Assembly: GCA_964617045.1 (NCBI GenBank) | Contig: CAZTVZ010000004.1 | Coordinates: 15,799-79,798 of the forward strand | DNA from: an uncultured Gammaproteobacteria bacterium | GTDB lineage: Bacteria > Patescibacteriota > Microgenomatia > UBA8517 | DNA length: 64,000 nucleotides | Reading direction: 5' to 3' | In this document: positions 1 to 64,000 of the stretch, piece by piece | How the letters are laid out: each line of letters opens with the position of its first letter | Position numbering within the stretch: position 1 is the first letter of the stretch | Notes under the pieces: model-generated | Databases searched by the model: none | What the model saw: the letters and a program-made list of their open reading frames with translations, nothing else | Told to the model about the DNA's origin: nothing | Translations under genes and position numbers: made by a program

Positions 1-10
1 AATAACTTCG

Positions 11-1315
11 TTGTCGGCTTCCATGATATATCTTCTTGCTCCATATAGAATGGTCGACATATTGGTAAGGGGAGCGGTTGGGGAAGCTTTGGCATTTGTT
101 TTTGTTCCAATGATCCTTTTGGGATTATACAGAAAGTCGTTTTATTGGATTCTTTTTGGTTGGATAGGGCTTATTCTTACGCATCCTTTGGCAAGTGCAA
201 TATTCGCAATTTTTTATCCTCTGTATATTCTTTTCCTTTATAAAAAAAGAGAAAGGAAAATAATATTTATTAAGTATTTAACGGCTTTTATTTTTTCAAT
301 TCTTTTGTCGTCTTTCAATTTGGTTCCAACATTATTATTAACCGGTTTTACACATTATTCTCCCGCACTATCAAATCCAACAGAACATTTTCCGACTTTC
401 TTTCAACTGATAAGTTCAAAATGGGGATGGGGAGCCTCGATGCCCGGAAATGGGGATTACATGTCTTTTTCGCTGGGTCTAATACAAATAATTACTGTTG
501 TTGCATTTATTGTTTATTTTTTCGACAAGTGGCAGATGGGTATCAAACCAGGCAGAGAAAAAATCTTTTTGGGAGGATCGCTTTTACTGGGAATTTTATT
601 AATGCTTCCGATATCAAGCGGTGTTTATTCGATACTGTTTCTTTCTAACTTTATCGATTACCCCTGGAGATTATTGTTTCTGTTTGTTTTTCTGATTAGC
701 GTTATTAGCGCTCTTTTAATGCACAAACTAAAGAGTAAGTACCAATACTTGGTGGGAGTGTCCGTAATTATTATTTTGACAATTCAAACACTTCCGATAA
801 GCATTAAGCATCCTGATTACTGGACTCAGGATTTGAGTTTCTTTGAATATGACACGGGAGACGATAAAGGGGAATATGTGCCGATTTACAGGAATACAAG
901 GTTTAAGTTTGATTTCGAAGAAACGATAAATGTAATTGACGGAAAAGCCGAGGTGGAAAAAATTCAGGAACTATCTCACTTGAGGGAATACAAAATAAAT
1001 GCAATAAAAGACAGTGTTATAAGGATAAACAGTACATACTTTCCCGGTTGGAAAATATTTATCGATGGAGAAGAAACAAATATTCAAATGCCTCAGGCTT
1101 TGCGCCCAAGTGAAGGATGCTATATCACCAAAAAAAGCGAGATAGAAACCGATGATTCAGGATTTATTGCCTGCAACCTGGTAAAAGGCGAGTATGGAAT
1201 AAAGTATCAATACAAAATGACCAATCAACAGAAAGCAGGAAATCTGATCACTCTATTCGGAATATTGTTGTTACTTGTTTACGGAATAATATGGAACAGA
1301 AAAAAAGATGATTAA
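11..1315 (+). CDS. Polytopic membrane protein, YfhO/GT-C-like; its 5' end is cut off by the window edge.
   Basis: The ORF runs to the window edge. It has many predicted TM helices, then a soluble domain of about 150 aa and a final TM helix, the architecture of YfhO-type envelope glycosyltransferases. It is directly followed by a GT39-like gene. Confidence 0.5.
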   Translation: MSASMIYLLAPYRMVDILVRGAVGEALAFVFVPMILLGLYRKSFYWILFGWIGLILTHPLASAIFAIFYPLYILFLYKKRERKIIFIKYLTAFIFSILLSSFNLVPTLLLTGFTHYSPALSNPTEHFPTFFQLISSKWGWGASMPGNGDYMSFSLGLIQIITVVAFIVYFFDKWQMGIKPGREKIFLGGSLLLGILLMLPISSGVYSILFLSNFIDYPWRLLFLFVFLISVISALLMHKLKSKYQYLVGVSVIIILTIQTLPISIKHPDYWTQDLSFFEYDTGDDKGEYVPIYRNTRFKFDFEETINVIDGKAEVEKIQELSHLREYKINAIKDSVIRINSTYFPGWKIFIDGEETNIQMPQALRPSEGCYITKKSEIETDDSGFIACNLVKGEYGIKYQYKMTNQQKAGNLITLFGILLLLVYGIIWNRKKDD

Positions 1316-2621
1316 GTTGTTAACAGAAAGTTTCTGGGCAGACGAAGCATTCACGGCACTTGTCATGAAGATGCCCGTGGGGGATATTTGGAACGTTCTT
1401 CTGGGAGATGTGCACCCTCCTTTCTACTATTATTTCGGAGCCTTGTGGGGTAGGTTATTTGGTTTTTCGGAGATCTCTTTGAGACTTGCATCATTTATTT
1501 TTCTTCTTGGTGCGTGCTTTTTTGTTTACAAAATTGTAAGAAGGTTCACCAAAGAAATATTTCCCAAAATAGTAGCTCCGTTAATGGTTCTTTCTTCTCC
1601 TTTTATTATCTATTATGGATTTGAGGCAAGAATGTACAGCTTAACTTTATTGCTGTCTCTTGTTTCAATCTACTATTTTCTTGAGAAAAAAGACCGGATT
1701 CTCACTCTCGTAAACGCGATTCTTCTTTATACACATTATTTTGGTCTATTTATCGTTTTGGGAGAAATGGTATTGGTTTTATGGGAACAATTTAAGACAA
1801 AAAGGATACGTGGACTATTCAAAAAGGTTTCTCCATTTATACTCTCCTTTGCGCTTTTCATTCCTTGGATGATCCATCTTGTTGGTCAATCAAAGCAGGT
1901 GGAAGAATCTTTTTGGATTGTTAGACCAGACTTGAATGAAGTGTTTAGGGTTTTTGGATACCTTTTGTCGGGTGGAATTCCATCCGAATATCAATTTGCG
2001 GGAGCCATAATCGTTTTGATAATTATTATTTCAGCTGATTGGAAGAAATTTTCCGGGGAAATGTGGAAGCTAATGTTTATCTTTTTCTTTTCTCCTTTTA
2101 CGGCTTTATTGATATCACTATTTTCGACACCGATTTTCTTTGAAAGATACTTAATTGTTTTTTCAGCAGGAATTATTATTCTTGCAAGTTTGATGGCCGG
2201 TAAAATTACCCGGCCATTACTACTGGTTGTTTTTGGAGCTTTTATTTACTTCAGTTTCCCAAAAGTTACACAAGGAGTGCGCTTGGATACAAGGGGCGCA
2301 ATTATGTTTGCCAAAGAAAATGCAACCGAAAATGATTTTGTTGTAACCTACGGCGACATTTCCAATCATTTGTTTGAAAGCAAATATTACGGATATAAAA
2401 CACCGATTTATACTACAAATATACTACCTTCGTATATGGGGGTGAGCTTGATGGAGGAGGGGGATGTCGTGGGTTCCATTCCCGAAATTAAAGGAAGGTT
2501 AGGAGTAATAACAAACTATCATCCCAGTGAGTATTTGCTTCCCGGATTTAGACTGAGTAGCCTACAAAGTTTTTATGGTGTAAACATGATTTGGTACACA
2601 CCTGTTGGAAAGAATCGTTAA
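1308..2621 (+). CDS. GT-C family membrane glycosyltransferase (family 39/83, ArnT/PMT-like).
   Basis: N-terminal motif DEAFTALVMKMPVGD...DVHPPFYYYFG is typical of the PMT/ArnT first extracytoplasmic loop (DE motif). The rest of the protein has many TM helices. Its start overlaps the upstream gene by 8 nt. Confidence 0.65.
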   Translation: MIKLLTESFWADEAFTALVMKMPVGDIWNVLLGDVHPPFYYYFGALWGRLFGFSEISLRLASFIFLLGACFFVYKIVRRFTKEIFPKIVAPLMVLSSPFIIYYGFEARMYSLTLLLSLVSIYYFLEKKDRILTLVNAILLYTHYFGLFIVLGEMVLVLWEQFKTKRIRGLFKKVSPFILSFALFIPWMIHLVGQSKQVEESFWIVRPDLNEVFRVFGYLLSGGIPSEYQFAGAIIVLIIIISADWKKFSGEMWKLMFIFFFSPFTALLISLFSTPIFFERYLIVFSAGIIILASLMAGKITRPLLLVVFGAFIYFSFPKVTQGVRLDTRGAIMFAKENATENDFVVTYGDISNHLFESKYYGYKTPIYTTNILPSYMGVSLMEEGDVVGSIPEIKGRLGVITNYHPSEYLLPGFRLSSLQSFYGVNMIWYTPVGKNR

Positions 2622-2640
2622 CTGAGTTATTATTTCGAAA

Positions 2641-3309
2641 ATGGATGGGCTTAAAAATATTTACGCAAATTCCTTTTACGAAAATCAAAGCGAAGGTTCA
2701 TTAAGATCGGCAAAGGAAATTATCTCAATCCTTCTAACGTATATTTCACCCAAATCGGCGGTAGATGTTGGTTGCGGTGTCGGGACGTGGTTAAAAGTCC
2801 TCAAGGAAAGCGGAGTAGACACCCTTACCGGTATCGATGGAGAGTGGGTAAAAGACAGCTCGTTATATTTATCCGAAGATCATTTTGTGTTTCAGGATTT
2901 AACCAAAAAGATAAAAATCGGGAAGAAATACGATCTTGCTTTGTGCATGGAAGTACTGGAGCACTTACCCGACATTTATGGAAAAAAAATAATTGATTTT
3001 TTGACCAACGCATCTCCCTACGTACTATTTTCTGCTGCTGTTCCGGGACAAACTGGAGCAATACATATAAACGAAAGGTGGCAAAGCTATTGGGCAAAAG
3101 AATTCGATAAAAGAGGTTTTGTACCGATTGACCTTGTACGGCCCTTGGTGTGGGACAATCCCAAAGTTGATTTTTGGTACAAACAAAACACACTATTTTA
3201 TGTTCGAAAGAGTGTTCTTGCGAAAAACAAGAAATTGAAAAGTTTTAATAAACCACAAATATTGAATGTTGTTCATCCAATTATGTTCAATATTGCTTCA
3301 GAAATATAA
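2641..3309 (+). CDS. Class I SAM-dependent methyltransferase.
   Basis: Motif I VDVGCGVGTWL (glycine-rich SAM-binding loop), with a post-I acidic residue and the motif ALCMEVLEHL. Length 222 aa. Confidence 0.75.
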   Translation: MDGLKNIYANSFYENQSEGSLRSAKEIISILLTYISPKSAVDVGCGVGTWLKVLKESGVDTLTGIDGEWVKDSSLYLSEDHFVFQDLTKKIKIGKKYDLALCMEVLEHLPDIYGKKIIDFLTNASPYVLFSAAVPGQTGAIHINERWQSYWAKEFDKRGFVPIDLVRPLVWDNPKVDFWYKQNTLFYVRKSVLAKNKKLKSFNKPQILNVVHPIMFNIASEI

Positions 3310-3358
3310 TTAACCACTTGATATTAATTCGTGTATAGTTTAAAAATTATTCTTAGTA

Positions 3359-3739
3359 ATGAAATCATACGTAATTGTTAAATCGACAAAAGGAAAGGGC
3401 CGGGGAGTGTACGCTCTAAAAAACTTCAAAGAAGGAGATGTTATCGAAAGATGTCCGGTACTAAACCTCTCTCCCAAAGAAAGGCAACACTGCAGCAAAA
3501 CGATGCTTAACTTCTATATGTATCCATGGAGAAGCACAAGAAGTGCCTCCATTGTTCTTGGATATGGTTCCCTTTATAACCATTCATATGAACCAAATGC
3601 AGATTGGAAACAAAACTTTCATACCAATAAAATGATTTATACGGCCATTAAACCAATTAAAAAAGGTGAAGAGATTTTAATCAACTACAACGGAGAGCCT
3701 GATGACAAAACCGAAATAGATTGGTTCGAAGTTAAATAA
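3359..3739 (+). CDS. SET-domain protein (putative protein-lysine methyltransferase).
   Basis: GYGSLYNHSYEPNA matches the SET NHSCxPN signature. The C-terminus (EEILINYNGEPDDK) matches the SET ELxxDY-like region. It is a small standalone SET protein of 126 aa. Confidence 0.65.
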   Translation: MKSYVIVKSTKGKGRGVYALKNFKEGDVIERCPVLNLSPKERQHCSKTMLNFYMYPWRSTRSASIVLGYGSLYNHSYEPNADWKQNFHTNKMIYTAIKPIKKGEEILINYNGEPDDKTEIDWFEVK

Positions 3740-3745
3740 TCTTCT

Positions 3746-4672
3746 TTATACACAGCTTCCGTAATTTTCTTTTTTAGCACCACAATGTGGACACGTGGTT
3801 ATCCCAAAACCGGAGGGTATTTTCCCACCGCATTTTGGACAGGAAAAGAATCTTTCCTGACTCCAATTTCCCTTAAAGAAATTGTCAAAAGGAGAATTAT
3901 CTATAGCACTTACCATTCCCAAGGCTGCGACGTTGGATATTCCGCAGCTTCCGCTTGGTGATATGTAATAACCATATTTTTTTGCTTCTTCTTCAATTAG
4001 TGCTCCGAGCATAAGTTGATAATGAAAATTATTCATTATTAGACTGAGTTCTCTGGAGTATTTTTCGACAATATCCGAAGCAATCTTTGTTGTTACGACT
4101 TTTTCTTTCAGGTCATCCTTCTTCCTTATTCTGTTCCATACTTCAGATTTTCCGAAGATTTTCTCTAAATGGTTTATCCAATCTCCACCTTTTCCCTCGA
4201 ACGGAAATATATTACTTCTTACCTCTTCAACATTATTTTGTTTGGTGTTACCCATTAAACTAGCTATTTGCAGACATTCTTCTGCCGATTCTTTGCCGCA
4301 TATTGCCCTGCAAGCAATTTGTTTTCCTTTCTTTTCGAATATTACAAATCTGGATTCAGAATAGTCTTTTGATGGGGGAGAAATCCATATTGCCTGTCCA
4401 TTTTTTGTTTCGTTTGCCCATTTTTCAAGTTTCTCCGAAGCTTCGTATTCTTTTTTATCCTGTTCGGTACGGACTTCTATCACATCAAGTATCCTTCCGA
4501 ATTCATTTGAAACAAGTTTTCCTTCCCGATCAACGAATAATTCGTAATAAGTTATTTTTTCTTCCAGGGGAGCCTTTTTGTTTTCGATAAGGTATGAAGC
4601 AAAATCACTCTCAATTTGAGATTGATCTTTATCTTTCCAATTGCCGATGTTTAAAGCTAATCTTTCTGCCAT
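3746..4672 (-). CDS. Hypothetical protein with a C-terminal zinc ribbon.
   Basis: The 308-aa ORF ends CPKCGG...CPHCGAKK (4-Cys ribbon). I recognise no other domain. Confidence 0.45.
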   Translation of the reverse strand: MAERLALNIGNWKDKDQSQIESDFASYLIENKKAPLEEKITYYELFVDREGKLVSNEFGRILDVIEVRTEQDKKEYEASEKLEKWANETKNGQAIWISPPSKDYSESRFVIFEKKGKQIACRAICGKESAEECLQIASLMGNTKQNNVEEVRSNIFPFEGKGGDWINHLEKIFGKSEVWNRIRKKDDLKEKVVTTKIASDIVEKYSRELSLIMNNFHYQLMLGALIEEEAKKYGYYISPSGSCGISNVAALGMVSAIDNSPFDNFFKGNWSQERFFSCPKCGGKIPSGFGITTCPHCGAKKENYGSCV

Positions 4673-4836
4673 TTCTGCTCGGAATACTCGATCGTTAGTT
4701 TTCCGGCTTTAACGGTTGCGGCACAGCTTCGGATTTACACCGAATTCCTTGAAACACAATCGGTATGTTCATTATGCATTTAACATAATCGAAGTCAATA
4801 GGTTAATATTAATTAGATTAAAAGGGGGTGAGAATT

Positions 4837-5010
4837 ATGGTAAAGATTAAATCCGGAAACTGGTCGATTATTTTAATTTATCTAGCTATTGTAGCTATTA
4901 TTCTTGCTGCCATTGGATATGCATATCAGGATGTTTGGCTTGCATCTACTCAATGGATGCTTGTGGCCGCAGTTCTTTCGGTTTTTGGCCTCTATTTCAA
5001 AGGGAAGTGA
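4837..5010 (+). CDS. Small two-TM membrane protein.
   Basis: Strong SD AAGGGGGTGA sits 5 nt upstream of the ATG at 4837. The two hydrophobic helices total about 57 aa. Confidence 0.4.
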   Translation: MVKIKSGNWSIILIYLAIVAIILAAIGYAYQDVWLASTQWMLVAAVLSVFGLYFKGK

Positions 5011-5050
5011 TCGTTCGGAAATAGTGCGTTAAATGTGCGGTAAATAATCT

Positions 5051-5077
5051 TTGACTTTTTGCTTTTAAGCATATAAT
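5051..5077 (+). promoter_or_regulatory. Sigma70-like promoter (TTGACT-15-TATAAT) upstream of the ZIP transporter gene.
   Basis: TTGACT at 5051-5056 and TATAAT at 5072-5077, with the ATG at 5088. Confidence 0.4.
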
Positions 5078-5087
5078 CTATCGAATT

Positions 5088-5834
5088 ATGCCTGGAAACT
5101 TAACACAAATATTGGGATTGTCTTTTTTAGGTAGTATTGCCGGACTTATCGGAGGGTTACTGCTACTTTGGAAAGCGAATTTTGCCAAAAAATTCTCCCT
5201 TCCCTTAATTTCTTTTGCGGCAGGAGTGATTTTATCGGTTACCTTCTTGGACATGCTTCCAGAGGCTGTTGAAGCAGGTGGGGAAGGAACATTTCTTCTT
5301 GTAATGATTGGCCTTGTACTCTTTTTTATTGTTGAAGATCTTTTCCTCCATTATCATCACCATGAACAACATTCAGAAAAGGTTAAACCGCTTGTCCCGT
5401 TTTTAATTGTCAGCGATACGATTCACAATTTTATTGACGGTATTGTGATTGCGGCAGCCGTATTGATAGATGTTAATTTGGGATTGGTTGTTGCCTTTGC
5501 AACGTTCTTGCATGAAGTGCCTCAGGAGATAGGGGATTTTGCCGTTATGCTTTCAACCGGGCTTTCCAAAACAAAGACGCTCTTGGCGCATCTTTTTTCA
5601 GCTTGTGCAACTTTTGCAGGAGCACTTTTGACCTACTTTTTTTACAACAATTCGGAGGGGTTAATCGCACCTCTTCTGGCGATAGCTTCGGGAATGTTCC
5701 TTTATATTGCAACTGCCGATATTTTGCCTGAACTTACAAAAACCAAACATGCCCATGGAAGATGGATCGTCGTTGTTCCTTTTGTTCTCGGTTTGGGTAT
5801 TATTTTTATCTTGCACAAATTCATTTCCCATTAG
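5088..5834 (+). CDS. zupT: ZIP-family metal (Zn/Fe) transporter.
   Basis: Conserved ZIP signature HNFxDGxxIA (HNFIDGIVIAAA) and HEVPQEIGDFAV, a His-rich loop HYHHHEQHSE, and 8 TM helices. Length 248 aa. Confidence 0.85.
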   Translation: MPGNLTQILGLSFLGSIAGLIGGLLLLWKANFAKKFSLPLISFAAGVILSVTFLDMLPEAVEAGGEGTFLLVMIGLVLFFIVEDLFLHYHHHEQHSEKVKPLVPFLIVSDTIHNFIDGIVIAAAVLIDVNLGLVVAFATFLHEVPQEIGDFAVMLSTGLSKTKTLLAHLFSACATFAGALLTYFFYNNSEGLIAPLLAIASGMFLYIATADILPELTKTKHAHGRWIVVVPFVLGLGIIFILHKFISH

Positions 5835-5848
5835 GGTAAAATAGAATA

Positions 5849-6274
5849 ATGCAAAAGCTTCTCTATCTATTTATTGGAATAGCCATTGCTTTACTGTTTG
5901 TCGGTATGGCTTTAACTTCGATCAAGCCAATCAAACAAAACGAAAGCACAAATGGAGACACAGGAAAAGAAGAAATCGTTGAGAGTACGACAGGAGAAAC
6001 AGTTGAAGTTCAAATTGTTGGTAACGAATATTCTTTTACCCCTTCAAATATCGAAATTAACAAAGGAGATAAAATAATTCTAACTTTCAGAAACACAGGG
6101 AAAATCCCGCACAACTTGGTAATAGACGAATTGGGAATATCCACAAAAAGTGTATGGAGAGGCCAATCGGATACTGTTGAATTTGTTGCTACGGAATCGG
6201 GAACGTTAAGATATTATTGTTCTATAGGGAATCATGCCGCACTCGGTATGACAGGATCTTTGGAGGTGAAATAG
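5849..6274 (+). CDS. Membrane-anchored cupredoxin (plastocyanin/halocyanin-like blue copper protein).
   Basis: N-terminal TM anchor. C-terminal copper ligands are in the classic arrangement H...C-x-x-x-x-H-x-x-x-x-M (PHNLVID ... YYCSIGNHAALGM). Confidence 0.7.
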   Translation: MQKLLYLFIGIAIALLFVGMALTSIKPIKQNESTNGDTGKEEIVESTTGETVEVQIVGNEYSFTPSNIEINKGDKIILTFRNTGKIPHNLVIDELGISTKSVWRGQSDTVEFVATESGTLRYYCSIGNHAALGMTGSLEVK

Positions 6275-6529
6275 ATGCAGATAATTATATATTCGACAAC
6301 AACATGCCCATACTGCCAAATGCTAAAGGAATATTTGTCTTCAAAACAAATTCAATTTGTTGAAAAGATGGTTGATCAAAACGAAACCGACAGGGAAGAA
6401 ATGTCTAAAGTATCGGGAGGATTTTTGGGTGTTCCTTTTATATACATTAAAAAAGATGATGGAACTGTTGAAACCATCATCGGTTTTGATAAAGGAAAAT
6501 TAAATCTAACGCTAGGAGTGCAGGGATGA
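6275..6529 (+). CDS. Glutaredoxin / NrdH-like redoxin.
   Basis: CPYC active site near the N-terminus (TTCPYCQMLKEYL). Length 84 aa, thioredoxin fold. Confidence 0.75.
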   Translation: MQIIIYSTTTCPYCQMLKEYLSSKQIQFVEKMVDQNETDREEMSKVSGGFLGVPFIYIKKDDGTVETIIGFDKGKLNLTLGVQG

Positions 6530-7182
6530 TATTTATCAATTACAAAGCTTACGCTCAGGGTGCAGGTCAAGAAGGGGTAAAATTAACCAAAGTTCTCGAA
6601 GAAGTGTCTCACGAAACCCATATTAAAGTAGTACCCGTTGTTCAGATACTCAATGCAGAACTAATTGCCGGTTCGACCAGTTTGGACGTATGGATTCAGC
6701 ATATAGATCCGGTTTCTTACGGTCCATATACGGGTTGGACATTACCTGAAGAAGCAGTGAGAGTGGGAATAAAAGGAGTTTTTTTGAATCATTCGGAGCA
6801 TAAATTCGATAATTGGGAAGATTTAACAAAGGCGGTTCTCAGATGTAGAGAAGTTGATCTTAAAACTTTGGTTTTTGCATCCGATACAGAGGAACTAAAA
6901 AGAGTGGTTCAGTTAAAACCTACTTATGTTGCGTATGAACCTGAAGAGCTTGTTGGATCAACGGAAACATCGGTTTCCAGAGCTAAGCCGGAAGTTGTTA
7001 AAGAAGCTTCCGAAATTGCCCAAGAAGCGGGGATACCGTTGATTGTGGGCGCAGGAGTTAATTGCAAAGACGATGTGAAAATTGCTATTGAATTGGGTGC
7101 TTCCGGAGTAGCGGTTGCTACGGACGTAGTGAAAGCCGAAAATCCGAGAGCAGAGCTTATTGACCTGGCGGAGGGTTTTTAA
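6526..7182 (+). CDS. tpiA: Triosephosphate isomerase, short archaeal-type.
   Basis: Length 218 aa against about 250 aa for bacterial TIM. It starts INYKAY, has the catalytic region AYEPEE (catalytic Glu), and a phosphate loop GAGVN...GVAVATD. Confidence 0.75.
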   Translation: MIFINYKAYAQGAGQEGVKLTKVLEEVSHETHIKVVPVVQILNAELIAGSTSLDVWIQHIDPVSYGPYTGWTLPEEAVRVGIKGVFLNHSEHKFDNWEDLTKAVLRCREVDLKTLVFASDTEELKRVVQLKPTYVAYEPEELVGSTETSVSRAKPEVVKEASEIAQEAGIPLIVGAGVNCKDDVKIAIELGASGVAVATDVVKAENPRAELIDLAEGF

Positions 7183-7626
7183 ATGATTTATATCGGCGCC
7201 GACCATAGAGGATTTGAACTTAAAGAAAAAATAATTCTTTGGCTTAAAAATAGTGAATCAAAGGTTGAGGATGAGGGTGCTCACATGTATGATCCTTCGG
7301 ATGATTATCCTGAATATGCACAGAAAGTGGCCTCTTTGGTCAAAAAGGGAGGTAACAAAGGAATATTGCTGTGTGGTTCTGGAGTTGGTGTCCAAGTTGT
7401 TGCCAATAAGTTCGACGGAATAAGAGCGGCAATTGGGCTATCCGAGGAACAGGTAAAAAAGGGGAGGGAAGATGATGATATGAATATCTTGGTAATTGCT
7501 TCTGATTTTACGAATTTTGAAGAAGCAAAAAAAATGATAACAGCATTTTTAAATACTAAATATAAAAAAGAAATTAAACACGAAAGAAGGTTAAGTGAGA
7601 TTGAAAAAATTGAAGCGAATAATTAG
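7183..7626 (+). CDS. rpiB: Ribose-5-phosphate isomerase B.
   Basis: MIYIGADHRGFELK ... LLCGSGVGVQVVANK are hallmark RpiB/LacAB motifs. Confidence 0.85.
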   Translation: MIYIGADHRGFELKEKIILWLKNSESKVEDEGAHMYDPSDDYPEYAQKVASLVKKGGNKGILLCGSGVGVQVVANKFDGIRAAIGLSEEQVKKGREDDDMNILVIASDFTNFEEAKKMITAFLNTKYKKEIKHERRLSEIEKIEANN

Positions 7627-8628
7627 ATGGATAATCTGCCCACAATTACAAAAGAAATTGCAGCCGGAAAAAAAGTAATTCTTCGAGCGGATCTTGATGT
7701 TGACCCGGAAGAATCTGATTTTCGCTTAAAATCACTTCTTCCTACGCTTCGGCTATTGTCCGAAAGCAAGGCCTTAACTACAATAATTGGACACAAAGGT
7801 AGACCTAGTGGGCAAGAAGATCATTCAATGAGTCTGGAACCGGTCTGCGCTAAATTATCCGAACTGCTGGGTGAGAAAATCATATTTAATCAGCAGTTTT
7901 CTGAATGTTCGTTCTCAATGATGGAAAACTTGAGGTTTGAAAAGGGAGAAGAAGAAAATTCCGAAGAACTTATTTCAAAAATCTGTTCGTATGGAGACAT
8001 ATACGTAAACGAAGCATTTTCGGTTTCTCACAGAAAACACGCATCAATCGTAGGTGTCCCTCAAAAATTGAATCATTATGCCGGATTGAGATTCCAAGAA
8101 GAGGTTCGCAATCTTTCAAAACTTGTCGAAAATCCCGATAGGCCCTTTGTAGTGGTATTGGGAGGATTCAAAAACGACAAACTCGATTACCTGGAAGGAC
8201 TTAAAGAAATTTCGGACAAGGTACTTGTGGGTGGAAGGCTTCCGGATTATATGGGTGATTTGGGTAGTGTTCGATCCGTACCGTTTTCGGAAAAGGTTGT
8301 TCCCGGAAACTTGATAATGGATAAAGAGGATATTTCGATTCACACAATTGAGAGATTTGAAGAAGAGATCGGAAAAGCCAAAACCATTTTACTTGCCGGT
8401 CCGATGGGTAAATTTGAAGAAGAAGGTCATAGACAGGGGACAAGTAGAGTGGTCAATGCAATTATCGATTCGAATGCTTTCAAAATTGCAGGTGGCGGAG
8501 ATACTATTCAGGCAATCGAAACATTTAAATTGGAGGAAAGATTTGATTACCTTTCTGTTGCAGGAGGTGCGATGCTTGAATTCTTGGTAAAGAAAACTTT
8601 ACCGGGGATAGAGGCGTTGATAAACTAA
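7627..8628 (+). CDS. pgk: Phosphoglycerate kinase (compact, 333 aa).
   Basis: PGK motifs are in order: RADLDV, IGHKGRP, ENLRFEKGEE, NEAFSVSHRKHAS, LGGFKNDKL, AGPMGKFE, GGGDT, SVAGGAMLE. Confidence 0.85.
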   Translation: MDNLPTITKEIAAGKKVILRADLDVDPEESDFRLKSLLPTLRLLSESKALTTIIGHKGRPSGQEDHSMSLEPVCAKLSELLGEKIIFNQQFSECSFSMMENLRFEKGEEENSEELISKICSYGDIYVNEAFSVSHRKHASIVGVPQKLNHYAGLRFQEEVRNLSKLVENPDRPFVVVLGGFKNDKLDYLEGLKEISDKVLVGGRLPDYMGDLGSVRSVPFSEKVVPGNLIMDKEDISIHTIERFEEEIGKAKTILLAGPMGKFEEEGHRQGTSRVVNAIIDSNAFKIAGGGDTIQAIETFKLEERFDYLSVAGGAMLEFLVKKTLPGIEALIN

Positions 8629-8632
8629 TAAG

Positions 8633-9739
8633 ATGGTAAAAGTAGGGATAAACGGTTTTGGAAGGATAGGGAGATTGGCAACCCGAATTGCTCTTTTAAA
8701 ACATTCGGGAGATATGGATATTGTGGCTATTAATACTTCCGGTTCAATGAACGTATCCGGTTGGGCACATCTTCTCTCTTACGATACAACGTATCGCAAG
8801 TTCGAAAAAGAAGTTCGTTTTGAAGAAGTAAAAAAACCAGAAGAAGCAACAGATGAAGATCCATTAATCGGATATCTTTTAATCGATGGAAGAAAAATTG
8901 CAATTCTTGCCCAGAAAGATCCGGAGAAAATTCCTTGGGGAAAATACGGAGCGGATGTAATAATTGAGTCGACTGGAAAGTTTACTTCTCAAGAAGAAGC
9001 CGGAAAACATTCGGTTGGAGGAGCTAAGGTTGTTATTATTTCTGCTCCTTCCAAAGGGGGAAATGTGGGCACTTACGTAATATCCGTAAATGAATACAAA
9101 GGGGGAGGTCAAGTTATATCAAACTCATCATGTACCACCAACTGTGTTGCACCTGTTGCTGCAATAATGCATTCCAAGTTCGGAATAGAAAAAGCTGCAA
9201 TGACAACGATACATTCGTATACCGATGATCAAAATCTTCAGGATGGATCACACAAGGATTTGAGACGAGCAAGAGCAGCTGCTCAAAATATTGTTCCTAC
9301 GTCCACCGGTGCGGCAATTTCCACAACAGAAACCATTCCGGAGCTGGAGGGGCTTTTTGATGGAATGGCACTAAGGGTACCGGTAGGAACAGGATCTTTA
9401 ACTGACTTTGCCATTGTTACAAAAAGGTCGGTAACAATTGATGAAGTGAACAACGCATTTAAAGAAGCCGCAGATTCTCCCTTGTACAAAGGTATCCTGG
9501 GCGTGACCGAAGATCCTGTTGTTTCCTCGGATATCGTGGGAAGAAGTGAATCCGCGATTGTTGATTTGGGCCTTACTCAGGTAATTGCGGGCACTTTGGT
9601 AAAAATATTCGCCTGGTACGACAACGAATGGGGCTATTCGAACAGGCTTGTGGAACAAGTAATCAGAGTGGGAAATTCACTCGGATCAAAACTGGCTCCC
9701 AGCGATCCGATAACCTTATCATGGAGGGGGAATCAATAA
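8633..9739 (+). CDS. gap: Glyceraldehyde-3-phosphate dehydrogenase, type I.
   Basis: VGINGFGRIGR NAD-binding start, the catalytic motif SNSSCTTNCVAP, and WYDNEWGYSNR at the C-terminus. Confidence 0.95.
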   Translation: MVKVGINGFGRIGRLATRIALLKHSGDMDIVAINTSGSMNVSGWAHLLSYDTTYRKFEKEVRFEEVKKPEEATDEDPLIGYLLIDGRKIAILAQKDPEKIPWGKYGADVIIESTGKFTSQEEAGKHSVGGAKVVIISAPSKGGNVGTYVISVNEYKGGGQVISNSSCTTNCVAPVAAIMHSKFGIEKAAMTTIHSYTDDQNLQDGSHKDLRRARAAAQNIVPTSTGAAISTTETIPELEGLFDGMALRVPVGTGSLTDFAIVTKRSVTIDEVNNAFKEAADSPLYKGILGVTEDPVVSSDIVGRSESAIVDLGLTQVIAGTLVKIFAWYDNEWGYSNRLVEQVIRVGNSLGSKLAPSDPITLSWRGNQ

Positions 9740-10359
9740 TGGTTGACGGATTTACAGAAAGAAAAATAAAACAAATAGCATATTTCGGATTTGCGGATAC
9801 CGACCCCAACGATCCTTTATATAAAGAAGCATACGAAGTGTCAAAGTATTTAACCGAAAAAGGTTTCACCGCAATTAATGGTGGTGGCCCCGGTACAATG
9901 CGTGCGGTATCGGAAGGTGCAAAAAAGGCTAACGGAACAGCTATAGGGGTTACTTTTTATCCCAAAGATATTACCAATTTTGAAGGAAGGGACAAGGGCA
10001 ATCCGATAGATATCGAAATTAAAACCAAAAATTATTTGGAAAGAACCCTAAAACTTTTGGAACTTGGAGATGCGTACATTGTTTTCAAAGGAGGTACGGG
10101 AACGATTTCCGAATTCGCAATGGCTTGGGGATTGGGAAGATTATATTTTGGGCATCACAAACCACTGATTTTATACGGAGACTTCTGGAACAATATAATT
10201 AATTCTTTTATGGAAAATATGAAGATTAGATCTGAAGAATTGAAGGTGTATAGAATAGTCAAAACACCCGAAGAAGCGTTTGAAGCCCTCAATTATTTCG
10301 AAGAAATACTTCACAAGAGAGAAGAAGTGAGTGAAGACGAAAAGGCTTTTCAACTTTAA
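9739..10359 (+). CDS. LOG-family protein (cytokinin riboside 5'-monophosphate phosphoribohydrolase / SLOG-type).
   Basis: INGGGPGTMRAVSEGA and YIVFKGGTGTISE match the LOG/TIGR00730 PGGxGTxxE motifs. The ATG at 9739 overlaps the gap stop. Confidence 0.65.
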   Translation: MVDGFTERKIKQIAYFGFADTDPNDPLYKEAYEVSKYLTEKGFTAINGGGPGTMRAVSEGAKKANGTAIGVTFYPKDITNFEGRDKGNPIDIEIKTKNYLERTLKLLELGDAYIVFKGGTGTISEFAMAWGLGRLYFGHHKPLILYGDFWNNIINSFMENMKIRSEELKVYRIVKTPEEAFEALNYFEEILHKREEVSEDEKAFQL

Positions 10360-10363
10360 AAAT

Positions 10364-11167
10364 ATGGAAAATCTGCCCGATAAAGCCAGACAAGTTAGGA
10401 AACTGGTGTTACAAATGATCTACGAATCCGGTGTTGGACATCCTGCCGGAAGCTTAAGTTCTGCCGATATCCTCACTTATTTATATTCGGTTGAGCTGAA
10501 GAAAAGATCCGATGATCCGTATTGGGAAGATAGAGACAGATTTGTTCTTTCGGCAGGTCATCTTTGTCCGGCTCTTTATTCAATTTTAAGTATTGAAGGA
10601 TATTTTCCCAAGGAAGAATTAAATACTCATGCGAAACTCGGAACGAGACTTCAAGGACATCCGGAAAGAGAAAAAATACCCGGAATAGAAACTTCCTCTG
10701 GATCTTTAGGTATGGGTTTGGGGCAAGCGTCGGGAATTGCATTGGCCGGAAAAATGGACGGAAAGGACTACCGTGTATATTGTCTTTCTTCAGATGGAGA
10801 ACATAATGAAGGATCACATTGGGAAGCAGTAATGTTTGCTGCCAAAAAACATCTTTCCAACTTGGTTTTAATTATCGATAGGAACAAAATTCAAATTGAC
10901 GGGACAACGGAAGAGGTAAATCCTTTGGGAGAACTTGCTCTTAAGTATAAGGAATTTGGATGGAACACTTTAGAAATTGATGGGCATAATTTTGAAGAAA
11001 TGGAAAAAGCTTTCGTTGAAGCAAAGGAAGAAAAACAAAAACCGACAGCAATTATTGCGACCACAATTGCCGGTAAAGGTGTATCTTTTATGAACAGCCC
11101 ATTATGGCATGCAAAGGTGCCAACAAAAGAGGAATACGATAATGCAATGGAGGAATTAAATGCTTAA
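10364..11167 (+). CDS. tktN: Transketolase, N-terminal (TPP-binding) subunit.
   Basis: SGVGHPAGSLSSADIL, GHL(C)PALY, and the TPP-binding motif GSLGMGLGQASGIA. It is split from the next ORF in the archaeal-style two-gene arrangement. Confidence 0.9.
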   Translation: MENLPDKARQVRKLVLQMIYESGVGHPAGSLSSADILTYLYSVELKKRSDDPYWEDRDRFVLSAGHLCPALYSILSIEGYFPKEELNTHAKLGTRLQGHPEREKIPGIETSSGSLGMGLGQASGIALAGKMDGKDYRVYCLSSDGEHNEGSHWEAVMFAAKKHLSNLVLIIDRNKIQIDGTTEEVNPLGELALKYKEFGWNTLEIDGHNFEEMEKAFVEAKEEKQKPTAIIATTIAGKGVSFMNSPLWHAKVPTKEEYDNAMEELNA

Positions 11168-12149
11168 AGATTATTTAAATTTGGAACTATTTGAAACAAA
11201 TGTCGAAAAGAAAGCACCCAGAGATGGTTTCGGGGAGGGGATGCTTATCGCAGGAGAAAAACACGAGAATGTTGTCGCTCTTGTTGCAGACCTGAAAGAT
11301 TCGATGAGATTATCCAAATTCGCTGAAAGATACCCCGAAAGATTTATTGAGATGGGAGTATCCGAGCAAAATATGATTTCCGTTGCATCGGGTCTTGCCG
11401 TATCTGGGAAGATTCCATTTGCTGCCTCATATGCGGTTTTTTCTCCGGGGAGGACATGGGAACACTTGAAAGTATCCGTTGCAATAAATAATGTACCGGT
11501 CCAGATTGTCGGAGGACACGCCGGATTTTCTGCCGGACCATACGGTTCTACGCACCAATCCTTGGAAGATGTTGGTTTGACCAGAATCCTTCCCAACATG
11601 AGAGTATTATCTCCTTGTGATTACGAAGAAACCAAAAAAGCCGTAATTGCCATGGCGGAAGATCCAAAACCCACATATATAAGATTCGAAAAATTTGAGA
11701 CACCGATGATAACGACCAAAGAGACGCCTTTCGAGATAGGGAAGGGACAAATCGTGTGGGAATCGAAAGATCCCCAAGTTGGAATAATTGCCACTGGATC
11801 ATCACTTTACGAAGCAATAATGGCCGCTAAAGACCTTGACGAAAGAGGAATTGAATCGATTGTCGTGAATATCCACACCATTAAACCTTTAGACATCGAT
11901 CTTATTAATCGTGTATCAAGAATGACCGGTTGTTTGGTTACGGTAGAAAATCACCAAATTGCCGGTGGATTGGGATCTCTGATTAGTGAGACTCTTGCTC
12001 AAAATGGTCCGATTCCCATGGAAATTGTTGCGGTTGAAGATTCTTTCGGAGAATCCGGAGAACCGGATGAACTAAAAAAGAAACACGGACTAAAAAGAGA
12101 AAACATTGTTGAAAGAGCTAAAAAAGCAATTCTACGAAAAACTTCTTAA
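11160..12149 (+). CDS. tktC: Transketolase, C-terminal (pyrimidine-binding) subunit.
   Basis: Transketolase Pyr and C-terminal domains, with FAERYPERFIEMGVSEQNM. It overlaps the tktN stop. Confidence 0.9.
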   Translation: MLKDYLNLELFETNVEKKAPRDGFGEGMLIAGEKHENVVALVADLKDSMRLSKFAERYPERFIEMGVSEQNMISVASGLAVSGKIPFAASYAVFSPGRTWEHLKVSVAINNVPVQIVGGHAGFSAGPYGSTHQSLEDVGLTRILPNMRVLSPCDYEETKKAVIAMAEDPKPTYIRFEKFETPMITTKETPFEIGKGQIVWESKDPQVGIIATGSSLYEAIMAAKDLDERGIESIVVNIHTIKPLDIDLINRVSRMTGCLVTVENHQIAGGLGSLISETLAQNGPIPMEIVAVEDSFGESGEPDELKKKHGLKRENIVERAKKAILRKTS

Positions 12150-12184
12150 TTGACCTTATTTATGTTAAATTTATATGACCTGCC

Positions 12185-12961
12185 ATGGCTGATATCAACA
12201 TAGACAAATTTCTTCGAAATGATAAAGCGATTTTCCTTGCTTACGATCATGGATTTGAACATGGCCCAACCGATTTCAACGAAGAAACTATTGATCCGGG
12301 AAAGGTTCTCGAAATCGCCTTAAAAAGCGATGTTTTTACAGCAGTAATATTTCAGGAGGGAATTGCTCAATCATATTATCCGATAGGCGGAATCGATTCT
12401 AATAAATATCCTCCCCTCATTGTTAAGTTAAACGGTAAAACATCTTTCCATACCGGCGAGGAACCATATAGCCCTCTTCTTTGTACCGTTGACGAAGCAA
12501 TAAGAATCGGTGCATCCGGTGTTGGCTACACAATTTATGTTGGTAGTGAACACGAAGCAACAATGATGCAGGAATTTTCAACAATTGAAGACGAAGCACA
12601 TGCCAAGGGCTTAACAGTAACGGCGTGGATGTATCCAAGGGGTAAACGTGTCGAGGGAAAGGAAAACAGTAAAGATGTTGTTGCCTATGCTGCAAGGCTT
12701 GGAGAAGAATTGGGAGCCGATTTTATTAAAATACCTTACACTGGTGATCCCGAAAGCTTTTCCTGGGTAGTAAAATCTGCCGGTAAAGCACGTGTTCTTG
12801 TTTCGGGTGGAGTGAAGAAAGATAAAACAGAGTTTTTGAAAGATGTAAAAGATTTTATGTCCGTTGGGACGACAGGGATCGCTGTTGGAAGAAACGTTTG
12901 GCAATCTGACGATCCGATAGGTATGAGTAAAGAATTGGCGAATATTATCTATGGAAAATAA
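12185..12961 (+). CDS. fbaB: Class I fructose-bisphosphate aldolase, DhnA/archaeal type.
   Basis: LAYDHGFEHGP, the Schiff-base lysine region IKI(P)YTG, and VSGG are typical of DhnA-family aldolases. Confidence 0.7.
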   Translation: MADINIDKFLRNDKAIFLAYDHGFEHGPTDFNEETIDPGKVLEIALKSDVFTAVIFQEGIAQSYYPIGGIDSNKYPPLIVKLNGKTSFHTGEEPYSPLLCTVDEAIRIGASGVGYTIYVGSEHEATMMQEFSTIEDEAHAKGLTVTAWMYPRGKRVEGKENSKDVVAYAARLGEELGADFIKIPYTGDPESFSWVVKSAGKARVLVSGGVKKDKTEFLKDVKDFMSVGTTGIAVGRNVWQSDDPIGMSKELANIIYGK

Positions 12962-13946
12962 AATCGATCTTCTTTCCATTGGTGACGCATCGATGGATGT
13001 GTTTTTGGCTCCTTCAGAGGTAGAAACATTTTGCTCGATTAATAAAAAGGATTGTGTTGTGAGCTTCGCATACGGAGACAAGATACCTGTCAAGCACATG
13101 CAATGGTCAGTAGGAGGAAATGCTGCAAATAACGCTGTTGGAAGTCGAAGACTTGGGGTAAATGTGGGACTTCTTCTTACTCTTGGCGATGATATTGTCG
13201 GCAACGAAATAATCCAAAGCCTAAAAGTTGAGAATATTGATCTTTCGATGGTAATACAACAACCATCGACAACCAGCAATTTTTCTACAGCAATAACATA
13301 CGGGGGAGAAAGAACGATATTTACATATCATGCCCCAAGGAGTTATGAGTTTCCTGTTCAACTACCATCCATTCCTTGGATATATTTAACATCAATGGGT
13401 GAATCATTCAGACCGTTTTACAACCACCTTGCGGACTATATGGCAAAACATCCTGAAGTAAAACTTGCATACAACCCGGGATCAAGACAATTACGGGCAG
13501 GTATGGAGGGAATAGGGGATATTTTAAAACTCACATATTTGATTTTTGTGAACAGAGAAGAAGCAGAAAAACTTACTTCGATGGGTGATTCTCATGGTAA
13601 GGAAAGAGACCTTATTACCAACCTTTCAAAAATTGGCCCTAAGGTGTGTGTGATTACCGATGGACAAAATGGAGCTTATGTTTTCGACGGAGCTAATTAT
13701 TTGCATTGCAACGTGTTTCCGATGGATGCGTACGAAAGAACAGGAGCAGGTGATGCTTTTGGCAGCGGTTTTTTGTCAGCCGTAATTGAGGGAAAAACCA
13801 TAAATGACGCATTAATATGGGGAACGGTCAATAGTGCCTCTGTTATTGCATATGTGGGTGCACAGAAGGGTTTACTGCATAGTAACGAAATGCAAGAATG
13901 GGTTGATAGAGCAAAAAGTTCTGGTGTAGTCGTTACAACTTTTTAA
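12951..13946 (+). CDS. PfkB-family carbohydrate kinase (ribokinase / possible PFK-B).
   Basis: GGNAANNAVG (PfkB motif 1) and TGAGDAFGSGF (motif 2, the DTxGAGD anion hole). Confidence 0.8.
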   Translation: MENKIDLLSIGDASMDVFLAPSEVETFCSINKKDCVVSFAYGDKIPVKHMQWSVGGNAANNAVGSRRLGVNVGLLLTLGDDIVGNEIIQSLKVENIDLSMVIQQPSTTSNFSTAITYGGERTIFTYHAPRSYEFPVQLPSIPWIYLTSMGESFRPFYNHLADYMAKHPEVKLAYNPGSRQLRAGMEGIGDILKLTYLIFVNREEAEKLTSMGDSHGKERDLITNLSKIGPKVCVITDGQNGAYVFDGANYLHCNVFPMDAYERTGAGDAFGSGFLSAVIEGKTINDALIWGTVNSASVIAYVGAQKGLLHSNEMQEWVDRAKSSGVVVTTF

Positions 13947-13947
13947 A

Positions 13948-14934
13948 ATGTCAAAAATATTTGTTACAAGAAAATTTCCAGGGGATAGTCTTGACAGGCT
14001 TAAGGAGGGGAATGAAACAGAAATCTCCGAATTCGACAGAGATTTGTCCCAGGAAGAATTAATCGAAAAAGTAAAAGGCACCGATGCTATTTTGTCTCTC
14101 TTGAAAGATCGAATTGATGGCGATTTAATGGATATCGCTGGGCCTCAGTTGAAAGTAATATCCAATTATGCAGTTGGTTATGACAACATTGACGTTAAAG
14201 CCGCAACTGACAGGGGAATCGTTGTTACCAATACTCCTTGTGACGAAGTCAACGAAGCGGTAGCGGAACACACTTGGGCATTGATGCTTACTTTAACAAG
14301 AAGAATTGTGGAGGCAGATGAAGCTACAAGAAGAGGGGCTTTTAAAGGATGGGAACCCGATATTTTTCTGGGAACCAACCTTATCGGTAAGACTTTGGGA
14401 ATAATCGGTATGGGAAGAATCGGATCTATGGTTGCAAGAAGAGCAAGGGGATACAACATGACGGTTCTTTACAATAAACACACACCGGATTTGGAAGCAG
14501 AAAAAGAATTGGGTGTTCAGTTTGCGACTTTGGACGAGCTTCTTTCCAAATCGGATATAGTGTCTTTGCATGTTCCTCTCTGCGATGAAACAAGGTATCT
14601 AATGAACAAAGAAAGCCTGGCAAAAATGAAGAAAGGGGCATACTTAATAAATACAGCTAGAGGCCCGGTAGTTAGAGAAGACGATTTGGTTGAAGATCTA
14701 AGATCCGGCCATTTGGGGGGAGCCGCTCTTGATGTCTTTGAAAATGAACCGAATATTAATCCTGAACTGATTGGAATGGAAAATGTTATCCTCACGCCCC
14801 ACATTGCAAGTGCAACAAAAGAGGCAAGATATAAAATGGCTGAATTGGCGGTTGAAGGAATATTGTCGACCTTAAAAGGTAATATGCCGACCAACATAGT
14901 CAATGAAGAAGTGTGGAATAATAGGCGAAAATAG
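13948..14934 (+). CDS. D-isomer-specific 2-hydroxyacid dehydrogenase (glyoxylate/hydroxypyruvate reductase or PGDH-like).
   Basis: NAD-binding motif GIIGMGRIGSMVARRA, and catalytic residues R...E...H in LINTARG...E...HIAS. Confidence 0.85.
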   Translation: MSKIFVTRKFPGDSLDRLKEGNETEISEFDRDLSQEELIEKVKGTDAILSLLKDRIDGDLMDIAGPQLKVISNYAVGYDNIDVKAATDRGIVVTNTPCDEVNEAVAEHTWALMLTLTRRIVEADEATRRGAFKGWEPDIFLGTNLIGKTLGIIGMGRIGSMVARRARGYNMTVLYNKHTPDLEAEKELGVQFATLDELLSKSDIVSLHVPLCDETRYLMNKESLAKMKKGAYLINTARGPVVREDDLVEDLRSGHLGGAALDVFENEPNINPELIGMENVILTPHIASATKEARYKMAELAVEGILSTLKGNMPTNIVNEEVWNNRRK

Positions 14935-15025
14935 ATAATAATGAACAATAATATATACGCTAACTTCAAAAAGTTATTAACGTTTTCACAAACCGAAATT
15001 AATACGAAAGGATATTGAATACAAA

Positions 15026-16081
15026 ATGGGACTTTTCGGCAGAAGAAAAAGTGAAGAAGAACTGGAAGAAGAGTTGTTCGAAGAAGAAGAAGAGCTTCGA
15101 AAAACAAAAAGAAAACTAAAAGACTTAAACCCTCAGAATAAAAGGTCAAGAAAAGAGCCGGTAAAACCATGGACAAAAGCAGACAGAATTCTCGTTGGAG
15201 GTGTCTTTTTTGGAACGGTAATTGCTGCACTTATTCTTTTTGCTTTTTCCGTTGACTGGAAATTACCCGGACTTCCAAGAATAGGGTTTCCGACTTTTAA
15301 ACCTGACGAAGATGTCTTGACTGTTAACAAAGAAGACCGAGAGACGGCACAAAAAATTAAAGACGAAGTAAATATCGAGTCAAAGAAACTATCAGGAACA
15401 TATGCGTTTAGCTACATCAGATTAGACGACGGATTTTCTTTTGGCTTAAATGATTCTGTAAAAATGAATGCGGCATCTTTAATGAAGATGCCTGTTTTGA
15501 TTGCATATTTCAAATCATACGAAAAAGGAGAGGTAAATTTGGAAGAACAACATGTACTAGCAAATACCGATAAAGAGACAGGATCCGGATCTTTGTCGGG
15601 TAAACCTGCGGGAACAAAAATTACCTATAAAGAATTGGTCTATTTAATGGGAAAAGAATCTGACAACACGGCAATGAAAATAGTGTCTTCAAAAATCGGA
15701 GAGGAAAAGATTAAAGCCGTGATAAAAGAAGTCGGAATGATCAACACAGATTATTCCAAATGGGAAACAACCGCTTCCGATATGGCCGAACTATTTTACA
15801 AATTGTACAAAGGGGATTTGGTAAGTCAAAAATCAAGAGATATGATCCTCGATTCAATTACAAGCACCATATACGAGAGTGTTATCCCGGCCGGAATTAA
15901 TGACAATATAAGAATTGCACATAAATACGGAAGAGAACTTCATATTATTCATGACGCCGGAATAATCTTCGGGAAAGAGCCGTATGTTTTGGCGGTAATG
16001 TCAAAAAGTATACTTGATAAAGAGGGAGAGGTGTTTATTCCTCAAATTGTCTCATCAATCCACTCGGGAATTGGGAATTAA
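15026..16081 (+). CDS. Serine hydrolase, class A beta-lactamase-like, membrane-anchored.
   Basis: N-terminal charged tail plus a TM helix, and an SxxK motif (AASLMKMP), in the fold-size range of class A beta-lactamases. It converges on the PBP gene, with 47 nt of 3' overlap. Confidence 0.55.
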   Translation: MGLFGRRKSEEELEEELFEEEEELRKTKRKLKDLNPQNKRSRKEPVKPWTKADRILVGGVFFGTVIAALILFAFSVDWKLPGLPRIGFPTFKPDEDVLTVNKEDRETAQKIKDEVNIESKKLSGTYAFSYIRLDDGFSFGLNDSVKMNAASLMKMPVLIAYFKSYEKGEVNLEEQHVLANTDKETGSGSLSGKPAGTKITYKELVYLMGKESDNTAMKIVSSKIGEEKIKAVIKEVGMINTDYSKWETTASDMAELFYKLYKGDLVSQKSRDMILDSITSTIYESVIPAGINDNIRIAHKYGRELHIIHDAGIIFGKEPYVLAVMSKSILDKEGEVFIPQIVSSIHSGIGN

Positions 16082-18434
16082 TATCGGTTGATGCACCTTC
16101 CAATATTTTGTTGTTCTCCTCAATAATTTGTTGAACGGACTCTTTTGAACAATGTTTTGTGGGAACTTCAGATTCTTTAAACCACTCTTCTTTTGAAGGA
16201 CAGCCTTCGCAAGGAAGTGTTCCTGTGTAGGAACAGATTTTAACTTTTACCATCTTTTCGGGAACATCCCAGTTGTAGGTTTGTTTGTTTTCCAGTAAAT
16301 AAGACATAATTTTATTCCATATCGGAGCAGCTCCGGTAACACCGGAGGCAATTCTGCTCATTGGGGTGTTGTCGTTATTTCCTACCCATACTGCAACGAG
16401 ATAGTCTTTGGTAAAACCAACAGTAAGGTTATCTTTCAAGTCATTACTTGTCCCGGTTTTTACGGCAACTTCAGGATGGTTTTTAATAACAAGCTGAGAA
16501 TTCAATCCGAATGCCGGAGCTCTTGCGGAGTTGTCTTTAAGAATATCAATTAATTGATATGCAACGGTTTCTTCGAGTATCTGTTCTCCTTTGTTTTCGC
16601 ATGTTTTCTCAAATGGATTGACCGTAAACGAAGGAGTGGGGGACTTGAGTGGGAAGTTATCTTGTATGCAGGTGTTGGCATATAGTACTTTTCCTTGATA
16701 ATTGGAAACGCTGATGATGTCGTTAAGTTCCGGTTTAACTCCCATGTTGGCAATTGTTGCATAAACCATTGCAAGTTCAGTTAATCTTACTTCACCACCA
16801 CCGAGGGTCAGGGAAAGACCAAATCTGCCGGGGTCGTTCCATGAAGTTATTCCCATTTTGGTGCCAAGATTTATCATATTTTTTACTCCATAACTGGCAA
16901 GAATTTTTACTGCAGGAATGTTTCTTGATTCGGCAAGGGCCGACCTTAATGAGATTTTCCCTCTGAATTTGCCGTCATAGTTTTTTGGTGAGTATGTTTC
17001 GCTACCCGGAGTAACAAAAGATACCGGTGAATCATCGATGATACTTGCGGGAGTGTACCCGTTTCCTAAAGCATAGGCGTAGTTAACAACCTTTATGGAA
17101 GAACCCGGTTGTCTTAGGGAAGTTGTAATATTGAATTGTCCGTCCACTGTGGAATCGAAATAGTCTTTTGATCCGACCATGGCAAGTATTTCTCCCGTTT
17201 CAGGGTCAAGAACTATAACGGCTCCGTTTCCTACACGATACGCTTTAAGAGAATTAATTTCTTTGTTTACTATTTCCTCTGCTTTCTTTTGGATGTTGTA
17301 ATCCAAAGTTGTTACAACTTCCAGCCCTCCAGTTTCGATTACTTCCTCGCCATATCTCTGTGCAAGAATTTGTTTTACATACATTACAAAATGAGGTGCT
17401 TTAATTTCGATCTTGTTGGGAATAATTTTAATTTCCTCGTATTTTGCAAAGTTTGCTTCGTTTTGGGATACATATCCGTTAACAGCCATAAGGTTTAACA
17501 CTGTTTGCTGCCTTTCTTTAGCAGAAACAGGATCACTGTAAGGTGAATATTTTGAGGGAGATTTGGGTAGTCCTGCCAAATATGCAGCTTCGGGAAGGGT
17601 AAGATTAACCGCACTTTTACCGAAATACATCTGGGATGCTTCTTCTATCCCATATGCCGTTCCTCCGTACGGAACCTCATTTAAATACATTTCCAAAATT
17701 TGATCTTTAGAATACACAACTTCTGTCTCAATCGAGAGAACTAATTCTTTTACTTTTCTGATCAATGTTTTTTCCGGAGTAAGAAGAGTGTTCTTTATCA
17801 GTTGTTGGGTAATGGTTGATCCTCCCGCCATGGTTCCCGATTTTAGATTCCTCACGATTGCCCTTGAAATTCCTTTTATGGAAAAGCCAAAGTGTTGATA
17901 AAATTCAGCGTCTTCGGCAGCCAGAGTTGCTTTTATTACGTGATCGGGGAGAGAGCTAAGCTTAATTGGAGTTCTGTTTTTGTCTTTATATATTTTATAT
18001 AGTAGAGTTCCGTTGCGATCGTAAATTTTGGTCGATACTTCTTGGTTCCTGACAGACAACTCTTTGGGAGAGGGTAGATCTCTGAAAATCATAAACCAGA
18101 TGGCAAGCATAATTGATCCGGCAACAAGGACGGGAATTATTATCTTCGAATAGTTTAATTTTCCGACCCTCCTCTTTTTTGCTTTTACAAATTTAATTTT
18201 GATTTTTTTCTTTTTAATTCTTTTTGTGGGAACGAATTTAATCGAATATAACTTGCCTAGAAATTTTGATATTCCTTTCCAGACAACGAAAAAGACAAAC
18301 AAAACTCCTGTTACAAGATAATAAAAAACAAAGAAGAAAGGACGACCGACGCAAGAGAGTACCCGTGCCATTATTGGCCGGGTCTTTGCTTTTAATTTAC
18401 GGGCAGTTTTAACATGATGGGTGACCTTCGCCAC
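16035..18434 (-). CDS. Class A penicillin-binding protein (bifunctional transglycosylase/transpeptidase, PBP1A-type).
   Basis: GT51 motifs EDAEFYQHFG and GGSTITQQL, and transpeptidase motifs SxxK (QPGSSIKV), SRN and KTG(T). The true start may lie inside the ORF: the first about 100 aa are an unusual Lys-rich extension. Confidence 0.9.
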   Translation of the reverse strand: MAKVTHHVKTARKLKAKTRPIMARVLSCVGRPFFFVFYYLVTGVLFVFFVVWKGISKFLGKLYSIKFVPTKRIKKKKIKIKFVKAKKRRVGKLNYSKIIIPVLVAGSIMLAIWFMIFRDLPSPKELSVRNQEVSTKIYDRNGTLLYKIYKDKNRTPIKLSSLPDHVIKATLAAEDAEFYQHFGFSIKGISRAIVRNLKSGTMAGGSTITQQLIKNTLLTPEKTLIRKVKELVLSIETEVVYSKDQILEMYLNEVPYGGTAYGIEEASQMYFGKSAVNLTLPEAAYLAGLPKSPSKYSPYSDPVSAKERQQTVLNLMAVNGYVSQNEANFAKYEEIKIIPNKIEIKAPHFVMYVKQILAQRYGEEVIETGGLEVVTTLDYNIQKKAEEIVNKEINSLKAYRVGNGAVIVLDPETGEILAMVGSKDYFDSTVDGQFNITTSLRQPGSSIKVVNYAYALGNGYTPASIIDDSPVSFVTPGSETYSPKNYDGKFRGKISLRSALAESRNIPAVKILASYGVKNMINLGTKMGITSWNDPGRFGLSLTLGGGEVRLTELAMVYATIANMGVKPELNDIISVSNYQGKVLYANTCIQDNFPLKSPTPSFTVNPFEKTCENKGEQILEETVAYQLIDILKDNSARAPAFGLNSQLVIKNHPEVAVKTGTSNDLKDNLTVGFTKDYLVAVWVGNNDNTPMSRIASGVTGAAPIWNKIMSYLLENKQTYNWDVPEKMVKVKICSYTGTLPCEGCPSKEEWFKESEVPTKHCSKESVQQIIEENNKILEGASTDINSQFPSGLMRQFEE

Positions 18435-18464
18435 TAAAGGTATTTTAGCAAGAAATGAGGCTAT

Positions 18465-20708
18465 TTAAAGCGGGTAATTTACAACGATTGGATCAGTGGG
18501 TAATTGGCAGTCAACGCAATATATTGTTTTCAAAGGATCGTAATATATTTGATGATTTTGCATTTCAATTTGATCCGGAGGAGTATCTGGTCTTGCTATC
18601 TGTCCGTTCGTTTTATTTACAGGCAAATCAACCCGTTCTCCGTCTGTTTTTGTTGGCACCGTGTCTTTTAGAAAATATTCAAATCTTGTTGCACAACCCG
18701 TACCGTCAGGGCCCGGTGGTAGCAAACCTGTTACATTACAAATATTAGTTCCGATCACCCCCGATGGTTGTTGCATCCAAGCGTGGCCTTTGTCTTCTTC
18801 GTTGTATTCTCCCTTTTCGGCTTTGTTTAATGCAAATCGCATTACACGATTCCAAATGGGTGATGCTCCGGATACACCCGATACTGCACCTCCCATTGGG
18901 GTATTGTTGTTATTACCCACCCATACAACCGTGACTATGTGGGGAGTGTATCCGATGGTCCAATTATCCCTTCTATCGTTAGTTGTACCGGTTTTTACCG
19001 CGACTTCGGAATGACCAGCAACATTTAAGTATGAACCTTCTCCGAAGGCAGCCGATCGCGCGTTGTTATCAAGAAGCATGTGGGTAATAATAAACGGAAC
19101 TTCCGGATCCATTATTTTTTCGTCAACTATTTCATCAATTTTGGTTTCTTCATAAACTTTACCTTTCCAATCTTCAACTTTAAGGATCGATATCATTGGG
19201 GATTTTACTCCGGAATTGGCAAGGACTCCGAATGCTTGTGCCATATCGATTGGTCTAACTTCTCCTCCTCCCAGGGTTAGCGAAAGACCGTAATTTTTCG
19301 GATCTTCAAAAGTGGTAAGTCCAAGTTGTCTTGCAAAATCGATGAAGTTTTCAAGTCCGTTTAGAGCCAAAGTACGGACAGCAGGAATATTGTATGAATT
19401 ACCTAAAGCAAATCTCGTTTGAGTAAGTCCATGGAACGTGCCGTCGTAGTTAACCGGACAATATTTTGGTTGTCCCAGTACCGAAAAACAAGTTGGTACA
19501 TCGGCAAAAGCGGTTGCTGCGGTAATTTTCTTGTCCTTTACGGCCAAAGCGTAATTCAAAGGTTTAATTGAAGAACCGGGTTGTCTTTTTGCAAAAATAA
19601 TATTCACTTTTCCGTCTTCGTCTGTTGCGAAATAGTCTTTTGATCCTACCATCGCAAGTATCTCACCCGACTTGGGTCTTGTAACAAGCGCAGCACCGTT
19701 TCCGACCTTGGATTTTTTTAATCTGGCAACTTCTGTGGCAACAGTGTCTTGCGCATATTCCTGAAGTTCCAAATCCAATGTCGTTGTTACTCTGAGTCCG
19801 CCTTTTTCCACAAGTTGTTCTCCGTATTTTTCGGCTAGTTGTTCTTTTACCCAAAGTGCAAAATGGGGCGCTTTCGGCGCGGATATCACATTATATTTCA
19901 GCTCTTCAGCTGCCGCTTCATCAGCTTGTTCTTGCGAGATATATCCATCTTCGACCATTCTTTTAAGAACAGTTGCTTGTCTCTCTTTTGCATATTGAGG
20001 GTTTGCACCAAATGGTGAATATCTTGTAGGCGATTGAGGAAGGCCAGCTAATAAGGCAGCTTCGGCCAAAGATAAATCCTTTGATGATTTACCGAAATAT
20101 AATTCCGATGCAGATTCAATTCCGTAGGCAGTTGAACCATAAGGTATTTGATTCAAATACATTTCCAGTATTTTTTCTTTTGTATAAATTGATTCGACAA
20201 TCATTGTCAAAGTAAATTCTCTTATTTTTCTCCTAACCGTTCTTTCTTGTGTTAGTAGTGAGTTTTTAACCAACTGCTGAGATAAAGTTGATCCTCCTTG
20301 GAGTTTTCCTTTAAAGATAGTATTGTATGCGGCCCTAGCCATTCCGGTTATCGATATGCCGTGATGCTTGTAAAAGTCCTTGTCTTCGATAGCGATAGTG
20401 GCGTCTTTCAGATATTTGGGGAGTTCGTTAACATCAACGGGGGTTCTTCTTTGGTCGGTGTATATTTCATAAATTAGTTTTCCGTTTCTGTCGAATATTT
20501 TAGAAGAAACAGGAATTTCATCTGAAGTAAGCTTTGTTGGTAGGGGAATATCCCAATAGATATATACAAGAAGAGATACGACTATGATTAAAGCCCCCAA
20601 CCTAATCCATTTAAGATTTTTTTTGATAATTCTTTTTATCTTGGCAAACATGCCTTTTCTCTTTTTTGTGTTTTCCGAATTTTTATCCATGTAGCCACAA
20701 TTATACAA
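18465..20708 (-). CDS. Class A penicillin-binding protein, a paralog of the previous gene.
   Basis: GT51 motifs EDKDFYKHHG and GGSTLSQQL, and transpeptidase motifs QPGSSIKP, SYN and KTGT. It is in tandem with the other PBP. Confidence 0.9.
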   Translation of the reverse strand: MYNCGYMDKNSENTKKRKGMFAKIKRIIKKNLKWIRLGALIIVVSLLVYIYWDIPLPTKLTSDEIPVSSKIFDRNGKLIYEIYTDQRRTPVDVNELPKYLKDATIAIEDKDFYKHHGISITGMARAAYNTIFKGKLQGGSTLSQQLVKNSLLTQERTVRRKIREFTLTMIVESIYTKEKILEMYLNQIPYGSTAYGIESASELYFGKSSKDLSLAEAALLAGLPQSPTRYSPFGANPQYAKERQATVLKRMVEDGYISQEQADEAAAEELKYNVISAPKAPHFALWVKEQLAEKYGEQLVEKGGLRVTTTLDLELQEYAQDTVATEVARLKKSKVGNGAALVTRPKSGEILAMVGSKDYFATDEDGKVNIIFAKRQPGSSIKPLNYALAVKDKKITAATAFADVPTCFSVLGQPKYCPVNYDGTFHGLTQTRFALGNSYNIPAVRTLALNGLENFIDFARQLGLTTFEDPKNYGLSLTLGGGEVRPIDMAQAFGVLANSGVKSPMISILKVEDWKGKVYEETKIDEIVDEKIMDPEVPFIITHMLLDNNARSAAFGEGSYLNVAGHSEVAVKTGTTNDRRDNWTIGYTPHIVTVVWVGNNNNTPMGGAVSGVSGASPIWNRVMRFALNKAEKGEYNEEDKGHAWMQQPSGVIGTNICNVTGLLPPGPDGTGCATRFEYFLKDTVPTKTDGERVDLPVNKTNGQIARPDTPPDQIEMQNHQIYYDPLKTIYCVDCQLPTDPIVVNYPL

Positions 20709-20716
20709 GGGTTAAG

Positions 20717-20743
20717 TTGACTTTAAAACTTACTTCCTATTAT
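20717..20743 (+). promoter_or_regulatory. Sigma70-like promoter TTGACT-15-TATTAT for the downstream operon.
   Basis: TTGACT at 20717-20722 and TATTAT at 20738-20743, followed by the SD GGGAGGTGA at 20756-20764. Confidence 0.4.
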
Positions 20744-20770
20744 GCTTAAGTTCGACGGGAGGTGATTATT

Positions 20771-21349
20771 TTGGCAAACAAAGAAGAAACAACAAAAAAA
20801 TCAGGAAAAAATAAGACAATAATGATCATCGTAATAGCCGTTGTCGTGCTCGTAGGATTGGGAATTGTAGGGAGAATTGCTTCCCAATATATGGCTCGAA
20901 AAGCTGCTGGCGGATTTCTCTCGGCATTAACTGGTGGAAAAGCAAACGTTAATTTGACCGGTGATGAAGTAACCGTTAAAGACAAAGACGGAAATGAAAT
21001 AACGATTGGTGGTGAAGGAGCAAAACTTCCTAAAGAATATCCAAGCTCAATTCCTGAACCCAAGAACGGCAAAGTAATAACAAGTTGGTCAAGTACAACC
21101 GATGGAAGAGTCGGAATTTCCGTTATCTGGGAAGTGTCCGATTCAGTAGACAGTATTTACGAAAGCTATAAACAAGCGATCGAGAATGCCGGATTTAAAA
21201 TTACTGCAACTTTCTCTGCGGATGACACAATGACCTTTACCTTTGAAAAAGAAAGTGAAGGAGAAATGGAGGAAGGAGGTACGATCGGAGTAGGAAAGGG
21301 TGACGGAGGAAAGACAAACGTTACCTTGATGTACGGTGCAAATAAATGA
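20771..21349 (+). CDS. Hypothetical membrane-anchored extracytoplasmic protein.
   Basis: TTG start 7 nt after the SD GGGAGGTGA. Lys-rich N-terminus, one TM helix, then a Gly/Asp-rich soluble domain. Confidence 0.5.
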   Translation: MANKEETTKKSGKNKTIMIIVIAVVVLVGLGIVGRIASQYMARKAAGGFLSALTGGKANVNLTGDEVTVKDKDGNEITIGGEGAKLPKEYPSSIPEPKNGKVITSWSSTTDGRVGISVIWEVSDSVDSIYESYKQAIENAGFKITATFSADDTMTFTFEKESEGEMEEGGTIGVGKGDGGKTNVTLMYGANK

Positions 21350-21849
21350 AGCGGGACGAGTATCAAAACGAGGCCTGGTTTGAGTTCTTGGAGGAAGACC
21401 TTCAAAGCTTGTTGATAACGAGCAGTATTTTGATGGAAAAAGCTTCTTCGTGGGATGAAAAACTAATTGACTATTCTTTCGTCGTTTTTCCGGCTGCAAA
21501 AGCATACGAAGGTTATTTGAAAAAAATATTTTACGAAAGAGGGTTTATTTCGAAGGATGATTATTATGGAAAAAGATTCAGGATTGGTAAAGCCCTTAAT
21601 CCAAGTCTTGATCCAAGATTCAAAAACGAAAGTGTATATAGAAAGATAGCCATTTCTCCGGAGAAGAAAGAACTTGCCGACAAACTTTGGGAAACATGGA
21701 AACTTTGTAGAAACATATTGTTTCATTGGTTTCCAGACGAAAAAAATACGGTGACCTTAAATGAAGCAGGGGAGAGAGTTGCCAGAATAATCGATACGAT
21801 GAGCAACTGCTTTGCAGGGTGTAATATAAAGTATGACCAAAGCAAATAA
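21346..21849 (+). CDS. Hypothetical protein, possible HEPN-like domain (RNxxxH).
   Basis: No signal peptide. Near the C-terminus, RNILFH matches the HEPN Rx4-6H / HepT RNxxxH motif. ATGA overlap with the upstream gene. Confidence 0.4.
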   Translation: MKRDEYQNEAWFEFLEEDLQSLLITSSILMEKASSWDEKLIDYSFVVFPAAKAYEGYLKKIFYERGFISKDDYYGKRFRIGKALNPSLDPRFKNESVYRKIAISPEKKELADKLWETWKLCRNILFHWFPDEKNTVTLNEAGERVARIIDTMSNCFAGCNIKYDQSK

Positions 21850-22486
21850 TCAGCTTAAAGTTAAAAACGTATTTATTTTCTTCTCTTATCTTCTTATTGT
21901 TTGGGGTCTTTACAGATATTTGATTCAACTTCCTGAAGAAATCGAAGAATTGGTTATAAAACCCCTAATTTGGTTGCTTCCTCTTTTAATACTTTTAAAA
22001 AGAGAAAAAGAAGCACTGTCCAGTTTGGGGTTGACTGTAAAAAAACTGTTTCCTTCTTTGTATTTTGTAATTGGACTTGGAGCGGTTTTTGCGATAGAGG
22101 CTCTTTTGATAAATTTTCTCAAATATGGAAGTTTGAACCTGGGTAGCAATATCGGAGATAAAACAATATTAATTGCAGTGTTTATATCTCTTGTTACGGC
22201 TTTTTCGGAAGAGATCGCTTTTAGAGGATACATCTTCGGAAGATTGCGAGATGCACTCAATAATGAATGGAAAGCAAGCTTGATCTCAACTGCAATGTGG
22301 ATCGTTATTCACATTCCTATCGTGATTTTTGTAAGAGATTGGACTGTTGGATCTGCTCTTGTTTATTTACTTATAACCGGATTATTTGGAATGGGAAGTA
22401 ATTTTGTGTATGCCCGTACGGGAAATGTATTTGCTTCAATCCTCCTACATGTGGTCTGGGAATGGCCACTAATTCTTTTTCGATAA
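21833..22486 (+). CDS. CPBP-family intramembrane metalloprotease (CAAX protease / Abi-like).
   Basis: Signature motifs EExxFRG (EEIAFRGYIFGRL) and a downstream HxxxN/W region (ILLHVVWE). 6-7 TM helices. Confidence 0.8.
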   Translation: MTKANNQLKVKNVFIFFSYLLIVWGLYRYLIQLPEEIEELVIKPLIWLLPLLILLKREKEALSSLGLTVKKLFPSLYFVIGLGAVFAIEALLINFLKYGSLNLGSNIGDKTILIAVFISLVTAFSEEIAFRGYIFGRLRDALNNEWKASLISTAMWIVIHIPIVIFVRDWTVGSALVYLLITGLFGMGSNFVYARTGNVFASILLHVVWEWPLILFR

Positions 22487-22541
22487 TGCGAGGCTAAGTT
22501 GACATATTTAGCACCAAAGAAGTACTATTTAAGCTACATAA

Positions 22542-23156
22542 ATGAAACGGTATATCGGAATTGGTGTTCTTGTTCTTCTGGCGGTAACAATCCTTGGAGT
22601 ATCCCTTCTTCGTTCGGCAAGAATTGACTGTGCATTCACGGGGGAAGTGTCAAAAGTGAATCCTAATGGAGATGAAAGCATTTCTATTCCGTACAACTTT
22701 CCATATCCAGGTATGTTGCCCGATAGCCCGCTTTGGCCTTTGAAGGCTTTTAGAGACAGAGCTTGGTTGACTGTTACCCTATCGGGAGATAAAAAAGCCG
22801 AAGTACTGTTATTTTTGGCGGATAAAAGAATGGCGGCTGCAAAAAGTCTATTTGAAAAAGGAAAAGCTGAAATTGGTTTTACCACCCTTACCAAAGCAGA
22901 AAAATATTTAGAGGAAGCAAGTAGGCAAGTAGGTGATTGTTGGAACGGCAAGGAGGACCAAAAAGGGATTTCATATAAAGTTGCACTTTCGGCACTTAAG
23001 CACAGAGAGTATATGAATTATTTGATAACGATTGCTCCGGAGGATGCAAGACCGGGGATAATCAGTTCCTTTAATTATTCCAACGATGTCTTCAATAGAT
23101 GTAGGGTTTCTCTTTTGGAACGAGGAAAGCAAGCTCCTGAAAACCCCTTTAATTAG
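22542..23156 (+). CDS. Hypothetical secreted or membrane-anchored protein (DUF5667-like).
   Basis: N-terminal TM/signal, then PGMLPDSPLWPLKAF, which resembles the LPGSPLYxLK motif of a Patescibacteria-enriched DUF. Confidence 0.4.
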   Translation: MKRYIGIGVLVLLAVTILGVSLLRSARIDCAFTGEVSKVNPNGDESISIPYNFPYPGMLPDSPLWPLKAFRDRAWLTVTLSGDKKAEVLLFLADKRMAAAKSLFEKGKAEIGFTTLTKAEKYLEEASRQVGDCWNGKEDQKGISYKVALSALKHREYMNYLITIAPEDARPGIISSFNYSNDVFNRCRVSLLERGKQAPENPFN

Positions 23157-23309
23157 GACTAAAAGATAATATTGTATAAAAAATATACCCTGGACTGTGA
23201 TTGTCTTATTGCAGTATTTTCCGTAATATTTCCGCGAGCAATTTAGAACTCACTATTTATAGCCTTAACTCATGCGTGTGTTGATATATTTGGACATAAA
23301 ACTTAATAG

Positions 23310-23338
23310 TTGACCATCTAACTGTAGTGTTAGATTAT
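23310..23338 (+). promoter_or_regulatory. Promoter TTGACC-17-GATTAT upstream of nrdR, overlapping a 5-6-5 inverted repeat that is a candidate NrdR box.
   Basis: TTGACC at 23310-23315, GATTAT at 23333-23338. The inverted repeat CTAAC-TGTAGT-GTTAG (23318-23334) has a right half TAGTGT like the NrdR-box consensus. A second near-palindrome GTTTCCATATGTGAAAC sits at 23365-23381. Confidence 0.35.
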
Positions 23339-23397
23339 GTTTCTCGAACCTACCCATAGCGCTTTTTGTTTCCATATGTGAAACAAGAAAGGTCAAA

Positions 23398-23841
23398 ATG
23401 AAATGTCCGTTTTGTGCACACCTAAATACGAAGGTTTTAGAATCCAGAATTGTGGAGGAAGGCGAAGCTTTGCGCAGGCGAAGAGAGTGTATCAAATGTG
23501 GCAGAAGGTTTACAACTTTTGAGAAAGTTAGAGACACGGTTTTGTGGGTAATCAAGAAATCGGGGAAAAGAGATCCTTTCGACAGAGAAAAGGTAAAAAG
23601 AGGAATTTTAAGAGCGATAGAAAAAAGACCGGTTTCTCTGGAATTGGTTGAAGATATTGTAAACGACATAGAGAGAGAATTATTGAGAAACGGAAAAGAA
23701 GAGATACCGAGCAAATTAATAGGAAATGCAGTCTTGAAAAGATTAAAAAGAGTGGATAAAGTAGCTTGGTTGCGATTTGCAAGTGTCTATCTTGAATTTG
23801 AGGATGTTGGAGATTTTGAGAAAGCGATAGATAAAGTATGA
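23398..23841 (+). CDS. nrdR: Transcriptional repressor NrdR.
   Basis: N-terminal zinc ribbon MKCPFC...C(I)KCG followed by an ATP-cone. Length 147 aa. It sits directly upstream of the RNR genes. Confidence 0.9.
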   Translation: MKCPFCAHLNTKVLESRIVEEGEALRRRRECIKCGRRFTTFEKVRDTVLWVIKKSGKRDPFDREKVKRGILRAIEKRPVSLELVEDIVNDIERELLRNGKEEIPSKLIGNAVLKRLKRVDKVAWLRFASVYLEFEDVGDFEKAIDKV

Positions 23842-26423
23842 CAAAGAAAAACAAAATAACATTAGATTCTTTTTCATTTCCTTCATATGAGGAAATTAAA
23901 AAAGATATTATCAATAAGATCGGAGATAAACCTGCAATGCCCACCGATCTTACCGAAGGCAATTGGACCGAACAGTCTCTGAAAGTTTTAAACGAGAGAT
24001 ATCTTCTGAGAGATAAAGAAGGAAACATAATAGAAACTCCTTCGCAAATGTGTTGGAGAGTCGCATGGGAAATTGCTTCAACTGGGGTAAGGTGGGGACA
24101 AACAAAAGAGGAAGTAATAAATACTGCACGAGAATACTACCGGCTTCTTTCCTCTCACGAGTTTTTGCCAAATTCTCCAACATTAATGAATGCCGGTGCC
24201 AATAATCATATGCAACTTTCCGGATGCTATGTGTTACCAGTAGAAGATTCTTTGGTGGGAATATTTGATGCAATTAAATACCAGGCACTTATTCATCAAA
24301 CTGGTGGTGGAACAGGTTTTTCTTTCTCAAGATTAAGGCCAAAAGGATCAGTCGTTGGTTCTAGTAAAGGGACTGCATCAGGCCCAGTTTCTTTTATGAG
24401 AATATTCGATTCTGCCACAAATGAAATAAAACAAGGAGGTAAAAGAAGAGGTGCCAATATGGGTATTTTGAGGGTCGACCACCCCGATGTTCTTGAATTT
24501 ATCCATTGCAAAGAAGATGGGGGAATCACCAACTTCAATATTTCCGTGGGGATAACGGATGCGTTTATGAAGGCATATGATCGTGATGAAGAATACGATC
24601 TTGTTAATCCCAAAACAAAAGAAAAGACAGGAAGTTTGTCTGCAAGAAAAGTATTCCAAGAAATTGCGGAAAGTGCTTGGAAATCGGGTGATCCTGGTTT
24701 GGTTTTCATCGACAGGTTAAATAGGGGAACGGCAAATCCGGTTCCAGTAATGGGCCCGGTTGAATCGACCAATCCTTGTGGCGAGCAACCTCTTTATCCT
24801 TGGGATTCCTGTAATTTGGGATCGATATTCTTAACCTATTTTGTAAAAGAAAAAGACGGGAAGAAATCTGTTAACTGGGAACGATTATCCGAAGTAACAA
24901 GACTTGCGGTTAGATTCTTGGATGGAGTTATCGAAGTAAATCCATACACCCTTCCACAAATCAGACAGACAACGTTCGGGATAAGAAGAATCGGATTGGG
25001 TGTTGGAGGTTGGTCCGACATGCTAATAGAGTTGGGTATTCCGTATGATTCCGAAGAGGCTTTGGAATTGGCTGCAAAAGTAATGAAATTTGTTAATAAG
25101 GAAGCGATAGCTGAATCTGAAGAATTGGCAAAAACAAGAGGGCCTTTTCCGATGTATCCGGTATCAATATATAAACATTTGAAACCAAGAAGAAATGCAA
25201 CTCTTACAACTATTGCTCCAACGGGAACAATTTCAATTATTGCAGGAGCCTCTTCGGGAATTGAGCCGATGTTCGCTATCGCATACCAACATATTGTTAA
25301 AGACAAACACTTGGATAGAAGAATGTCTTTCGTTAATCCTAAGTTTGAAGAGTTGGCAAAGAAAAGAGAAATATGGACAGATGAAATAAGAAAAATGGTT
25401 GAGGAAAAAGGAGTAGTGAGAGCAATTGAAGAAATCCCCCAAGATATCAGAAAATTATTTGGCACTGCTCATGAAATATCTCCATCATGGCATGTAAAAA
25501 TGCAGGCAGCATTCCAAAAATATACGGACAATGCAGTCAGTAAAACAATTAATTTGGATCATAATGCAACAATTAATGATGTTAAAAAAGCATATCTTTT
25601 GGCATGGGACACCGGATGCAAGGGGATAACCGTATTCAGGGACGGTTGTAAAGATATGCAGGTATTAAATTTGGGTTTGGGTGAAGTAAAGGATAAAACA
25701 AATATCGATAATACCGGGGTTCCACTCCGTGATAGGCCGGCTAAAGTATTCGGTGCTACTTATAAAATGAACACTCCCGTTGGAAGCGCATTTATCACTA
25801 TTAATCAGGACGAAAACGAAGATCCGTTGGAAGTATTTATCAATGTAGGTAAAGCAGGAAGTGATGTTGCGGCAATGGCGGAAGCTTTGGGAAGGACAAT
25901 ATCAACTGCACTAAGATTCCGAGGGTCTTTGGGGCCGAAAGAAAAAGCCAAAGAAATTGCCGGTCAATTATCCGGAATAGGTGGAAGAAGATCTGTGGGG
26001 TTTGGACCCAACAAAGTAAGATCTTTACCGGATGCTATCAGCTCGGCATTATCAATGCACTACGGTTTTAAAATTAACGGAAACGGCCACGCTGAAGCGC
26101 CACTAAAAGCGGCCGGTGCTGTTATGGAGGCGGTGGGTTCTGCCCAGGTAGAACAAACCCCAACGGGTTATCCCGGCCCCACAATGGCTTCGACCGCCTC
26201 TAATGGCGCTTCAAACGGCAACGGACATTATACGAATGGACATTCGGCTCAAACTCTCGAAAGCATTCAAGAAATTGTTTTACCAACGGAAGATGAAGTA
26301 AAAGATTATTCTTTCGAAACAATGGAAAAACCAGGTGATATCTGCCCCGCATGTGGTGCTTCCGCTCTTGTTTATGAGGAGGGATGTTCCAAATGTCACG
26401 CCTGTGGCCATTCGGAGTGCTAA
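23838..26423 (+). CDS. nrdJ: Ribonucleotide reductase, class II (adenosylcobalamin-dependent), with a C-terminal zinc ribbon.
   Basis: RNR catalytic fold motifs LPNSPTLMNAG, SGCYV, and TNPCGEQPLYPWDSCNLGS (thiyl-radical Cys loop). No ATP cone. A low-complexity Ser/Asn/Gly linker precedes the CPACG...CSKCHACG tail. Confidence 0.9.
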   Translation: MTKKNKITLDSFSFPSYEEIKKDIINKIGDKPAMPTDLTEGNWTEQSLKVLNERYLLRDKEGNIIETPSQMCWRVAWEIASTGVRWGQTKEEVINTAREYYRLLSSHEFLPNSPTLMNAGANNHMQLSGCYVLPVEDSLVGIFDAIKYQALIHQTGGGTGFSFSRLRPKGSVVGSSKGTASGPVSFMRIFDSATNEIKQGGKRRGANMGILRVDHPDVLEFIHCKEDGGITNFNISVGITDAFMKAYDRDEEYDLVNPKTKEKTGSLSARKVFQEIAESAWKSGDPGLVFIDRLNRGTANPVPVMGPVESTNPCGEQPLYPWDSCNLGSIFLTYFVKEKDGKKSVNWERLSEVTRLAVRFLDGVIEVNPYTLPQIRQTTFGIRRIGLGVGGWSDMLIELGIPYDSEEALELAAKVMKFVNKEAIAESEELAKTRGPFPMYPVSIYKHLKPRRNATLTTIAPTGTISIIAGASSGIEPMFAIAYQHIVKDKHLDRRMSFVNPKFEELAKKREIWTDEIRKMVEEKGVVRAIEEIPQDIRKLFGTAHEISPSWHVKMQAAFQKYTDNAVSKTINLDHNATINDVKKAYLLAWDTGCKGITVFRDGCKDMQVLNLGLGEVKDKTNIDNTGVPLRDRPAKVFGATYKMNTPVGSAFITINQDENEDPLEVFINVGKAGSDVAAMAEALGRTISTALRFRGSLGPKEKAKEIAGQLSGIGGRRSVGFGPNKVRSLPDAISSALSMHYGFKINGNGHAEAPLKAAGAVMEAVGSAQVEQTPTGYPGPTMASTASNGASNGNGHYTNGHSAQTLESIQEIVLPTEDEVKDYSFETMEKPGDICPACGASALVYEEGCSKCHACGHSEC

Positions 26424-26426
26424 TAG

Positions 26427-28586
26427 ATGGAAGAAAAAATACTCTTAAATAAAAAAGTAGTAAAAGCCGGAGGTGCGGAAGAAAATTTTAACCTCGAAAA
26501 AATAAAAAACAGTATTTGGTATGCTGCACAAAACGTTGGAGGAAAAGATAAGAAACTCTCAGAAGGATTATCCAAAGAAGTTCAAAAGTATTTGTTGGAA
26601 CATTTAAACGGAGAAGAAAAAATTAAATCGAGTTTGATTGGAGAGGCTGTCGAAAAAGTATTAATCGAAAAAGGACATGCAAAAACAGCCAAAGCATATA
26701 TCTTATTCAGGGAAAACAAAAAACACTTGAGACAGGACAAAGAAACGCTTGGGGTTAACGACGATATAGGTCTTTCGTATAACACTTTGTATATTCTGAA
26801 ATCCAGATATTTAAAAAAGGATGAAAAAGGAGATGTTATTGAATCACCCCGTGAATTAATCGAGAGAGTTGCCAATTGTTTGTCTTCTGTGGAGAAAAAC
26901 GATCAGGAAAAGAAAAAATGGTTCGAAAGATTTATGAATATCATGATTTCTTTTGAGTTTTTGCCGGGAACCCGAACATTGGCTAACGCGGGACTTCGTA
27001 ATCCTCAACTGGCAAACTGTTTTGTTTTCGACCTGGAAGATGATATAGACGGAATTTTTGAAACACTTCACAAATCAACTTTGATAAAAAAACACGGAGG
27101 GGGATGCGGATATAACTTTACCAGGATTAGACCCGAAAGCGATCTTGTTAGTGGAATTCCAGGTTTGGCAGCGGGACCTGTGAGAATGATAGAAATGTTC
27201 GATTTAATGACATCACTTTTTAAACAACAGGGGAAATATGAAAGTGGGAATATGGCAATTTTAAACGCAAATCACCCTGATATTTTTAATTTTATTTCGG
27301 CCAAACAAAATGAAAATTATTTGACAAAAACCAATCTGTCCGTAGGAATAACCGACGAATTTATGAATGCTGCCGTAAAAGATAAAACATGGCAACTAAA
27401 AAGTCCGAGAACCGGGGAAATTGTCAGCGAAGTTGAGGCAAATTCAATACTTGAGTTGATGGCACAGATGGCTTGGGCAACAGGTGATCCGGGTATAATC
27501 AACCTTTCTGCAATCAATAGGGGAACCAAACTGGCAAACCCGTTATACAAAAAGAAGGGTCCAATAATGGCTACCAATGTTTGTGGTGAAATACCTTTAT
27601 ACCCTTACGAATCGTGCAATCTTGGATATCTAAACCTTACGAAATTTGTTATTGGAAAAAAGTTTGATTACAAAAGATTTAAAGAAGTAATGAAGATTGC
27701 TGTTAGGTTAATGGACAACGTAATTGACGCTTCTTGGTTCCCGGTAAGAGAAGTGGAAAAGGCGGTTCGTGATCACAGAAGACTGGGTATTGGGGTTGTT
27801 GGTTGGGCGGAAACCCTTATTATGCTTGGCATACCTTACAACAGTAGCGAAGCTTACAAATTCGCGGAAGAATTAACAAAAACGATGTATCAGACTGCTT
27901 TCAATACATCTTGCGAGCTAGCAAAAGAAAAAGGACCTTTTCCTCTTGTTCAAGATTCAATATGGGCAAATGCAAAAAGGAAACCAAGGAACGTTGCTTT
28001 AATAACTTTTCCTCCATCAAGCGGAAACGCGGTGCTTTGTGAGACCTCATATGGTATTGAACCCTTATTCGCAATTGCCTACGAACAAAACGTTTTGGGA
28101 GGAGAAAGGTTTACCAATATTAATCCTCTTTTTGTCCGAGAGTTGAGAGAAAGAGGTTTGTATTCAGAGAAGATAATCGAGAAAGTAATAAAAAATCACG
28201 GATCTGTTCAGGGAATTAAAGAAATCCCACAGGATATGCAAAAAATATACAAAGTTGCACACGATATTAACTGGAGAGATCACATCAAGATGCAAGCTGC
28301 ATTTCAAAAATGGACAGATAACGCAATTACAAAAACAATAAATATGCCTTCATCAACAACGCCGGGAGATATTAAAGAAGCTTACATTTTGGCATGGAAG
28401 CTGGGATGCAAAGGCTTAACCGTTTACAGGGATAAGACTAAACAAAACCAAGTATTTGAATTTGGAAAAAGTTCGTCTTCTGTTGGAAAGATCAGTAAAA
28501 CTTGTCCTACTTGTTCCACCAAGCTTTTTAAAGACGGTAAATGTCTGAAGTGCAAGAACTGTGGTTTTTCCACTTGTGAGTTATAA
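26427..28586 (+). CDS. nrdJ: Ribonucleotide reductase, class II paralog, with an N-terminal ATP-cone and a C-terminal zinc ribbon.
   Basis: N-terminal ATP-cone (VVKAGGAEENFNLEKIKNSI), catalytic motifs FLPGTRTLANAG, ANCFV, ATNVCGEIPLYPYESCNLG, and a C-terminal CPTCS...CLKCKNCG. Confidence 0.85.
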   Translation: MEEKILLNKKVVKAGGAEENFNLEKIKNSIWYAAQNVGGKDKKLSEGLSKEVQKYLLEHLNGEEKIKSSLIGEAVEKVLIEKGHAKTAKAYILFRENKKHLRQDKETLGVNDDIGLSYNTLYILKSRYLKKDEKGDVIESPRELIERVANCLSSVEKNDQEKKKWFERFMNIMISFEFLPGTRTLANAGLRNPQLANCFVFDLEDDIDGIFETLHKSTLIKKHGGGCGYNFTRIRPESDLVSGIPGLAAGPVRMIEMFDLMTSLFKQQGKYESGNMAILNANHPDIFNFISAKQNENYLTKTNLSVGITDEFMNAAVKDKTWQLKSPRTGEIVSEVEANSILELMAQMAWATGDPGIINLSAINRGTKLANPLYKKKGPIMATNVCGEIPLYPYESCNLGYLNLTKFVIGKKFDYKRFKEVMKIAVRLMDNVIDASWFPVREVEKAVRDHRRLGIGVVGWAETLIMLGIPYNSSEAYKFAEELTKTMYQTAFNTSCELAKEKGPFPLVQDSIWANAKRKPRNVALITFPPSSGNAVLCETSYGIEPLFAIAYEQNVLGGERFTNINPLFVRELRERGLYSEKIIEKVIKNHGSVQGIKEIPQDMQKIYKVAHDINWRDHIKMQAAFQKWTDNAITKTINMPSSTTPGDIKEAYILAWKLGCKGLTVYRDKTKQNQVFEFGKSSSSVGKISKTCPTCSTKLFKDGKCLKCKNCGFSTCEL

Positions 28587-28594
28587 TCTTCAAA

Positions 28595-29131
28595 ATGTCT
28601 ATCTACACAAAAAAGGGTGACGGAGGAGAAACAGGCTTATATTCCAGAACCAAAGACAAGGTTGTCCGTATTTTCAAAGATTCACCAATAATCGAGGCGA
28701 TAGGATCTGTCGATGAGGCAAATTCATTTTTGGGTATATGTGCGGACTGTCCCAACAACAATCTTCACAAGAAGATCGTGATTATCCAAAGGGCTTTGTT
28801 TACCGTTGGAGGAATTCTTGCAGGTGCAAAATTATCTATTTCAAATAAACAAATCGAGTATTTGGAAAACGAAATAGACTCCATGGATAAAGAACTTCAA
28901 AAATTATCAGGGTTTATTCTACCTGGAGGTGGATTTACGGGAAGCCATCTTTTTATGGCAAGAACGTTAATAAGGAAAGCTGAACGAAAATTGGTTCGTT
29001 TATCTAAAGAAGAAAAGGTTCCTGCAAGTGTTCTCGTATATGTAAACAGGCTCTCGGATTATGTTTATACCCTCGCAAGATACAGCAATTTGAAAGAAGG
29101 AATTAAAGAGGAGTCTTGGAAGCGTAAATAA
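28595..29131 (+). CDS. pduO: ATP:cob(I)alamin adenosyltransferase, PduO-type.
   Basis: N-terminal TKKGDGGETGL (the PduO T(R/K)xGDxGxT motif) and EANSxxG. Length 178 aa. Confidence 0.8.
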   Translation: MSIYTKKGDGGETGLYSRTKDKVVRIFKDSPIIEAIGSVDEANSFLGICADCPNNNLHKKIVIIQRALFTVGGILAGAKLSISNKQIEYLENEIDSMDKELQKLSGFILPGGGFTGSHLFMARTLIRKAERKLVRLSKEEKVPASVLVYVNRLSDYVYTLARYSNLKEGIKEESWKRK

Positions 29132-29148
29132 TAATGTTAAAATGATTT

Positions 29149-29490
29149 ATGACCATGACTCCGGAACGGGGGAGTTTTCCTGTACAGGAAAGACCGGAAG
29201 AGTTTCCCGAAATTCCGTTAGAAATTGAAAATAAGACTGCCTTAACTCCTACACCTGTCCAATTTAAAGCACAGGTTAAAGACGATAGAGGTAAACCGCT
29301 AATTTCAACCTCCGAAAGGGAAGAAAATAAAATTGTAATTCCCAAACCTAAGGAGCAATTGGAAATTGGAGCAAAGGGTTCAGCCGGCGATGCTTTAACC
29401 TGGTTCAGTCAATTTTGGTTGAGGGCAATTAAAAAAGCGGTATTGGTTGGGAAACAAATATTTTTAAGGAGGGAAAATGCCAATAATTGA
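29149..29490 (+). CDS. Hypothetical protein.
   Basis: 113-aa ORF whose end overlaps the start of the downstream ATPase. No recognisable domain. Confidence 0.35.
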   Translation: MTMTPERGSFPVQERPEEFPEIPLEIENKTALTPTPVQFKAQVKDDRGKPLISTSEREENKIVIPKPKEQLEIGAKGSAGDALTWFSQFWLRAIKKAVLVGKQIFLRRENANN

Positions 29491-31804
29491 TATTAACGCA
29501 ATCGTTTTAGCACTTCTTTTGTTGGGACTTCTTGTTTTGGGATTGTTTGTAATTGGATATGTAGCGTTCATCTTTATTAGGCACAGGAATCGTGAGGAGA
29601 AATCTTTGGAATCAGTACTCATGCAAATAGCAGTTCCAAGAGGAAATGAAACAAAAATTGATGCAATGGAACAAATGTTCTCGTCTCTTTCTTCCTTGAA
29701 AAAAGGAGGCTTTTGGCAAAAGTTTTCATTCCAACCTACGATATCTTTCGAAATTGTGGCCAGAAAGGAAGATATTCGTTTCTATATCTGGACACCGGTA
29801 AAATATAAAGATCTTTTAGAAAAACAAATACACGGAGCTTTTCCTGATGCGGAAGTTTTGGAGGTATCCGAATACAACATATTTAACGAATCGGGCAAAG
29901 TTGCTTATAAATCGCTGCAACTTTCCAAAGAAAATTACTACCCGATCAAGACTTTTAAGGATTTGGCCACCGATCCTTTGGCTGCGATTACCTCTTCGAT
30001 GGCAAAGATGGGGGACGGTGAGGCAGCAGCAGTCCAAATAGTTGTTTCTCCCGCCGATATCCCTTGGCAAAAAGAAGGGGGTAGTTATATCTCCGATACA
30101 AAAAAACAGGAATCTAATCCGGAAAAAGCCAGTTTTTCTACTTCGGGAAAAACTCTTGAATCAATTGAGAGCAAGACTTCCAAACCCGGTTTTGAAGTAT
30201 CGATAAGAATCGTTGCGGTTGCTCCTTCCGAAGAAATTGCAAAAATGCACCTGACCAACATTGAAGCAGGTTTTGAACAATTTAGTTCGGATACCAACAA
30301 ATTCCGATCAAGAAAAATTCGCAACAAAGGAGCTTTTATTGAAGATTTTCTTTATCGGTATCAACCAATGTTTCATTTATTTGGGAATCGCTCTTCGATC
30401 TTAAATTCTGAGGAATTGGCAACACTATTCCATTTTCCGAACAAACAAATTACAACACCCCACATTTATTGGATATATTCAAAAACCGCTCCTGCACCAT
30501 CCGATATTCCAAATGAAGGAATGTTTTTGGGAATTAGTGCCTACAGAGGGGTAAAAAGATCGGTATACATTTCCGACGAAGACAGAAGAAGACACACATA
30601 CATAATCGGAAAAACAGGAACAGGAAAGACAGAACTTTTAAAAGATATGATTTTGCAGGACATTAAAGCGGGTCGTGGAATATGTTTTATGGATCCTCAT
30701 GGAGACGCGATCGAAGATATTTTAAAACAGATTCCTCCGGAGAGAGCGGAAGACGTGATTTATTTTAATCCCGGTGACACCGAAAGGCCGATGGGATTAA
30801 ATCTTCTTGAAGCAAGAACGGAAGATGAAAAACATTTTGTTGCAACATCCGTTATTAATATGATGTACAAGCTTTTCGATCCTTATAAGACAGGTATCGT
30901 GGGTCCTCGATTCGAGCATGCCGTAAGAAACGCAATGCTAACCGTAATGGCAGAACCGGGTAATACTTTCGTTGAGGTCATGAGAGCATTAACCGATGCC
31001 AATTTTGTTCAAGAACTTCTTCCCAAAGTAACCGACCCGATTATCAGAAGGTATTGGACAGATCAAATAGCTCAAACCGCCGATTTTCATAAGTCGGAAG
31101 TTTTGGACTACATTGTTTCCAAATTTGGAAGATTTGTTACCAATAAAATGATTAGAAACATAATTGGACAATCTCAATCTTCATTCTCTTTCAGAAATAT
31201 TATGGATGAAGGGAAAATTCTTTTAATTAATTTGGCTAAAGGTGAAATAGGGGAGGAAAACTCTAATTTCTTGGGACTTGTTTTGGTCCCCAGAATTTTA
31301 ATGGCTGCTATGAGTAGACAAGATGTTCCTGAAGACCAGAGGCGTGACTTCTTCCTTTATGTTGACGAGTTCCAAAATTTTGCCACCCCCGATTTTGCGC
31401 AGATTCTTTCCGAAGCAAGAAAATACAAATTAAACCTTTGTGTTGCCAACCAGTTTATCGGACAGGTTGAGGAAGAGGTGAAAAATGCGGTATTTGGAAA
31501 TGTGGGAACAATTATTGCCTTTAGGGTTGGTGTTACGGACGCTTCTTACCTTGCTCACGAATTTACTCCAACTTTCGGTGAAGATGACCTTTTGAACATA
31601 GAAAGATACCACGCTTATATTAAAACGATAGTTCACAATGAACCCGTGCCCCCGTTCTCAATGGATTTGACCAAAGATATTGCTGCCCAAAAAGCAGCAG
31701 AAAATCATAGAGTAGCAGAAATCGTAAAAGAAATGAGCAGGCTAAAATTTGGAAGAGACGAGCGTCTAGTTGAAGCAGAAATGACCAGAAGGGCTAAGCT
31801 TTAG
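29477..31804 (+). CDS. T4SS-type P-loop ATPase (FtsK/HerA superfamily, VirB4/VirD4-TraD-like) with an N-terminal TM helix and a family-specific N-domain.
   Basis: N-terminal TM helix. Walker A HTYIIGKTGTGKTELL then DPHGD (the T4CP DPxGD-like motif), Walker B FFLYVDEFQNF, and the C-terminal motifs ARKYKLNLCVANQFIGQ. It is a paralog of the ATPase at 61450..63648. Confidence 0.7.
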   Translation: MPIIDINAIVLALLLLGLLVLGLFVIGYVAFIFIRHRNREEKSLESVLMQIAVPRGNETKIDAMEQMFSSLSSLKKGGFWQKFSFQPTISFEIVARKEDIRFYIWTPVKYKDLLEKQIHGAFPDAEVLEVSEYNIFNESGKVAYKSLQLSKENYYPIKTFKDLATDPLAAITSSMAKMGDGEAAAVQIVVSPADIPWQKEGGSYISDTKKQESNPEKASFSTSGKTLESIESKTSKPGFEVSIRIVAVAPSEEIAKMHLTNIEAGFEQFSSDTNKFRSRKIRNKGAFIEDFLYRYQPMFHLFGNRSSILNSEELATLFHFPNKQITTPHIYWIYSKTAPAPSDIPNEGMFLGISAYRGVKRSVYISDEDRRRHTYIIGKTGTGKTELLKDMILQDIKAGRGICFMDPHGDAIEDILKQIPPERAEDVIYFNPGDTERPMGLNLLEARTEDEKHFVATSVINMMYKLFDPYKTGIVGPRFEHAVRNAMLTVMAEPGNTFVEVMRALTDANFVQELLPKVTDPIIRRYWTDQIAQTADFHKSEVLDYIVSKFGRFVTNKMIRNIIGQSQSSFSFRNIMDEGKILLINLAKGEIGEENSNFLGLVLVPRILMAAMSRQDVPEDQRRDFFLYVDEFQNFATPDFAQILSEARKYKLNLCVANQFIGQVEEEVKNAVFGNVGTIIAFRVGVTDASYLAHEFTPTFGEDDLLNIERYHAYIKTIVHNEPVPPFSMDLTKDIAAQKAAENHRVAEIVKEMSRLKFGRDERLVEAEMTRRAKL

Positions 31805-31839
31805 AAAATTGGTTTGTGGTGATATAATTTAGCCTCAAC

Positions 31840-31910
31840 GGGTCCTTCGTTCAATGGCAGGACACGACTCTTATAAAGTCGACACAGGGGTTCGATTCCC
31901 TTAGGACCCA
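31840..31910 (+). tRNA. tRNA-Ile with anticodon UAU.
   Basis: Manual fold: a 7-bp acceptor stem GGGTCCT/AGGACCC, a D-arm GTTC/GGAC, an anticodon stem CGACT/AGTCG with loop CTTATAA (U33, anticodon TAT, A37), a T-arm AGGGG-TTCGATT-CCCTT, and discriminator A. CCA is not encoded. Confidence 0.7.
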
Positions 31911-31923
31911 CACTTTTAGGTTT

Positions 31924-32790
31924 TCAGAGTTCAATAAGAAGTTGTTTTTTGCCGGGTTCTTTAACCTGTGCAAGCTCCAAATATCTTTCGGTTGTGGAAA
32001 GTCTTTTGTGTCCGGAAACCTGAGAAAGGAGAACGATGTCCACTCCGGCTTTAATGTTTTCAACAATGAAAGTAGTCCTCAAATCATTTACGGAATAGTT
32101 TGGCATTTCTGCTCTTTGCATGTATCTGTCGATTGCTGCCCTAATATTTCTTACAGCCAATGGTTTACCGTTTTTTGATACAAAAAGGTATTCGGAGGCA
32201 ATTTTATTGGGCCTTGTTGCTGAATAACTGGAAATTGCTTCTTTTGCGGCTCTGTTTAAGGGAATGGTTCTTTCAGGCTGCGTTGCGTAAGCCTCTATCT
32301 TCATGTGGTCTCCTTTTAGGTTTGATAGTTTAAGGCTTGCTACTTCGGAAATTCTAATTCCTGTTTGGAGAATTATTTCAACAATTGCAGCAATTCTAAT
32401 GTCGCTCCTGACAACGTCGCGCAAAGCTCTGTATTCGAGAGGAGAGAGAAACTTGGGAAGTGAACTTTCGATCTTGGGATGTGCAACGGAAAGTGATGGA
32501 TCCGAAGCTAAATGGTTTTCGGATATTAGCCATCTGAAGAATGTTTTTACAGCATTTAATTTTCTGGAAACTGTTTTTGGAGTATATTTTTCGGCCAAAA
32601 GTTGATCTCTAAAAGATTCAAGATCGGACGCAATTATTTGCTCCGGGAGGCCTTTGTTTTTACGCGTCAAATATTGAACAAGCTGTTCAAGATCGGCTCT
32701 GTAGGCAAGTATTGTTGCCGGAGAACGACCTTTCTCTTTAAGGCTCTCGATAAACTTCGGAAGCAGGTTCTTAAGTGTTTCTTGTGTCAT
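31924..32790 (-). CDS. xerC: Tyrosine site-specific recombinase, XerC/XerD family.
   Basis: The 288-aa length, the N-terminal SAM-like domain (ILAYRADLEQLVQYL), and the C-terminal catalytic R...HxxR...Y (GHKRLSTTERYLEL) are Xer-like. Confidence 0.8.
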   Translation of the reverse strand: MTQETLKNLLPKFIESLKEKGRSPATILAYRADLEQLVQYLTRKNKGLPEQIIASDLESFRDQLLAEKYTPKTVSRKLNAVKTFFRWLISENHLASDPSLSVAHPKIESSLPKFLSPLEYRALRDVVRSDIRIAAIVEIILQTGIRISEVASLKLSNLKGDHMKIEAYATQPERTIPLNRAAKEAISSYSATRPNKIASEYLFVSKNGKPLAVRNIRAAIDRYMQRAEMPNYSVNDLRTTFIVENIKAGVDIVLLSQVSGHKRLSTTERYLELAQVKEPGKKQLLIEL

Positions 32791-32850
32791 AATATGAGGG
32801 TCAGACTTACAATGATACCAGGATTATAAGATAAGTCAACATTATAAGGT

Positions 32851-33240
32851 ATGAAGGAGGCTAAAAAACACAAATTATCCGATGTGTTCGGCAAATTCAC
32901 AAAATACATCGTTATTTTGTTTGCCGTTTTATTCTTAATTTCTTTAATCAGGAGCCTGGTTAAGATTACCGGTTCAAAAAAACAAATCGATGAAGCAAGG
33001 GGAAGGGTTGAAAAATTACAATCGGAAAACGAGTCTCTGAAAAACAAACTGGCTCTTTCACAGAGTGAAGCGTTTATTGAACAGCAGTTGAGGGACAAAT
33101 TGGGATTGGCAAAAGAGGGGGAAATGGTGGTGGTTCTGCCTGAACCGAGCATATTAAAACAATATTCACCTAAAATTGTATACGAAGAAGAGATTCTCCC
33201 CGATCCTACCTGGAAAATGTGGTTTAGGTTCTTTTATTGA
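32851..33240 (+). CDS. ftsB: Septum formation initiator FtsB/DivIC-family protein.
   Basis: An N-terminal TM helix followed by a coiled coil (RVEKLQSENESLKNKL), and LRDKLGLAKEGEMVVVLPEP, the conserved FtsB C-terminal motif. Confidence 0.75.
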   Translation: MKEAKKHKLSDVFGKFTKYIVILFAVLFLISLIRSLVKITGSKKQIDEARGRVEKLQSENESLKNKLALSQSEAFIEQQLRDKLGLAKEGEMVVVLPEPSILKQYSPKIVYEEEILPDPTWKMWFRFFY

Positions 33241-33365
33241 GTTTCTGAGCTCAAACTGGTAACATATACCTCTGGAGATACTACATGCGGGGTAGTGTAC
33301 GGCTGCACGCAAGGCTCATAATCTTGCAGACTAGGTCCAACTCCTAGCCCCGCAACACGATACCT

Positions 33366-33437
33366 GCCAACGTAGCTCAGCGGCAGAGCGGTCGTTTCAT
33401 AAGCGACATGTCACAGGTTCGAATCCTGTCGTTGGCA
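33366..33437 (+). tRNA. tRNA-Met (anticodon CAU; elongator-type by stem features).
   Basis: Manual fold: acceptor stem GCCAACG/CGTTGGC, D-arm GCTC/GAGC, anticodon stem GTCGT/GCGAC with loop TTCATAA, and T-loop TTCGAAT. It lacks the initiator features (no C1xA72, no 3 GC pairs at the base of the anticodon stem). CCA is not encoded. Confidence 0.75.
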
Positions 33438-33485
33438 CACCTTTTACGCTTCAATACTAGCCTCAAAAGTGATACAATCCAGGGT

Positions 33486-34487
33486 ATGTCAGCTAAACGA
33501 GTATTATCAGGAATTCGTGCTTCGGGCCGCCTACATTTGGGAAACTATTTAGGTGCGGTCAAAGGAATGCTGGCTTTACAAGACGATCCTGCCTACGAAA
33601 CGTTCTATATGGTTGCCGATTTGCACACTTTAACAACCCCATATGAGAAAGAAAAACTGGAAGAGCAGGTTAAAGAAGTAATTCTGGATTATTTGGCTGC
33701 AGGTTTGGATCCTGAAAAATCGGTTATTTTTATTCAATCTCAAACCGGTGAACACAGAAAACTTGCTTATCTTCTGGCAACAGAAGTTTCGGTGGCAAGA
33801 ATGTTACACCTACCAACTTACAAAGATAAGCTAAAAGAAAATCCTGACGATGCGAGTCTTTCCCTTTTGTATTATCCGGTTCTAATGGCGGCGGACATTC
33901 TGGCTTACAAAGCAAATCTTGTTCCGGTTGGAGTAGACCAAGAGCCACATTTGGAAATATCCAGGCAAATTGCCAGGAAAATGAATTCCAAATACGGTAC
34001 AAATTTTCCAGAACCAATAAGATTCGAGACAGAAGGCGGATATGTCCCGTCTCTAACGGGAGAGGGAAAAATGAGCAAAAGTATCGAAGGAAGTGCGATT
34101 TATTTAACTGACAGTTTGGATGAGATTAAAAGTAAAATTGCCAAGATTCCGACAGATTCGGGAAGTGGAGAGACCGTTCCTAAAGAAGGCGGAGTTGCCT
34201 CTCTTTTTACAATTACGGAACTGGTAATGGGAAAAAAGGAAAGAGAAAATTTGGAACAGAAATATCTGTCTGAAGGAATAAGATATGGTGAGCACAAAGA
34301 AAAACTGTCACAAGCGATTTTTGAAATGCTAAAACCGATTCAAGAAAAAAGAGAGTATTTCGAGAATAATCCCGAAAAGGTAAGGGAAATAATTAAAGCA
34401 GGGGATAATAAGGCCACCGAGGTGTCCCACGGTATTGTTGAAGAGGTATCTTCAAAAATGGGTCTTTGTTACGACTTTTTAAAATAA
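33486..34487 (+). CDS. trpS: Tryptophanyl-tRNA synthetase.
   Basis: SGIRASGRLHLGNYLGA (HIGH-type motif) and KMSKS (GEGKMSKS). The ORF track starts upstream and overlaps the tRNA. The ATG at 33486 gives a protein of the canonical size. Confidence 0.9.
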   Translation: MSAKRVLSGIRASGRLHLGNYLGAVKGMLALQDDPAYETFYMVADLHTLTTPYEKEKLEEQVKEVILDYLAAGLDPEKSVIFIQSQTGEHRKLAYLLATEVSVARMLHLPTYKDKLKENPDDASLSLLYYPVLMAADILAYKANLVPVGVDQEPHLEISRQIARKMNSKYGTNFPEPIRFETEGGYVPSLTGEGKMSKSIEGSAIYLTDSLDEIKSKIAKIPTDSGSGETVPKEGGVASLFTITELVMGKKERENLEQKYLSEGIRYGEHKEKLSQAIFEMLKPIQEKREYFENNPEKVREIIKAGDNKATEVSHGIVEEVSSKMGLCYDFLK

Positions 34488-34489
34488 AA

Positions 34490-34822
34490 ATGGACATTAT
34501 TACATATAACGATTTTGCAAAGATTGAATTCAGAGCTGGGAAAATATTGAGTGCAGAGGATGTTGAAGCTTCGGAAAAACTGATCAAATTTGAAGTAGAT
34601 TTTGGAGAATTGGGTACGAAAGTCGTTTTTTCCGGAATCAAAAAATGGTACAAACCGGAAGAATTGACAGGAAAAACATACATTTTTGTAGTAAACTTGG
34701 AACCCAAGAAAATCATGGGGGAAGAATCTCAGGGGATGATTGTTGCTGCTGAAGAAGAAGACGGAAACTGTGTATTAGTTGCCCCCGAAAAAGAAATTGC
34801 CCCAGGGACAAAAGTATATTAA
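34490..34822 (+). CDS. tRNA-binding-domain protein (CsaA / Trbp111 / MetRS C-terminal-like).
   Basis: FAKIEFRAGKILSAE...KLIKFEVDFGE is the OB-fold tRNA-binding (EMAP-like) signature. Length about 110 aa. Confidence 0.7.
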   Translation: MDIITYNDFAKIEFRAGKILSAEDVEASEKLIKFEVDFGELGTKVVFSGIKKWYKPEELTGKTYIFVVNLEPKKIMGEESQGMIVAAEEEDGNCVLVAPEKEIAPGTKVY

Positions 34823-36648
34823 TGAAGAAAAAGGTAAAGAAGATACAAATTAAGATTACTCCATTAAAAGTAATCGCTGTATTGGCGATTCTCTTTTTTG
34901 TTATTCCGCTTGTGACCTCGGCTTTTTCATACTTTACGGATTCAACCAGACTTGAGCTAACTCAGGCAATGAGCGATATTAAGGAAGACAAAATAGAGAA
35001 AATAGTTGTTGAAAACGACAGTTTACTTCTTACCTACAAAGACGGATCGGTTAAAGTATCAAACAAGGAATCGAATGATTCGTTTTTGGATGTTCTCGAG
35101 AAATATCAAATCGATCCCAAAAAGGTTAACTACACAATTTCTGACCAGACGGTTGCCAAAGCAGTGGGAAGTGTTCTATCAATAGTGCTTCCGATTATAC
35201 TAATGGCTGCTTTTTTCTTCTGGCTTTTGAAATCACAAAGCAGAGGTGCCCAGGATATTTTCTCCTTCGGAAGAAGTCGGGCAAAACTTTTTGCAAAAGG
35301 AAAACAATCGGTTACTTTTAAAGATGTCGCCGGTGTCGATGATGCAAAAAAGGAGCTCGAAGAAATTGTTGATTTTCTGAAAAATCCTTTCAAATACAGA
35401 AAAATTGGAGCAAGAACACCAAAGGGAGTTCTTCTTTTCGGACCAGCCGGTGTTGGAAAAACGTTACTTGCACGGGCAGTCGCCGGAGAAGCAGATGTTG
35501 CGTTTTTCTCGATGGCCGGAAGTGAATTTATGGAAATGCTGGTGGGGGTTGGAGCATCCCGCGTCAGAGATTTATTCGCACAAGCAAAAACTTCTGCACC
35601 TTCAATTATTTTCATTGACGAAATCGATGCAATTGGAAGACAGCGAGGCAGGGGAATGATTGGAGGTCACGATGAAAGAGAACAAACCCTTAATCAAATC
35701 CTTGTAGAAATGGACGGGTTTACCCAAAACGATAATGTTATTGTTGTTGCTGCAACTAACAGAGGGGATTTATTGGATCCTGCACTTTTGAGACCGGGAC
35801 GATTTGACAGAAGAGTAACTTTGGACATGCCGGATAAAGAAGGAAGACAGGCAATACTAAAAATTCACGCAAGAGGAAAGAAGTTTGTTAAAGGAATAAA
35901 GTGGGAGAAAGTTGCCGACAGAACGGTAGGATTTTCTGGTGCGGATTTGGAAAACATGCTCAATGAAGCAGCAATCTTGGCGGCCAGAGAAAACAAAGAT
36001 TCAATTGAAATGAAAGATATTGAAGAAGCAGCTACAAAAGTGAAACTTGGCCCTGCCAAGAAAAAGCTTCAATCGGAAGAAGACAGGAAAATAACTGCAT
36101 ATCATGAAGCGGGACATGCAATAGTAACTCACAAATTACACGATACCGATCCCGTTGAAAGAATTTCAATCGTTGCTAGGGGTATGAGTTTGGGTCACAC
36201 ATTGATCCCCCCGGCAGCCGACAGGTCACACGAAACGAAATCTAGACTTCTTGATAACATTGCTGCAATGCTTGGTGGTCGTGCAGCTGAACAAATTGTG
36301 TTTAAAGAAATGACTTCAGGCGCTTCAAACGATATTCAAAAAGCAACCCAGCTTGCCAGAGCAATGGTCGTGGATTTCGGAATGAGTTCCTTGGGGCCAA
36401 TAAATTTCGGACCACAATATGATATGGGAGAATTCGGTCAAACCGAATGGTACGAGCCTCCGCAAGTATCTCAAGCCATGCAGGAAAAAGTTGATACTGA
36501 AGTTAAAAAGATAATCGATGAGGCATATCAAAAGGCAGCAAAATTGGTTGCCGGAAACAGAAAGACAATGGATAAAATTGTTGCCGAGCTTTTGAAAAAA
36601 GAAACACTGGATCGTGACGATTTTGAAAAAATTGTCGGGAAAAAGTAA
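34822..36648 (+). CDS. ftsH: ATP-dependent zinc metalloprotease FtsH.
   Basis: An N-terminal TM helix, a periplasmic domain, a second TM helix, an AAA domain (GPAGVGKTLLARAVAGEA; SRH region) and the HEAGHAIV zinc site. Confidence 0.95.
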   Translation: MKKKVKKIQIKITPLKVIAVLAILFFVIPLVTSAFSYFTDSTRLELTQAMSDIKEDKIEKIVVENDSLLLTYKDGSVKVSNKESNDSFLDVLEKYQIDPKKVNYTISDQTVAKAVGSVLSIVLPIILMAAFFFWLLKSQSRGAQDIFSFGRSRAKLFAKGKQSVTFKDVAGVDDAKKELEEIVDFLKNPFKYRKIGARTPKGVLLFGPAGVGKTLLARAVAGEADVAFFSMAGSEFMEMLVGVGASRVRDLFAQAKTSAPSIIFIDEIDAIGRQRGRGMIGGHDEREQTLNQILVEMDGFTQNDNVIVVAATNRGDLLDPALLRPGRFDRRVTLDMPDKEGRQAILKIHARGKKFVKGIKWEKVADRTVGFSGADLENMLNEAAILAARENKDSIEMKDIEEAATKVKLGPAKKKLQSEEDRKITAYHEAGHAIVTHKLHDTDPVERISIVARGMSLGHTLIPPAADRSHETKSRLLDNIAAMLGGRAAEQIVFKEMTSGASNDIQKATQLARAMVVDFGMSSLGPINFGPQYDMGEFGQTEWYEPPQVSQAMQEKVDTEVKKIIDEAYQKAAKLVAGNRKTMDKIVAELLKKETLDRDDFEKIVGKK

Positions 36649-37544
36649 TGGATAAATTTGTAATAATTGACGGTTTTGCCATACTGCACAGGGCATATCA
36701 CGCTCTTCCAATATTAACCACCAAAAGAGGTTCGCCTATTAATGCTGTCTACGGGCTGGTATCAATGATATTGCGAGTAATTACCGACCTAAAACCTACT
36801 CATATTGCAGTTTGCTACGACAGGCCAGAAGAAACATTCAGAAAAAAAGCATTCAAGTTATATCATGCGAATCGCCCGAAGGCAGACAAAGGTTTTGTTT
36901 CTCAAATTGAAAAAGCACAGAAAGCTTTGGAGGCTATGAACATTCCTGTTTATTCTTGTGCCGGATATGAAGGAGACGACGTTATCGGTACAATTGCCAA
37001 AAAAGTTGAAAACAAAATGAAAGTAATCATCGTTACGGGGGATAGGGACATATTCCAGCTGGTAGGTCCGAATACTCAGGTATTTATGCCGATTTCGGGA
37101 ATGTCTCAGGGAAAAATATTTGGAGAAAAAGAAGTAATTGAAAAAATGGGTGTAAAACCAGAACAGATTAACGATTACAAAGCTCTTGTTGGAGACCCCT
37201 CCGACAATTATCCTGGTGTTAGCGGTATTGGTCCAAAAACGGCAATAGACTTGATTCACAGATACGGAGATGTAAAGAATATTTACAACAATCTAGATAA
37301 ATTAAATCCCAAATTGAAAGAAAAATTGGAAAAAGGGAAGAAAGATGCGATGCTTTCCTACAAATTGGCTACAATTGTAACCAAGGTTCCCTGTAAACTT
37401 AAAATTAACGAATCATCCAAATGGGATATCGATAACGAAAAAGTGCTATCTTTATTTAAGGAATTTGGGTTTAAAACCCTTACGGAGAGAGTAAAAAAGA
37501 TGGGTACGAAATTGGATGAAGAAAAACAAATGAAACTCATATGA
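36648..37544 (+). CDS. 5'-3' exonuclease (Pol I N-terminal-domain-like FEN, standalone).
   Basis: VIIDGFAILHRAYHA, GYEGDDVIGT, TGDRDIFQL, and an H3TH motif GVSGIGPKTA. Length 298 aa with no polymerase domain. Confidence 0.85.
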   Translation: MDKFVIIDGFAILHRAYHALPILTTKRGSPINAVYGLVSMILRVITDLKPTHIAVCYDRPEETFRKKAFKLYHANRPKADKGFVSQIEKAQKALEAMNIPVYSCAGYEGDDVIGTIAKKVENKMKVIIVTGDRDIFQLVGPNTQVFMPISGMSQGKIFGEKEVIEKMGVKPEQINDYKALVGDPSDNYPGVSGIGPKTAIDLIHRYGDVKNIYNNLDKLNPKLKEKLEKGKKDAMLSYKLATIVTKVPCKLKINESSKWDIDNEKVLSLFKEFGFKTLTERVKKMGTKLDEEKQMKLI

Positions 37545-38662
37545 AAGTAGCATTAGTTCACGATTACATCAAAGAATACGGAGGAGCAGAAAAAGTATTG
37601 GAAGTCTTGCATGATATTTTTCCCAAAGCTCCGATCTATACATCGGTATTTCTACCAAAGTATTTGGGACCAAACAAAGAAAAATTCATGAAGATGAAAA
37701 TAATTCCAACCTGGTTTCAAAATATTCCATTCAATGCAAAATTAATTAGCCCTTTTAGGTTAATTGCCGGAAAAGTATTTAAACAAATAAAGTTTGATAA
37801 ATACGATTTGGTGATTGTTTCCTCAACGGGAGCATATATTCCCAACGAGATAACTAAAGGAAAAGCAAAACAGATTTGTTACTGTCATACACCGCCCAGA
37901 TATTTGTATGGATATATGACCGCAAGGGATCTGACCAAAAATAAGATAATCAAATTTTTTGCCGATATAGCAAATCATTTTCTGAGAATAGAAGATTTTT
38001 ATGCCTCCCAAAATGTTGATTTATATATAGCAAATTCAAATGAAGTTAAATCAAGAATTCAGAAATTTTACAGAAAAAACTCAATAGTAATCAATCCTCC
38101 GATAGAAACGCCGAAATTGAAAGAAACACCAGTCTCCATTAAAAATAGGGGATATTATATTGCCGGGGGAAGACTGGCAAGGGCAAAAAGAATTGATGTT
38201 GCCGTAAAAGCGGCCACCAAAATGGGAATACCCTTAAAAATATTCGGAAGAGAATTTGCCGGATATGGAAAAGAATTAAAGGAGATGGCGGGGCCAACAA
38301 TAGAATTCCTTGGTGAAATAAGAGAAGAGGAAAAAGAGAAATTATTTTCCGGAGCAAGAGCGTACCTATCTCCTTCAATAGATGAGGATTTCGGAATGCT
38401 AAATGTTGAGATGATGGCTTACGGAACACCTGTAATCGCTCACAGATCCGGAGGGGCCTTAGAAACGGTGGTGGAAGGTAAGACGGGACTGTTTTTTGAT
38501 GAACCGACACCCAATTCTCTCGAGAAAGTTATAAGAAAATTTGAAAAAACATACTTTGATCCAAAAGAAATAATTAAGCATGCAAATAAGTTTTCCAAGG
38601 ATAGGTTTATCAAGGAAATAAAAAGGACTGTTCAAAAATATGCCGGAACTTCCAGAAGTTGA
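37541..38662 (+). CDS. Glycosyltransferase, family 4 (GT-B fold).
   Basis: C-terminal EDFGMLNVEMMAYGTPVIAHRSGGALETVVEGKTGLFFD is the canonical GT4 E-x7-E region. Confidence 0.8.
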   Translation: MKVALVHDYIKEYGGAEKVLEVLHDIFPKAPIYTSVFLPKYLGPNKEKFMKMKIIPTWFQNIPFNAKLISPFRLIAGKVFKQIKFDKYDLVIVSSTGAYIPNEITKGKAKQICYCHTPPRYLYGYMTARDLTKNKIIKFFADIANHFLRIEDFYASQNVDLYIANSNEVKSRIQKFYRKNSIVINPPIETPKLKETPVSIKNRGYYIAGGRLARAKRIDVAVKAATKMGIPLKIFGREFAGYGKELKEMAGPTIEFLGEIREEEKEKLFSGARAYLSPSIDEDFGMLNVEMMAYGTPVIAHRSGGALETVVEGKTGLFFDEPTPNSLEKVIRKFEKTYFDPKEIIKHANKFSKDRFIKEIKRTVQKYAGTSRS

Positions 38663-39488
38663 AACAATAAAAAGAGGCCTCCAAGAATACTTAAAAGGAC
38701 ATTCAATTAAATACATTGATATTAATTATCCCAAGTGTTTTGTTGGTGATAAAAGTCTTCTTAAAGGGAAAATTCATTCAGTTCGAAGATACGGAAAAAT
38801 CATATCTATTGATTTGGATAATGGATATTCACTTTATGTTCAAATCAAATTAACGGGCCAATTAATATACAGGGGACCTAATTTGAAAAAACGTATTTTA
38901 AGTAAAAAAGTTTCGGGAGGTATTCCCGGAAAACATACACATGCAATATTGCATTTGGATAAAGGAGGGGTGTTGTATTACAACGATGTTCGCAAATTTG
39001 GTCGATTGAAGGTTGTCGAAAGCAAGGAGATAGAAAAACACGATTTGATTGGAAAAATGGGACCCGAACCTCTTAACGGATTAAGCTTTTCTGTTTTTAA
39101 AGAGGTTGTCGGAAAAAGTAAAACTGCAATCAAAGTTCTGTTGATGGATCAATCCAAGATAGCGGGAATAGGGAATATCTACGCAAACGATGCATGTTAT
39201 CTTGCCAAAATTCACCCTAAAAAACAGGCAAACAAGCTGACAAGCATCGAAATCAAAAATTTGTATAATGCGATAAATACTGTAATTACGAAAGGAATTG
39301 AAGTTGGGGGAGCAAGCGAACTATCATATGTAAAAGTCGACGGTACGGAAGGAAAATATCAAAATCATTTTTTGATATACGACAGAAAAGGGGATCTTTG
39401 TCCCCGGTGTAAAAAAGAAAAGTTTGTTAAAATGTCGCTTGGAGGAAGGGGAACATATTATTGCCCGCACTGCCAAATAGACAAATGA
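38640..39488 (+). CDS. mutM: Formamidopyrimidine-DNA glycosylase (Fpg/MutM).
   Basis: MPELPEVET N-terminus with catalytic P2/E3, an H2TH domain, and a C-terminal zinc finger CPRC...CPHC. Confidence 0.9.
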   Translation: MPELPEVETIKRGLQEYLKGHSIKYIDINYPKCFVGDKSLLKGKIHSVRRYGKIISIDLDNGYSLYVQIKLTGQLIYRGPNLKKRILSKKVSGGIPGKHTHAILHLDKGGVLYYNDVRKFGRLKVVESKEIEKHDLIGKMGPEPLNGLSFSVFKEVVGKSKTAIKVLLMDQSKIAGIGNIYANDACYLAKIHPKKQANKLTSIEIKNLYNAINTVITKGIEVGGASELSYVKVDGTEGKYQNHFLIYDRKGDLCPRCKKEKFVKMSLGGRGTYYCPHCQIDK

Positions 39489-40549
39489 TACTTCAAAAAA
39501 TTAAGCTAACCGATTTTCGAAACTTTGAAGAAAAGATTTTGGAAATATCTCCACAAGTTACCGTAATTGTGGGACCTAACGCTTCGGGAAAAACAAACAT
39601 CCTGGAAAGTATTTATCTTTTATCGACTGGAAAAAGTTTTAAAGCAAAAGTTGAAGAAGAAATGATTAATTTGGAAAAAGATATCGCAAGGGTAAAGGGA
39701 AGGGTTTTTGATGAAGAAGAGTCAATCGACCTGGAAATTGTGTTAACTCGCGGTTTTATTGATATCGGGAAAAGTGCTCCTGAAAAAGTGGCGAGGAAAA
39801 GACTCCTTGTTAATGGGATGGGCAAAAGACTATTGGATTTTTCGGGCAAGTTGAAAACAACTTTGTTTGGCCCATGGGATATGGATTTGATTACAGAATC
39901 ACCAAGTATAAGAAGAAGATTCCTGGACAATGTTCTTATCTTAACCGACAGAGAATATCACAGATCACTAATTTCATACGAAAAAGGGTTAAAACAAAGA
40001 AACAGACTCTTGTTCAGGATAAGAGAAGAGGGTTTGAACAGGTCTCAATTGTTGTTTTGGGATAGGCTTCTTATTAAAAATGGAGATTACATAATGAACA
40101 AAAGAGAAGAACTGATTACATTTATGAATAATTCTCCTGAATTGGATTCCCAAATATTTAATATCGAGTACGACAGATCAACAATTTCGGAAAGCAGACT
40201 GGAAGAATATAAGGAAGAGGAAATCCAAGCGGCCACCACTTTGGTTGGCCCTCACCGAGACGACATAATATTTTATATTGGAGAAAAAAGAGATCTGGCA
40301 AAATATGGAAGCCGTGGGGAGCAAAGAATGGGAGTGTTGTGGGCAAAATTAAATGAATTAAATTATATTGAAACAACAACAGGAGAAAGACCGGTTCTTC
40401 TGTTGGATGATATATTTTCCGAGCTTGACCACAAACACAGGAAAATTGTTATGGAATATGCAAGAAAACAACAGACTATTATTACGACAGCGGATGAACA
40501 TTTTATCGAAGATTTTAAAAAAGTGGAAAAAATAAAACTGGGTAAGTAG
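39485..40549 (+). CDS. recF: DNA replication and repair protein RecF.
   Basis: Walker A VGPNASGKTNILESI, and the ABC/SMC signature and Walker B region LLLDDIFSELD. ATGA overlap with fpg. Confidence 0.9.
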   Translation: MILQKIKLTDFRNFEEKILEISPQVTVIVGPNASGKTNILESIYLLSTGKSFKAKVEEEMINLEKDIARVKGRVFDEEESIDLEIVLTRGFIDIGKSAPEKVARKRLLVNGMGKRLLDFSGKLKTTLFGPWDMDLITESPSIRRRFLDNVLILTDREYHRSLISYEKGLKQRNRLLFRIREEGLNRSQLLFWDRLLIKNGDYIMNKREELITFMNNSPELDSQIFNIEYDRSTISESRLEEYKEEEIQAATTLVGPHRDDIIFYIGEKRDLAKYGSRGEQRMGVLWAKLNELNYIETTTGERPVLLLDDIFSELDHKHRKIVMEYARKQQTIITTADEHFIEDFKKVEKIKLGK

Positions 40550-40558
40550 AATAGCAAT

Positions 40559-40903
40559 ATGGGAGAAACAGGAGAAAAACCACAGGGCCCAATAATTGAG
40601 TACAGCCCTTATAAACCACCAAAGAAAAAACATGGAGAAGGACATTGGTCTGTTGAAAGCAGACATGTGGATAAAAACTATCCACTTACCTGGAAATGGA
40701 ATCCTAAGCATAATCTCGAAGAAGTACCGGATTCACATTCCTTTGAAAACATTTCCGAAGAAAAGGTAAAACCAAGCTATATAGATCCTGTGCCAAGGCT
40801 TCCCGGGGAAAGTGTTTTTGATTGGGATAGAAGACGAGGAGAATACGCCGCAAAAAAATTTGAAGAAGCAGGGAGACCAATGGGTGGAGCAAAAGACGAT
40901 TAA
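40559..40903 (+). CDS. Hypothetical protein.
   Basis: 114 aa, charged and Pro-rich, with no recognisable motif. Confidence 0.35.
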   Translation: MGETGEKPQGPIIEYSPYKPPKKKHGEGHWSVESRHVDKNYPLTWKWNPKHNLEEVPDSHSFENISEEKVKPSYIDPVPRLPGESVFDWDRRRGEYAAKKFEEAGRPMGGAKDD

Positions 40904-41146
40904 TTATTCTTTTACCAATTTACTTAGATTGTATGTAACAATCACCGCAAGTGTTGTAACAACGACGGCGTAAATAAGGAGAGAAATTATTCCGGAAGAA
41001 CCTCCGACTAAAGGTTGAATGTATTTACTGACGAGTTCTGTGATAACAGAATTCCAGGCAAGGGCAGCTACAACCCCAAAGGCGGAAATTGATAGCCCCA
41101 ACATTTGTTTTAAAATCTCTTTCTTTAAAGATGATTTATTTGCCAT
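40904..41146 (-). CDS. Small membrane protein (about 80 aa).
   Basis: Only the C-terminal 80 aa of the 180-aa ORF is hydrophobic and plausible (start MANKSS at 41146). The longer reading would overlap the + strand gene by about 280 nt. Confidence 0.4.
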   Translation of the reverse strand: MANKSSLKKEILKQMLGLSISAFGVVAALAWNSVITELVSKYIQPLVGGSSGIISLLIYAVVVTTLAVIVTYNLSKLVKE

Positions 41147-41162
41147 ATAATTATTATACCAA

Positions 41163-42005
41163 ATGGCTGTGTTCAATACTTCCGAATTAAAAAAATTGTA
41201 TTCGCCTGACCACAATTCGTCGGGTGAAGACAATGGACAAGTCGTAATTGTCGGAGGGTCTGAATTATTCCATGGTGCACCGCTTTTGGCGATGAAAGTT
41301 GCTTCCAGAATTGTAGACATGGTTTTCTTTGCTAGCCCTGATAAATCTGTTGGTATGATTGCCGAGAATTTGAAATCAAAATTGTTATCTTTTGTCTGGA
41401 TTCCCTGGGATGACGTTAACGAATATCTTGAAAAAGCAGATGCCATCTTGGTTGGACCCGGATTTATGAGATTTCGAAGCGAAAAAACTTCAAGTGAAGA
41501 AAGAACTCATCTTTGTGACGATGCGTGTAGGCTTACAAAAGAAGTAACAAAAGGAATGCTTCTAAATTATCCCGAGAAAAAATGGGTGATTGATGCTGGA
41601 AGTTTGCAAGTTATGGATCCCGAATGGATTCCTGAGGGTTCAATTATTACACCCAACAAAAAAGAATTCGCAATGCTTTATGGTGACAAAGATGCTTTGA
41701 CAATATCTAAAGAAAAAAACATAACGATTATCGTTAAAGGGCCTGTTACACATGTCTATCATGGAGGAGAGGATATAGAAATTACCAATGGGAACCCCGG
41801 TTTGACCAAGGGAGGAACGGGAGATACTTTAGCCGGATTGGCGGTGGCATTATTTGCGAAAAACGATGCTCGACTGTCGGCTTGTGCTGCAAGCTACCTG
41901 ACCAAAGCTGCGGCGGATAAACTTTATGAAAAAGTAGGAATCAATTACAATTCCGATGACCTTGCCAATATTCTTCCGGAAGTAACAAGAGAACTTACAA
42001 AATAG
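41163..42005 (+). CDS. nnrD: ADP/ATP-dependent NAD(P)H-hydrate dehydratase (YjeF C-terminal domain, standalone).
   Basis: VIVGGSELFHGAPLLAMKVA ... KGGTGDTLAGL are the carbohydrate-kinase-like YjeF-C motifs. Confidence 0.75.
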   Translation: MAVFNTSELKKLYSPDHNSSGEDNGQVVIVGGSELFHGAPLLAMKVASRIVDMVFFASPDKSVGMIAENLKSKLLSFVWIPWDDVNEYLEKADAILVGPGFMRFRSEKTSSEERTHLCDDACRLTKEVTKGMLLNYPEKKWVIDAGSLQVMDPEWIPEGSIITPNKKEFAMLYGDKDALTISKEKNITIIVKGPVTHVYHGGEDIEITNGNPGLTKGGTGDTLAGLAVALFAKNDARLSACAASYLTKAAADKLYEKVGINYNSDDLANILPEVTRELTK

Positions 42006-42045
42006 CCTTTGCAATTTCCGCAGTATTTGCGATAATCGGGTTAGA

Positions 42046-43107
42046 ATGTATTCGCCCAAGTTTCTTATTTCTCATAAAATACTGCGTAATATTGGACAAA
42101 TTGAAGCTGCCAAAGAGGTAATCGAAAACGCTCCTTTGGTACCCTCCTTTGAAAAACAATTTCAATCTGATGCAATTGTCAGAACTGTTTATCACGGCAC
42201 CCATATTGAAGGAAACGATCTTACTCTTATTCAAACAAAAAAGGTTCTTGAGGGAGAAGAAGTGTATGGAAGAGCGAGAGATATTCAGGAAGTAATTAAC
42301 TATAGAAATGTTGTTTCGCTCCTTGACCAGCTTGCCGCAAAAAGGGGAGGATACGACCAGGAAATGCTTAAGGATATTCATCGATCCACGGTAACAAAAT
42401 TGATACCCGATGAAAAAGTCGGAGTATTCAGGGTAAGCCAGGTTGTTATAAAAGAAGCCGGAACCGGAGAGATTATATTTCAACCGCCTCCTTTCGTGGA
42501 AGTTCCGTATTTGATTACCGATTTTTTTGACTGGTTAAACAGTTCCGAATCAACGGATATTCATCCAATTTTAAGAGCCGGAATAACGCATTACATTCTT
42601 GTTGCAATTCATCCTTTTGTCGAAGGTAACGGAAGGAGCTCTCGTGCATTTACCAATTTGGTCTTAATGAAAGAAGGGTATGATATTAAAAAGTTTTTTT
42701 CTTTAGAAGAACATTTTGACAATGACCCTGCCGCGTACTATGCGGCTTTTTCCTGCGTAGATAAACAGTCGACCAATATTGCTGCCAGAGATTTAACTCC
42801 TTGGTTGGAATATTTTACCGAAACCGTTGCCGTTGAACTCAATAAAATAAAAGAAAAGGTTAGAAAATTGTCCATTGATACCAAATTGAAGGTAAAAATC
42901 GGACAACAAATATCGCTTTCGGAAAGACAAATGAGATTAATAGAATATATTTCCGATCAAGGTTCCGCATTAATGATGGAATTAAAAAGAGTTTTACCAA
43001 TGGTTTCCGAAGATACGATACTTAGGGACTTAAAAGACATGCTCGATAAGGGTATTATTAAAAAGGAGGGAAGTACCAAGGCCTCCAGATATATCATTGC
43101 AAAATGA
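42046..43107 (+). CDS. Fic-family protein (AMPylator-type) with a C-terminal winged-helix domain.
   Basis: Fic core motif HPFVEGNGRSSRAFTN (HxFx(D/E)GNGRxxR). N-terminal YHGTHIEGNDLT resembles the intramolecular inhibitory helix motif (S/T)xxxE(G/N). Confidence 0.85.
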   Translation: MYSPKFLISHKILRNIGQIEAAKEVIENAPLVPSFEKQFQSDAIVRTVYHGTHIEGNDLTLIQTKKVLEGEEVYGRARDIQEVINYRNVVSLLDQLAAKRGGYDQEMLKDIHRSTVTKLIPDEKVGVFRVSQVVIKEAGTGEIIFQPPPFVEVPYLITDFFDWLNSSESTDIHPILRAGITHYILVAIHPFVEGNGRSSRAFTNLVLMKEGYDIKKFFSLEEHFDNDPAAYYAAFSCVDKQSTNIAARDLTPWLEYFTETVAVELNKIKEKVRKLSIDTKLKVKIGQQISLSERQMRLIEYISDQGSALMMELKRVLPMVSEDTILRDLKDMLDKGIIKKEGSTKASRYIIAK

Positions 43108-43307
43108 GTGCATCCGACCCGCAGTTTATATATATGATGATGATTCTGCCATCTTTGTTTGGCCTTACTTTGGTCGGGGAAGGAATTAACAAATTGGTAC
43201 ACGAAGAACAATCAGGTTTAATAAGTTTAATTTTTGGTCTTGTGTTTATTACCGGAGTAATTATTGCCTATTTGTTCTTCCAAGTATATCTTGAACCTAC
43301 CGTATGA
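43104..43307 (+). CDS. Small two-TM membrane protein.
   Basis: 67 aa, hydrophobic, translationally coupled on both sides. Confidence 0.35.
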   Translation: MSASDPQFIYMMMILPSLFGLTLVGEGINKLVHEEQSGLISLIFGLVFITGVIIAYLFFQVYLEPTV

Positions 43308-45010
43308 AATTTAAATCTCTCGCAATATATTTAGAACAACTAGAAAAGACTTCTTCGCGCAACGAAATAACTTCTATTTTGGCAGATCTTTTTGCAAAGT
43401 CCGATAAAGAAGAAATCGAAAAAATTGTCTATCTAGTTCTTGGACAACTAGCCCCGAATTATAAAGGGATTGTTCTAAACATTGCAGAAAGAATGATGTG
43501 GAAAATACTTGCTCAAGCATATGACACGGAAGAAATAAAAATCAAAGAAATGTATAAAAAAGAAGGTGATTTGGGTAATGTCGCTTACTTCCTTTCCCAA
43601 AACAGCGAATCCTCTTTGTCCGTAGTCGATGTATTTAATAAATTAATTGAGATTGCAGAAGATGGAGGGTCCGGATCGCAAGAAAGAAAAGTAAGTATGA
43701 TGGCAAAACTATTGGGTAACTTGGACAAATTAAGCGCCCGATATGTTGCACGAATACCTGTTGGAAAGTTGCGACTAGGTTTTTCCGATATGACAATACT
43801 CGATGCATTATCTGTAATGACAAAAGGAGACAAGTCCGACAGAAAAAGAATCGAAGAAGCCTTTAATGTATCTGTCGACATCGGAAAAATAGCGCGTATG
43901 GTAAAAAGCGGAAAAGAACTTCATGCCGAACCTGTTCCCGGTACTCCAGTAAGGCCTTCACTTGCAGAAAGATTGCCCTCGGCCGAAAAGATTATGGAGA
44001 AAGTTGGAACCAATGTATATGTAGAACCGAAATATGACGGTTTCAGATCCCAGGTTCATATTTGGAAAGAAAATGGAGAAAGGAAAGTGGCCATCTTTTC
44101 CAGGAACATGGAGGCAACAACACAAATGTTTCCGGATGTTGTTGAATATGCAAAAGAAATTAAAGTTGAAAGTGCAATTTTTGATGCCGAAGCAATCGGA
44201 TATGATGCAAAAAATGACAAATTCCTTCCATTCCAGGAAACAATACAAAGAAAAAGAAAGCATGGAATTGAAGAAGCGGCAAAAACGTTTCCGTTAAAAT
44301 TGTTTATTTTCGATATCTTATCTAAAAACGGCAAGAATCTAATGGAGAAACCGTTTAACGAGAGAAGAAAAATACTTGAAAGCACTGTAAAAGAAAATGG
44401 AAACATATTTGTAACCAGACAGGACACAATAAACAAACCCGATTTAATTAGAGATCTTGTTAAAAAATATTTATCTGAGGGTTTGGAGGGAGCTATGATT
44501 AAAAAAATCGATGCACCCTACAAAGCAGGGGGGAGAGGTTACCATTGGGTTAAGTACAAAAAAACAACTGAAAAAGGTTTGGCCGATACGATTGATTGTT
44601 TGGTTTTGGGTGTTAACAAAGGAAAAGGAAAACGCTCAGGTTTTGGTGCCGGAGCTTTTCTTGTTGGAGTAAGGGATGGAGAAAAAGTTCTCTCTGTTTC
44701 AAAAATCGGAACCGGTTTAACAGATGAACAATGGAGGGAATTATATTTAAGATCGGAAAAGGTCAAAACAAAAAATAAACCCATCGAATATGTTGTAGAC
44801 AAAAATTTGGAACCGGACACTTGGATTAAACCTTCGATTATCGTTGAGATACTTGCAGACGAAATTACCGTAAGCCCAATCCACACAGCAAAGTATGCTT
44901 TAAGATTCCCAAGGTTAATTAGGTTTAGAGATGAAAAAAGTGTTAAAGATGTTACTTCATTAGACGAACTTAATAAATTGTTTGATATGCAAAAAGTTTT
45001 ATCCAAATGA
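43304..45010 (+). CDS. lig: ATP-dependent DNA ligase (archaeal/eukaryotic LigI-like).
   Basis: Adenylation motif I EPKYDGFRSQVH (KxDG), motifs III-V (FIFDIL..., EGAMIK), an OB domain, and an N-terminal DNA-binding domain. Length 568 aa. Confidence 0.85.
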   Translation: MKFKSLAIYLEQLEKTSSRNEITSILADLFAKSDKEEIEKIVYLVLGQLAPNYKGIVLNIAERMMWKILAQAYDTEEIKIKEMYKKEGDLGNVAYFLSQNSESSLSVVDVFNKLIEIAEDGGSGSQERKVSMMAKLLGNLDKLSARYVARIPVGKLRLGFSDMTILDALSVMTKGDKSDRKRIEEAFNVSVDIGKIARMVKSGKELHAEPVPGTPVRPSLAERLPSAEKIMEKVGTNVYVEPKYDGFRSQVHIWKENGERKVAIFSRNMEATTQMFPDVVEYAKEIKVESAIFDAEAIGYDAKNDKFLPFQETIQRKRKHGIEEAAKTFPLKLFIFDILSKNGKNLMEKPFNERRKILESTVKENGNIFVTRQDTINKPDLIRDLVKKYLSEGLEGAMIKKIDAPYKAGGRGYHWVKYKKTTEKGLADTIDCLVLGVNKGKGKRSGFGAGAFLVGVRDGEKVLSVSKIGTGLTDEQWRELYLRSEKVKTKNKPIEYVVDKNLEPDTWIKPSIIVEILADEITVSPIHTAKYALRFPRLIRFRDEKSVKDVTSLDELNKLFDMQKVLSK

Positions 45011-45996
45011 TCATTTTTTACGCCTTAATTTTATTGGCGCTCATTTATCTCCTGATAAAATCAGCGGATTTGGTTGTGGATTCACTTAGAAAATTTACAA
45101 CGCTTACTCATGCAAAAACGGTAGTTGTTAGTTCGATTCTTTTGGCAATGGCTACCAGCTTTCCCGAACTTGTAATTGGAGTAACCTCAGCAATTGATAA
45201 TTCCCCGGACCTTACATTGGGAAATGTAATTGGAGCAAACATCGCTAATATTTCATTGGTTGCCGGACTGTCTGCCCTTATTGCTGGGGGAGTAATAATT
45301 CATAGCAACTACATTAAAAGAGAGGTACTTACTGCGGCGGTGGCTGCACTGATTCCATTACTTCTTGTATCAGACGGCTCATTGTCTCGAATTGATGGAA
45401 TACTTCTCATTTTATTTTACATTGTTTATACGGCGAGCTTTTTTAAAGACAGATTTTTACAAATTGCACAGTCGGTAAAATCGGATCAGTTTGCCCATAG
45501 ATTCATATCGGGGATATCTCCGAAGAAAATTAATATTGATTTTGTTGTTTGGAAAGAACTTTTAAAAATGTTTATTAGTATCGGTTTTATGATACTTGTT
45601 GCGAGTGTTTCCGTAGATGTCGCGCTCAATCTGGCTGTTTTAGCCAAAATACCGATATTTATTGTAGGACTAATACTTCTTTCAATGGGAACAACTTTGC
45701 CTGAGTTGGCTTTCTCAATACGATCTCTAAAAAAGAATCAGCCCATGATGTACTTTGGTAATATTCTCGGATCCATAATAACAAATTCAACTTTGGTTTT
45801 AGGTCTAACATCATTAATATATCCAATCAGGCTTAGTAGTCCTATTGAGTCGGTTGTGGCAGCAGTTTCTTTCCTTCTTATATTTGGACTCTTTTGGTAT
45901 TTTATTAAATCCAAGATGAGAATCGAACGCAAAGAGGCGGCGGTGTTGCTTGTTTTGTATTTTTTCTTCGTTGCGGCTACTTTTTTCCTCAGTTGA
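45007..45996 (+). CDS. Ca2+/cation antiporter family (CaCA, YrbG-like) membrane protein.
   Basis: Two alpha-repeat regions (GNVIGANIANISLVAG and GNILGSIITNSTLVLG) and about 10 TM helices. Confidence 0.8.
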   Translation: MIIFYALILLALIYLLIKSADLVVDSLRKFTTLTHAKTVVVSSILLAMATSFPELVIGVTSAIDNSPDLTLGNVIGANIANISLVAGLSALIAGGVIIHSNYIKREVLTAAVAALIPLLLVSDGSLSRIDGILLILFYIVYTASFFKDRFLQIAQSVKSDQFAHRFISGISPKKINIDFVVWKELLKMFISIGFMILVASVSVDVALNLAVLAKIPIFIVGLILLSMGTTLPELAFSIRSLKKNQPMMYFGNILGSIITNSTLVLGLTSLIYPIRLSSPIESVVAAVSFLLIFGLFWYFIKSKMRIERKEAAVLLVLYFFFVAATFFLS

Positions 45997-46065
45997 GATA
46001 AAGTAGGATATTGACCTTGGGTTAGACTATGTGAAAAAATTGTAAATGTAGGTAGGGGGTGATTA

Positions 46066-46386
46066 TTGATGTCAACAGGTTTAAAGAAAAATACTGCAGG
46101 TGCATTAGCATATTTGTTGGGTCCAATTACCGGAGTCATTCTTTTGGTTATTGAAAAAGATCCTTTTGTTAGATTCCATGCGATGCAATCCATCGTTGCT
46201 TTAGGTGGTCTTTGGGTTTTGTCTTGGATTTTACCTTTTACAGTGGTACTGTTATTCCTTTCTCCCATAATTGCAATCTTGTCTTTTGTTATATGGTTGG
46301 TTTGTATATATAAAGCTTGGCAAGGAGAACAGTGGGAAGTACCGGTCTTGGGCAAGATAGCCAAAAATTTGGCCAAGAAAGCATAA
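46066..46386 (+). CDS. DUF4870-family small membrane protein.
   Basis: TAGALAYLLGPITGVILLVIEKDPFVRFHAMQS is the DUF4870 signature. Good SD GGGGGTGA. Confidence 0.6.
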   Translation: MMSTGLKKNTAGALAYLLGPITGVILLVIEKDPFVRFHAMQSIVALGGLWVLSWILPFTVVLLFLSPIIAILSFVIWLVCIYKAWQGEQWEVPVLGKIAKNLAKKA

Positions 46387-46406
46387 GTAGGTGTTACAAT
46401 TAGTCG

Positions 46407-46886
46407 ATGAAACTGATTGTAGGTTTGGGTAATCCCGGAAAAGAGTACGAAAGAACTCGTCACAATGTTGGTGCAATATTCGTGGATTACTTAAAGAAAA
46501 AGGAAATTCCCCAAGGGATAATTGCGGCAAAGACAGACACTTTTATGAATGATTCCGGTTTGTCTGTTCGCAAAATGGTGGATTATTATAAATTGGAATT
46601 GGATAAATTATGTGTAGTACATGATGATCTGGATATTCCTTTGGGGTCCTATAAAATTCAAAAAGGAAAAGGTCCCAAACTTCACAACGGAATCCTTTCA
46701 ATAGAAAACGAACTTTCAAGTACGGATTTTTGGAGAATAAGAGTTGGTGTTGATGCAAGAGATAATGACAATAGAATTCCGGGAGAGAAATATGTTCTGG
46801 AAAAATTTTCGGAAGAAGAACTGAAAATACTTCAGGGATTATTCCCGCAAATAGAAGGCGAGATAATAAACAACCTTAATGACTAA
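46407..46886 (+). CDS. pth: Peptidyl-tRNA hydrolase.
   Basis: MKLIVGLGNPGKEYERTRHNVG (the catalytic His region), with D and NG motifs downstream. Confidence 0.9.
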   Translation: MKLIVGLGNPGKEYERTRHNVGAIFVDYLKKKEIPQGIIAAKTDTFMNDSGLSVRKMVDYYKLELDKLCVVHDDLDIPLGSYKIQKGKGPKLHNGILSIENELSSTDFWRIRVGVDARDNDNRIPGEKYVLEKFSEEELKILQGLFPQIEGEIINNLND

Positions 46887-47178
46887 AGGATTTTCCAGAC
46901 CATCGGATATTTTAAATAGATTCGAAAAAGATAAAGATAAGTCAATATCTTATGAATTTCAAAAATATGGATACGATTTGGCCGATGAACTGGGAGATCT
47001 GAAAAATAAATCACTATATATTAAATTTGCCAAAGAGGTGCCGAGGGGTTTAATGGAGACTGCCAGAAATTTTGTCAAAGATGCGAATAATGCAAAAAGC
47101 AAACCAAGACTTTTTATGTGGAAATTAGGTAAACTAAAAGAAGAGTTAAAAAACAAAAATGCCCAGCCTAAGCCTTAA
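46879..47178 (+). CDS. Hypothetical protein.
   Basis: 99 aa, Lys-rich, no motif. Confidence 0.35.
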   Translation: MTKGFSRPSDILNRFEKDKDKSISYEFQKYGYDLADELGDLKNKSLYIKFAKEVPRGLMETARNFVKDANNAKSKPRLFMWKLGKLKEELKNKNAQPKP

Positions 47179-48136
47179 CGGAAATTACATTGACCTTATT
47201 ATTCTTCTTATTTTAGGGTATTTTATTATCGAATCCATTAAGCATGGCCTTCTGGTTTTTGTTTCGGATTTGTTATCTTTCGGTATTGCACTGGGGGCTT
47301 CGGTTCTTTTGTTTAAATATCCTGCCGAACTTCTAAAAGCCAATTTTTCTTTACCTGATTCATTTGCCAATGTAATTGGTTTTATTATTCTTGCAGCAAT
47401 AATCGAGATGTCTTTGGGATATATATTTGCCCACATTATTGCCAAGTTGCCCGAGAGGTATTGGAAAAGTTGGGTCAACAGGTTTTTGGGAATAATTCCG
47501 GGATTATTGGAAGGAATGCTTATTGTATTGTTTTTTGCAACTGTTGCTTTAGCGGTTCCTCTTAAGCCCCAGATCCAAAACGACATTGAAGAATCGAAAA
47601 TCGGAGGAATATTTCTAAGGTACGGAGGTTTTATGAACTCTGCCGTTAATAGGGTGTTTGGGGGGGTAATTGAAGATTCGATTACTTATCTCACCGTTAA
47701 GCCTGACAGTGACGAAAGAATTGATATTGAAGTTACAAAATTAAACCTAAAAGAAGATGAAGAATCGGGAAAAATGATGCTAGAGATGATAAATGAAGAA
47801 AGAGCAAAAGAAGGGATTGGTGAGTTGGAATGGTCTGAGGGTTTGGTTGAAGTCGGAGAAGAGCATGCTAAAGATATGTGGGAAAGAAAATATTTTGGAC
47901 ATATTTCACCTGAAGGAAAAAGTGTAAAAGATCGAGTAACCGAAGCAAGAATTGGGTTCTTTTATGTTGGAGAAAATTTGGCACTTGCTCCAACAGTCAA
48001 GATTGCCCATAAAGGCCTAATGGAATCGGAAGGACACAGGGAGAATATTCTGGAAAAAAGATTCAAAAAAGTCGGCATAGGAGTTGTTGATAATGGTAGA
48101 GACGGAAAGATCTTCGTTCAGATATTTACCAATTAA
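47159..48136 (+). CDS. CvpA-like membrane domain fused to a C-terminal CAP (SCP/PR-1-like) domain.
   Basis: N-terminal 4-TM CvpA-like region. C-terminal HAKDMWERKYFGHISPEG ... GENLA ... HRENIL matches the CAP-domain conserved His/Glu motifs. Confidence 0.6.
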   Translation: MPSLSLNGNYIDLIILLILGYFIIESIKHGLLVFVSDLLSFGIALGASVLLFKYPAELLKANFSLPDSFANVIGFIILAAIIEMSLGYIFAHIIAKLPERYWKSWVNRFLGIIPGLLEGMLIVLFFATVALAVPLKPQIQNDIEESKIGGIFLRYGGFMNSAVNRVFGGVIEDSITYLTVKPDSDERIDIEVTKLNLKEDEESGKMMLEMINEERAKEGIGELEWSEGLVEVGEEHAKDMWERKYFGHISPEGKSVKDRVTEARIGFFYVGENLALAPTVKIAHKGLMESEGHRENILEKRFKKVGIGVVDNGRDGKIFVQIFTN

Positions 48137-48152
48137 ATTGCTGTATCATTAA

Positions 48153-48686
48153 TTGATGAGAAAAGAATTTATCTATCATTTTGGTTTTCTTATTGGTTTT
48201 TTGATCCTTACTTCGCTTGTAAAAGGATATGTGAACCTTTCATATTGGCCATATTGGGTCGGTGGTTTGATAGGTACTATTTTGCCTGACTTGGATCATC
48301 TGATATACATTCTATTCTTAAGACCCCATGAATTAACATCGCAAAGAGCAAGCCACTTGATTAACCAGAAGGATTATTTGAACACTCTTCGACTACTTGC
48401 TGTAACAAGATACGAAAGAACCAAAGTTATTTTTCATTCCGCAATGTTTCAAATTATTTTTACTCTTCTTGCAGTCTTAGTAATTACATCATCGGGAAGT
48501 GTGTTGGGAAGGGGAATAGTACTTGGGCTGCTGCTGCACTTATTGATCGATCAGATAGTCGATTTTATTGAAACAAAATCAATTTCAAATTGGTTTAAGG
48601 ATTTTCCAATAAAATTAAATATTAGTGAAAAAGCATATTTAATTATCAATATCGGTATATTTTTATTGTTCTCTTTCGTGTTTTAG
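48153..48686 (+). CDS. Hypothetical polytopic membrane protein.
   Basis: Five hydrophobic segments, with an LPDLDH motif. Confidence 0.4.
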   Translation: MMRKEFIYHFGFLIGFLILTSLVKGYVNLSYWPYWVGGLIGTILPDLDHLIYILFLRPHELTSQRASHLINQKDYLNTLRLLAVTRYERTKVIFHSAMFQIIFTLLAVLVITSSGSVLGRGIVLGLLLHLLIDQIVDFIETKSISNWFKDFPIKLNISEKAYLIINIGIFLLFSFVF

Positions 48687-48728
48687 ATATTGACGAGCTT
48701 TAGCTTTGACAGGTATATTGTAGGTCAT

Positions 48729-49046
48729 ATGGCAACGATAAATGTATCCGACAGTGATTTCTCCGAAAAGGTTTCAAATTCTTCTCTTCCCGTACTTGTT
48801 GATTTTTGGGCACCCTGGTGTGGTCCTTGTAGAATGGCAGAACCGGTTCTCGAAGAACTTTCGGAAACGTATGCGGATAAATTGATTATTGCCAAAGTAA
48901 ATGTCGATGAAAATCAAATACCAGCAAATTATGGTGTAATGTCTATTCCCACAGCAATACTTTTCAAACAAGGAAAAGAAGTTGGAAGGACGGTAGGTTT
49001 TTCAGGCAAACAAGGATTTGAAGATTTAATAAAAGCTAATATTTAA
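48729..49046 (+). CDS. trxA: Thioredoxin.
   Basis: WAPWCGPC active site. 105 aa when read from the ATG at 48729. Confidence 0.9.
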   Translation: MATINVSDSDFSEKVSNSSLPVLVDFWAPWCGPCRMAEPVLEELSETYADKLIIAKVNVDENQIPANYGVMSIPTAILFKQGKEVGRTVGFSGKQGFEDLIKANI

Positions 49047-49067
49047 CAAGAAGGAGGTGAGATTATT

Positions 49068-49343
49068 TTGGATCCAAATCAACAACAAAACCCAATGACA
49101 CCAGTTGACCCAACCCAAGCTCCTGCTATGCCAGTAGCTCCGGTTGAACCAGTTCAACCTGTCGCGGAAATGCCGACACCAGAACCGGCCCAACCAGTAC
49201 AGGAACCAGTTCCACAACCAGCACCAGAGCCACAAGCTCCTGCTATGCCGGAACCGGCACCTGTCGCGGAAATGCCGACACCAGAACCGGCACCAGAGGT
49301 TACACCTGGAGGAGAAACACCTCCACCTGCACCAATAGCATAA
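49068..49343 (+). CDS. Proline-rich repeat protein.
   Basis: Strong SD GAAGGAGGTGA. The protein is PxP-rich, with the repeated unit PVAEMPTPEPA encoded by a 32-nt direct DNA repeat at about 49159 and about 49258. Confidence 0.5.
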   Translation: MDPNQQQNPMTPVDPTQAPAMPVAPVEPVQPVAEMPTPEPAQPVQEPVPQPAPEPQAPAMPEPAPVAEMPTPEPAPEVTPGGETPPPAPIA

Positions 49344-49348
49344 AAGAT

Positions 49349-50317
49349 ATGACAAACACCGAAGTTTTTGCAAAAAAACCTGAGGAAGGCGGAATTTGGG
49401 ACGTGATAATAATAGGATCAGGTCCCGCCGCTTTTTCTGCAGGGGTTTATACCACAAGAGGAGCAGCTTCAACACTAATTCTTGGAGGAGAAAAGTGGGG
49501 AGGTCAATTGATGCTGACTTCAATGGTGGATAATTACATAGGTTTCCCAGAAGGAGTAATGGGGCCAGAACTTATGATTAGGATGAGAAGTCAGGTTGAA
49601 AGATTTGGTGCTGAGTTTGTTGAAAAAAATGTTGTTAAAGTGGATTTTTCTTCAAAGCCGCTTAAGGTGTACACGGACGATAAAGAATATTTGGCAAAAT
49701 CCATAATTGTTGCCACAGGAGCACTGACAAAATGGTTGGGTGTACCTGGAGAAAAAGAATTGGTTGGAAAAGGTGTGTCGACTTGTGCGCCTTGCGATGC
49801 TCCTTTTTTCAAGGAAAAAGTTGTTGCGGTTGTAGGGGGAGGAGATTCTGCCATGGAAGAAGCACACTATTTAACAAAATATGCATCCAAGATATATCTC
49901 ATTCATCGGAGAGACGAATTTAGAGCCGCTCCTGTCATGCAGGCAAAAGTTATCGGCAATCCAAAAGTGGAAATAATGTGGAATACGGAAGTAAAAGAAA
50001 TAATCGGAAAAGACAAGGTTGAAGCTATAAAGGTATTTAATAATAAAGACAATTCCGAAAAAGAAATAACACTAGACGGAGTGTTTGTCGCTGTCGGCCA
50101 CAAACCGGACAGTGATTTATTCTCCGGTATTTTGGAAAGAGATGAGAATGGATACATAGTAAATAAAGATTTTCATCTTAAAACATCGGTTCCTGGTGTT
50201 TTTGTTGCCGGTGATGTTTTTGACAAAGAGTTTAAACAGGCGATTGTGTCGGCTGGTTTGGGTTGCGTTGCTGCGATGCAGGATCTTAAATATCTCGAAG
50301 AAGAATCTAGTAGTTGA
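49349..50317 (+). CDS. trxB: Thioredoxin-disulfide reductase.
   Basis: FAD motif IIIGSGPAAFSAG, the redox-active CAPCD (in place of CATCD), and NADPH motif VVGGGDSAMEEA. Confidence 0.9.
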   Translation: MTNTEVFAKKPEEGGIWDVIIIGSGPAAFSAGVYTTRGAASTLILGGEKWGGQLMLTSMVDNYIGFPEGVMGPELMIRMRSQVERFGAEFVEKNVVKVDFSSKPLKVYTDDKEYLAKSIIVATGALTKWLGVPGEKELVGKGVSTCAPCDAPFFKEKVVAVVGGGDSAMEEAHYLTKYASKIYLIHRRDEFRAAPVMQAKVIGNPKVEIMWNTEVKEIIGKDKVEAIKVFNNKDNSEKEITLDGVFVAVGHKPDSDLFSGILERDENGYIVNKDFHLKTSVPGVFVAGDVFDKEFKQAIVSAGLGCVAAMQDLKYLEEESSS

Positions 50318-50349
50318 CATTAATATCTTTTTTTAAGAAAATTACCTCC

Positions 50350-51120
50350 ATGTCAGAAGGATTAAAGACTTCTACGCTTCAAAGACTAACATCTGTCTTG
50401 TTTCTTCTTGTTGCTCTTCTTGGTATCGCAGTAGGACTTCTCTGGAAGAAAGTAACAACAATGGAAGACGGGGGAGTAAATGTAACAGCACAAACAGCAG
50501 AACTTCTTTCTGTAGATAGTCTTAAAAAATATGCCAAGGAATTGAAATTGAATACAAAACAATTCAATGCATGTCTCGATAGTGGTGACTTTGCTCAAAG
50601 AGTGGGGGACGAGTTTGCAGAAGGCTCGGCTTTCGGAGTAACCGGCACTCCGGGATTTTTCGTCGGCAATGCATATATAGCAGGTGCATATCCATACGAA
50701 TGGTTCCAAAAAGTAATAGATTTCCAACTTAACGGGGGAGATTGGAAAAGACCTACCGAAGATGTAAAAATTTTGGTTGATAAAGATGAAACCAATGGGG
50801 AAATAATTCTTTTGGACAAAGTACCAGAAGTAGGATCGGCTCCAATTATTGGATCAGGTGATGCAAAACTTACAATAATTGAATACTCTGATTTTGAATG
50901 CCCTTTTTGTGCCAGATTCCACCAAGATACATGGCCTTTACTAAAACAAAATTACATTGATTCTGGAAAAGTAAAATTTGCATATAAACAGTATCCTTTG
51001 AATTTCCATCCAGCTGCACAAAAACTTGCAGAGGCATCTCTTTGTGCCAACGAACAAGGCAAATTCTGGGAAATGTATGACAAAATTTTTGAGGCTTCCT
51101 CGAAGGTTTCAGCTCAATAG
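50350..51120 (+). CDS. Membrane-anchored DsbA-like thiol:disulfide oxidoreductase.
   Basis: N-terminal TM helix, then the thioredoxin-fold CxxC FECPFCARFH. An alternative TTG start at 50314 is possible. Confidence 0.75.
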   Translation: MSEGLKTSTLQRLTSVLFLLVALLGIAVGLLWKKVTTMEDGGVNVTAQTAELLSVDSLKKYAKELKLNTKQFNACLDSGDFAQRVGDEFAEGSAFGVTGTPGFFVGNAYIAGAYPYEWFQKVIDFQLNGGDWKRPTEDVKILVDKDETNGEIILLDKVPEVGSAPIIGSGDAKLTIIEYSDFECPFCARFHQDTWPLLKQNYIDSGKVKFAYKQYPLNFHPAAQKLAEASLCANEQGKFWEMYDKIFEASSKVSAQ

Positions 51121-51121
51121 G

Positions 51122-51649
51122 TTATTTCAAAAACTCCAATATTTTATAGGTAATAACTGCGATTGACCCCCACACATTAAAAGATTTATTTACTCCGTAC
51201 ATGGGAAGTTCAACGATGACATCGCATTGATCGAGTACTTCTTCGGGCATGCCTCCTGTTTCGCATCCTGCAACAACTGCACAGGGAAAATCCGGTTTAA
51301 AATCTTTCCATGAAATTGATTTAGGGGATTGTTCAACTGCAACTATTTGAATACCCTTTGCTTTCAATTCCCTTATCGTTTCTAGGGTTGAATCCTTTTT
51401 CTCCCATGGTACCCATTCTTCAGTTCCTACCGCAGCCTTGTGAATACGAGATGAAGGAGGATACTCCATTTCTCCGCAAAGATATATCTTTTCAACACCT
51501 GTTGCATCGGCGAGCCTAAAAAGAGAGCCGATATTGTAGGTATCAATTATTCTATCCAACACAAAATACACCGGATTTCTTTTAATACTTTTTAATTCTT
51601 CCGGTGTTGGTTTGGTAGTTCTTAAGTCGTGTGATCCTAATTTAATCAT
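51122..51649 (-). CDS. SpoU-family RNA 2'-O-methyltransferase (TrmH/RlmB-like).
   Basis: SpoU motifs IGSLFRLADATGVEKIYL and the C-terminal SFNVWGSIAVITY. Start placed at the ATG at 51649 so it does not overlap the tRNA. Confidence 0.8.
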   Translation of the reverse strand: MIKLGSHDLRTTKPTPEELKSIKRNPVYFVLDRIIDTYNIGSLFRLADATGVEKIYLCGEMEYPPSSRIHKAAVGTEEWVPWEKKDSTLETIRELKAKGIQIVAVEQSPKSISWKDFKPDFPCAVVAGCETGGMPEEVLDQCDVIVELPMYGVNKSFNVWGSIAVITYKILEFLK

Positions 51650-51723
51650 TGGCTGCGGGACCTGGATTCGAACCAGAATACCAGCCTCCAAAGGGCCGTG
51701 TCCTACCGTTAGACGATCCCGCA
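51650..51723 (-). tRNA. tRNA-Gln (anticodon UUG), with encoded CCA.
   Basis: Minus-strand manual fold: U1-A72 acceptor stem TGCGGGA/TCCCGCA, anticodon stem CGGCC/GGCTG with loop CTTTGGA, T-loop TTCGAAT, and a 3' GCCA. Confidence 0.7.
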
Positions 51724-51822
51724 ATATATCGGAAGCGTGCTTATTTTATCAAATTTAATTACTTTTTTACACAACAGGGGAAACAAGGGGCGTAGGAGTA
51801 CTCTCTCAAGGGGAGGAATATA

Positions 51823-52035
51823 TTAAGGCGTTCTCCTTCTCTCCCTTTTTACCGGTTTAACCATTGATAAATCTGTTGCCTTAGGCTCAAACTTGCTTAC
51901 CGAACTGTGTCCGTAAACATCCGTCAATCTAGACATAATTTTTTCGGTTGGTTCGGCTGTAGGTTCAACATATTTTGCTCCGGTATTTTCCATAATTTGT
52001 CTTACCATTCCTTGAATTTCTCTTTCTGGAAGCAT
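51823..52035 (-). CDS. Small hypothetical protein (70 aa).
   Basis: Perfect SD AAAGGAGGTGA 6 nt upstream of the ATG. Charged composition, no motif. Confidence 0.5.
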   Translation of the reverse strand: MLPEREIQGMVRQIMENTGAKYVEPTAEPTEKIMSRLTDVYGHSSVSKFEPKATDLSMVKPVKRERRRTP

Positions 52036-52058
52036 TACAAGTCACCTCCTTTCTGCAT

Positions 52059-52083
52059 AAAAAAAGAGACCCATCGGGGTCTC
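52059..52083 (-). terminator. Rho-independent terminator downstream of the tRNA-Lys/Glu cluster.
   Basis: Minus-strand hairpin GAGACCC-CGAT-GGGTCTC followed by a U7 run. Confidence 0.55.
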
Positions 52084-52174
52084 CCTAGAAAAAGGCAGGC
52101 TAGCCTTGTTAGTGATGTAATCAGTACATCCTATATTATCAGACTTAGGGATATAACGTCAAGAGGAATCTTTG

Positions 52175-52246
52175 TGAGCCCAGAAGGATTCGAACCTTCA
52201 ACTTACTCCTTAAAAGGGAGTCACTCTGCCGTTGAGTTATGGGCCC
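52175..52246 (-). tRNA. tRNA-Lys (anticodon UUU).
   Basis: Minus-strand manual fold: acceptor stem GGGCCCA/TGGGCTC, anticodon stem ACTCC/GGAGT with loop CTTTTAA, and T-arm GAAGG-TTCGAAT-CCTTC. Confidence 0.75.
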
Positions 52247-52258
52247 TTATCGACCGTG

Positions 52259-52331
52259 TGACCCCACTGGGATTCGAACCCAGGTTACAAGGCTGAAAAC
52301 CTCGTGTCCTAGGCCACTAGACGATGGGGCC
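52259..52331 (-). tRNA. tRNA-Glu (anticodon UUC).
   Basis: Minus-strand manual fold: acceptor stem GGCCCCA/TGGGGTC, D-arm TCTAGTGGCCTAGGA typical of tRNA-Glu, anticodon stem CGAGG/CCTTG with loop TTTTCAG. Confidence 0.75.
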
Positions 52332-52421
52332 ACGAAAAATTAAAGACCTAGGTAACGCAAGTAGCTATTTTACCATTTTCGATTCCCAAAAAACAACCAA
52401 AGTGGGGTATTATTGGAATAG

Positions 52422-54290
52422 ATGAAAAAAACCGTGGCTATTTTTGCTTCAATATTGTCATTTTTGTTTGTCTTTGTACCGGTTTCGCATGCCGAGAAGG
52501 ACTATAACATCGACTCTGCGTATCTGGAGTATTCAATCAATCGGGACGGTTCGGCAAGCGTTTTGGAGAGAAGAGTCTATGATTTTGACGGCAGTTTCTC
52601 TTGGGCTGAGCAATACATTGAGCTTTCTCCATCCTGTGATCGGGGAGAACCATGCGAACCATACAAATTATCCAATATTTCGATTGCCGAAGGAGAGAAA
52701 ACATACACATTATCCGATTCCGGATTACCGTACACCTATGAGCTGGAAGAATCTTCGGATAGGGTGTACCTTAAGTGGCATTACAAAGCTTTAAACGAAG
52801 TAAAGACTTTCGATTTAAGATATACCATCGATAACGCGGTTACCAACCATCAAGATGTCTCGGAATTCTACTGGAAAATGATTGGTTCGGATTGGGATAA
52901 AGGAATTTCCGATGTTTTTGCAACAATAACACTTCCTTATCCCGTAACCGACGGAAATATTTGGGCTTACGGACATGGGCCTTTAAATGGGGAAGTCAGT
53001 ATTCTTTCTGAAACGGACATCTCTTATTCTGTAAAGAATCTCCCTTCAGGAAAAATGGCCGAGGCTAGGATTGTATTTCCAAAAAATGAATCTTTTGTTA
53101 CAGGAAGATCGGGAACCAAAACTTTGGATGAAATCCTGCAACAAGAAAAAGGTTATGGAGACAGAACAAGGGCAGCCCAACTTGCCGTACCGATTATTAT
53201 TTTTCTTCTTTGTTTGTTCCCCATATGGAGAGCGGTCAGGGTGTTTATGAAATGGCTTAAGTACGGCAAAGACAACAAGGTTCCGGAGATAAACTTGTCA
53301 GGAACATTACATGAACCGCCGTCCGATTTGGAACCGGCGTTGGTTGAATCTTTGCTTTCCGGTATTCCGACGGGAAAATCTATTGTGGCAACAATATTGG
53401 AACTTGCCCGTAGAAAAATATTAGCAATCGAATATGAGAAGCAAGGCAAAAAGACTCTTTTTGGTGCCAAAGAAGAATATTTCCTGATTCTCAAAAAGAC
53501 CGATTCAAAAGGTCTTTCTTCCAGGGAGAAGCAATTAATTGACTTTCTCTTTTCCTCTTCAGAAAAAATCAGTTTTAGCGAGGTAAAAGAACTACCCAGG
53601 CAAAAACCCACAAAAGCAAATACTTTTTGGAAAGAATGGAGGGATGATACCTCCAAAGAATTTGTTGATTTGGGCTTTTTCGATAAAGAATCTTACGATA
53701 TGTCCAACAAGTCCAAATTGGATTTGTTTTTGGTGCTAACCTTCGGTTTTATCTATATTTTTGTTCTTCCCGGAACAAGTTTGATTGGTGGAACAACGGG
53801 GTTGGCAGTATGGGCGATTATGCTTCCTATTGTGATTGTTTCAGCTATTTCGATTATTGTTTTCAGTTCGCTTATGAACAAAAAAACTGAAAAAGGGAAT
53901 AGAGAATATGCCGGGTGGTTGGCTTTCAAAAAATGGTTAAAAGATTATTCCGTAACCAAGAACTACTCAATCGACTCGGTTATCCTTTGGGAAAAATACT
54001 TGGTCTACGGTGCGGCGCTGGGCATTTCTTTAAAAGCCCTATCCCAACTTCCAATAAAATTTGGAGAGGCATATAAACATTCCGGTCTTTATGTAATCGG
54101 ATACCCTACAGGAAGTTTTGACGGAGGTTCTTTGGGAAATCTCGGAAGTTCTTTTGCAGGTTTAGAATCAAGTCTTTCGGGATTGTCGTCGAGTTTTGGA
54201 TCATATGGAGCACATGGGGTAGGATCTTCCGGAGGATTTTCCGGAGGAGGTGGCGGAGGAGGTGGAGGTGGCGGAGGAGGTGCCGGATAG
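52422..54290 (+). CDS. DUF2207-family membrane protein with a C-terminal poly-glycine tail.
   Basis: A signal peptide, a large extracytoplasmic N-domain, internal TM helices, and a C-terminus ending in about 20 consecutive Gly (GGFSGGGGGGGGGGGGGAG), which is characteristic of DUF2207 proteins. Confidence 0.6.
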   Translation: MKKTVAIFASILSFLFVFVPVSHAEKDYNIDSAYLEYSINRDGSASVLERRVYDFDGSFSWAEQYIELSPSCDRGEPCEPYKLSNISIAEGEKTYTLSDSGLPYTYELEESSDRVYLKWHYKALNEVKTFDLRYTIDNAVTNHQDVSEFYWKMIGSDWDKGISDVFATITLPYPVTDGNIWAYGHGPLNGEVSILSETDISYSVKNLPSGKMAEARIVFPKNESFVTGRSGTKTLDEILQQEKGYGDRTRAAQLAVPIIIFLLCLFPIWRAVRVFMKWLKYGKDNKVPEINLSGTLHEPPSDLEPALVESLLSGIPTGKSIVATILELARRKILAIEYEKQGKKTLFGAKEEYFLILKKTDSKGLSSREKQLIDFLFSSSEKISFSEVKELPRQKPTKANTFWKEWRDDTSKEFVDLGFFDKESYDMSNKSKLDLFLVLTFGFIYIFVLPGTSLIGGTTGLAVWAIMLPIVIVSAISIIVFSSLMNKKTEKGNREYAGWLAFKKWLKDYSVTKNYSIDSVILWEKYLVYGAALGISLKALSQLPIKFGEAYKHSGLYVIGYPTGSFDGGSLGNLGSSFAGLESSLSGLSSSFGSYGAHGVGSSGGFSGGGGGGGGGGGGGAG

Positions 54291-54294
54291 TCTA

Positions 54295-54663
54295 TAATTT
54301 CCGTGCACCTTAAAAGGGGCATTCGCGGAAAGCAATTTATGGTTGTTTCCCGGGGTTGCTTCAAAAATACCACCGGATGTTACAAGCTCGGGAGAATCCT
54401 CAATGCGTCGAAGAGTCCCGCCGGCCTCTCAGTAAAGGATAGTCAATGGCGACTATCGCCTCCAATGAGTTGTATACAGCCCAAGAAAGGAACGATCAAG
54501 GTTGTTGCCGCAAGACCCTTTAGGGGTTTACTTGGTACTGTATAGCCTGTGCATCAAGAAAACATCGGAACAAGTTTATCCGGTAGCAAAGTTATTAGGT
54601 GATCCCACCCAAAAGACCCGCAGGTTATATGCGAAATTCGTGTATATCTGCGGGTATTTTATT
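54295..54663 (+). ncRNA. Candidate structured non-coding RNA (unidentified): GC-rich, free of credible ORFs, ending at an intrinsic terminator.
   Basis: An intergenic stretch of about 370 nt with local GC around 50% against a background around 38%, and many short GC hairpins. The ORFs in it (80 and 61 aa) have no SD and an Arg/Gly/Cys-rich composition. It ends at the hairpin CCCGCAG...CTGCGGG plus a U-run at 54617-54663. Confidence 0.35.
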
Positions 54664-54696
54664 GACATATCTGTGCCTGTTAACTAATATTAATAT

Positions 54697-54933
54697 ATGT
54701 TTGGTTGGGGATATCCGAGATTTGAAGGTTTTTTGGGTGTAATGTTTATGCCTTTTGTCATAATCATTGCTCTTTGGGATCTGTTTTGGAAGGCAAAAGG
54801 GATGTGGAAAGCGGCCAAGCACGATTCTCTGGGATGGTTTATAGCCTTGATGATTTTTAACACGGCCGGAATTTTACCGATTCTTTATCTCTATGTTTTC
54901 TCCAAAGACTCAAAGGCCAAAAAGAAGAAATAA
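54697..54933 (+). CDS. PLDc_N-domain small membrane protein.
   Basis: 78 aa, two TM helices with ALWDLFWK...W......GILPILYLY, matching the PLD-nuclease N-terminal (PF13396-like) pattern. Confidence 0.55.
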   Translation: MFGWGYPRFEGFLGVMFMPFVIIIALWDLFWKAKGMWKAAKHDSLGWFIALMIFNTAGILPILYLYVFSKDSKAKKKK

Positions 54934-54948
54934 GCACTTTTGGCTTGG

Positions 54949-54976
54949 TTGACAAATACTCCCGTTTTGATATAAT
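54949..54976 (+). promoter_or_regulatory. Near-consensus sigma70 promoter TTGACA-16-TATAAT (candidate rRNA promoter).
   Basis: TTGACA at 54949-54954 and TATAAT at 54971-54976, about 210 nt upstream of the mature 16S 5' end. Confidence 0.6.
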
Positions 54977-55030
54977 TTCTTTCGCACGATGAGAACCTAA
55001 TTTACAGGTGGCCGAATAGGCAGTTTACAA

Positions 55031-55050
55031 CCGCCTCCTGGCGGTTTTTT
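55031..55050 (+). terminator. Terminator-like hairpin in the 16S leader (possible attenuator, or the 3' end of a short RNA).
   Basis: CCGCC-TCCT-GGCGG followed by TTTTTT, about 50 nt downstream of the predicted transcription start. Confidence 0.4.
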
Positions 55051-55185
55051 CTTTCTCAGGGGTGCGAGGTTAACTTCCCTTCAGGGTAACAACTTCATAA
55101 TTTGAACCTTAACAATCGAGATGTGACTGGGAATGTATAAAGACGTGCATAGACAATCGTCAAATGTCTATCACCGTCACTTTTT

Positions 55186-56644
<1,459 letters not shown>

Positions 56645-56787
56645 AAGGAGTATCAACACGGGTTTTGCATATTCGTATTTCGGATATGTAAAAAAAGTTT
56701 GTACACCCCCTTTTTAAGACCGTAGTTTTGAGGGTTTCAAAACAGGCGCCGTTCACAGTCACATCTCGAAGGTTAAGGTAAAAAAAT

Positions 56788-56812
56788 ACCCGCACTAAAA
56801 TGCGGGTTTTTT
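56788..56812 (+). terminator. Rho-independent terminator after the 16S rRNA.
   Basis: ACCCGCA-CTAAAA-TGCGGGT followed by TTTTTT. Confidence 0.7.
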
Positions 56813-56886
56813 GATGGGAAAATAACGAGGGAATAAATTGAAGAAAGAAAGAAGAATTTATTACAACGAGAGAAAAGATTTAAGTA

Positions 56887-56932
56887 GGGGACGCTAGTCA
56901 CCAATGATTAGATGAAAGCGTCCCCACTTTTT
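56887..56932. terminator. Second hairpin terminator between the 16S and the convergent minus-strand gene (possibly bidirectional).
   Basis: GGGGACGCT-(21 nt)-AGCGTCCCC followed by ACTTTTT on the + strand. It lies 18 nt beyond the stop of the minus-strand gene that ends at 56950. Confidence 0.5.
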
Positions 56933-56949
56933 AATTGTTTACAACCTGA

Positions 56950-59592
56950 TTACTTTTTGGGCGGCAGAAGCATTATTCCGGAATCAATCTTCCAGTATTC
57001 CGCTACCCATTTTTGGGCTTCTTCGTATGACATGTATTTGTTTTCAACCAAATACATTACGTAGTCATATCCGTTAGGCCCTTGGAATTGGCGGGTAAAT
57101 TCACCTGCTTTGGTGATGTCCCAGCCACCGACAGTACGAGAGCATGATACATACCAACTTCTCCAGCTGGAACTGTAACCCCATACTTTTTCGTATAACT
57201 CACCGGATGCATCGAATGCTACCCAATTGTCGTGAGTGTATTTTTTCTCAAGGTCGATGATGTAGTAAGTGCCGTCAAATCCTTCGAAAGGTTTGGCGTC
57301 AATATAGACCTGTTTGATTTTGTGTTTACCAACTTCAACCAGTCGATATTCGACACCTGCTTCATCCAAAACCTTGGGGTCAACCGAAACAAGAATATAG
57401 AACGGATGGATAGAGCGCATATAAAGGCTTGTGCCTTCCGTCTTTATTCCCCAGTATCCGTCGAGACATACCATACACTCACCTCTGGCGTATTCAACCG
57501 TGACTAAATCGTCAGGTTCTTTTGCCAGTTCTTCTTGGCGAGGTCCGCATGTCGGACACTGAGGTTTCGGTCGTTTAACGTAGCAGCTTCCGACTTCAAA
57601 GGAAATTTCACCATCACCCAAGAACCCTTCAATGGCTTTATATGTACCGGAGTATTTGCCGGCCTTAAAGTCAACTTCGTATGTTCCAGGACCGTAGGTT
57701 TCACCTTCGAGTTCGAGGATTGCTCCTTTTACTTCGATTGTGACCAACGAATGGGAAATTCTTTCCTTCATGTTGAAAGCACATGCTTGGACCGTAATTT
57801 TTACCAGAGGGTGGTCTTTAAGGCAGACTTCATCTTCTTTTATGTTGAAGGTAAAGTCTTTTTCAAAGCCGTCTGGCCAAATTACATGGAAAGATGCTTC
57901 TGCACCTTCCGTTACAAATGGGTCAATCCAATTTCCGCTTGTGGGTGTAGTTGCCGTAACAATTCCACCTTCTGAAGCTTCAAGTCCGATTGACCATCCA
58001 TTGCAGTCTTTATCGACAAGAGGGTTAATCTGATGCTCGAGAACAACAAGACAAGATTTTTCTTCCTTCACTGTGAAGGCGTCGATTTTTGTCTTATCGT
58101 ATATTTCTCCGGGAACTGTGGGGATTAATACTTCAGCGACACTTGCTTCTTCAAGCTTATAAATGTCACCCCATGTACCCGATGCATACTGTTTAACTTC
58201 TCCATCAACTGCAAACCAAGCGTACCATCCCTTACAATCTTGTTCGACACCCGACGTTACCTTGTGGGCAACTTGGCATTTTTCTGGTTCATTAACACTT
58301 TGAGCGGGTACGATTTTGTTGTCGTAAAGCTCCCCATCATTTAATGGAATGTTGATGCTTGCCGCTGTTGCTTCTTCAAGGACGAATGGTTTTGTCCAAA
58401 TACCTTTATCGTAAGCGGTTTCAACACCGTCGATAGAGTAGTAGGCAACCCATCTTTCACAATCGGATTCAATTCTCCAAGTAACCTTGTGGATTAATTG
58501 GCATTTTTCACTTTCTTTTAATCCCTGTGAAGGAATCTCAGAAAGGTTGTATAGCTCACCCGGATTTTTGGGGAAGCTATATGCAGGAACGGTTACGTCC
58601 TCAAGTTTGAACGGTAAAGTCCAATTGCCCGAGGAATAAACGACCTTGTTACCCTTATCGATGGAATACCATGCTTCCCATTTATCGCAATCACCGCCGA
58701 TACCATATTCAACCGAATGGGTTGCCTGGCATCGACCTGCTTCTGTGATTTCTGGGAAATTAAGGGTTTTTGTTGTTTGGTCCGGAAGTGTAATCGTATA
58801 GCTTTTTGCCGGTGTAGATTCAAGAATCCAAATATTGGACCAAGGACCGCTGTCAACGGTAATCCACATTGTGACGGGACTTCCATTATCGAAAATTCGA
58901 TAATATCTTTCCCATCCGGAACAATTTTCTTTGATGTCCTTGATTTCCACTGTATAGGAATGCGGTGGTGGTGGAATAACACATCCTGCTGCCAATACTT
59001 CCGCACCGGTCGCACCCCAACCATATAACGTGGTCAGGTTTTGTCCGGGGTAGGTATGTTGGCCATTTTTATCCCAATACGTGAAGCTCGGGATAATATC
59101 CCCATTGTTCTGATGCTGATCGTGACCCTGCTTAAAAACAGCGTCGTCATCGACGGTGATTAGGTTGAAGGGGTTGGTCTGGCTTGCGGTTGCATGACAA
59201 AGAGTGACAGGAACATGTTGGGCGCAGAAAAGCGAACCTTTTATGCTATGGGAATCCTTGACAGACCCCATAGTCGATCGCAATTCGACATACGCTTCAA
59301 CATCTCCAACGGTATTCGCCGGTGGGATCCACTCAACAGTAAAGCTACTGTCTTCCCATACTGGCCCTGACGAATTTTTACTGGCAACAACAATTCCGTT
59401 CAACTTGATCCAACCAGAGGCCATTCGTGCGTAGCCGGTCTTATTCACAATGGAAATAATGACCTTGGAGCAATCTATTTGGCCGGTTTTATTAGATGTT
59501 TGAAGGGATTCCGCTGCCGCCGGTTGTGCTGCAACTAAAAGCATTGTAAGCACAATAAAAATTGAGCTCAAAAACAACATTGAACGCTTCAT
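56950..59592 (-). CDS. Large secreted protein with 4-5 tandem two-cysteine repeats of about 85 aa and a conserved C-terminal domain shared with the next gene.
   Basis: Signal peptide MKRSMLFLSSIFIVLTMLLVAAQPAAA. Repeats follow the pattern C-Q-x-x-H-x-V-...-D-C-x-x-W-x-A-(W/Y)-(Y/F)-(S/A)-(I/V)-D-G-...-G-(I/N)-W-...-F-x-LEE. The C-terminal roughly 210 aa, beginning CPTCGPRQEE, are homologous to the C-terminus of the 59884..61119 protein. SD AAAGGAGGTAAT. Confidence 0.7.
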   Translation of the reverse strand: MKRSMLFLSSIFIVLTMLLVAAQPAAAESLQTSNKTGQIDCSKVIISIVNKTGYARMASGWIKLNGIVVASKNSSGPVWEDSSFTVEWIPPANTVGDVEAYVELRSTMGSVKDSHSIKGSLFCAQHVPVTLCHATASQTNPFNLITVDDDAVFKQGHDQHQNNGDIIPSFTYWDKNGQHTYPGQNLTTLYGWGATGAEVLAAGCVIPPPPHSYTVEIKDIKENCSGWERYYRIFDNGSPVTMWITVDSGPWSNIWILESTPAKSYTITLPDQTTKTLNFPEITEAGRCQATHSVEYGIGGDCDKWEAWYSIDKGNKVVYSSGNWTLPFKLEDVTVPAYSFPKNPGELYNLSEIPSQGLKESEKCQLIHKVTWRIESDCERWVAYYSIDGVETAYDKGIWTKPFVLEEATAASINIPLNDGELYDNKIVPAQSVNEPEKCQVAHKVTSGVEQDCKGWYAWFAVDGEVKQYASGTWGDIYKLEEASVAEVLIPTVPGEIYDKTKIDAFTVKEEKSCLVVLEHQINPLVDKDCNGWSIGLEASEGGIVTATTPTSGNWIDPFVTEGAEASFHVIWPDGFEKDFTFNIKEDEVCLKDHPLVKITVQACAFNMKERISHSLVTIEVKGAILELEGETYGPGTYEVDFKAGKYSGTYKAIEGFLGDGEISFEVGSCYVKRPKPQCPTCGPRQEELAKEPDDLVTVEYARGECMVCLDGYWGIKTEGTSLYMRSIHPFYILVSVDPKVLDEAGVEYRLVEVGKHKIKQVYIDAKPFEGFDGTYYIIDLEKKYTHDNWVAFDASGELYEKVWGYSSSWRSWYVSCSRTVGGWDITKAGEFTRQFQGPNGYDYVMYLVENKYMSYEEAQKWVAEYWKIDSGIMLLPPKK

Positions 59593-59883
59593 ATTACCTC
59601 CTTTAGGGTTTTAGATTAGAAGCTTTTTCCAGACTACATACAGCCTTGCGAGAAATGTTATTTATTTCACCTCCTTTTCTTTTCTCTCGTTGTTAAAGGG
59701 CTAATTTATTAATTATCTACAAAGCAAATGTTTTGTAGAAGGGAATTGTCAATTGAAATTAACACAACGGGAGAATATTTAAATCAGGGAACACTGATAA
59801 AGCTGATTCCAAATGGAATCATTCAGTGTTCCCATAATCACTTATAGTGGGTCAGCAGGTTTACCCACTATCGTCCGAGAAAA

Positions 59884-61119
59884 TTACTTGGTTGGCAGGG
59901 GGCCGATCACACCGGTTGATTTTGCATCTTTCCAGAGTGCATCGATCCATTCGTCGGCTTTATCGAAGTCGTCGAAGTATCCATCAGCCATTAACCAGGC
60001 AATTACGTCCGAGGAACTGATATTCATCAGTTGCGGAAGTGTCATTGTTCCGTCTTTTTGAACGAACCACGGACCATATGATGCGGAACAAGCAACAAAA
60101 TCATTGACCTTGTCATTGCCGTATCCATCAAGTCGATTTCCGTCCATATCAAAGACGACCCAATTATCCCGGGTTATCGATTTCGGTTGGATGATCTGGT
60201 AATAGGTCTTGTCGAGTCCCTCAAAAGCTTGAGCAACAATAAAGACCTGTTTGATTTTGGCTTCACCGACTTCTTTTACTTCGTACGGTACGCCGGCATC
60301 GATCATCGTTTGTTCCGGAACGGAGACAAGGATCTTGAACGGACTGTCACCACGGAGGTATAGATATGCACCGGTTGTAATGAAGCCATAGTTGCTTCCA
60401 AAGAAACAATCGACACAATCCATTGCACCTTCGATTTGAACAATATTGCCTTCAGCAGCCGCTACTTCATCCTGATGCGGTCCGCATTCGGGGCATGTTC
60501 GGCGAGTTCCATGAACCCAGCATTTTTCCAGTTGTTCCAAAACACCTTTGTACTTGGTACTGCCGTCGGCGAATTTATATCCGCGGTCTGCATACACCTT
60601 GTATTCAAAGGGGGCTTCCTGGTTATTGAGGGTTAACTTCTCAGATCCTTCAATTACAATATCACCCATAATGAATTTGGCATGATGAGTGGTTATGTAA
60701 ACAACCATCCATGATCCCTTGATTTCTTCACTGCAAAGAACTTCAATGTCGACAGAAGCAAATTCTCTCAAGCATTTGTCCTTCTCGGTTACAGAATAGG
60801 GGATCTTGGTTTCGTGCCAAACTTTTACCCAGTCCCAATACTTTGGCCAACCAACATACTTCCATTCCCAGGTGTACCACTTGAGCAATATTTTGCCGTT
60901 TGCGGTTTCCGTTAAGTATGGATCAGTCCAGTAGCCTTTGGCATTTGACCAGGTTGAGTGTTCCGGGGCGTTCTTGATCGTAACTTCATAACCTTTGCAG
61001 TCGTTTTTGATGACTTCTGCATACGGCTTGGGTGGATTATATGTTGCTCCCACCGGGGTCACCACGGCAAAGAGCATTGCAACAACAATAAGAACTGCGA
61101 AAACCTTAAACTTAGACAT
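59884..61119 (-). CDS. Secreted protein, a paralog of the previous gene through a shared C-terminal domain.
   Basis: Signal peptide MSKFKVFAVLIVVAMLFAVVTPVGA. The C-terminal domain aligns with the previous protein: CPECGPHQDE ~ CPTCGPRQEE, PFKILVSVPEQTMIDAGVPYEVKEVGEAKIKQVFI ~ PFYILVSVDPKVLDEAGVEYRLVEVGKHKIKQVYI, and RDNWVVFD ~ HDNWVAFD. Both proteins end in an LPxK-type tail. Confidence 0.7.
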   Translation of the reverse strand: MSKFKVFAVLIVVAMLFAVVTPVGATYNPPKPYAEVIKNDCKGYEVTIKNAPEHSTWSNAKGYWTDPYLTETANGKILLKWYTWEWKYVGWPKYWDWVKVWHETKIPYSVTEKDKCLREFASVDIEVLCSEEIKGSWMVVYITTHHAKFIMGDIVIEGSEKLTLNNQEAPFEYKVYADRGYKFADGSTKYKGVLEQLEKCWVHGTRRTCPECGPHQDEVAAAEGNIVQIEGAMDCVDCFFGSNYGFITTGAYLYLRGDSPFKILVSVPEQTMIDAGVPYEVKEVGEAKIKQVFIVAQAFEGLDKTYYQIIQPKSITRDNWVVFDMDGNRLDGYGNDKVNDFVACSASYGPWFVQKDGTMTLPQLMNISSSDVIAWLMADGYFDDFDKADEWIDALWKDAKSTGVIGPLPTK

Positions 61120-61418
61120 TACGTCCTCCTTTTAAAATTCCGCCCTCTCTGGCGTTACTGACCAAATGTGCAACAAAGTTTGGATGCACATGTGTAGAGC
61201 CTTACTGTTGAACTTTTTTAAGAACACCTCCTCTCGGATTAGATTTATTATTCTCCCGTTGTTAAAGAGCTTTCATCGGGATTTGGTTGTCGCCCAGAAG
61301 AGCTATACCCACCCCCAAAATGAAGTACTTTGGGTGGGTTCGCTATTAGACTCCGCATAGCCCATAAGCGACCAATTATTAAGGCTATACATCCACGTCT
61401 CTCAGAAGTACGGTGTAG

Positions 61419-61446
61419 ATTATAGCACTAATAAGGGCAAAATCAA
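61419..61446 (-). promoter_or_regulatory. Promoter TTGATT-16-TATAAT (minus strand), about 300 nt upstream of the 411-aa secreted-protein gene.
   Basis: Read on the minus strand: TTGATT at 61446-61441 and TATAAT at 61424-61419. It is followed by a long hairpin-rich leader. Confidence 0.4.
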
Positions 61447-61449
61447 TCC

Positions 61450-63648
61450 CTAGTCTCCGTTGCGGTGGTAATGTGACTGATGGCCCATAGGTTGGGGTTT
61501 GTTGGTGAATTTATTCAGAATGTTTTGATGAAATCTTCTTGCCCACCTTTGTCTGGAAGAGGCAATTACCTTCTCCCTGTGTTGGTTGGAAGATATGGGG
61601 AGGGGAAGAGTATAGGCAAGGAAAGGTCGGGTAGTAAGGCCGTTAATAGTCATCTTGATTGCAACCTGATAATTGGACAAATTGACCATGTCGTTCTGCG
61701 TGAAAACCTCAGCAAACTCCTTGTAGAGGATTTCGGCATCCGATGCTCCTACCGCAAAAGTGATAATAGTTCCGGCATTTCCGAGTATGGCTTTTTGAAC
61801 CTCTTCCGGGATTTGGGCCATATATTGATTGGCGAGTGTGATATTGAGTCTATACTTTCTGGCCTCCGACATTATTTTAATAAACGAGCCTGTAGCGAAA
61901 TTCTGAAATTCGTCGACGTAAAGGTAGAAATCCCTTCTTAATTTTTCATCCATATCCACCCTGTGCATGGCTGAGAGTTGGAGTTTTGTAATAAGCATGG
62001 CTCCCAATAGTGCTGCGTTGTCTTCACCCAATCTTCCCTGAGATAAGTTACAAAGAACAATTTTCCCTTCGTTCATTGCATCGTCTAATTTTACCGATGA
62101 CTTTGGAGAACCAATTACAGATCTGATAAGAGGGGAAGTAACAAATTGTCCAACTTTATTAAGAATTGGTGAAATAGCCTCTTTCTGAAGTTGGGGAGTC
62201 ATCTTCTCGAATTCGTCCATCCAAAATGATTTAAGGGTTGGATCTTTTACGTTTTCAACCACTTTTTTACGATATGCTTGATTGGTAAGAATCATCGGAA
62301 CATCTTTTAGGGTTGCGTTTGGCACTTCCGCCAAAGTCAGAAGAGTAGTTCTAAGAATATATTCGAGTCTTGGACCCCAGGAAAAACCGAATATTTTATT
62401 GAATATAGAAACGATTCCCGAAACCACGAGTTCCGCCTCTTCTTTGTTGGTCACCTCCAAAGGATTAATTGTGATGGGGAAATCCTTGTCGGACGGATTG
62501 AAGTAAATCACATCATTAATTCTGTTTTTAGGCACATAATTTAATAGTATTTCGCAGGCGTCTCCGTGTGGATCGATATAGCAAATACCTCTTCCTTTTT
62601 TCATATCATCAATTGCCATGTTTACCAAGAGCGTGGATTTTCCAGTTCCGGTTTTTCCGATTGTCCAGAGATGTCTCCTGCGATCAATATCTTTTATTCC
62701 GAATATTGTGTCCCTATTTTTGAATTGGGTTTTAGCAAAAAAGTTGATTGTCTTCTTTTCTTCATCGGTTGCATTCAAGGCTGTTGGAAGAGTTTCTGGT
62801 GGTTCGGAAAGGACACTTTGACCCCAGGCAATTGTCGGGGTTTTAATCTTATCGGAAGGAAGATGCCATATAGTAGCCAGCTCCAGGATATTCATTATTT
62901 GATTATCCGACACTTCTCTGGAAAGAAGCTTTTCGAGAGATTTATCTTTCATAAGTATGGATTTTTTCTTGTTGGAAAAACTGTTTCCGTCGGCTCGAGT
63001 GAATACACCGAATGACGAGATTATTTCTTTTCTTGTTTTATCGGAATTTCCGGCCACTCTTAGAGAAACCTTAAAACCCGGATAACTAATTTTCTCTTTT
63101 ATTATTGCCTGATCGTTTCTGGGCGAATATGTGCCGTCTTCTTTCTTTTCTCCTTTTTCGGCATATGCTGCACCGTTTGCCTGCCAAGATGATCCTGCTC
63201 CTTCAAGGGCAATTTGAATAATTGCAAATTCGTCCGGACTTGCCTTGGCGAGTACAGAGAGTATTGAAGACAAAGGGTCAATCTCCGTAAATTTCGAATA
63301 ATCGGCAATTGGATAATACGAACCTTTTTTTAGCACTAACGTATTTACCCCCAGATTTTGGCCGGTTAAAGGATCGTTTATTTTTTCAATTATTGCCAAA
63401 GGATAATTGCTCTGAATCTGAGTCGTAATAAAAGGTATTAAATCCGTATCACAAGTTATTTGAAATTGGATCTGTTGATTTGAAAGACAAATCTCGAGAG
63501 CTAATGGTTGAACTTTTGTTCCTGTAAGTTTTTGGAAAAAACTCACTCCGTTTATTTGGGTCAAAGCAGAAAGGAATGTTTTCGCTGCTTCAGGAGTTAT
63601 CTCCGTATTCCTAGGCAGCTTAATAAGAAGGGTGGTCAGGTCTTGCAT
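61450..63648 (-). CDS. T4SS-type P-loop ATPase (FtsK/HerA superfamily, VirB4/VirD4-TraD-like), a paralog of the 29477..31804 protein; no N-terminal TM helix.
   Basis: Walker A HLWTIGKTGTGKSTLL then DPHGD, Walker B FYLYVDEFQNF, and ARKYRLNITLANQYMAQ. The N-domain aligns with the paralog (ELATIWHLPSDKIKTPTIAW ~ ELATLFHFPNKQITTPHIYW; YPGFKVSLRV ~ KPGFEVSIRI). Confidence 0.7.
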   Translation of the reverse strand: MQDLTTLLIKLPRNTEITPEAAKTFLSALTQINGVSFFQKLTGTKVQPLALEICLSNQQIQFQITCDTDLIPFITTQIQSNYPLAIIEKINDPLTGQNLGVNTLVLKKGSYYPIADYSKFTEIDPLSSILSVLAKASPDEFAIIQIALEGAGSSWQANGAAYAEKGEKKEDGTYSPRNDQAIIKEKISYPGFKVSLRVAGNSDKTRKEIISSFGVFTRADGNSFSNKKKSILMKDKSLEKLLSREVSDNQIMNILELATIWHLPSDKIKTPTIAWGQSVLSEPPETLPTALNATDEEKKTINFFAKTQFKNRDTIFGIKDIDRRRHLWTIGKTGTGKSTLLVNMAIDDMKKGRGICYIDPHGDACEILLNYVPKNRINDVIYFNPSDKDFPITINPLEVTNKEEAELVVSGIVSIFNKIFGFSWGPRLEYILRTTLLTLAEVPNATLKDVPMILTNQAYRKKVVENVKDPTLKSFWMDEFEKMTPQLQKEAISPILNKVGQFVTSPLIRSVIGSPKSSVKLDDAMNEGKIVLCNLSQGRLGEDNAALLGAMLITKLQLSAMHRVDMDEKLRRDFYLYVDEFQNFATGSFIKIMSEARKYRLNITLANQYMAQIPEEVQKAILGNAGTIITFAVGASDAEILYKEFAEVFTQNDMVNLSNYQVAIKMTINGLTTRPFLAYTLPLPISSNQHREKVIASSRQRWARRFHQNILNKFTNKPQPMGHQSHYHRNGD

Positions 63649-63728
63649 ATATTTATTATAGCGTGGCTGCAGTTTTTTAACATAATAAAACCCCCTTCAG
63701 GTAATAAAACCACAAAGGGGGTTAATTC

Positions 63729-63953
63729 TTACTGCGTATATATACGACAGCGTTTAAGCGCAAAGATGATCGTTCTCAGATCTTGGGAGAGAATATCTTT
63801 TCCGGGATCGTCGGGATCAAATGTAATCTTTTCAAGTTCTTCCAGGATTTCTTTAACTCGAAAAAAGGGGGCTTGTCTGAAAGAGATTAATATTTCTCTT
63901 CTGATATCAAGTTTTTCTTTTTTATCGTTAATTACATTGATATATTCCTCCAC
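63729..63953 (-). CDS. Small hypothetical protein upstream of the ATPase.
   Basis: 74 aa. It is followed on the minus strand by a hairpin AACCCCCTT...AAGGGGGTT plus a U-rich run (63680-63715), then a TATAAT box 7 nt before the ATPase ATG. Confidence 0.35.
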   Translation of the reverse strand: MEEYINVINDKKEKLDIRREILISFRQAPFFRVKEILEELEKITFDPDDPGKDILSQDLRTIIFALKRCRIYTQ

Positions 63954-64000
63954 GTATGACTCGGAGAAACAACCGCCGCCATTTTCGATTGAGGCCCATT

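Follow-up and report, generated by a model that had tools for sequence, protein, structure and literature searches.

Described class II reductases and the locus under study

Ribonucleotide reductases (RNRs) are the sole de novo source of DNA precursors, and both their allosteric code (loop 2, loop 1) and their choice between nucleoside diphosphates (NDP) and triphosphates (NTP) are held to be nearly universal and evolutionarily stable. In the nrdRJ operons of Streptomyces, nrdR is reportedly located directly upstream of nrdJ, overlapping or abutting it, with tandem 16-bp NrdR boxes some 31-32 bp apart over the promoter. Two adjacent nrdJ-named genes are likewise found in Pseudomonas aeruginosa, where NrdJb corresponds to the C-terminal IscU-like and zinc-finger part only. 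More than one NrdJ occurs in 1108 of 24,059 genomes, and in 760 of the 1108 (69%) enzymes of predicted NDP and NTP type occur together (Schell et al. 2021, PMC8365446). The same study assigns an apical PNSP motif to NDP reducers and P[ASG]GR, PSMR and PQGSP to NTP reducers, an Arg at apical position 4 being common to all experimentally verified triphosphate reducers (PMC8365446).

The window analysed here, a 64-kb stretch of DNA from a Woesebacteria-like host, contains four closely packed genes at 23398-29131, namely nrdR, nrdJ1 (J1), nrdJ2 (J2) and pduO, with open reading frames exactly as given in the original prediction. Compared with operons of the Streptomyces nrdRJ kind, this unit adds a second, different nrdJ and an adenosyltransferase. 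It is not the NrdJa/NrdJb split, as had been recognised: J1 and J2 are complete cores, each with its own tail, and the split reading was therefore rejected. As in the multi-NrdJ genomes of Schell et al., a PNSP-type NrdJ is paired with an Arg-4, NTP-like one (PMC8365446). Neither a full-text literature search nor the accessible part of that paper yielded a tandem NrdR-controlled nrdJ operon in CPR bacteria. The arrangement had been called unusual, which is overstated, since the nrdR-J1-J2-(pduO) block is shared by approximately 35 Woesebacteria species genomes, always in the order J1 then J2, and multi-NrdJ genomes are already described.

Gene organisation and promoter region

The first gene, nrdR (23398..23841, + strand), encodes a transcriptional repressor of 147 aa with Zn-ribbon and ATP-cone (TIGR00244, 204 bits; cutoff 125) and overlaps J1 by 4 nt (ATGA). 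J1 (23838..26423, +; 861 aa) is a class II RNR of the canonical dimer type that lacks an ATP-cone. After a gap of 3 nt it is followed by J2 (26427..28586, +; 719 aa), a class II RNR that bears an ATP-cone and falls in a distinctive clade; a GGAG approximately 10 nt 5' of the J2 ATG places the Shine-Dalgarno sequence within J1. A further 8 nt separate J2 from pduO (28595..29131, +; 178 aa), whose product is a PduO-type ATP:cob(I)alamin adenosyltransferase (TIGR00636, 165 bits, cutoff 108; PF01923, 158 bits, cutoff 24), in agreement with the proposal that the RNR genes are followed by one for the AdoCbl-making enzyme. The four genes are probably co-transcribed. The operon begins with nrdR, as first described, and has predicted NrdR boxes across the promoter; that it ends at pduO is not established, as no convincing terminator was found 3' of this gene and the next two genes continue on the same strand.

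A putative sigma-70-type promoter, TTGACC-17 nt-GATTAT (23310..23338, +), matches at 9 of 12 positions; by themselves the hexamers are no better than shuffled sequence, and the sole support is their overlap with the predicted NrdR boxes. For the latter we applied a consensus that we take to comprise tandem 16-bp palindromes, about 31-32 bp apart, over the promoter. The motif search that had been suggested retrieved a pair of boxes, neither assigned to a strand: a predicted distal box 1, CATCTAACTGTAGTGT (23315..23330), which lies between the -35 and -10 hexamers and has a CTA-N4-TAG core, and a predicted proximal box 2, AACCTACCCATAGCGC (23347..23362), 32 bp further on. Box 1 matches the distal boxes ending in ...TGTAGTGT upstream of nrdR in orthologous loci, while box 2 has 11 of 16 bases in common, by our count, with TCACTACCAATAGTGA of two such loci (L018/L022). 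No other CTA-N4-TAG pair spaced by 30-34 bp exists in the 64 kb, where shuffles give an expectation of 0.035. Furthermore, orthologous upstream regions show the same two-box layout, and box pairs scoring at least 21 occur in 15 of 28 upstream regions (the window and 27 orthologs), as against 5% of shuffles. The NrdR protein and the tandem predicted boxes over the promoter mark the unit as a predicted member of the NrdR regulon. The box-like repeat first noted at the promoter was correctly located, although its register was not: the symmetry resides in CTA-N4-TAG within two 16-mers, not in a CTAAC/GTTAG palindrome.

Catalytic cores and C-terminal tails

Both proteins possess the RNR all-alpha and barrel domains (PF00317, PF02867) and score well above the cutoff of 400 for the NrdJ equivalog TIGR02504 (700 bits for J1, 600 for J2). 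J1 also reaches 1013 bits with PRK08665 (cutoff 961), and J2 barely clears the class I model TIGR02506 (352 vs 341), well below its NrdJ score. The catalytic set is intact in each, comprising C130, N312/C314/E316 and C325 in J1 and C198, N384/C386/E388 and C397 in J2. The proposed comparison with Thermotoga maritima NrdJ (PDB 1XJE and related entries), which has C134, N320, C322, E324 and C333 in common with both, revealed no essential Cys missing from either copy, and the catalytic Cys, Asn and Glu are invariant across 43 J2-type and 22 J1-type sequences. Models, domains and residues thereby bear out the prediction of two complete, differing class II RNRs. In the TV[YF]RD motif, the position at which the Tyr-Tyr dyad of class I RNRs would lie, J1 has TVFRDG and J2 TVYRDK, a single Y or F each. 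No NrdB-like ORF is present among the annotated ORFs of the 64 kb. The finger loop reads NPCGE in J1 and NVCGE in the J2 of the window (NPCGE in most J2 orthologs), and N[PV]CGE is the class II type (PMC9669993). Both enzymes are expected to depend on AdoCbl.

Over 573 aa, J1 and J2 share 41% identity, and their distance from one another is about equal to that separating either from T. maritima NrdJ. Among proteins of solved structure, the latter is the best match for each (E 6e-124 for J1, 2e-101 for J2). J1 and J2 are evidently old paralogs, different as originally stated, and a near-identical recent duplication is ruled out by this identity. Orthologs from shared loci have 60-72% (J1) and 64-71% (J2) identity with the proteins of the window, and both genes are evidently under selection.

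Each tail carries six Cys, in the published spacing, and not the four of the zinc ribbons first described: 836, 839, 850, 853, 856 and 861 in the J1 zinc finger (aa 836-861), and 693, 696, 706, 709, 712 and 717 in that of J2 (aa 693-717). Six C-terminal Cys, four of them Zn ligands and two a redox pair, make up the cysteine-rich zinc-finger domain (CRD) of NrdJ (Loderer et al. 2017, PMC5704485). The first five of J2 are spaced as in Stackebrandtia nassauensis (920/923/933/936/939; PMC5704485), and J1 has one residue more in the first spacer. All six are found in 22 of 22 J1-clade sequences and in the J2 sequences with a tail of approximately 35-55 aa, apart from two (L021, L036), of which one shows five and the other is truncated where its contig stops. 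We therefore assign both tails to the known six-Cys type, and since both are this domain, use of a different reductant through the tail, as had been suggested, is not indicated. Among the described C-termini of S. nassauensis NrdJd and the IscU-like/zinc-finger kind (PMC5704485, PMC9669993), J1 corresponds to the long form, in which an IscU-like/TSCPD domain accompanies the zinc finger, and J2 to the short one, which has the zinc finger alone. Frankia and some Alphaproteobacteria have two NrdJd with a CRD in one only (PMC5704485), whereas both copies carry it here. The Ser/Asn/Gly-rich linker reported before the J1 tail is indeed of low complexity, but the folded TSCPD/IscU-like domain (aa 642-742) that precedes it had been omitted.

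Substrate- and effector-contacting loops

In J1, loop 1, loop 2 (IKQGGKRRGANM, aa 197-208) and the apical (PNSP, aa 111-114) and distal (APTGTIS, aa 460-466) phosphate loops are all canonical, and it shares with T. maritima NrdJ the forms KQG[SG][RK]RRGA, PNSP and APTG[ST]IS. PNSP is found in 20 of the 21 J1-clade orthologs that cover the apical region, the other being PGSP (L020). By this motif J1 would be an NDP-type NrdJ, probably with the corresponding phosphate preference.

In J2, an ATP-cone (aa 10-99) precedes the all-alpha and barrel domains, and four loops are noncanonical: the apical phosphate loop PGTR (aa 180-183; PG[TS]R in the family, PGGR once, in L012), loop 1 RIRPESD (aa 233-239; clade form RPE.D), loop 2 FKQQGKYESGNM (aa 265-276; clade form KYESGN) and the distal phosphate loop FPPSSGNAV (aa 528-536; clade form FPPSSGN). 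All four are conserved through the J2 clade, and none occurs in the nearest representatives of the 50%-identity clusters. J2 thus differs from T. maritima NrdJ in KQQGKYESG, PGTR, FPPSSGN and the added ATP-cone, yet the substrate-facing K and Q of loop 2, K202/Q203 in T. maritima (PMC3267527), are retained in both J1 and J2. The cone-less J1 had been put forward as an allosterically simplified copy; this was the wrong copy, as the J1 loops are canonical and it is the cone-bearing J2 that has rewired specificity and phosphate loops. On these motifs, J2 belongs to a distinctive and undescribed NrdJ sub-group in which the loops contacting substrate and effector appear rewired.

When the apical motif of J2 is set against the NTP motifs listed in PMC8365446, Gly-2 and Arg-4 fit, while Thr/Ser-3 falls outside the variants described or tested there. 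J2 also goes beyond that set in that PG[TS]R is not among its motifs and three further loops (distal, 1 and 2) are changed as well. Since every experimentally verified triphosphate reducer has Arg-4, J2 most likely reduces NTPs, and its allosteric behaviour is probably altered. A caveat is that Thr/Ser-3 could hydrogen-bond the beta-phosphate, like the Ser of PNSP. In overall similarity J2 is not closer to PAGR-type than to PNSP-type enzymes (34% to clade c1 vs 42% to J1 and T. maritima). Furthermore, in canonical NTP-type neighbours the distal loop is still APTG and loop 2 is normal, so that the changes in J2 exceed an NDP/NTP switch. In two loci (L002, L011) J2 is paired with a PAGR-type enzyme, which would mean two NTP reducers per array.

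Distribution of J1, J2 and related paralogs

Presence and absence were judged within flanks of 5-10 kb, not whole genomes. Approximately 14 loci of relatives show the same synteny with J1 but no J2, which identifies J1 as the housekeeping enzyme. An nrdR-J1-pduO-hyp-TrwB block without J2 is found in L061-L066, L068-L071 and L079, with J2 present in L090 only, in a sample taken from the J1 side, and the nrdR-nrdJ(PNSP) module predominates in the metagenome sample. Some Woesebacteria carry J2 as an accessory gene inserted between J1 and pduO. J2 also occurs with no other RNR within at most 9 kb, contig ends being limiting, in six loci (L033-L036, L038, L040), and in Dojkabacteria-like loci it is the sole RNR locally seen. 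Cone-less J2-like genes that are 42-46% identical exist in Micromonospora and Streptomyces, adjoining genes for UPRTase-like, NUDIX, methyltransferase and PfkB-kinase domains, with no nrd operon.

Related loci hold three to four tandem NrdJ paralogs, and also fused double-core NrdJs, which is more surprising than the J1-J2 pair. In the three- and four-gene arrays of related CPR genomes, loop 2 and the apical loop differ for each paralog, with the catalytic residues kept in all. The NrdJ paralog clades, evidently old, are 34-50% identical to one another and 35-46% to T. maritima NrdJ. Three polypeptides from relatives, P0261 (1600 aa), P0262 (1351 aa) and P0283, each combine two different complete NrdJ cores with one shared tail, a canonical core being joined to one of another non-canonical clade ('CGGA' apical loop) and not to a J2-type core.

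Proposed roles of the two reductases

The reading we favour, with a probability of roughly 0.55, is that one NrdR-repressed unit encodes two independent, competent AdoCbl reductases, J1 for NDP housekeeping and J2 as an accessory and likely NTP enzyme, together with cobalamin adenosylation. NrdR would repress a single transcription unit supplying deoxyribonucleotides through both. J1 would be a housekeeping dimer-type NDP reductase whose six-Cys tail shuttles reducing equivalents. J2, as an accessory second RNR, would keep the radical and redox machinery and the tail, its ATP-cone adding dATP/ATP on-off control, with every loop that reads substrate phosphates or couples effector to substrate altered. 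The cell would thereby have NDP and NTP routes to dNTPs, the commonest pairing reported for multi-NrdJ genomes (PMC8365446), and PduO would adenosylate salvaged cobalamin for the two enzymes. Their independence is suggested by presence and absence in the flanks. Should J2 prove to be no more than an NTP reductase, the locus would neatly exemplify a pattern that has been reported before. The J1-J2 pair is in any case a concrete test case for why cells retain two NrdJs, and the J2 clade, abundant and strongly conserved, with specificity elements altered jointly and the chemistry kept, amounts to a natural experiment in the encoding of specificity.

It is possible, though unlikely, that J2 is instead a specialised reductase, committed to only some of the four bases or acting on a non-canonical ribonucleotide, and not a general-purpose RNR. 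The joint, clade-invariant remodelling of all four loops would suit this, as would the per-paralog loops of the CPR arrays, which look like a division of labour, and the location of the actinobacterial cousins outside nrd operons. However, J2 keeps loop-2 K/Q, the ATP-cone, NrdR control and the redox tail, which amount to the complete equipment of a housekeeping RNR; no further RNR was seen locally in the Dojkabacteria-like loci, and no modified-nucleotide genes lie nearby in the window. A broader and similarly tentative proposal is that J2 founds an NrdJ subclass (CPR Microgenomates-type, with the cone-less actinobacterial cousins) that would stand outside the textbook effector-to-substrate code because its phosphate pocket and allosteric loops are rebuilt. 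It would form part of a CPR habit of splitting reduction among two to four tandem or fused NrdJs, specialised or heterodimeric, with division of labour at the gene level partly replacing allosteric control.

We consider it more doubtful still that J1 and J2 associate, as a heterodimer or in a mixed oligomer, into one asymmetric enzyme to which J2 would contribute the ATP-cone and one kind of specificity site and J1 the IscU-like oligomerisation domain. In dimeric RNRs the effector site is built from loop 1 of one subunit and loop 2 of its partner. This site lies at the dimer interface (PMC9669993), and a CRD tail can act in trans, reducing the active site of a different subunit (PMC5704485). 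The tight coupling of the genes (3-nt gap, Shine-Dalgarno within J1), their fixed order and the double-core fusions, a Rosetta-stone hint that unlike NrdJ cores may pair, are consistent with such an enzyme. Yet the fusion partner is of the 'CGGA' clade, each protein owns a full catalytic set and tail, and either gene is found without the other (J1 in some 14 syntenic loci, J2 in six). Decay or loss of catalysis in J2 (or J1), leaving a pseudo-enzyme or a purely regulatory subunit, is close to refuted: only the odd loops of J2 and the V of its NVCGE speak for it, against full-length ORFs without frameshifts, invariant catalytic residues, NPCGE in most J2 orthologs and 60-78% identity across species in both families.

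Cobalamin supply

These very small CPR genomes devote 4.7 kb (up to approximately 8 kb in relatives) to B12-dependent reductases, plus cofactor adenosylation, which implies a firm dependence on scavenged cobalamin. The host was predicted to be probably unable to make cobalamin. The 64-kb window contains no synthesis genes and has an AdoCbl riboswitch elsewhere, and salvage is plausible. In most syntenic loci pduO lies downstream of the RNR gene or genes. In one locus (L041) it is replaced by a CobA/BtuR-type adenosyltransferase, accompanied within the NrdJ array by DUF4430 and DUF6580 genes, which we take to be possible cobalamin-uptake components.

Gene content and predicted regulation of the operon

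The ORF list of the window matches exactly the gene set of the original prediction, and Pfam and NCBIfam models, applied with their own cutoffs, assign a family to each of the operon proteins. All four genes lie on the + strand: nrdR (23398-23841; TIGR00244, 204 bits against a cutoff of 125) is followed by two class II ribonucleotide reductases (NrdJ), termed J1 (861 aa, 23838-26423; TIGR02504, 700 bits against a cutoff of 400, also passing PRK08665) and J2 (719 aa, 26427-28586; TIGR02504, 600 bits against a cutoff of 400), and by pduO, encoding a PduO-type cob(I)alamin adenosyltransferase of 178 aa (28595-29131; TIGR00636, 165 bits against a cutoff of 108). The models find no ATP-cone in J1, which carries a TSCPD domain at residues 642-742, and place an ATP-cone at residues 10-99 of J2. 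The NrdJa/NrdJb split is ruled out by the domain content of both genes. A class I enzyme misread as class II is rejected as well, since the scores of the models, the finger loop and the order of the PDB matches all favour class II. The overlap of nrdR with J1 is ATGA, J1 and J2 are 3 nt apart with a GGAG upstream of J2, and J2 and pduO are separated by 8 nt. Next on the + strand (29149-31804) come a 113-aa protein without family match and a 775-aa TrwB/TraG-like coupling-protein ATPase, with DUF8128 among its precomputed matches, and both genes are found downstream of pduO in nearly all syntenic loci. Since the consensus scan revealed no convincing terminator after pduO, the unit may extend into these two genes, which may be co-transcribed with the operon.

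Upstream of nrdR, the best NrdR-box matches in 27 orthologous loci group into a distal box whose end reads ...TGTAGTGT and a proximal one, TCACTA-N4-TAGTGA, at a spacing of 31-32 bp; a box score of at least 21 was reached in 15 of the 28 upstream regions (the window plus the 27 orthologs) against 5% of shuffles. The A/T-rich NrdR consensus was insufficient for the window, where on its own it returned a spurious site at -223, and boxes were called by their CTA-N4-TAG core and by comparison with the orthologs. This search identified tandem boxes shared with the orthologous loci: putative box 1 at 23315 (CATCTAACTGTAGTGT) and putative box 2 at 23347 (AACCTACCCATAGCGC), both with the CTA-N4-TAG core and in the orthologous layout. 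No other CTA-N4-TAG pair spaced by 30-34 bp occurs within the 64 kb, where 0.035 such pairs would be expected. Putative box 1 lies between TTGACC (23310) and GATTAT (23333) and putative box 2 directly past the -10 hexamer, a placement on the promoter that corresponds to the usual repression geometry. The inverted repeat first noted here was correctly placed but in a different register from the CTA-N4-TAG pair. Similarly, the overlap of the proposed TTGACC/GATTAT promoter with the NrdR boxes stands, but the hexamers alone are not significant; because promoter and terminator consensus scans gave counts equal to those in shuffles, the promoter assignment rests on the boxes.

Phosphate loops and predicted substrates

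According to Schell et al., the phosphate preference of NrdJ is set by the apical phosphate loop, with PNSP in NDP reducers and P[ASG]GR, PSMR or PQGSP in NTP reducers (PMC8365446). This loop reads PNSP in J1, PGTR in J2 and PG[TS]R in the J2 family: every verified NTP reducer shares the Arg at position 4, whereas the Thr/Ser at position 3 falls outside the NTP-reducer motifs described. J2 also departs from the canonical motifs of J1 and Thermotoga maritima NrdJ in the distal phosphate loop (FPPSSGN against APTG[ST]IS), loop 1 (RPE.D against RPKGS), the motif following the first redox Cys (DDI against DS[IL]) and loop 2 (KQ[EQ]G[KR]YESGN against KQGGKRRGAN), where it keeps the two residues that face the substrate, K and Q (PMC3267527).

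With 1.8 billion proteins represented by clusters at 50% identity, these J2 loop motifs occur, among the nearest representatives, only in J2's own clusters, and the neighbour clusters have canonical motifs. No closer non-CPR parent of J2 was found among the representatives: past its own cluster and P0260 (a representative that is 72% identical and has an insertion), the nearest are 37-44% identical. In the genome scan, the YESGNM pattern was confined to CPR bacteria, a few Actinobacteria and two MAGs (L044, labelled Anaerolineae, and L060, labelled Kangiella), and J2 therefore belongs to a distinctive sub-group, with internal identities of 64-78%. The sub-group is tightly conserved, its chemistry being predicted to be kept and its recognition surfaces rebuilt. 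On this sequence evidence, the operon combines an ordinary NrdJ with a second one from a rewired sub-group not described before.

Our favoured reading, to which we assign a probability of roughly 0.55, is an NrdR-repressed unit combining an NDP reductase (J1), a probable NTP reductase (J2) and AdoCbl supply by PduO. The dATP/ATP balance sensed by NrdR would lead to repression of one promoter driving three products: J1 as a canonical NDP reductase, J2 as a second reductase under ATP-cone control, most probably using NTPs, and PduO, which would make AdoCbl from salvaged cob(I)alamin for both reductases. Such a pairing of NDP and NTP types fits the published pattern for multi-NrdJ genomes; that study gives more than one NrdJ in 1108 of 24,059 genomes, with 760 of these 1108 mixing the two types (PMC8365446).

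That J2 is instead base-restricted, or acts on a non-canonical substrate, we regard as rather unlikely, even if the extent of its loop remodelling and the non-nrd context of its actinobacterial relatives speak in its favour. These relatives (L047-L054, Micromonospora and Streptomyces loci, at ~9000-10800) are cone-less J2-like NrdJ proteins with a YESGNM loop 2 and a PGSR apical loop, 42-46% identical to J2. Annotation of one of these loci, L047, shows the gene outside an nrd operon, next to genes with UPRTase-like, NUDIX, methyltransferase and PfkB-kinase domains, in what may be a nucleoside-modifying cluster.

Distribution of J1 and J2

A J2-family pattern scan over one genome per species, followed by ORF classification, yielded 56 loci, about 35 of which contain the block Rce1-like/DUF5667/nrdR/J1/J2/(pduO)/hyp/TrwB-like. 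Informatively named carriers are mostly labelled Woesebacteria; many other carrier records are named no more precisely than 'Patescibacteria group' or have labels like 'uncultured Gammaproteobacteria'. Named homologs come from Candidatus Woesebacteria, Microgenomates or Patescibacteria, from which we infer a similar affiliation for the window. No relevant account of NrdJ in CPR or Patescibacteria came up in the literature searched. Within its lineage the operon is well conserved, and it exemplifies the reported multi-NrdJ pattern. The original prediction is thus confirmed as an observation, and its interpretation is supported in part.

In a J1-side sample of three long contigs and 80 metagenome loci, DUF5667, nrdR, J1, pduO, hyp and TrwB-like genes occur without J2 in L061-L066, L068-L071 and L079, these J2-less syntenic contigs being Woesebacteria-type, and J2 is present only in L090. 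It seems, therefore, that J1 is the self-sufficient resident enzyme and that part of the lineage has J2 inserted between J1 and pduO. What follows J1 varies; in L062, a CTP synthase and a NUDIX gene sit between J1 and pduO. ORF classification also placed J2-type genes without a neighbouring RNR in L033-L036, L038 and L040. A hetero-oligomer of J1 and J2 is unlikely: J1-only and J2-only loci together argue against an obligate complex, and the obligate heterodimer is weakened accordingly.

Unlike NrdJ cores may nevertheless be able to pair, as hinted at by three proteins of clades other than J1 and J2. P0261 (1600 aa), P0262 (1351 aa) and P0283 (cut by the contig end) hold two different complete NrdJ cores per polypeptide, followed in P0261 and P0262 by one TSCPD/IscU-like domain and one zinc-finger tail. 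No description of natural double-core class II RNRs was found in the cited RNR literature.

Tandem NrdJ arrays, in WWE3-, CPR3- and Woesebacteria-type genomes, comprise three (L014, L022, L028, L045) or four genes (L026, L041, L056, L057), with full-length paralogs preceding the J2-type gene. Loop 2 and the non-canonical apical loop (CT[TR]S, SGTP, PGGS, SGKP) differ from one paralog clade to the next, the catalytic Cys/Asn/Glu set is kept in all, and the Cys tail is absent from most cores of the four-gene arrays. The L041 array (1298-11040) comprises, in this order, ftsZ, three NrdJ genes, a CobA/BtuR-type adenosyltransferase, DUF4430, DUF6580, thymidylate kinase and the J2-type NrdJ. Here, a different adenosyltransferase family takes PduO's job, and we take the DUF4430 and DUF6580 genes to be possible cobalamin-uptake components.

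Catalytic residues and C-terminal tails

J1 and J2 share 41% identity across their catalytic cores, and the best solved relative of both is T. maritima NrdJ (E = 6e-124 for J1, 2e-101 for J2). In the alignment, C134, N320, C322, E324 and C333 of the latter are all matched, by C130, N312, C314, E316 and C325 in J1 and by C198, N384, C386, E388 and C397 in J2, and this set is invariant across 22 J1-type and 43 J2-type sequences. The finger loop, NPCGE in J1 and NVCGE in the J2 of the window (NPCGE in most of its orthologs), bears the class II signature (PMC9669993). Compared along T. maritima residues 125-450, the paralog clades share 34-50% identity with each other and 35-46% with the T. maritima enzyme, which implies old paralogs or separate acquisitions. 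The original prediction of two distinct enzymes thus holds: recent duplication is ruled out by the 41% identity and by the paralog clades lying as far apart as they lie from T. maritima NrdJ. Every catalytic residue being intact and invariant, a pseudo-enzyme is likewise rejected, and a non-catalytic role for one NrdJ copy is highly improbable. Inteins (PF14528/PF14890) are found in close NrdJ relatives, namely the J1 homologs P0123 and P0132 (about 1230 aa) and many cluster-search matches longer than 1000 aa, with insertions visible at the finger loop or at loop 2; J1 and J2 of the window lack them.

Both proteins have six cysteines at the C-terminus. Those of J2 (693, 696, 706, 709, 712 and 717) have the spacing of the S. 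nassauensis NrdJd cysteine-rich domain, and J1 shows the same pattern plus one extra residue. In S. nassauensis NrdJd, four of the Cys are zinc ligands, whereas C933 is not part of the zinc site and is required for turnover with TCEP, a tail-specific reductant (PMC5704485); the remaining two tail Cys are a pair positioned for active-site reduction (PMC9669993). The TSCPD region of J1 is the counterpart of the IscU-like domain of long class II C-termini, whereas the J2 tail is the short form, with the zinc finger only (PMC9669993). The earlier suggestion of a different reductant acting through the tail is not borne out: as both tails are of one known kind, there is no reason to suppose different reductants. 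A thioredoxin-reductase-like gene is located at 49349-50317.

Cobalamin and the remainder of the window

No cobalamin synthesis genes are present in the window, in keeping with the expected lack of this pathway, and no btuFCD-like transporter genes were found among its annotated ORFs. An AdoCbl-II riboswitch (RF01689, 37.3 bits; 4689-4762, - strand) lies directly upstream of an ORF (3746-4672, - strand) encoding a 308-aa soluble protein without a Pfam match. The family of this protein is small (19 clusters, with matches only in metagenome assemblies); W-I-S-P-P (96-100), C243 and a zinc ribbon at the C-terminus (CxxC...CxxC) are among the residues that do not vary. In homologs of 41% identity (L144, L145), the riboswitch likewise precedes the gene. 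This B12-regulated gene belongs to an organism whose known RNRs are predicted to require B12.

The window otherwise resembles a typical piece of a CPR genome, with glycolysis and pentose-phosphate genes and penicillin-binding proteins. A tRNA-Ile gene with anticodon TAT (31840-31911, + strand) adjoins a tyrosine-recombinase gene (31924-32790, - strand); as the latter recurs downstream of the block in several loci (L001, L003, L061, L063), an Xer-type enzyme is more likely than an integrase of a prophage. The 16S rRNA gene (55180-56642, + strand), with no 23S gene after it, is followed on the opposite strand by two large ORFs of 880 and 411 aa without Pfam matches (56950-61119, - strand). Besides the TrwB/TraG-like protein downstream of pduO, a second TraG-D_C protein is encoded at 61450-63648 (- strand).

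Follow-up and report, generated by a model that had tools for sequence, protein, structure and literature searches.

The question raised by this locus is whether an ATPase gene followed by a tRNA gene and a tyrosine recombinase gene marks an integrated conjugative or mobile element or its remnant, as the original prediction proposed, or whether, as its alternative had it, a chromosomal Xer recombinase simply lies beside a domesticated T4SS-like ATPase. The second reading was supported. The window (the whole 64-kb stretch of DNA that was analysed) is very probably ordinary core chromosome of the Woesebacteria type (Microgenomatia, Patescibacteria/CPR), in which the ATPase, hereafter ATPase1, is the membrane-anchored member of an ancient pair of paralogous motors.

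Gene order and composition of the locus

A small ORF of 113 aa (29149..29490, + strand) overlapped by 14 nt the gene called as ATPase1 (775 aa; 29477..31804, + strand), a membrane-anchored DUF8128/T4CP-like protein by Pfam, with AAGGAGG situated 6 nt 5' of its ATG. A tRNA-Ile(UAU) gene (anticodon TAT; 31840..31911, + strand; ARAGORN and Rfam) followed after 35 nt, and after a further 12 nt came a Xer-type tyrosine recombinase of 288 aa, convergent with ATPase1 (31924..32790, - strand; Pfam). The genes of the original prediction, the paralogy, the N-terminal TM helix and the overlapping 113-aa ORF were therefore all recovered, with its gaps of 36 and 14 nt amended to 35 and 12 nt. A promoter-like TTTAGA-17-TATAAT with TG was seen at 31800-31828, before tRNA-Ile (consensus match only). 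The ftsB gene reported beyond the recombinase was present, but on the + strand at 32851..33240, encoding a DivIC/FtsB-type septum protein (Pfam DivIC, 1e-13) divergent from the recombinase; the overlapping - strand ORF at 32787..33152 was rejected as DivIC/FtsB. ATPase2, the soluble 732-aa paralogue (61450..63648, - strand; BLASTP and Pfam), lay 30 kb from ATPase1 beside an rRNA operon (16S rRNA at 55180-56642), and the rest of the window encoded glycolysis, the pentose-phosphate pathway, PBPs, RNR, FtsH, Fpg, RecF and DNA ligase.

In relatives the order was PBP, HEPN, Rce1, DUF5667, NrdR, RNR, CobAT, small ORF, ATPase, tRNA-Ile, Xer, DivIC, TrpS, FtsH and 5'-3' exonuclease; these relatives were 75-77% identical and their contigs 685-765 kb long. 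Gene order was held in all close relatives examined, and partly across Microgenomatia and beyond, at class-level divergence. Among Woesebacteria loci of at least 70% identity, the tRNA and Xer genes were each found in 9/9 and the small ORF in 8/9. More widely, tRNA-Ile(UAU) lay no more than 2.5 kb 3' of ATPase1 in 44/70 loci (no more than 300 nt in 23 of them), a linkage that lasted down to 45-65% identity. This deep linkage is a detail new here. The tRNA is a conserved neighbour of ATPase1 and not an att site. Identity in relatives was 75% for the recombinase, 75-77% for the ATPase and 70-73% for FtsH, and tRNA-Ile(UAU), Xer and DivIC have been inherited vertically with the rest of the neighbourhood.

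No second copy of the 3' 25-mer of the tRNA was found in the 64-kb window when up to 3 mismatches were allowed, nor was there a meaningful direct repeat in 20000-34000. ATPase1 was host-like in GC and had the most host-like codon usage of the 42 window genes (KL 0.054, the lowest value; GC3 0.348). The att-repeat, codon-usage and synteny checks thus all went against an integrated element, and because no att repeat was found, composition was host-like and gene order was conserved, we regard the locus as not mobile. A remnant or live ICE, with tRNA-Ile as its target, the tyrosine recombinase as its integrase and ATPase1 as its coupling protein, is very improbable: the order of the three genes is superficially like that of ICE ends, the ATPase family has plasmid and phage relatives and the recombinase also scored with phrog_1, a large family of phage integrases, but domain and profile searches of the 64-kb window found neither a relaxase nor another T4SS gene, core genes flanked the trio on both sides in the order seen in relatives, and the recombinase was convergent with ATPase1, conserved at the rate of core genes and paired with DivIC.

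The recombinase matched Phage_integrase (95.5 bits) and Phage_int_SAM_1 (59.8 bits) in Pfam, its best models were XerC (154.9 bits), XerD (151.4 bits) and XerA (146 bits), scores by which its grouping with single-recombinase Xer systems was approximated, and its closest solved structures were XerD (1a0p) and XerA (5hxy). It resembles these proteins in size, in its SAM-like N-domain and catalytic domain, and in its conserved chromosomal position beside a division gene (in 27/58 loci it was convergent with ATPase1 within 6 kb). It differs from them in falling under every Xer equivalog cut-off and in carrying Asn in place of the catalytic His-II (NDLR) in 34/34 sequences, a further detail new here. 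Its description as XerC/D-like stood, whereas the HxxR motif assigned to it did not; the box reads NDLR, and the His that had been noticed belongs to the later GH...Y box.

Two ancient groups of membrane-anchored and soluble motors

ATPase1 and ATPase2 aligned collinearly at 35% identity over 728 aa (BLASTP, E 6e-140) and shared the Walker A motif GKTGTGK[TS], DPHGDA, YVDEFQNFAT and ANQ; the matching motifs and collinear blocks first noticed in the sequence were thereby borne out. An N-terminal TM helix was present in 119/120 ATPase1 orthologues vs 0/120 ATPase2 orthologues, in agreement with the view that only the 775-aa copy is anchored. In a neighbour-joining tree of CPR sequences the two groups parted at the root. 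Another contig, of 685 kb, bore both ATPases about 40 kb apart, and in other CPR lineages the two were adjacent or in tandem. ATPase1 and ATPase2 are thus two ancient orthologous groups, kept separately across CPR classes. The family is indeed duplicated within 64 kb in two contexts, as had been claimed, and the duplication is neither local nor recent.

ATPase1 exceeded the Pfam cut-offs for TrwB_AAD_bind (40.9 bits, cut-off 20.5) and TraG-D_C (25 bits, cut-off 22), and ATPase2 matched TraG-D_C (28.3 bits) and DUF87 (25.3 bits). PF26449 (DUF8128) was precomputed on all orthologues of ATPase1 and was likewise on all those of ATPase2, which were 70-85% identical. We found more than 7600 homologues of ATPase1 and more than 6100 of ATPase2, with 70-85% identity across Woesebacteria; PGAP names the family 'type IV secretion system DNA-binding domain-containing protein'. 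In the AF2 model of ATPase1 (pLDDT 84.8) and its sequence, a hydrophobic N-terminal helix (residues ~6-35; 29492..29581) was followed by basic RHRNREEK, which by the positive-inside rule predicts a cytoplasmic location for the remainder of the protein. The DUF8128 N-domain (residues 40-345; 29594..30511) is folded like the N-terminal domain of VirB4. The RecA-like motor (30524..31666), assigned from columns invariant across 63 sequences of both paralogues, from Foldseek and from the model, holds Walker A (G378-K384; nt 30608-30631), Walker B (YVDEFQN, residues 628-634; nt 31358-31378) and, in the model, an all-helical insertion at residues ~449-563; all of these features lie on the + strand. 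The plan of ATPase1 is therefore one N-terminal TM helix, a VirB4-NTD-like fold and a RecA motor that is TrwB/TraD-like and carries a helical insertion, and both ATPases are P-loop motors of the FtsK-HerA superfamily, in its VirB4/VirD4 branch.

Placement between T4CP and VirB4 subfamilies was ambiguous, as the motor scores with T4CPs and the N-domain fold is VirB4-like. By Foldseek, ATPase1 matched TrwB (1e9s/1gki) with a TM score (target) of 0.62-0.67 and E ~1e-12, and the full model matched TrwK/VirB4 with E 2e-17; by NCBIfam, SXT_TraD reached 54 bits vs 19 bits for the VirB4 sequence model, against a cut-off of 643 for the latter. Identity to VirB4/TrwK was ~10%, and VirB6 and VirB8 neighbours were absent beside the window ATPase. 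With TrwB (R388), TraD, VirD4 and Cagbeta, ATPase1 shares the RecA-like motor with its all-helical insertion, Walker A/B, TrwB_AAD_bind, TraG-D_C and an N-terminal membrane anchor. It differs from them by a VirB4-NTD-like domain of ~300 residues between anchor and motor, and by its single TM helix where they usually have two and ATPase2 has none; TrwB is 16-17% identical to the window ATPase, and relaxase and T4SS neighbours are absent here.

Both ATPases are members of the "orphan VirD4-like coupling protein" family of Patescibacteria (DUF8128 with TrwB_AAD_bind/TraG-D_C). A published census (Quinonero-Coronel et al. 2025, PMC12102498) counted 5713 VirD4-like T4CP homologues across 2918 genomes of Patescibacteria, only 148 of them near virB4. 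Window orthologues carry the same Pfam domains and names, and like those orphans (PMC12102498) the window genes are present in about two copies per genome, chromosomal, away from virB4 and without a relaxase; no feature sets them apart. In the literature searched we found no paper on DUF8128, no account of the split into TM-anchored and soluble orthologues or of the VirB4-like N-domain fold, and none of the small partner gene or the tRNA-Ile(UAU)/Xer/DivIC linkage, although novelty is not thereby proven.

A conserved small partner gene

The 113-aa protein encoded upstream of ATPase1 had the motifs FKAQVKDDxGxPLIxT and LTWxxxFWLRxIKK and a basic, amphipathic C-terminal helix, and had no match in Pfam, NCBIfam, PADLOC or PHROG. 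VirB3 has TM segments, whereas no strong TM segment or strongly hydrophobic stretch was evident by eye in this protein. In 33/75 loci, an HMM built from the 113-aa ORF aligned with the upstream ORFs of loci L001, L002 and L006 placed the family directly 5' of ATPase1 and in the same orientation. A profile search brought the family to at least 530 proteins, 102-125 aa in length, each of them 'hypothetical' and none with a Pfam domain; in more distant CPR lineages the ORF 5' of ATPase1 had no detectable homology to the family. The small ORF thus represents a conserved, previously unannotated partner family, also a detail new here, and gene overlap and co-conservation suggest a putative interaction of its product with ATPase1.

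Possible functions and origin

Both ATPases might be genuine T4CPs that serve a chromosomal MPF-FATA-like T4SS or pilus encoded elsewhere and recruit substrates, possibly other than DNA, a reading to which we give some, but limited, credence. TrwB_AAD_bind and TraG-D_C exceeded their Pfam cut-offs, TrwB was the top structural match of the motor domain, a plasmid relative adjoins Tcp-like conjugation genes, T4CP genes often lie apart from virB4 (PMC12102498) and T4SS are widespread in Patescibacteria (PMC12102498; PMC12857230). Yet proximity to virB4 was recorded for only 148/5713 homologues (PMC12102498), every NCBIfam T4CP equivalog was far under its cut-off, a VirB4-like N-domain takes the place of the usual two TM helices directly before the motor, and the need for two conserved paralogues is left unexplained. 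The T4SS of Southlakia epibionticum has moreover been described without recognisable coupling and relaxase proteins (PMC10633639); its T4SS genes were reported to be essential, whereas its T4CP homologue was reported not to be essential for epibiotic growth (PMC12102498), and what the homologue does in this species is therefore not the essential task of the T4SS.

It is unlikely that ATPase1 is an FtsK-like DNA translocase acting at the division site with Xer and DivIC to segregate chromosomes or resolve their dimers, even though it is membrane-anchored, belongs to the FtsK-HerA superfamily and occurs together with Xer and DivIC in 27/58 loci, a trio kept in contigs labelled Levy-, Davies-, Collier-, Shapiro- and Dojkabacteria and Saccharibacteria despite changes in the other neighbours. 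RNR and CobAT upstream were retained about equally often, so the linkage is explained by an ancestral gene order that is slowly decaying; the genes of the trio are also convergent or divergent, not co-transcribed, with variable genes intervening, no winged-helix gamma domain was seen in ATPase1, and the Saccharibacterium TM7x has a separate annotated ftsK (PMC10768705). A HerA- or mad8-like anti-phage ATPase of a defence island is very improbable: PADLOC mad8 matches (67 and 58 bits) and weak HerA matches were confined to the generic motor domain, and although a HEPN/RNase LS-like gene lies 8 kb upstream, neither a partner nuclease nor a Sir2 or methylase gene adjoins the ATPase. Patchy distribution and mobility are typical of defence genes, whereas ATPase1 is conserved at 75-82% identity with fixed synteny across relatives.

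The most likely role of ATPase1 is that of a membrane-associated translocation ATPase, one that was exapted from the conjugation machinery of monoderms. By analogy, it may form a ring-shaped oligomer on the cytoplasmic face of the membrane, with the VirB4-like N-domain as a docking platform for membrane partners; the small protein, co-translated with ATPase1 and bearing a basic, amphipathic helix at its C-terminus, would be the first candidate. ATP hydrolysis would then drive a polymer, either DNA or unfolded protein, toward a membrane channel, and ATPase2 may supply a second tier, as motor or as receptor, in the way that VirB4 and VirD4 cooperate in conjugation machines.

SPO1-like phages of Bacillus and plasmids of Bacillus, haloarchaea and actinomycetes encode relatives that are full-length, N-domain included, at 21-29% identity, covering 75-90% of the query (phrog_5156 match, E 6e-100). 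The same two-domain plan recurs in SPO1 gp27.4, the SP8 'VirD4 component-like protein', haloarchaeal and Embleya plasmid proteins, and a 913-aa 'DUF87 domain-containing protein' of the B. subtilis plasmid CP120602.1, which aligned over residues 87-764 at 24% identity (E 4e-47); one plasmid relative lies 5' of TcpC/D/E-like conjugation genes. These relatives reside on mobile replicons, whereas the genes of CPR are duplicated and lie in conserved order on the chromosome. Most likely, CPR bacteria acquired the family early in their evolution from plasmid and phage machinery of monoderms or archaea, after which it became fixed in the chromosome.

Genomic setting of the anchored ATPase

All the features on which the original prediction rested were recovered at their claimed coordinates from the ORF list, ARAGORN and Rfam. 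A small 113-aa ORF (29149..29490, +; ORF list) overlapped the gene for the 775-aa membrane-anchored ATPase (ATPase1; 29477..31804, +; ORF list) by 14 nt, with an AAGGAGG motif 6 nt before the ATPase1 ATG. Downstream lay tRNA-Ile(UAU) (31840..31911, +; ARAGORN and Rfam) and a 288-aa tyrosine recombinase gene (31924..32790, -; ORF list). The tRNA was close to both ATPase1 and the recombinase as predicted, but the gap figures were not upheld, measuring 35 and 12 nt. Two further details needed correction: the DivIC/FtsB gene was a + strand ORF at 32851..33240 (Pfam DivIC, 1e-13), and the supposedly canonical HxxR box of the recombinase was NDLR on actual reading. A promoter-like site, TTTAGA-17-TGnTATAAT, overlapped the end of the ATPase1 gene at 31800-31828 as a consensus match only; a promoter and terminator scan gave counts equal to those of shuffled sequence. 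Two tRNA-Met(CAU)-type genes followed tRNA-Ile(UAU) at 33286-33438, and the mechanical ORF start of trpS (33408-34487, +) overlapped the tRNA-Met at 33366-33438. Since the TrpS model alignment started at residue 27-29, trpS probably begins in reality at the Met at 33486.

The window belongs to the core chromosome of a CPR bacterium. It encoded glycolysis and pentose-phosphate enzymes, thioredoxin reductase, two PBPs, NrdR, two RNR large subunits, a PduO-type cobalamin adenosyltransferase, FtsH, Fpg, RecF and an ATP-dependent DNA ligase, together with a 16S rRNA gene and six tRNAs. Homologues of ATPase1 and of its 732-aa soluble paralogue (ATPase2; 61450..63648, -) came from assemblies assigned to Woesebacteria, Microgenomates or 'Patescibacteria group'. 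The NrdR, RNR and adenosyltransferase genes formed a run (23398-29131, +) directly upstream of the small ORF and ATPase1, with gaps of 8-17 nt; one RNR large subunit carried a TSCPD domain and the other an ATP-cone. An AdoCbl-II riboswitch (4689-4762, -) preceded a 308-aa ORF (3746-4672, -) with no Pfam match. A HEPN/RNase LS-like (RnlA toxin-type) gene (21346-21849, +) was situated between the PBP genes and an Rce1-like protease gene, a position kept in relatives' loci L001, L006 and L008-L011.

The succession of ATPase1, tRNA and recombinase had been read either as an integrated conjugative or mobile element (ICE), or its remnant, or as a chromosomal Xer beside a domesticated T4SS-like ATPase. 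With as many as 3 mismatches allowed, the 25-nt 3' end of tRNA-Ile still matched only once in the 64 kb, giving no attL/attR pair, and a direct-repeat search of 20000-34000 returned short chance-level families only, none of them relevant. Foreign composition was likewise not borne out: GC across 29-33 kb was 0.38-0.41, similar to the flanks, and ATPase1 was host-like in GC (0.392), GC3 (0.348) and codon usage, with the lowest divergence among 42 genes (KL 0.054). The only compositional outliers in the window were two secreted proteins downstream of ATPase2. For the window genes scanned, Pfam and NCBIfam gave no match to a relaxase, VirB4, VirB6, VirB8 or pilin, and no conjugation module beside ATPase1. 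No empty site was found in related genomes, as ATPase, tRNA and Xer were all present in 9/9 loci at ≥70% identity to ATPase1.

Synteny around ATPase1 was conserved, which argues against mobility. On contigs of 685 and 765 kb from relatives with 75-77% ATPase identity, the gene order was the same and ran PBP, HEPN, Rce1, DUF5667, NrdR, RNR, CobAT, small ORF, ATPase, tRNA-Ile(UAU), one variable gene, Xer (-), DivIC (+), tRNA-Met, TrpS, FtsH, 5'-3' exonuclease and glycosyltransferase. We counted neighbours at 80 further loci from GTDB species representatives, accepting a tRNA at most 2.5 kb downstream, a convergent Xer within 6 kb and a member of the small-ORF family immediately upstream. At ≥70% identity to ATPase1, tRNA-Ile(UAU) and a convergent Xer were each present in 9/9 loci and the small ORF in 8/9; at 60-70% identity the counts were 28/34, 13/29 and 16/34, respectively, and over all loci 44/70 (23 within 300 nt), 27/58 and 33/75. 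tRNA-Ile(UAU) accompanied the anchored ATPase more persistently than any other neighbour, often 20-80 nt from its stop codon (loci L001-L077). This linkage extended to Dojkabacteria and Saccharibacteria-labelled contigs (L065, L070-L072), which makes the tRNA an inherited neighbour and not an integration site. Lacking an att repeat, foreign composition and a conjugation module in the window, and with its synteny conserved, the locus is extremely unlikely to be an ICE or other mobile element. Of the three outcomes named beforehand as refuting mobility, the missing att repeat and the conserved synteny were obtained directly, and a Xer grouping of the recombinase was approximated through model scores. 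As a candidate element it has no importance as such, and read in that way the finding is an ordinary one, a core gene in conserved synteny. Many GTDB representative assemblies with this locus, which is clearly of CPR type, were titled 'uncultured Gammaproteobacteria/Pseudomonadales bacterium' (L008, L009, L013, L015 and others), and single ones Bathyarchaeia, Limisphaerales or Methylomirabilota; evidently the bins were mislabelled or contaminated.

Two DUF8128 ATPases with a coupling protein-like motor

The predicted paralogy of ATPase1 and ATPase2 held: the two were collinear, with 35% identity over 728 residues (E 6e-140), and had in common the motifs GKTGTGK[TS], DPHGDA, YVDEFQNFAT and ANQ, with Walker A/B and other motor residues invariant across both paralogues. 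As also predicted, an N-terminal hydrophobic helix (residues ~6-35, followed by RHRNREEK) was confined to ATPase1. In Pfam, ATPase1 matched TrwB_AAD_bind (40.9 bits, cut-off 20.5) and TraG-D_C (25 bits, cut-off 22), and ATPase2 matched TraG-D_C (28.3 bits, cut-off 22) and DUF87, with just 16.9 bits for TrwB_AAD_bind. Precomputed annotation placed PF26449 (DUF8128) at the N-terminus of the identical protein (P0001) and of all 240 listed orthologues, those with names being called 'type IV secretion system DNA-binding domain-containing protein'. The N-domain alone retrieved at least 2492 clusters (50% identity) at E ≤ 1e-3; among the best 150 clusters listed its position was N-terminal, and the longer proteins, which seemed to be full-length, had ~780-1100 aa.

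The motor of ATPase1 is T4CP-like in sequence, with a helical insertion at residues 449-563, and thus resembles the RecA-like NBD with Walker A/B and inserted all-alpha domain of VirD4, TrwB and TraD. Whereas the anchor of a T4CP directly precedes the NBD, ATPase1 has one TM helix and then a 300-aa VirB4-like domain, and ATPase2 has no anchor. The curated T4CP equivalogs (TraD, TrbC, CD1115-type VirD4) were not reached, the best being SXT_TraD (54 bits, cut-off 366), and the remaining NCBIfam T4CP models scored 15-40 bits against cut-offs of 250-800. Domain order in ATPase1, with a VirB4-type N-terminal domain before the motor, was that of VirB4, but its sequence fell far below the VirB4_CagE model (TIGR00929; 19 bits, cut-off 643). 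The full-length AF2 model of ATPase1 (pLDDT 84.8) had TrwK/VirB4 of R388 as its best full-length match (E 2e-17), while TrwB matched over the motor only (TM target 0.62-0.67), with HerA and Cagbeta next. In Foldseek, each of the 14 best matches to the AF2 model was a TrwK (E 3e-8 to 3e-5), and unrelated folds came next at E ~1e-3, so by this model DUF8128 has the VirB4 N-terminal-domain fold.

The two ATPases formed separate groups that split at the root of an NJ tree, and the N-terminal TM helix was present in 119/120 ATPase1 orthologues versus 0/120 ATPase2 orthologues. The anchored clade comprised Microgenomatia, Dojkabacteria, WWE3, Saccharibacteria-labelled and Doudnabacteria sequences, and the 685-kb contig carried both ATPases ~40 kb apart, as in the window. 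In Berkelbacteria, and in contigs labelled Saccharibacteria, a single cluster held two DUF8128 ATPases of ~850 and ~1000 aa (L078, 7920-16548; L083, 7944-15281). The genes between them encoded a conserved protein of 175 aa and a DNA-binding protein of 346 aa with Sigma70_r4 + HARE-HTH. L075 (1128-6163) carried two copies in tandem after a tRNA-guanine transglycosylase gene.

With two DUF8128 copies in the window and two also on another contig, the pair fits the DUF8128 family, chromosomal and orphan T4CP-like proteins of Patescibacteria, about two per genome, with an N-domain and a TrwB/TraG-like motor. A recent survey of 2918 Patescibacteria genomes found 5713 VirD4-like T4CP homologues, of which no more than 148 lay near virB4, and considered exaptation possible (Quinonero-Coronel et al. 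2025; PMC12102498). The window ATPases belong to this population, and as a pair of paralogues they conform to its count of about two per genome. The family was already known, though uncharacterised, and the window genes are new members. In Southlakia epibionticum the T4CP homologue was not essential (PMC12102498), and the essential T4SS was described as having no coupling protein or relaxase that could be recognised (PMC10633639).

Full-length homologues at 21-29% identity, including the N-domain, were found in SPO1-like Bacillus phages (SPO1 gp27.4) and on Bacillus, haloarchaeal, Embleya/Streptomyces and Sulfolobus plasmids, a 913-aa plasmid member lying upstream of TcpC/TcpD/TcpE-like genes. 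In PHROG, phrog_5156 matched at E 6e-100. Such relatives are in line with an origin of the Patescibacteria machinery in monoderm conjugation systems, as proposed in the literature. We dropped an identification of the homologue on a 65-kb Bacillus subtilis plasmid as the pLS20 coupling protein: the homologue, a DUF87 protein of 913 aa, is carried by another plasmid, and the T4CP in the pLS20 paper (gene 48) has 786 aa and two TM helices.

Putative partner gene, ATPase2 neighbours and recombinase

The 113-aa ORF is real, and it has sequence motifs conserved in relatives. A profile search recovered at least 530 family members of 102-125 aa, none with a domain annotation. The position of the small gene was always directly upstream of the ATPase, on the same strand. 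Lineages missed by the HMM usually still had an upstream ORF, whose body was of low complexity and whose amphipathic C-terminal helix was basic and rich in Trp. An identity as VirB3 was considered and is not supported, there being no strongly hydrophobic stretch by eye and no family match. Downstream of ATPase2, two signal-peptide proteins of 880 aa (56950-59592, -) and 411 aa (59884-61119, -) had in common a C-terminal Cys-containing domain of ~200 aa (CPxCGP...). Neither matched Pfam, NCBIfam or PADLOC, and their GC3 was 0.42 and 0.48 versus ~0.34 for the window; L005 had ORFs of 301 and 870 aa in the same place.

Model scores and context identify the recombinase as Xer-type. Its SAM-like N-domain (residues 12-92) and catalytic domain (114-274 of 288) followed the Xer plan of ~290 aa without an arm-binding domain, but the cut-offs of its best-scoring models, the XerC, XerD and XerA equivalogs, were not reached (154.9, 151.4 and 146 bits; cut-offs 335, 330 and 220); XerS scored 77 bits and integron integrases 49. 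The closest solved relatives were XerD 1a0p and XerA 5hxy. It was conserved at the level of its core neighbours (75% identity) and paired divergently with DivIC. Of the catalytic set R-K-H-R-H/W-Y we found R (TGIRISE), R (NDLR), H (GH) and Y (TERY), the His-II position being Asn. We take this position from its spacing, which is as in E. coli XerD with 23 residues from NDLR to the GH box and 9 to the tyrosine. As NDLR occurred in 34/34 recombinases (window plus 33 orthologues, L001-L073), His-II is Asn throughout this CPR clade. GC skew was monotonic along the 64-kb window, with no terminus identifiable there.

Possible functions of the ATPase pair

What is established for ATPase1 is its domain plan, its membrane anchor, its conservation together with the small gene and its fixation in the chromosome. 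By analogy with TrwB, VirB4 and HerA, it may form a ring-shaped oligomer on the cytoplasmic face of the membrane, with the N-domain docking membrane partners, the small protein being the first candidate. ATP hydrolysis would then move a polymer, and soluble ATPase2 could act as a second tier or receptor. We propose, as a speculative reading that as a whole is unlikely, that the DUF8128 pair and the small co-translated protein make up a Patescibacteria-wide, T4SS-independent membrane translocation machine that handles DNA at the membrane or septum. It would have arisen from a monoderm plasmid or phage motor uniting a VirB4-type docking domain with a coupling protein-type motor, the anchored copy having stayed beside tRNA-Ile(UAU), the Asn-variant Xer and DivIC.

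A machine that feeds a T4SS encoded elsewhere, instead of working alone, is possible but doubtful, as homologues are rarely near virB4 (PMC12102498). The persistent neighbourhood with Xer and DivIC could point to a division-site translocase replacing FtsK, but upstream neighbours were kept about as often, the ATPase1, Xer and DivIC genes did not share one orientation, and TM7x has an ftsK annotated separately (PMC10768705), so we consider this link highly improbable. A six-frame search of 1.29 Mb of CPR loci with an FtsK Walker A/B regex gave 0 matches and, the loci all being the same genomic region, had no power. A defence-system ATPase, for which PADLOC matched the generic motor domain only, was set aside on distribution and context as scarcely credible.

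The term 'DUF8128' returned no paper in a literature search. Nor did we find the VirB4-like N-domain, the anchored/soluble split, the partner gene or the tRNA-Ile(UAU) linkage with an Asn-variant Xer in the searchable literature, an absence that is no proof of priority. The DUF8128 ATPases, with about two genes per genome, are among the largest uncharacterised, lineage-typical CPR protein families, and their genes evolve as slowly as FtsH. CPR bacteria depend on hosts and envelope machines, and two conserved conjugation-derived motors detached from T4SS are good targets for the Saccharibacteria genetics now available, for which the VirB4-like N-domain, the split between TM-anchored and soluble copies and the small partner gene offer handles. 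If the proposed T4SS-independent translocation machine exists, it would serve either to segregate chromosomes and resolve their dimers, as a substitute for FtsK or alongside it, or to exchange or take up DNA.

Follow-up and report, generated by a model that had tools for sequence, protein, structure and literature searches.

A syntenic tRNA-Ile(UAU) gene as the probable AUA reader of a Woesebacteria-like CPR bacterium and its relatives

In the canonical bacterial system AUA is read without AUG by means of the tilS/tRNA-Ile2(CAU) pair, the PP-loop enzyme TilS converting C34 of the tRNA to lysidine. The cytosolic tRNA-Ile(UAU) of eukaryotes, which carries pseudouridine at positions 34 and 36 and is charged by a type-2 IleRS, also reads AUA, and its discrimination against AUG depends on the pseudouridine-34 made by Pus1. 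UAU tRNAs that read AUA and are charged by a type-2 IleRS are known from archaea as well, in Nanoarchaeum and Korarchaeum. Among cultured bacterial species TilS is present in 98.18% and has been termed evolutionarily stable (PMC6063277). Nine species in three clades lack tilS and carry a tRNA-Ile(TAT) (Taniguchi et al. 2013, PMC3575796), and tRNADB-CE holds a TAT tRNA for 19 species (PMC4013482). In the known tilS-less bacteria the IleRS either is of type 2 or is of type 1 and has Arg or Lys instead of the Trp that stacks on the wobble base (Trp905 in the E. coli enzyme, in the Zn-binding domain) (PMC3575796). The decoding of AUA by a UAU tRNA without TilS is therefore, as such, already known, with Mycoplasma mobile, Bifidobacterium and Neorickettsia as examples.

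Here we describe a tRNA-Ile(UAU) gene from a Woesebacteria-like member of the Microgenomates, within the CPR; the 64-kb stretch of its DNA that was analysed is referred to below as the window. M. mobile likewise has a small genome and an encoded TAT tRNA-Ile, which in that bacterium reads AUA as Ile without any tilS (PMC3575796); in the present case the loss of tilS is presumed. The M. mobile trait is recent and belongs to one clade (PMC3575796), whereas the gene described here occurs across many CPR candidate phyla. In M. mobile U34 has been shown to be unmodified, the position of the wobble-stacking Trp is taken by Arg865 in IleRS1 and AUG is rejected on the ribosome, while in Bifidobacterium and Neorickettsia, which also combine the absence of tilS with a tRNA-Ile(TAT), a eukaryote-type IleRS2 is the presumed enabling factor (PMC3575796). 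Both tilS and tRNA-Ile(TAT) occur, sporadically, in Lactobacillus casei, L. plantarum, Cyanothece PCC 7424 and Ferrimonas balearica (PMC3575796); in contrast to these bacteria, no tilS was seen here in the sequence examined, and the tRNA is syntenic and lineage-wide. The lysidine system of Southlakia has the same gene neighbourhood (divIC, CAU tRNAs, ftsH), in which the window instead has a gene-encoded U34. The search of the window and the related loci gave neither of the canonical lysidine components, a PF01171 (TilS) protein and an Ile-type CAU tRNA. What is new is the scale, a syntenic gene spread lineage-wide across Microgenomates and Dojkabacteria, where AUA outnumbers AUG. The UAU tRNA is certainly visible in routine MAG annotations, and a literature search found no published link between CPR/Patescibacteria and lysidine or TilS loss.

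The tRNA-Ile(UAU) gene and its neighbourhood

The window has a G+C content of ∼39% and a gene content typical of a CPR chromosome, which comprises genes for lower glycolysis and the non-oxidative pentose-phosphate pathway, for two class II ribonucleotide reductases with NrdR and a PduO adenosyltransferase, and for PBP1-type enzymes and DUF5654, DUF5667 and DUF8128 proteins, as well as an isolated 16S rRNA gene. The closest named homologues of its FtsH are from Candidatus Woesebacteria (73-80% identity), and exact matches to its proteins came from metagenome assemblies and a single NCBI contig alone. Six tRNAs were called in the window by ARAGORN. One of them, called with anticodon tat and isotype Ile, is placed in the order TrwB/DUF8128-like ATPase, tRNA-Ile(UAU), xer (reverse strand), divIC, tRNA(CAU), tRNA(CAU), trpS, tRNA_bind, ftsH and 5'-3' exonuclease (Table 1).

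Table 1. Features around the tRNA-Ile(UAU) gene, in window coordinates.
Feature	Position	Strand	Evidence and remarks
DUF8128/TrwB-like type IV coupling-protein homologue	29477..31804	+	Pfam TrwB_AAD_bind, TraG-D_C, DUF8128; upstream synteny anchor
Promoter-like TTTAGA-17 nt-TATAAT with TG extended -10	31800..31828	+	Consensus scan; ends 11 nt upstream of the tRNA
tRNA-Ile(UAU)	31840..31911	+	ARAGORN; loop CUUAUAA, A37, A73
Xer-type tyrosine recombinase	31924..32790	-	Pfam Phage_integrase and SAM-like domain; best NCBIfam XerC/XerD
DivIC/FtsB-like septum formation initiator	32851..33240	+	Pfam DivIC
Initiator tRNA(CAU), divergent	33286..33356	+	ARAGORN; Rfam 47.1 bits
Elongator tRNA-Met(CAU)	33366..33438	+	ARAGORN; Rfam 70.3 bits
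Tryptophanyl-tRNA synthetase (trpS)	33486..34487	+	Pfam tRNA-synt_1b
tRNA_bind (Trbp111/CsaA-like) protein	34466..34822	+	Pfam tRNA_bind; between trpS and ftsH
FtsH	34822..36648	+	Pfam AAA and Peptidase_M41

The tRNA reads GGGUCCU-UC-GUUC-AAUGGCA-GGAC-A-CGACU-CUUAUAA-AGUCG-ACAC-AGGGG-UUCGAUU-CCCUU-AGGACCC-A. Its acceptor stem (GGGUCCU/AGGACCC) is followed by the discriminator A73, the D arm is GUUC-AAUGGCA-GGAC, the anticodon arm CGACU-CUUAUAA-AGUCG and the T arm AGGGG-UUCGAUU-CCCUU, with a variable loop of 4 nt; the anticodon loop is C32-U33-U34-A35-U36-A37-A38. Against the Rfam tRNA model, whose gathering score is 29, positions 31840..31910 scored 60.3 bits (E = 1.4e-10) over the full model length. 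The cloverleaf is also the unconstrained minimum-free-energy fold (-24.9 kcal/mol, z = -2.6), a stability equalled by one of 200 shuffled versions. The initial annotation, which had folded the gene by hand into a cloverleaf with loop CUUAUAA and anticodon UAU and had proposed ARAGORN as a check, is borne out by that program, which returned isotype Ile and anticodon tat, and by the Rfam score and the predicted fold. The promoter-like site upstream of the gene is a pattern match only: the 2-kb region contains four such sites, where chance alone would give 3.3. When the tRNA bodies were compared with reference tRNAs of E. coli, the best matches were to Ile1 (16), Lys (11), Val (8), Ile2 (7) and Met (6); as body similarity to E. 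coli is uninformative, the Ile isotype rests on the anticodon together with the meaning of the codon.

Conservation among related bacteria

Related loci were collected with the TrwB-like protein as probe, which gave 80 loci from 80 species genomes, with flanks of up to 6 kb. In the nearest species of the GTDB genome set this protein is 69-75% identical to that of the window. In 49 of the 80 related species a tRNA-Ile(TAT) gene lies no more than 6 kb from the TrwB-like orthologue; the median distance is 166 nt, and at 34 loci the two are within 600 nt of each other. The usual gene order in the relatives is TrwB-like, tRNA(TAT), xer (reverse strand), divIC, two tRNA(CAT), trpS and ftsH, with the Xer-type recombinase in the same position in most of the related loci. 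The carriers were deposited under the names Woese-, Gottesman-, Levy-, Curtiss-, Davies-, Collier- and Dojkabacteria. At many of the loci without a tRNA-Ile(TAT) the downstream sequence is too short; at 15 loci, including Roizman-, Doudna- and Berkelbacteria and WWE3, there is no such tRNA near the anchor gene despite at least 2.5 kb of downstream sequence. A UAU tRNA-Ile had at first been described as a trait of scattered lineages, but the gene proves instead to be syntenic and kept across Microgenomates and Dojkabacteria.

The titles of the records are unreliable as taxonomy. Among the CPR TPA_asm MAG records (loci L008-L087) one often meets 'uncultured Gammaproteobacteria', evidently a placeholder, as well as 'Pseudomonadales', 'Bathyarchaeia' and 'Saccharibacteria'. 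For locus L075, 'Saccharibacteria' by title, the nearest named relatives are Dojkabacteria, and for this reason the label was dropped for L075-L077.

All 50 tRNA-Ile(TAT) sequences available for comparison are distinct from one another, and 99.5% of the 1050 cells of their cloverleaf stems are nevertheless standard pairs. Changes on both sides of the pair, that is compensatory changes, were found in 19 of the 21 stem pairs. The covariation score was 0.788, compared with 0.194 for shuffles, none of 500 of which reached it, and with at most 0.141 for slid partners. Positions 32-37 (CUUAUA) are invariant in all 50 sequences, as are U8, A14, G18, G19, G53, C56, C61 and A73, and 39 of the 50 have C4:G69. 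Both A73 and C4:G69 are reportedly identity elements of E. coli IleRS, a finding ascribed to Nureki et al. in 1994. The conservation, the covariation and the invariant loop indicate that tRNA-Ile(UAU) is old, functional and vertically inherited, with its anticodon under selection.

The conserved gene order also bears on whether the tRNA might belong to a mobile element, either as the integration site or as cargo of a prophage or an integrative element with a conjugation-type coupling protein. The immediate neighbours would suit such an element, since only 13 nt separate the tRNA from the end of a tyrosine recombinase gene downstream, and 35 nt from the end of the TrwB/TraG-like ATPase gene upstream. 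Nevertheless, the recombinase is closest to XerC/XerD, the order of coupling protein, tRNA and xer is kept across candidate phylum-level lineages, and housekeeping genes (RNR, divIC, trpS, ftsH) stand on both sides. The 3' half of the tRNA is not repeated in the window, even with three mismatches allowed, and base composition is flat across the region. TrwB-like proteins, moreover, are general in CPR (PMC12102498). We therefore regard a mobile element as extremely improbable. The pairing of tRNA and recombinase was also considered as a genomic island, a candidate rejected in view of the Xer-like recombinase, the conserved order and the lack of a 3'-end repeat in the window.

AUA use, CAU tRNAs and TilS

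Codons were counted in 55 non-overlapping ORFs covering 56.5 kb of the window. The use of AUA, which the initial annotation had wished to see checked, amounts to 23.3 per 1000 codons, and 29% of the codons for Ile are AUA; it is present in all 55 genes and is commoner than AUG (20.9 per 1000). By the usage scale that Muraski et al. 2025 (PMC12514573) apply, this is 'high'. A-ending codons are strongly favoured in the split boxes in general (AAA 1236, AAG 346; GAA 1098, GAG 287; AGA 408, AGG 164). The meaning of AUA was assessed by tblastn of nine window proteins against their orthologues in the 80 loci. Residues opposite AUA were I in 49%, V in 18%, L in 17% and M in 3%, a profile indistinguishable from those of ATT and ATC; ATG differs, aligning with M at 39%. 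This profile and the heavy use of the codon indicate that AUA means Ile and needs an efficient reader.

These data weigh against the suggestion that the UAU tRNA is not an isoleucine tRNA in practice, being either a pseudogene or charged with another amino acid, with AUA reassigned. Comparison with E. coli reference tRNAs does not mark its body out as Ile, and the D arm of the window copy (GUUC/GGAC) is atypical for tRNA-Ile. Against this stand the strong purifying selection evident from the compensatory changes and the invariant anticodon loop, the I/V/L profile that AUA shares with AUU and AUC with so little Met, and the conservation of A73 and, in most sequences, of C4:G69. We consider such a departure from isoleucine very unlikely.

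Taken together, the window and the 80 related loci have 43 CAU tRNAs, with at most two per locus. These fall into two classes, initiator and elongator Met, and no third, Ile2-like CAU class was found among them. In the window itself an elongator-Met-like tRNA had already been recognised at 33366..33437, and this assignment holds; it had also been taken for the only CAU tRNA present, which it is not, since ARAGORN and Rfam both find a second one, the divergent initiator (Table 1).

The initiator class has the acceptor stem (C/U)GCGGGG...CCCCGCA-A, that of E. coli tRNA-fMet, and all 20 of its members are closest to E. coli fMet; apart from the window it is represented, for example, in loci L010, L012, L013, L014, L023, L029, L030, L033, L038, L052, L057, L059, L063 and L066. 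The window initiator (acceptor stem UGCGGGG/CCCCGCA-A) differs from E. coli tRNA-fMet in this stem at position 1 only, having U1:A72 where E. coli has the C1xA72 mismatch. In place of three G:C pairs its anticodon stem has A29:U41/G30:C40/G31:U39 (AU/GC/GU). The D arm, GUGU-ACGGCU-GCAC, includes U11:A24, and in the T loop, UCCAACU, position 55 is a C. Among the related initiators the AU/GC/GU stem was found in 15 of 20 and U1:A72 in 11 of 20. A similar AU/GC/GU initiator stem is known in some mycoplasmas. The elongator class starts GCCAGGG-UAGCUCAG and has the loop UUCAUAA; E. coli elongator Met is the nearest reference for 14 of its 23 members, and the window elongator has ACGUAGCUCAG and GUCACAGGUUCGAAUCC in common with metT. 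With no Ile2-like class among them, the neighbourhood has the tRNAs that an organism reading AUA by UAU should possess, one UAU and two CAU.

No sign of TilS was found in the window, in which the PP-loop SGGxDS motif is absent from all frames and no protein matches PF01171/TilS in Pfam or NCBIfam. Beyond each end of the window only short contigs with unrelated genes were recovered. A motif scan of the related loci gave no TilS-like ORF, the PP-loop proteins encountered being MnmA in L068 and an unrelated ORF in L029.

A complete genome is available for the Saccharibacterium Southlakia epibionticum and serves as a positive control. Its tilS (SEML1_0730, 885 bp) adjoins FtsH (0729) and was scored essential in two of three analyses, and the tRNA-Met genes 0733 and 0739 and divIC (0740) lie less than 6 kb from it (PMC10633639). 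The annotation of this genome has three tRNA-Met and one tRNA-Ile (PMC10633639), as would be expected if it uses lysidine and its Ile2 tRNA has been labelled Met. No tilS is found upstream of ftsH in the window or in the seven related loci that reach ftsH. The stretch upstream of ftsH contains trpS in the window and in five of these seven loci, and in L059 and L072 ftsH comes directly after the CAU tRNAs. A tRNA_bind gene in the stretch upstream of ftsH was confirmed in the window only; there it occupies the position that tilS has in Southlakia, possibly by coincidence.

A wider survey points in the same direction. In Supplementary Data 1 of Meheust et al. 2019 the TilS family (K04075, PF01171) is listed as 'depleted', with 123 CPR and 866 non-CPR bacterial genomes out of totals of 2321 and 1198, respectively, while EF-Ts, for comparison, is found in 1983 CPR and 1046 non-CPR genomes (PMC6744442). 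The TilS family is thus present in about 5% of CPR genomes by this table, which covers widespread families only, has no lineage breakdown and could be escaped by a divergent CPR-specific TilS family (PMC6744442). The depletion is not discussed in the text of that paper (PMC6744442). The window and related loci without TilS, the empty slot upstream of ftsH, the presence of two CAU classes only and the depletion across CPR make a loss of TilS likely in this lineage, and we infer the same for the present genome.

A parallel system, with tilS and tRNA-Ile2(CAU) elsewhere in the genome and the UAU tRNA as extra AUA capacity, would account for the same gene. The 64 kb analysed leave some 90% of the genome in which tilS and a third CAU tRNA could lie, TilS is present in some CPR (Southlakia and the 123 genomes of Meheust et al. 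2019), and AUA is frequent enough to reward added decoding capacity; bacteria with both systems are documented (PMC3575796). What speaks against it is that TilS is missing from the window, the related loci and the slot upstream of ftsH, that only two CAU classes occur in the 80 loci, and that the sole survey found places TilS in so small a fraction of CPR genomes. In addition, the TAT-bearing loci titled 'Saccharibacteria' are closest to Dojkabacteria among named relatives, so that no confirmed TilS-bearing lineage was seen with a TAT tRNA. On balance we judge a parallel system unlikely, and we favour the replacement of tilS and tRNA-Ile2(CAU) by the UAU tRNA.

The one pointer to the type of IleRS comes from Southlakia, whose enzyme is annotated without a Zn-finger domain and has 6LDK among its best structural matches (PMC10633639). 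No IleRS was found in the window or the related loci, where a scan for the KMSKS motif gave TrpRS and unrelated ORFs only. We take 6LDK to be a eukaryote-type IleRS.

Decoding scheme and further features of the window

We consider it probable that the gene described here is a functional, vertically inherited tRNA-Ile(UAU) that serves as the dedicated AUA reader in a Woesebacteria-like CPR bacterium. In the proposed scheme U34 would form a Watson-Crick pair with the third-position A of AUA, for which lysidine would not be needed. AUU and AUC would be read by a tRNA-Ile(GAU) encoded elsewhere in the genome, and the two neighbouring CAU tRNAs are the initiator and the elongator tRNA-Met. Microgenomates and Dojkabacteria would have replaced the tilS/tRNA-Ile2(CAU) pair or would never have had it, and both tilS and a third CAU tRNA are predicted to be absent genome-wide. 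Charging would be carried out by an IleRS that accepts U34, presumably one of type 2, or else one of type 1 in which a basic residue has replaced the wobble-stacking Trp. A37 is a candidate for t6A modification; an A37 that follows U36 fits t6A in ANN-reading tRNAs. Misreading of AUG might be avoided through modification of U34, through a property of the ribosome or through competition with tRNA-Met. With regard to the interpretation originally placed on the gene, the reality of the tRNA, its UAU anticodon and the meaning of AUA as Ile all stand, and the replacement of TilS and tRNA-Ile2(CAU) that it had raised is the best-supported reading; the view of the feature as a scattered oddity does not stand.

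Beyond this one genome, we lean towards the view that TilS and lysidine are missing throughout the Microgenomates and Dojkabacteria, and that these lineages read AUA by an encoded UAU although AUA is commoner than AUG. If this is true, TilS would be neither a near-universal nor an 'evolutionarily stable' bacterial trait, and the UAU solution would either go back to an ancestor of part of the CPR or stem from one ancient replacement. These lineages would also need a way to stop U34 from misreading AUG, be it a modification, a property of the decoding centre or a balance between IleRS and MetRS; the same lineages carry an initiator tRNA without three G:C pairs. Microgenomates and Dojkabacteria make up a sizeable share of bacterial diversity and, together with the depletion of TilS in CPR, such a finding would raise the UAU solution from an anecdote to a major bacterial decoding strategy. 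It would bear on the proposed ancestral status of UAU decoding of AUA, and would offer many natural variants for the study of AUG avoidance by U34. On the practical side it would affect the annotation of CPR genomes (calls of Ile2 and Met tRNAs), completeness markers that contain tilS, and TilS as a drug target. Its interest would rise if the absence of TilS holds genome-wide and if the IleRS or U34 solution differs from those known.

Several other features of the window were noted. An AdoCbl-II riboswitch was detected at 4689..4762 on the reverse strand, scoring 37.3 bits with a gathering score of 36.5, and the ORF downstream of it (308 aa, 3746..4672, reverse strand) has no Pfam match. Two adjacent paralogues of B12-type (class II) ribonucleotide reductase occupy 23398..29131 on the forward strand and are accompanied by NrdR and a PduO-type cobalamin adenosyltransferase. 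The 16S rRNA gene (55180..56642, forward strand; 1463 nt, 1371 bits) is isolated, with no tRNA-Ile/Ala or 23S gene after it in the window, and a contig that runs past the right end of the window has a LAGLIDADG endonuclease ORF (L099, 1773..2228), probably within a 23S intron. A second DUF8128/TraG-like paralogue (61450..63648) lies in a reverse-strand region, 56950..63648, where it adjoins two large ORFs of 880 aa and 411 aa that match no family; in longer contigs this paralogue is followed by a run of ORFs of 60-100 aa, and the region is a candidate module for type IV secretion or mobility. The window also encodes RnlA-toxin DBD-like (21346..21849), Fic/DOC (42046..43107) and SET-domain (3359..3739) proteins, all on the forward strand.
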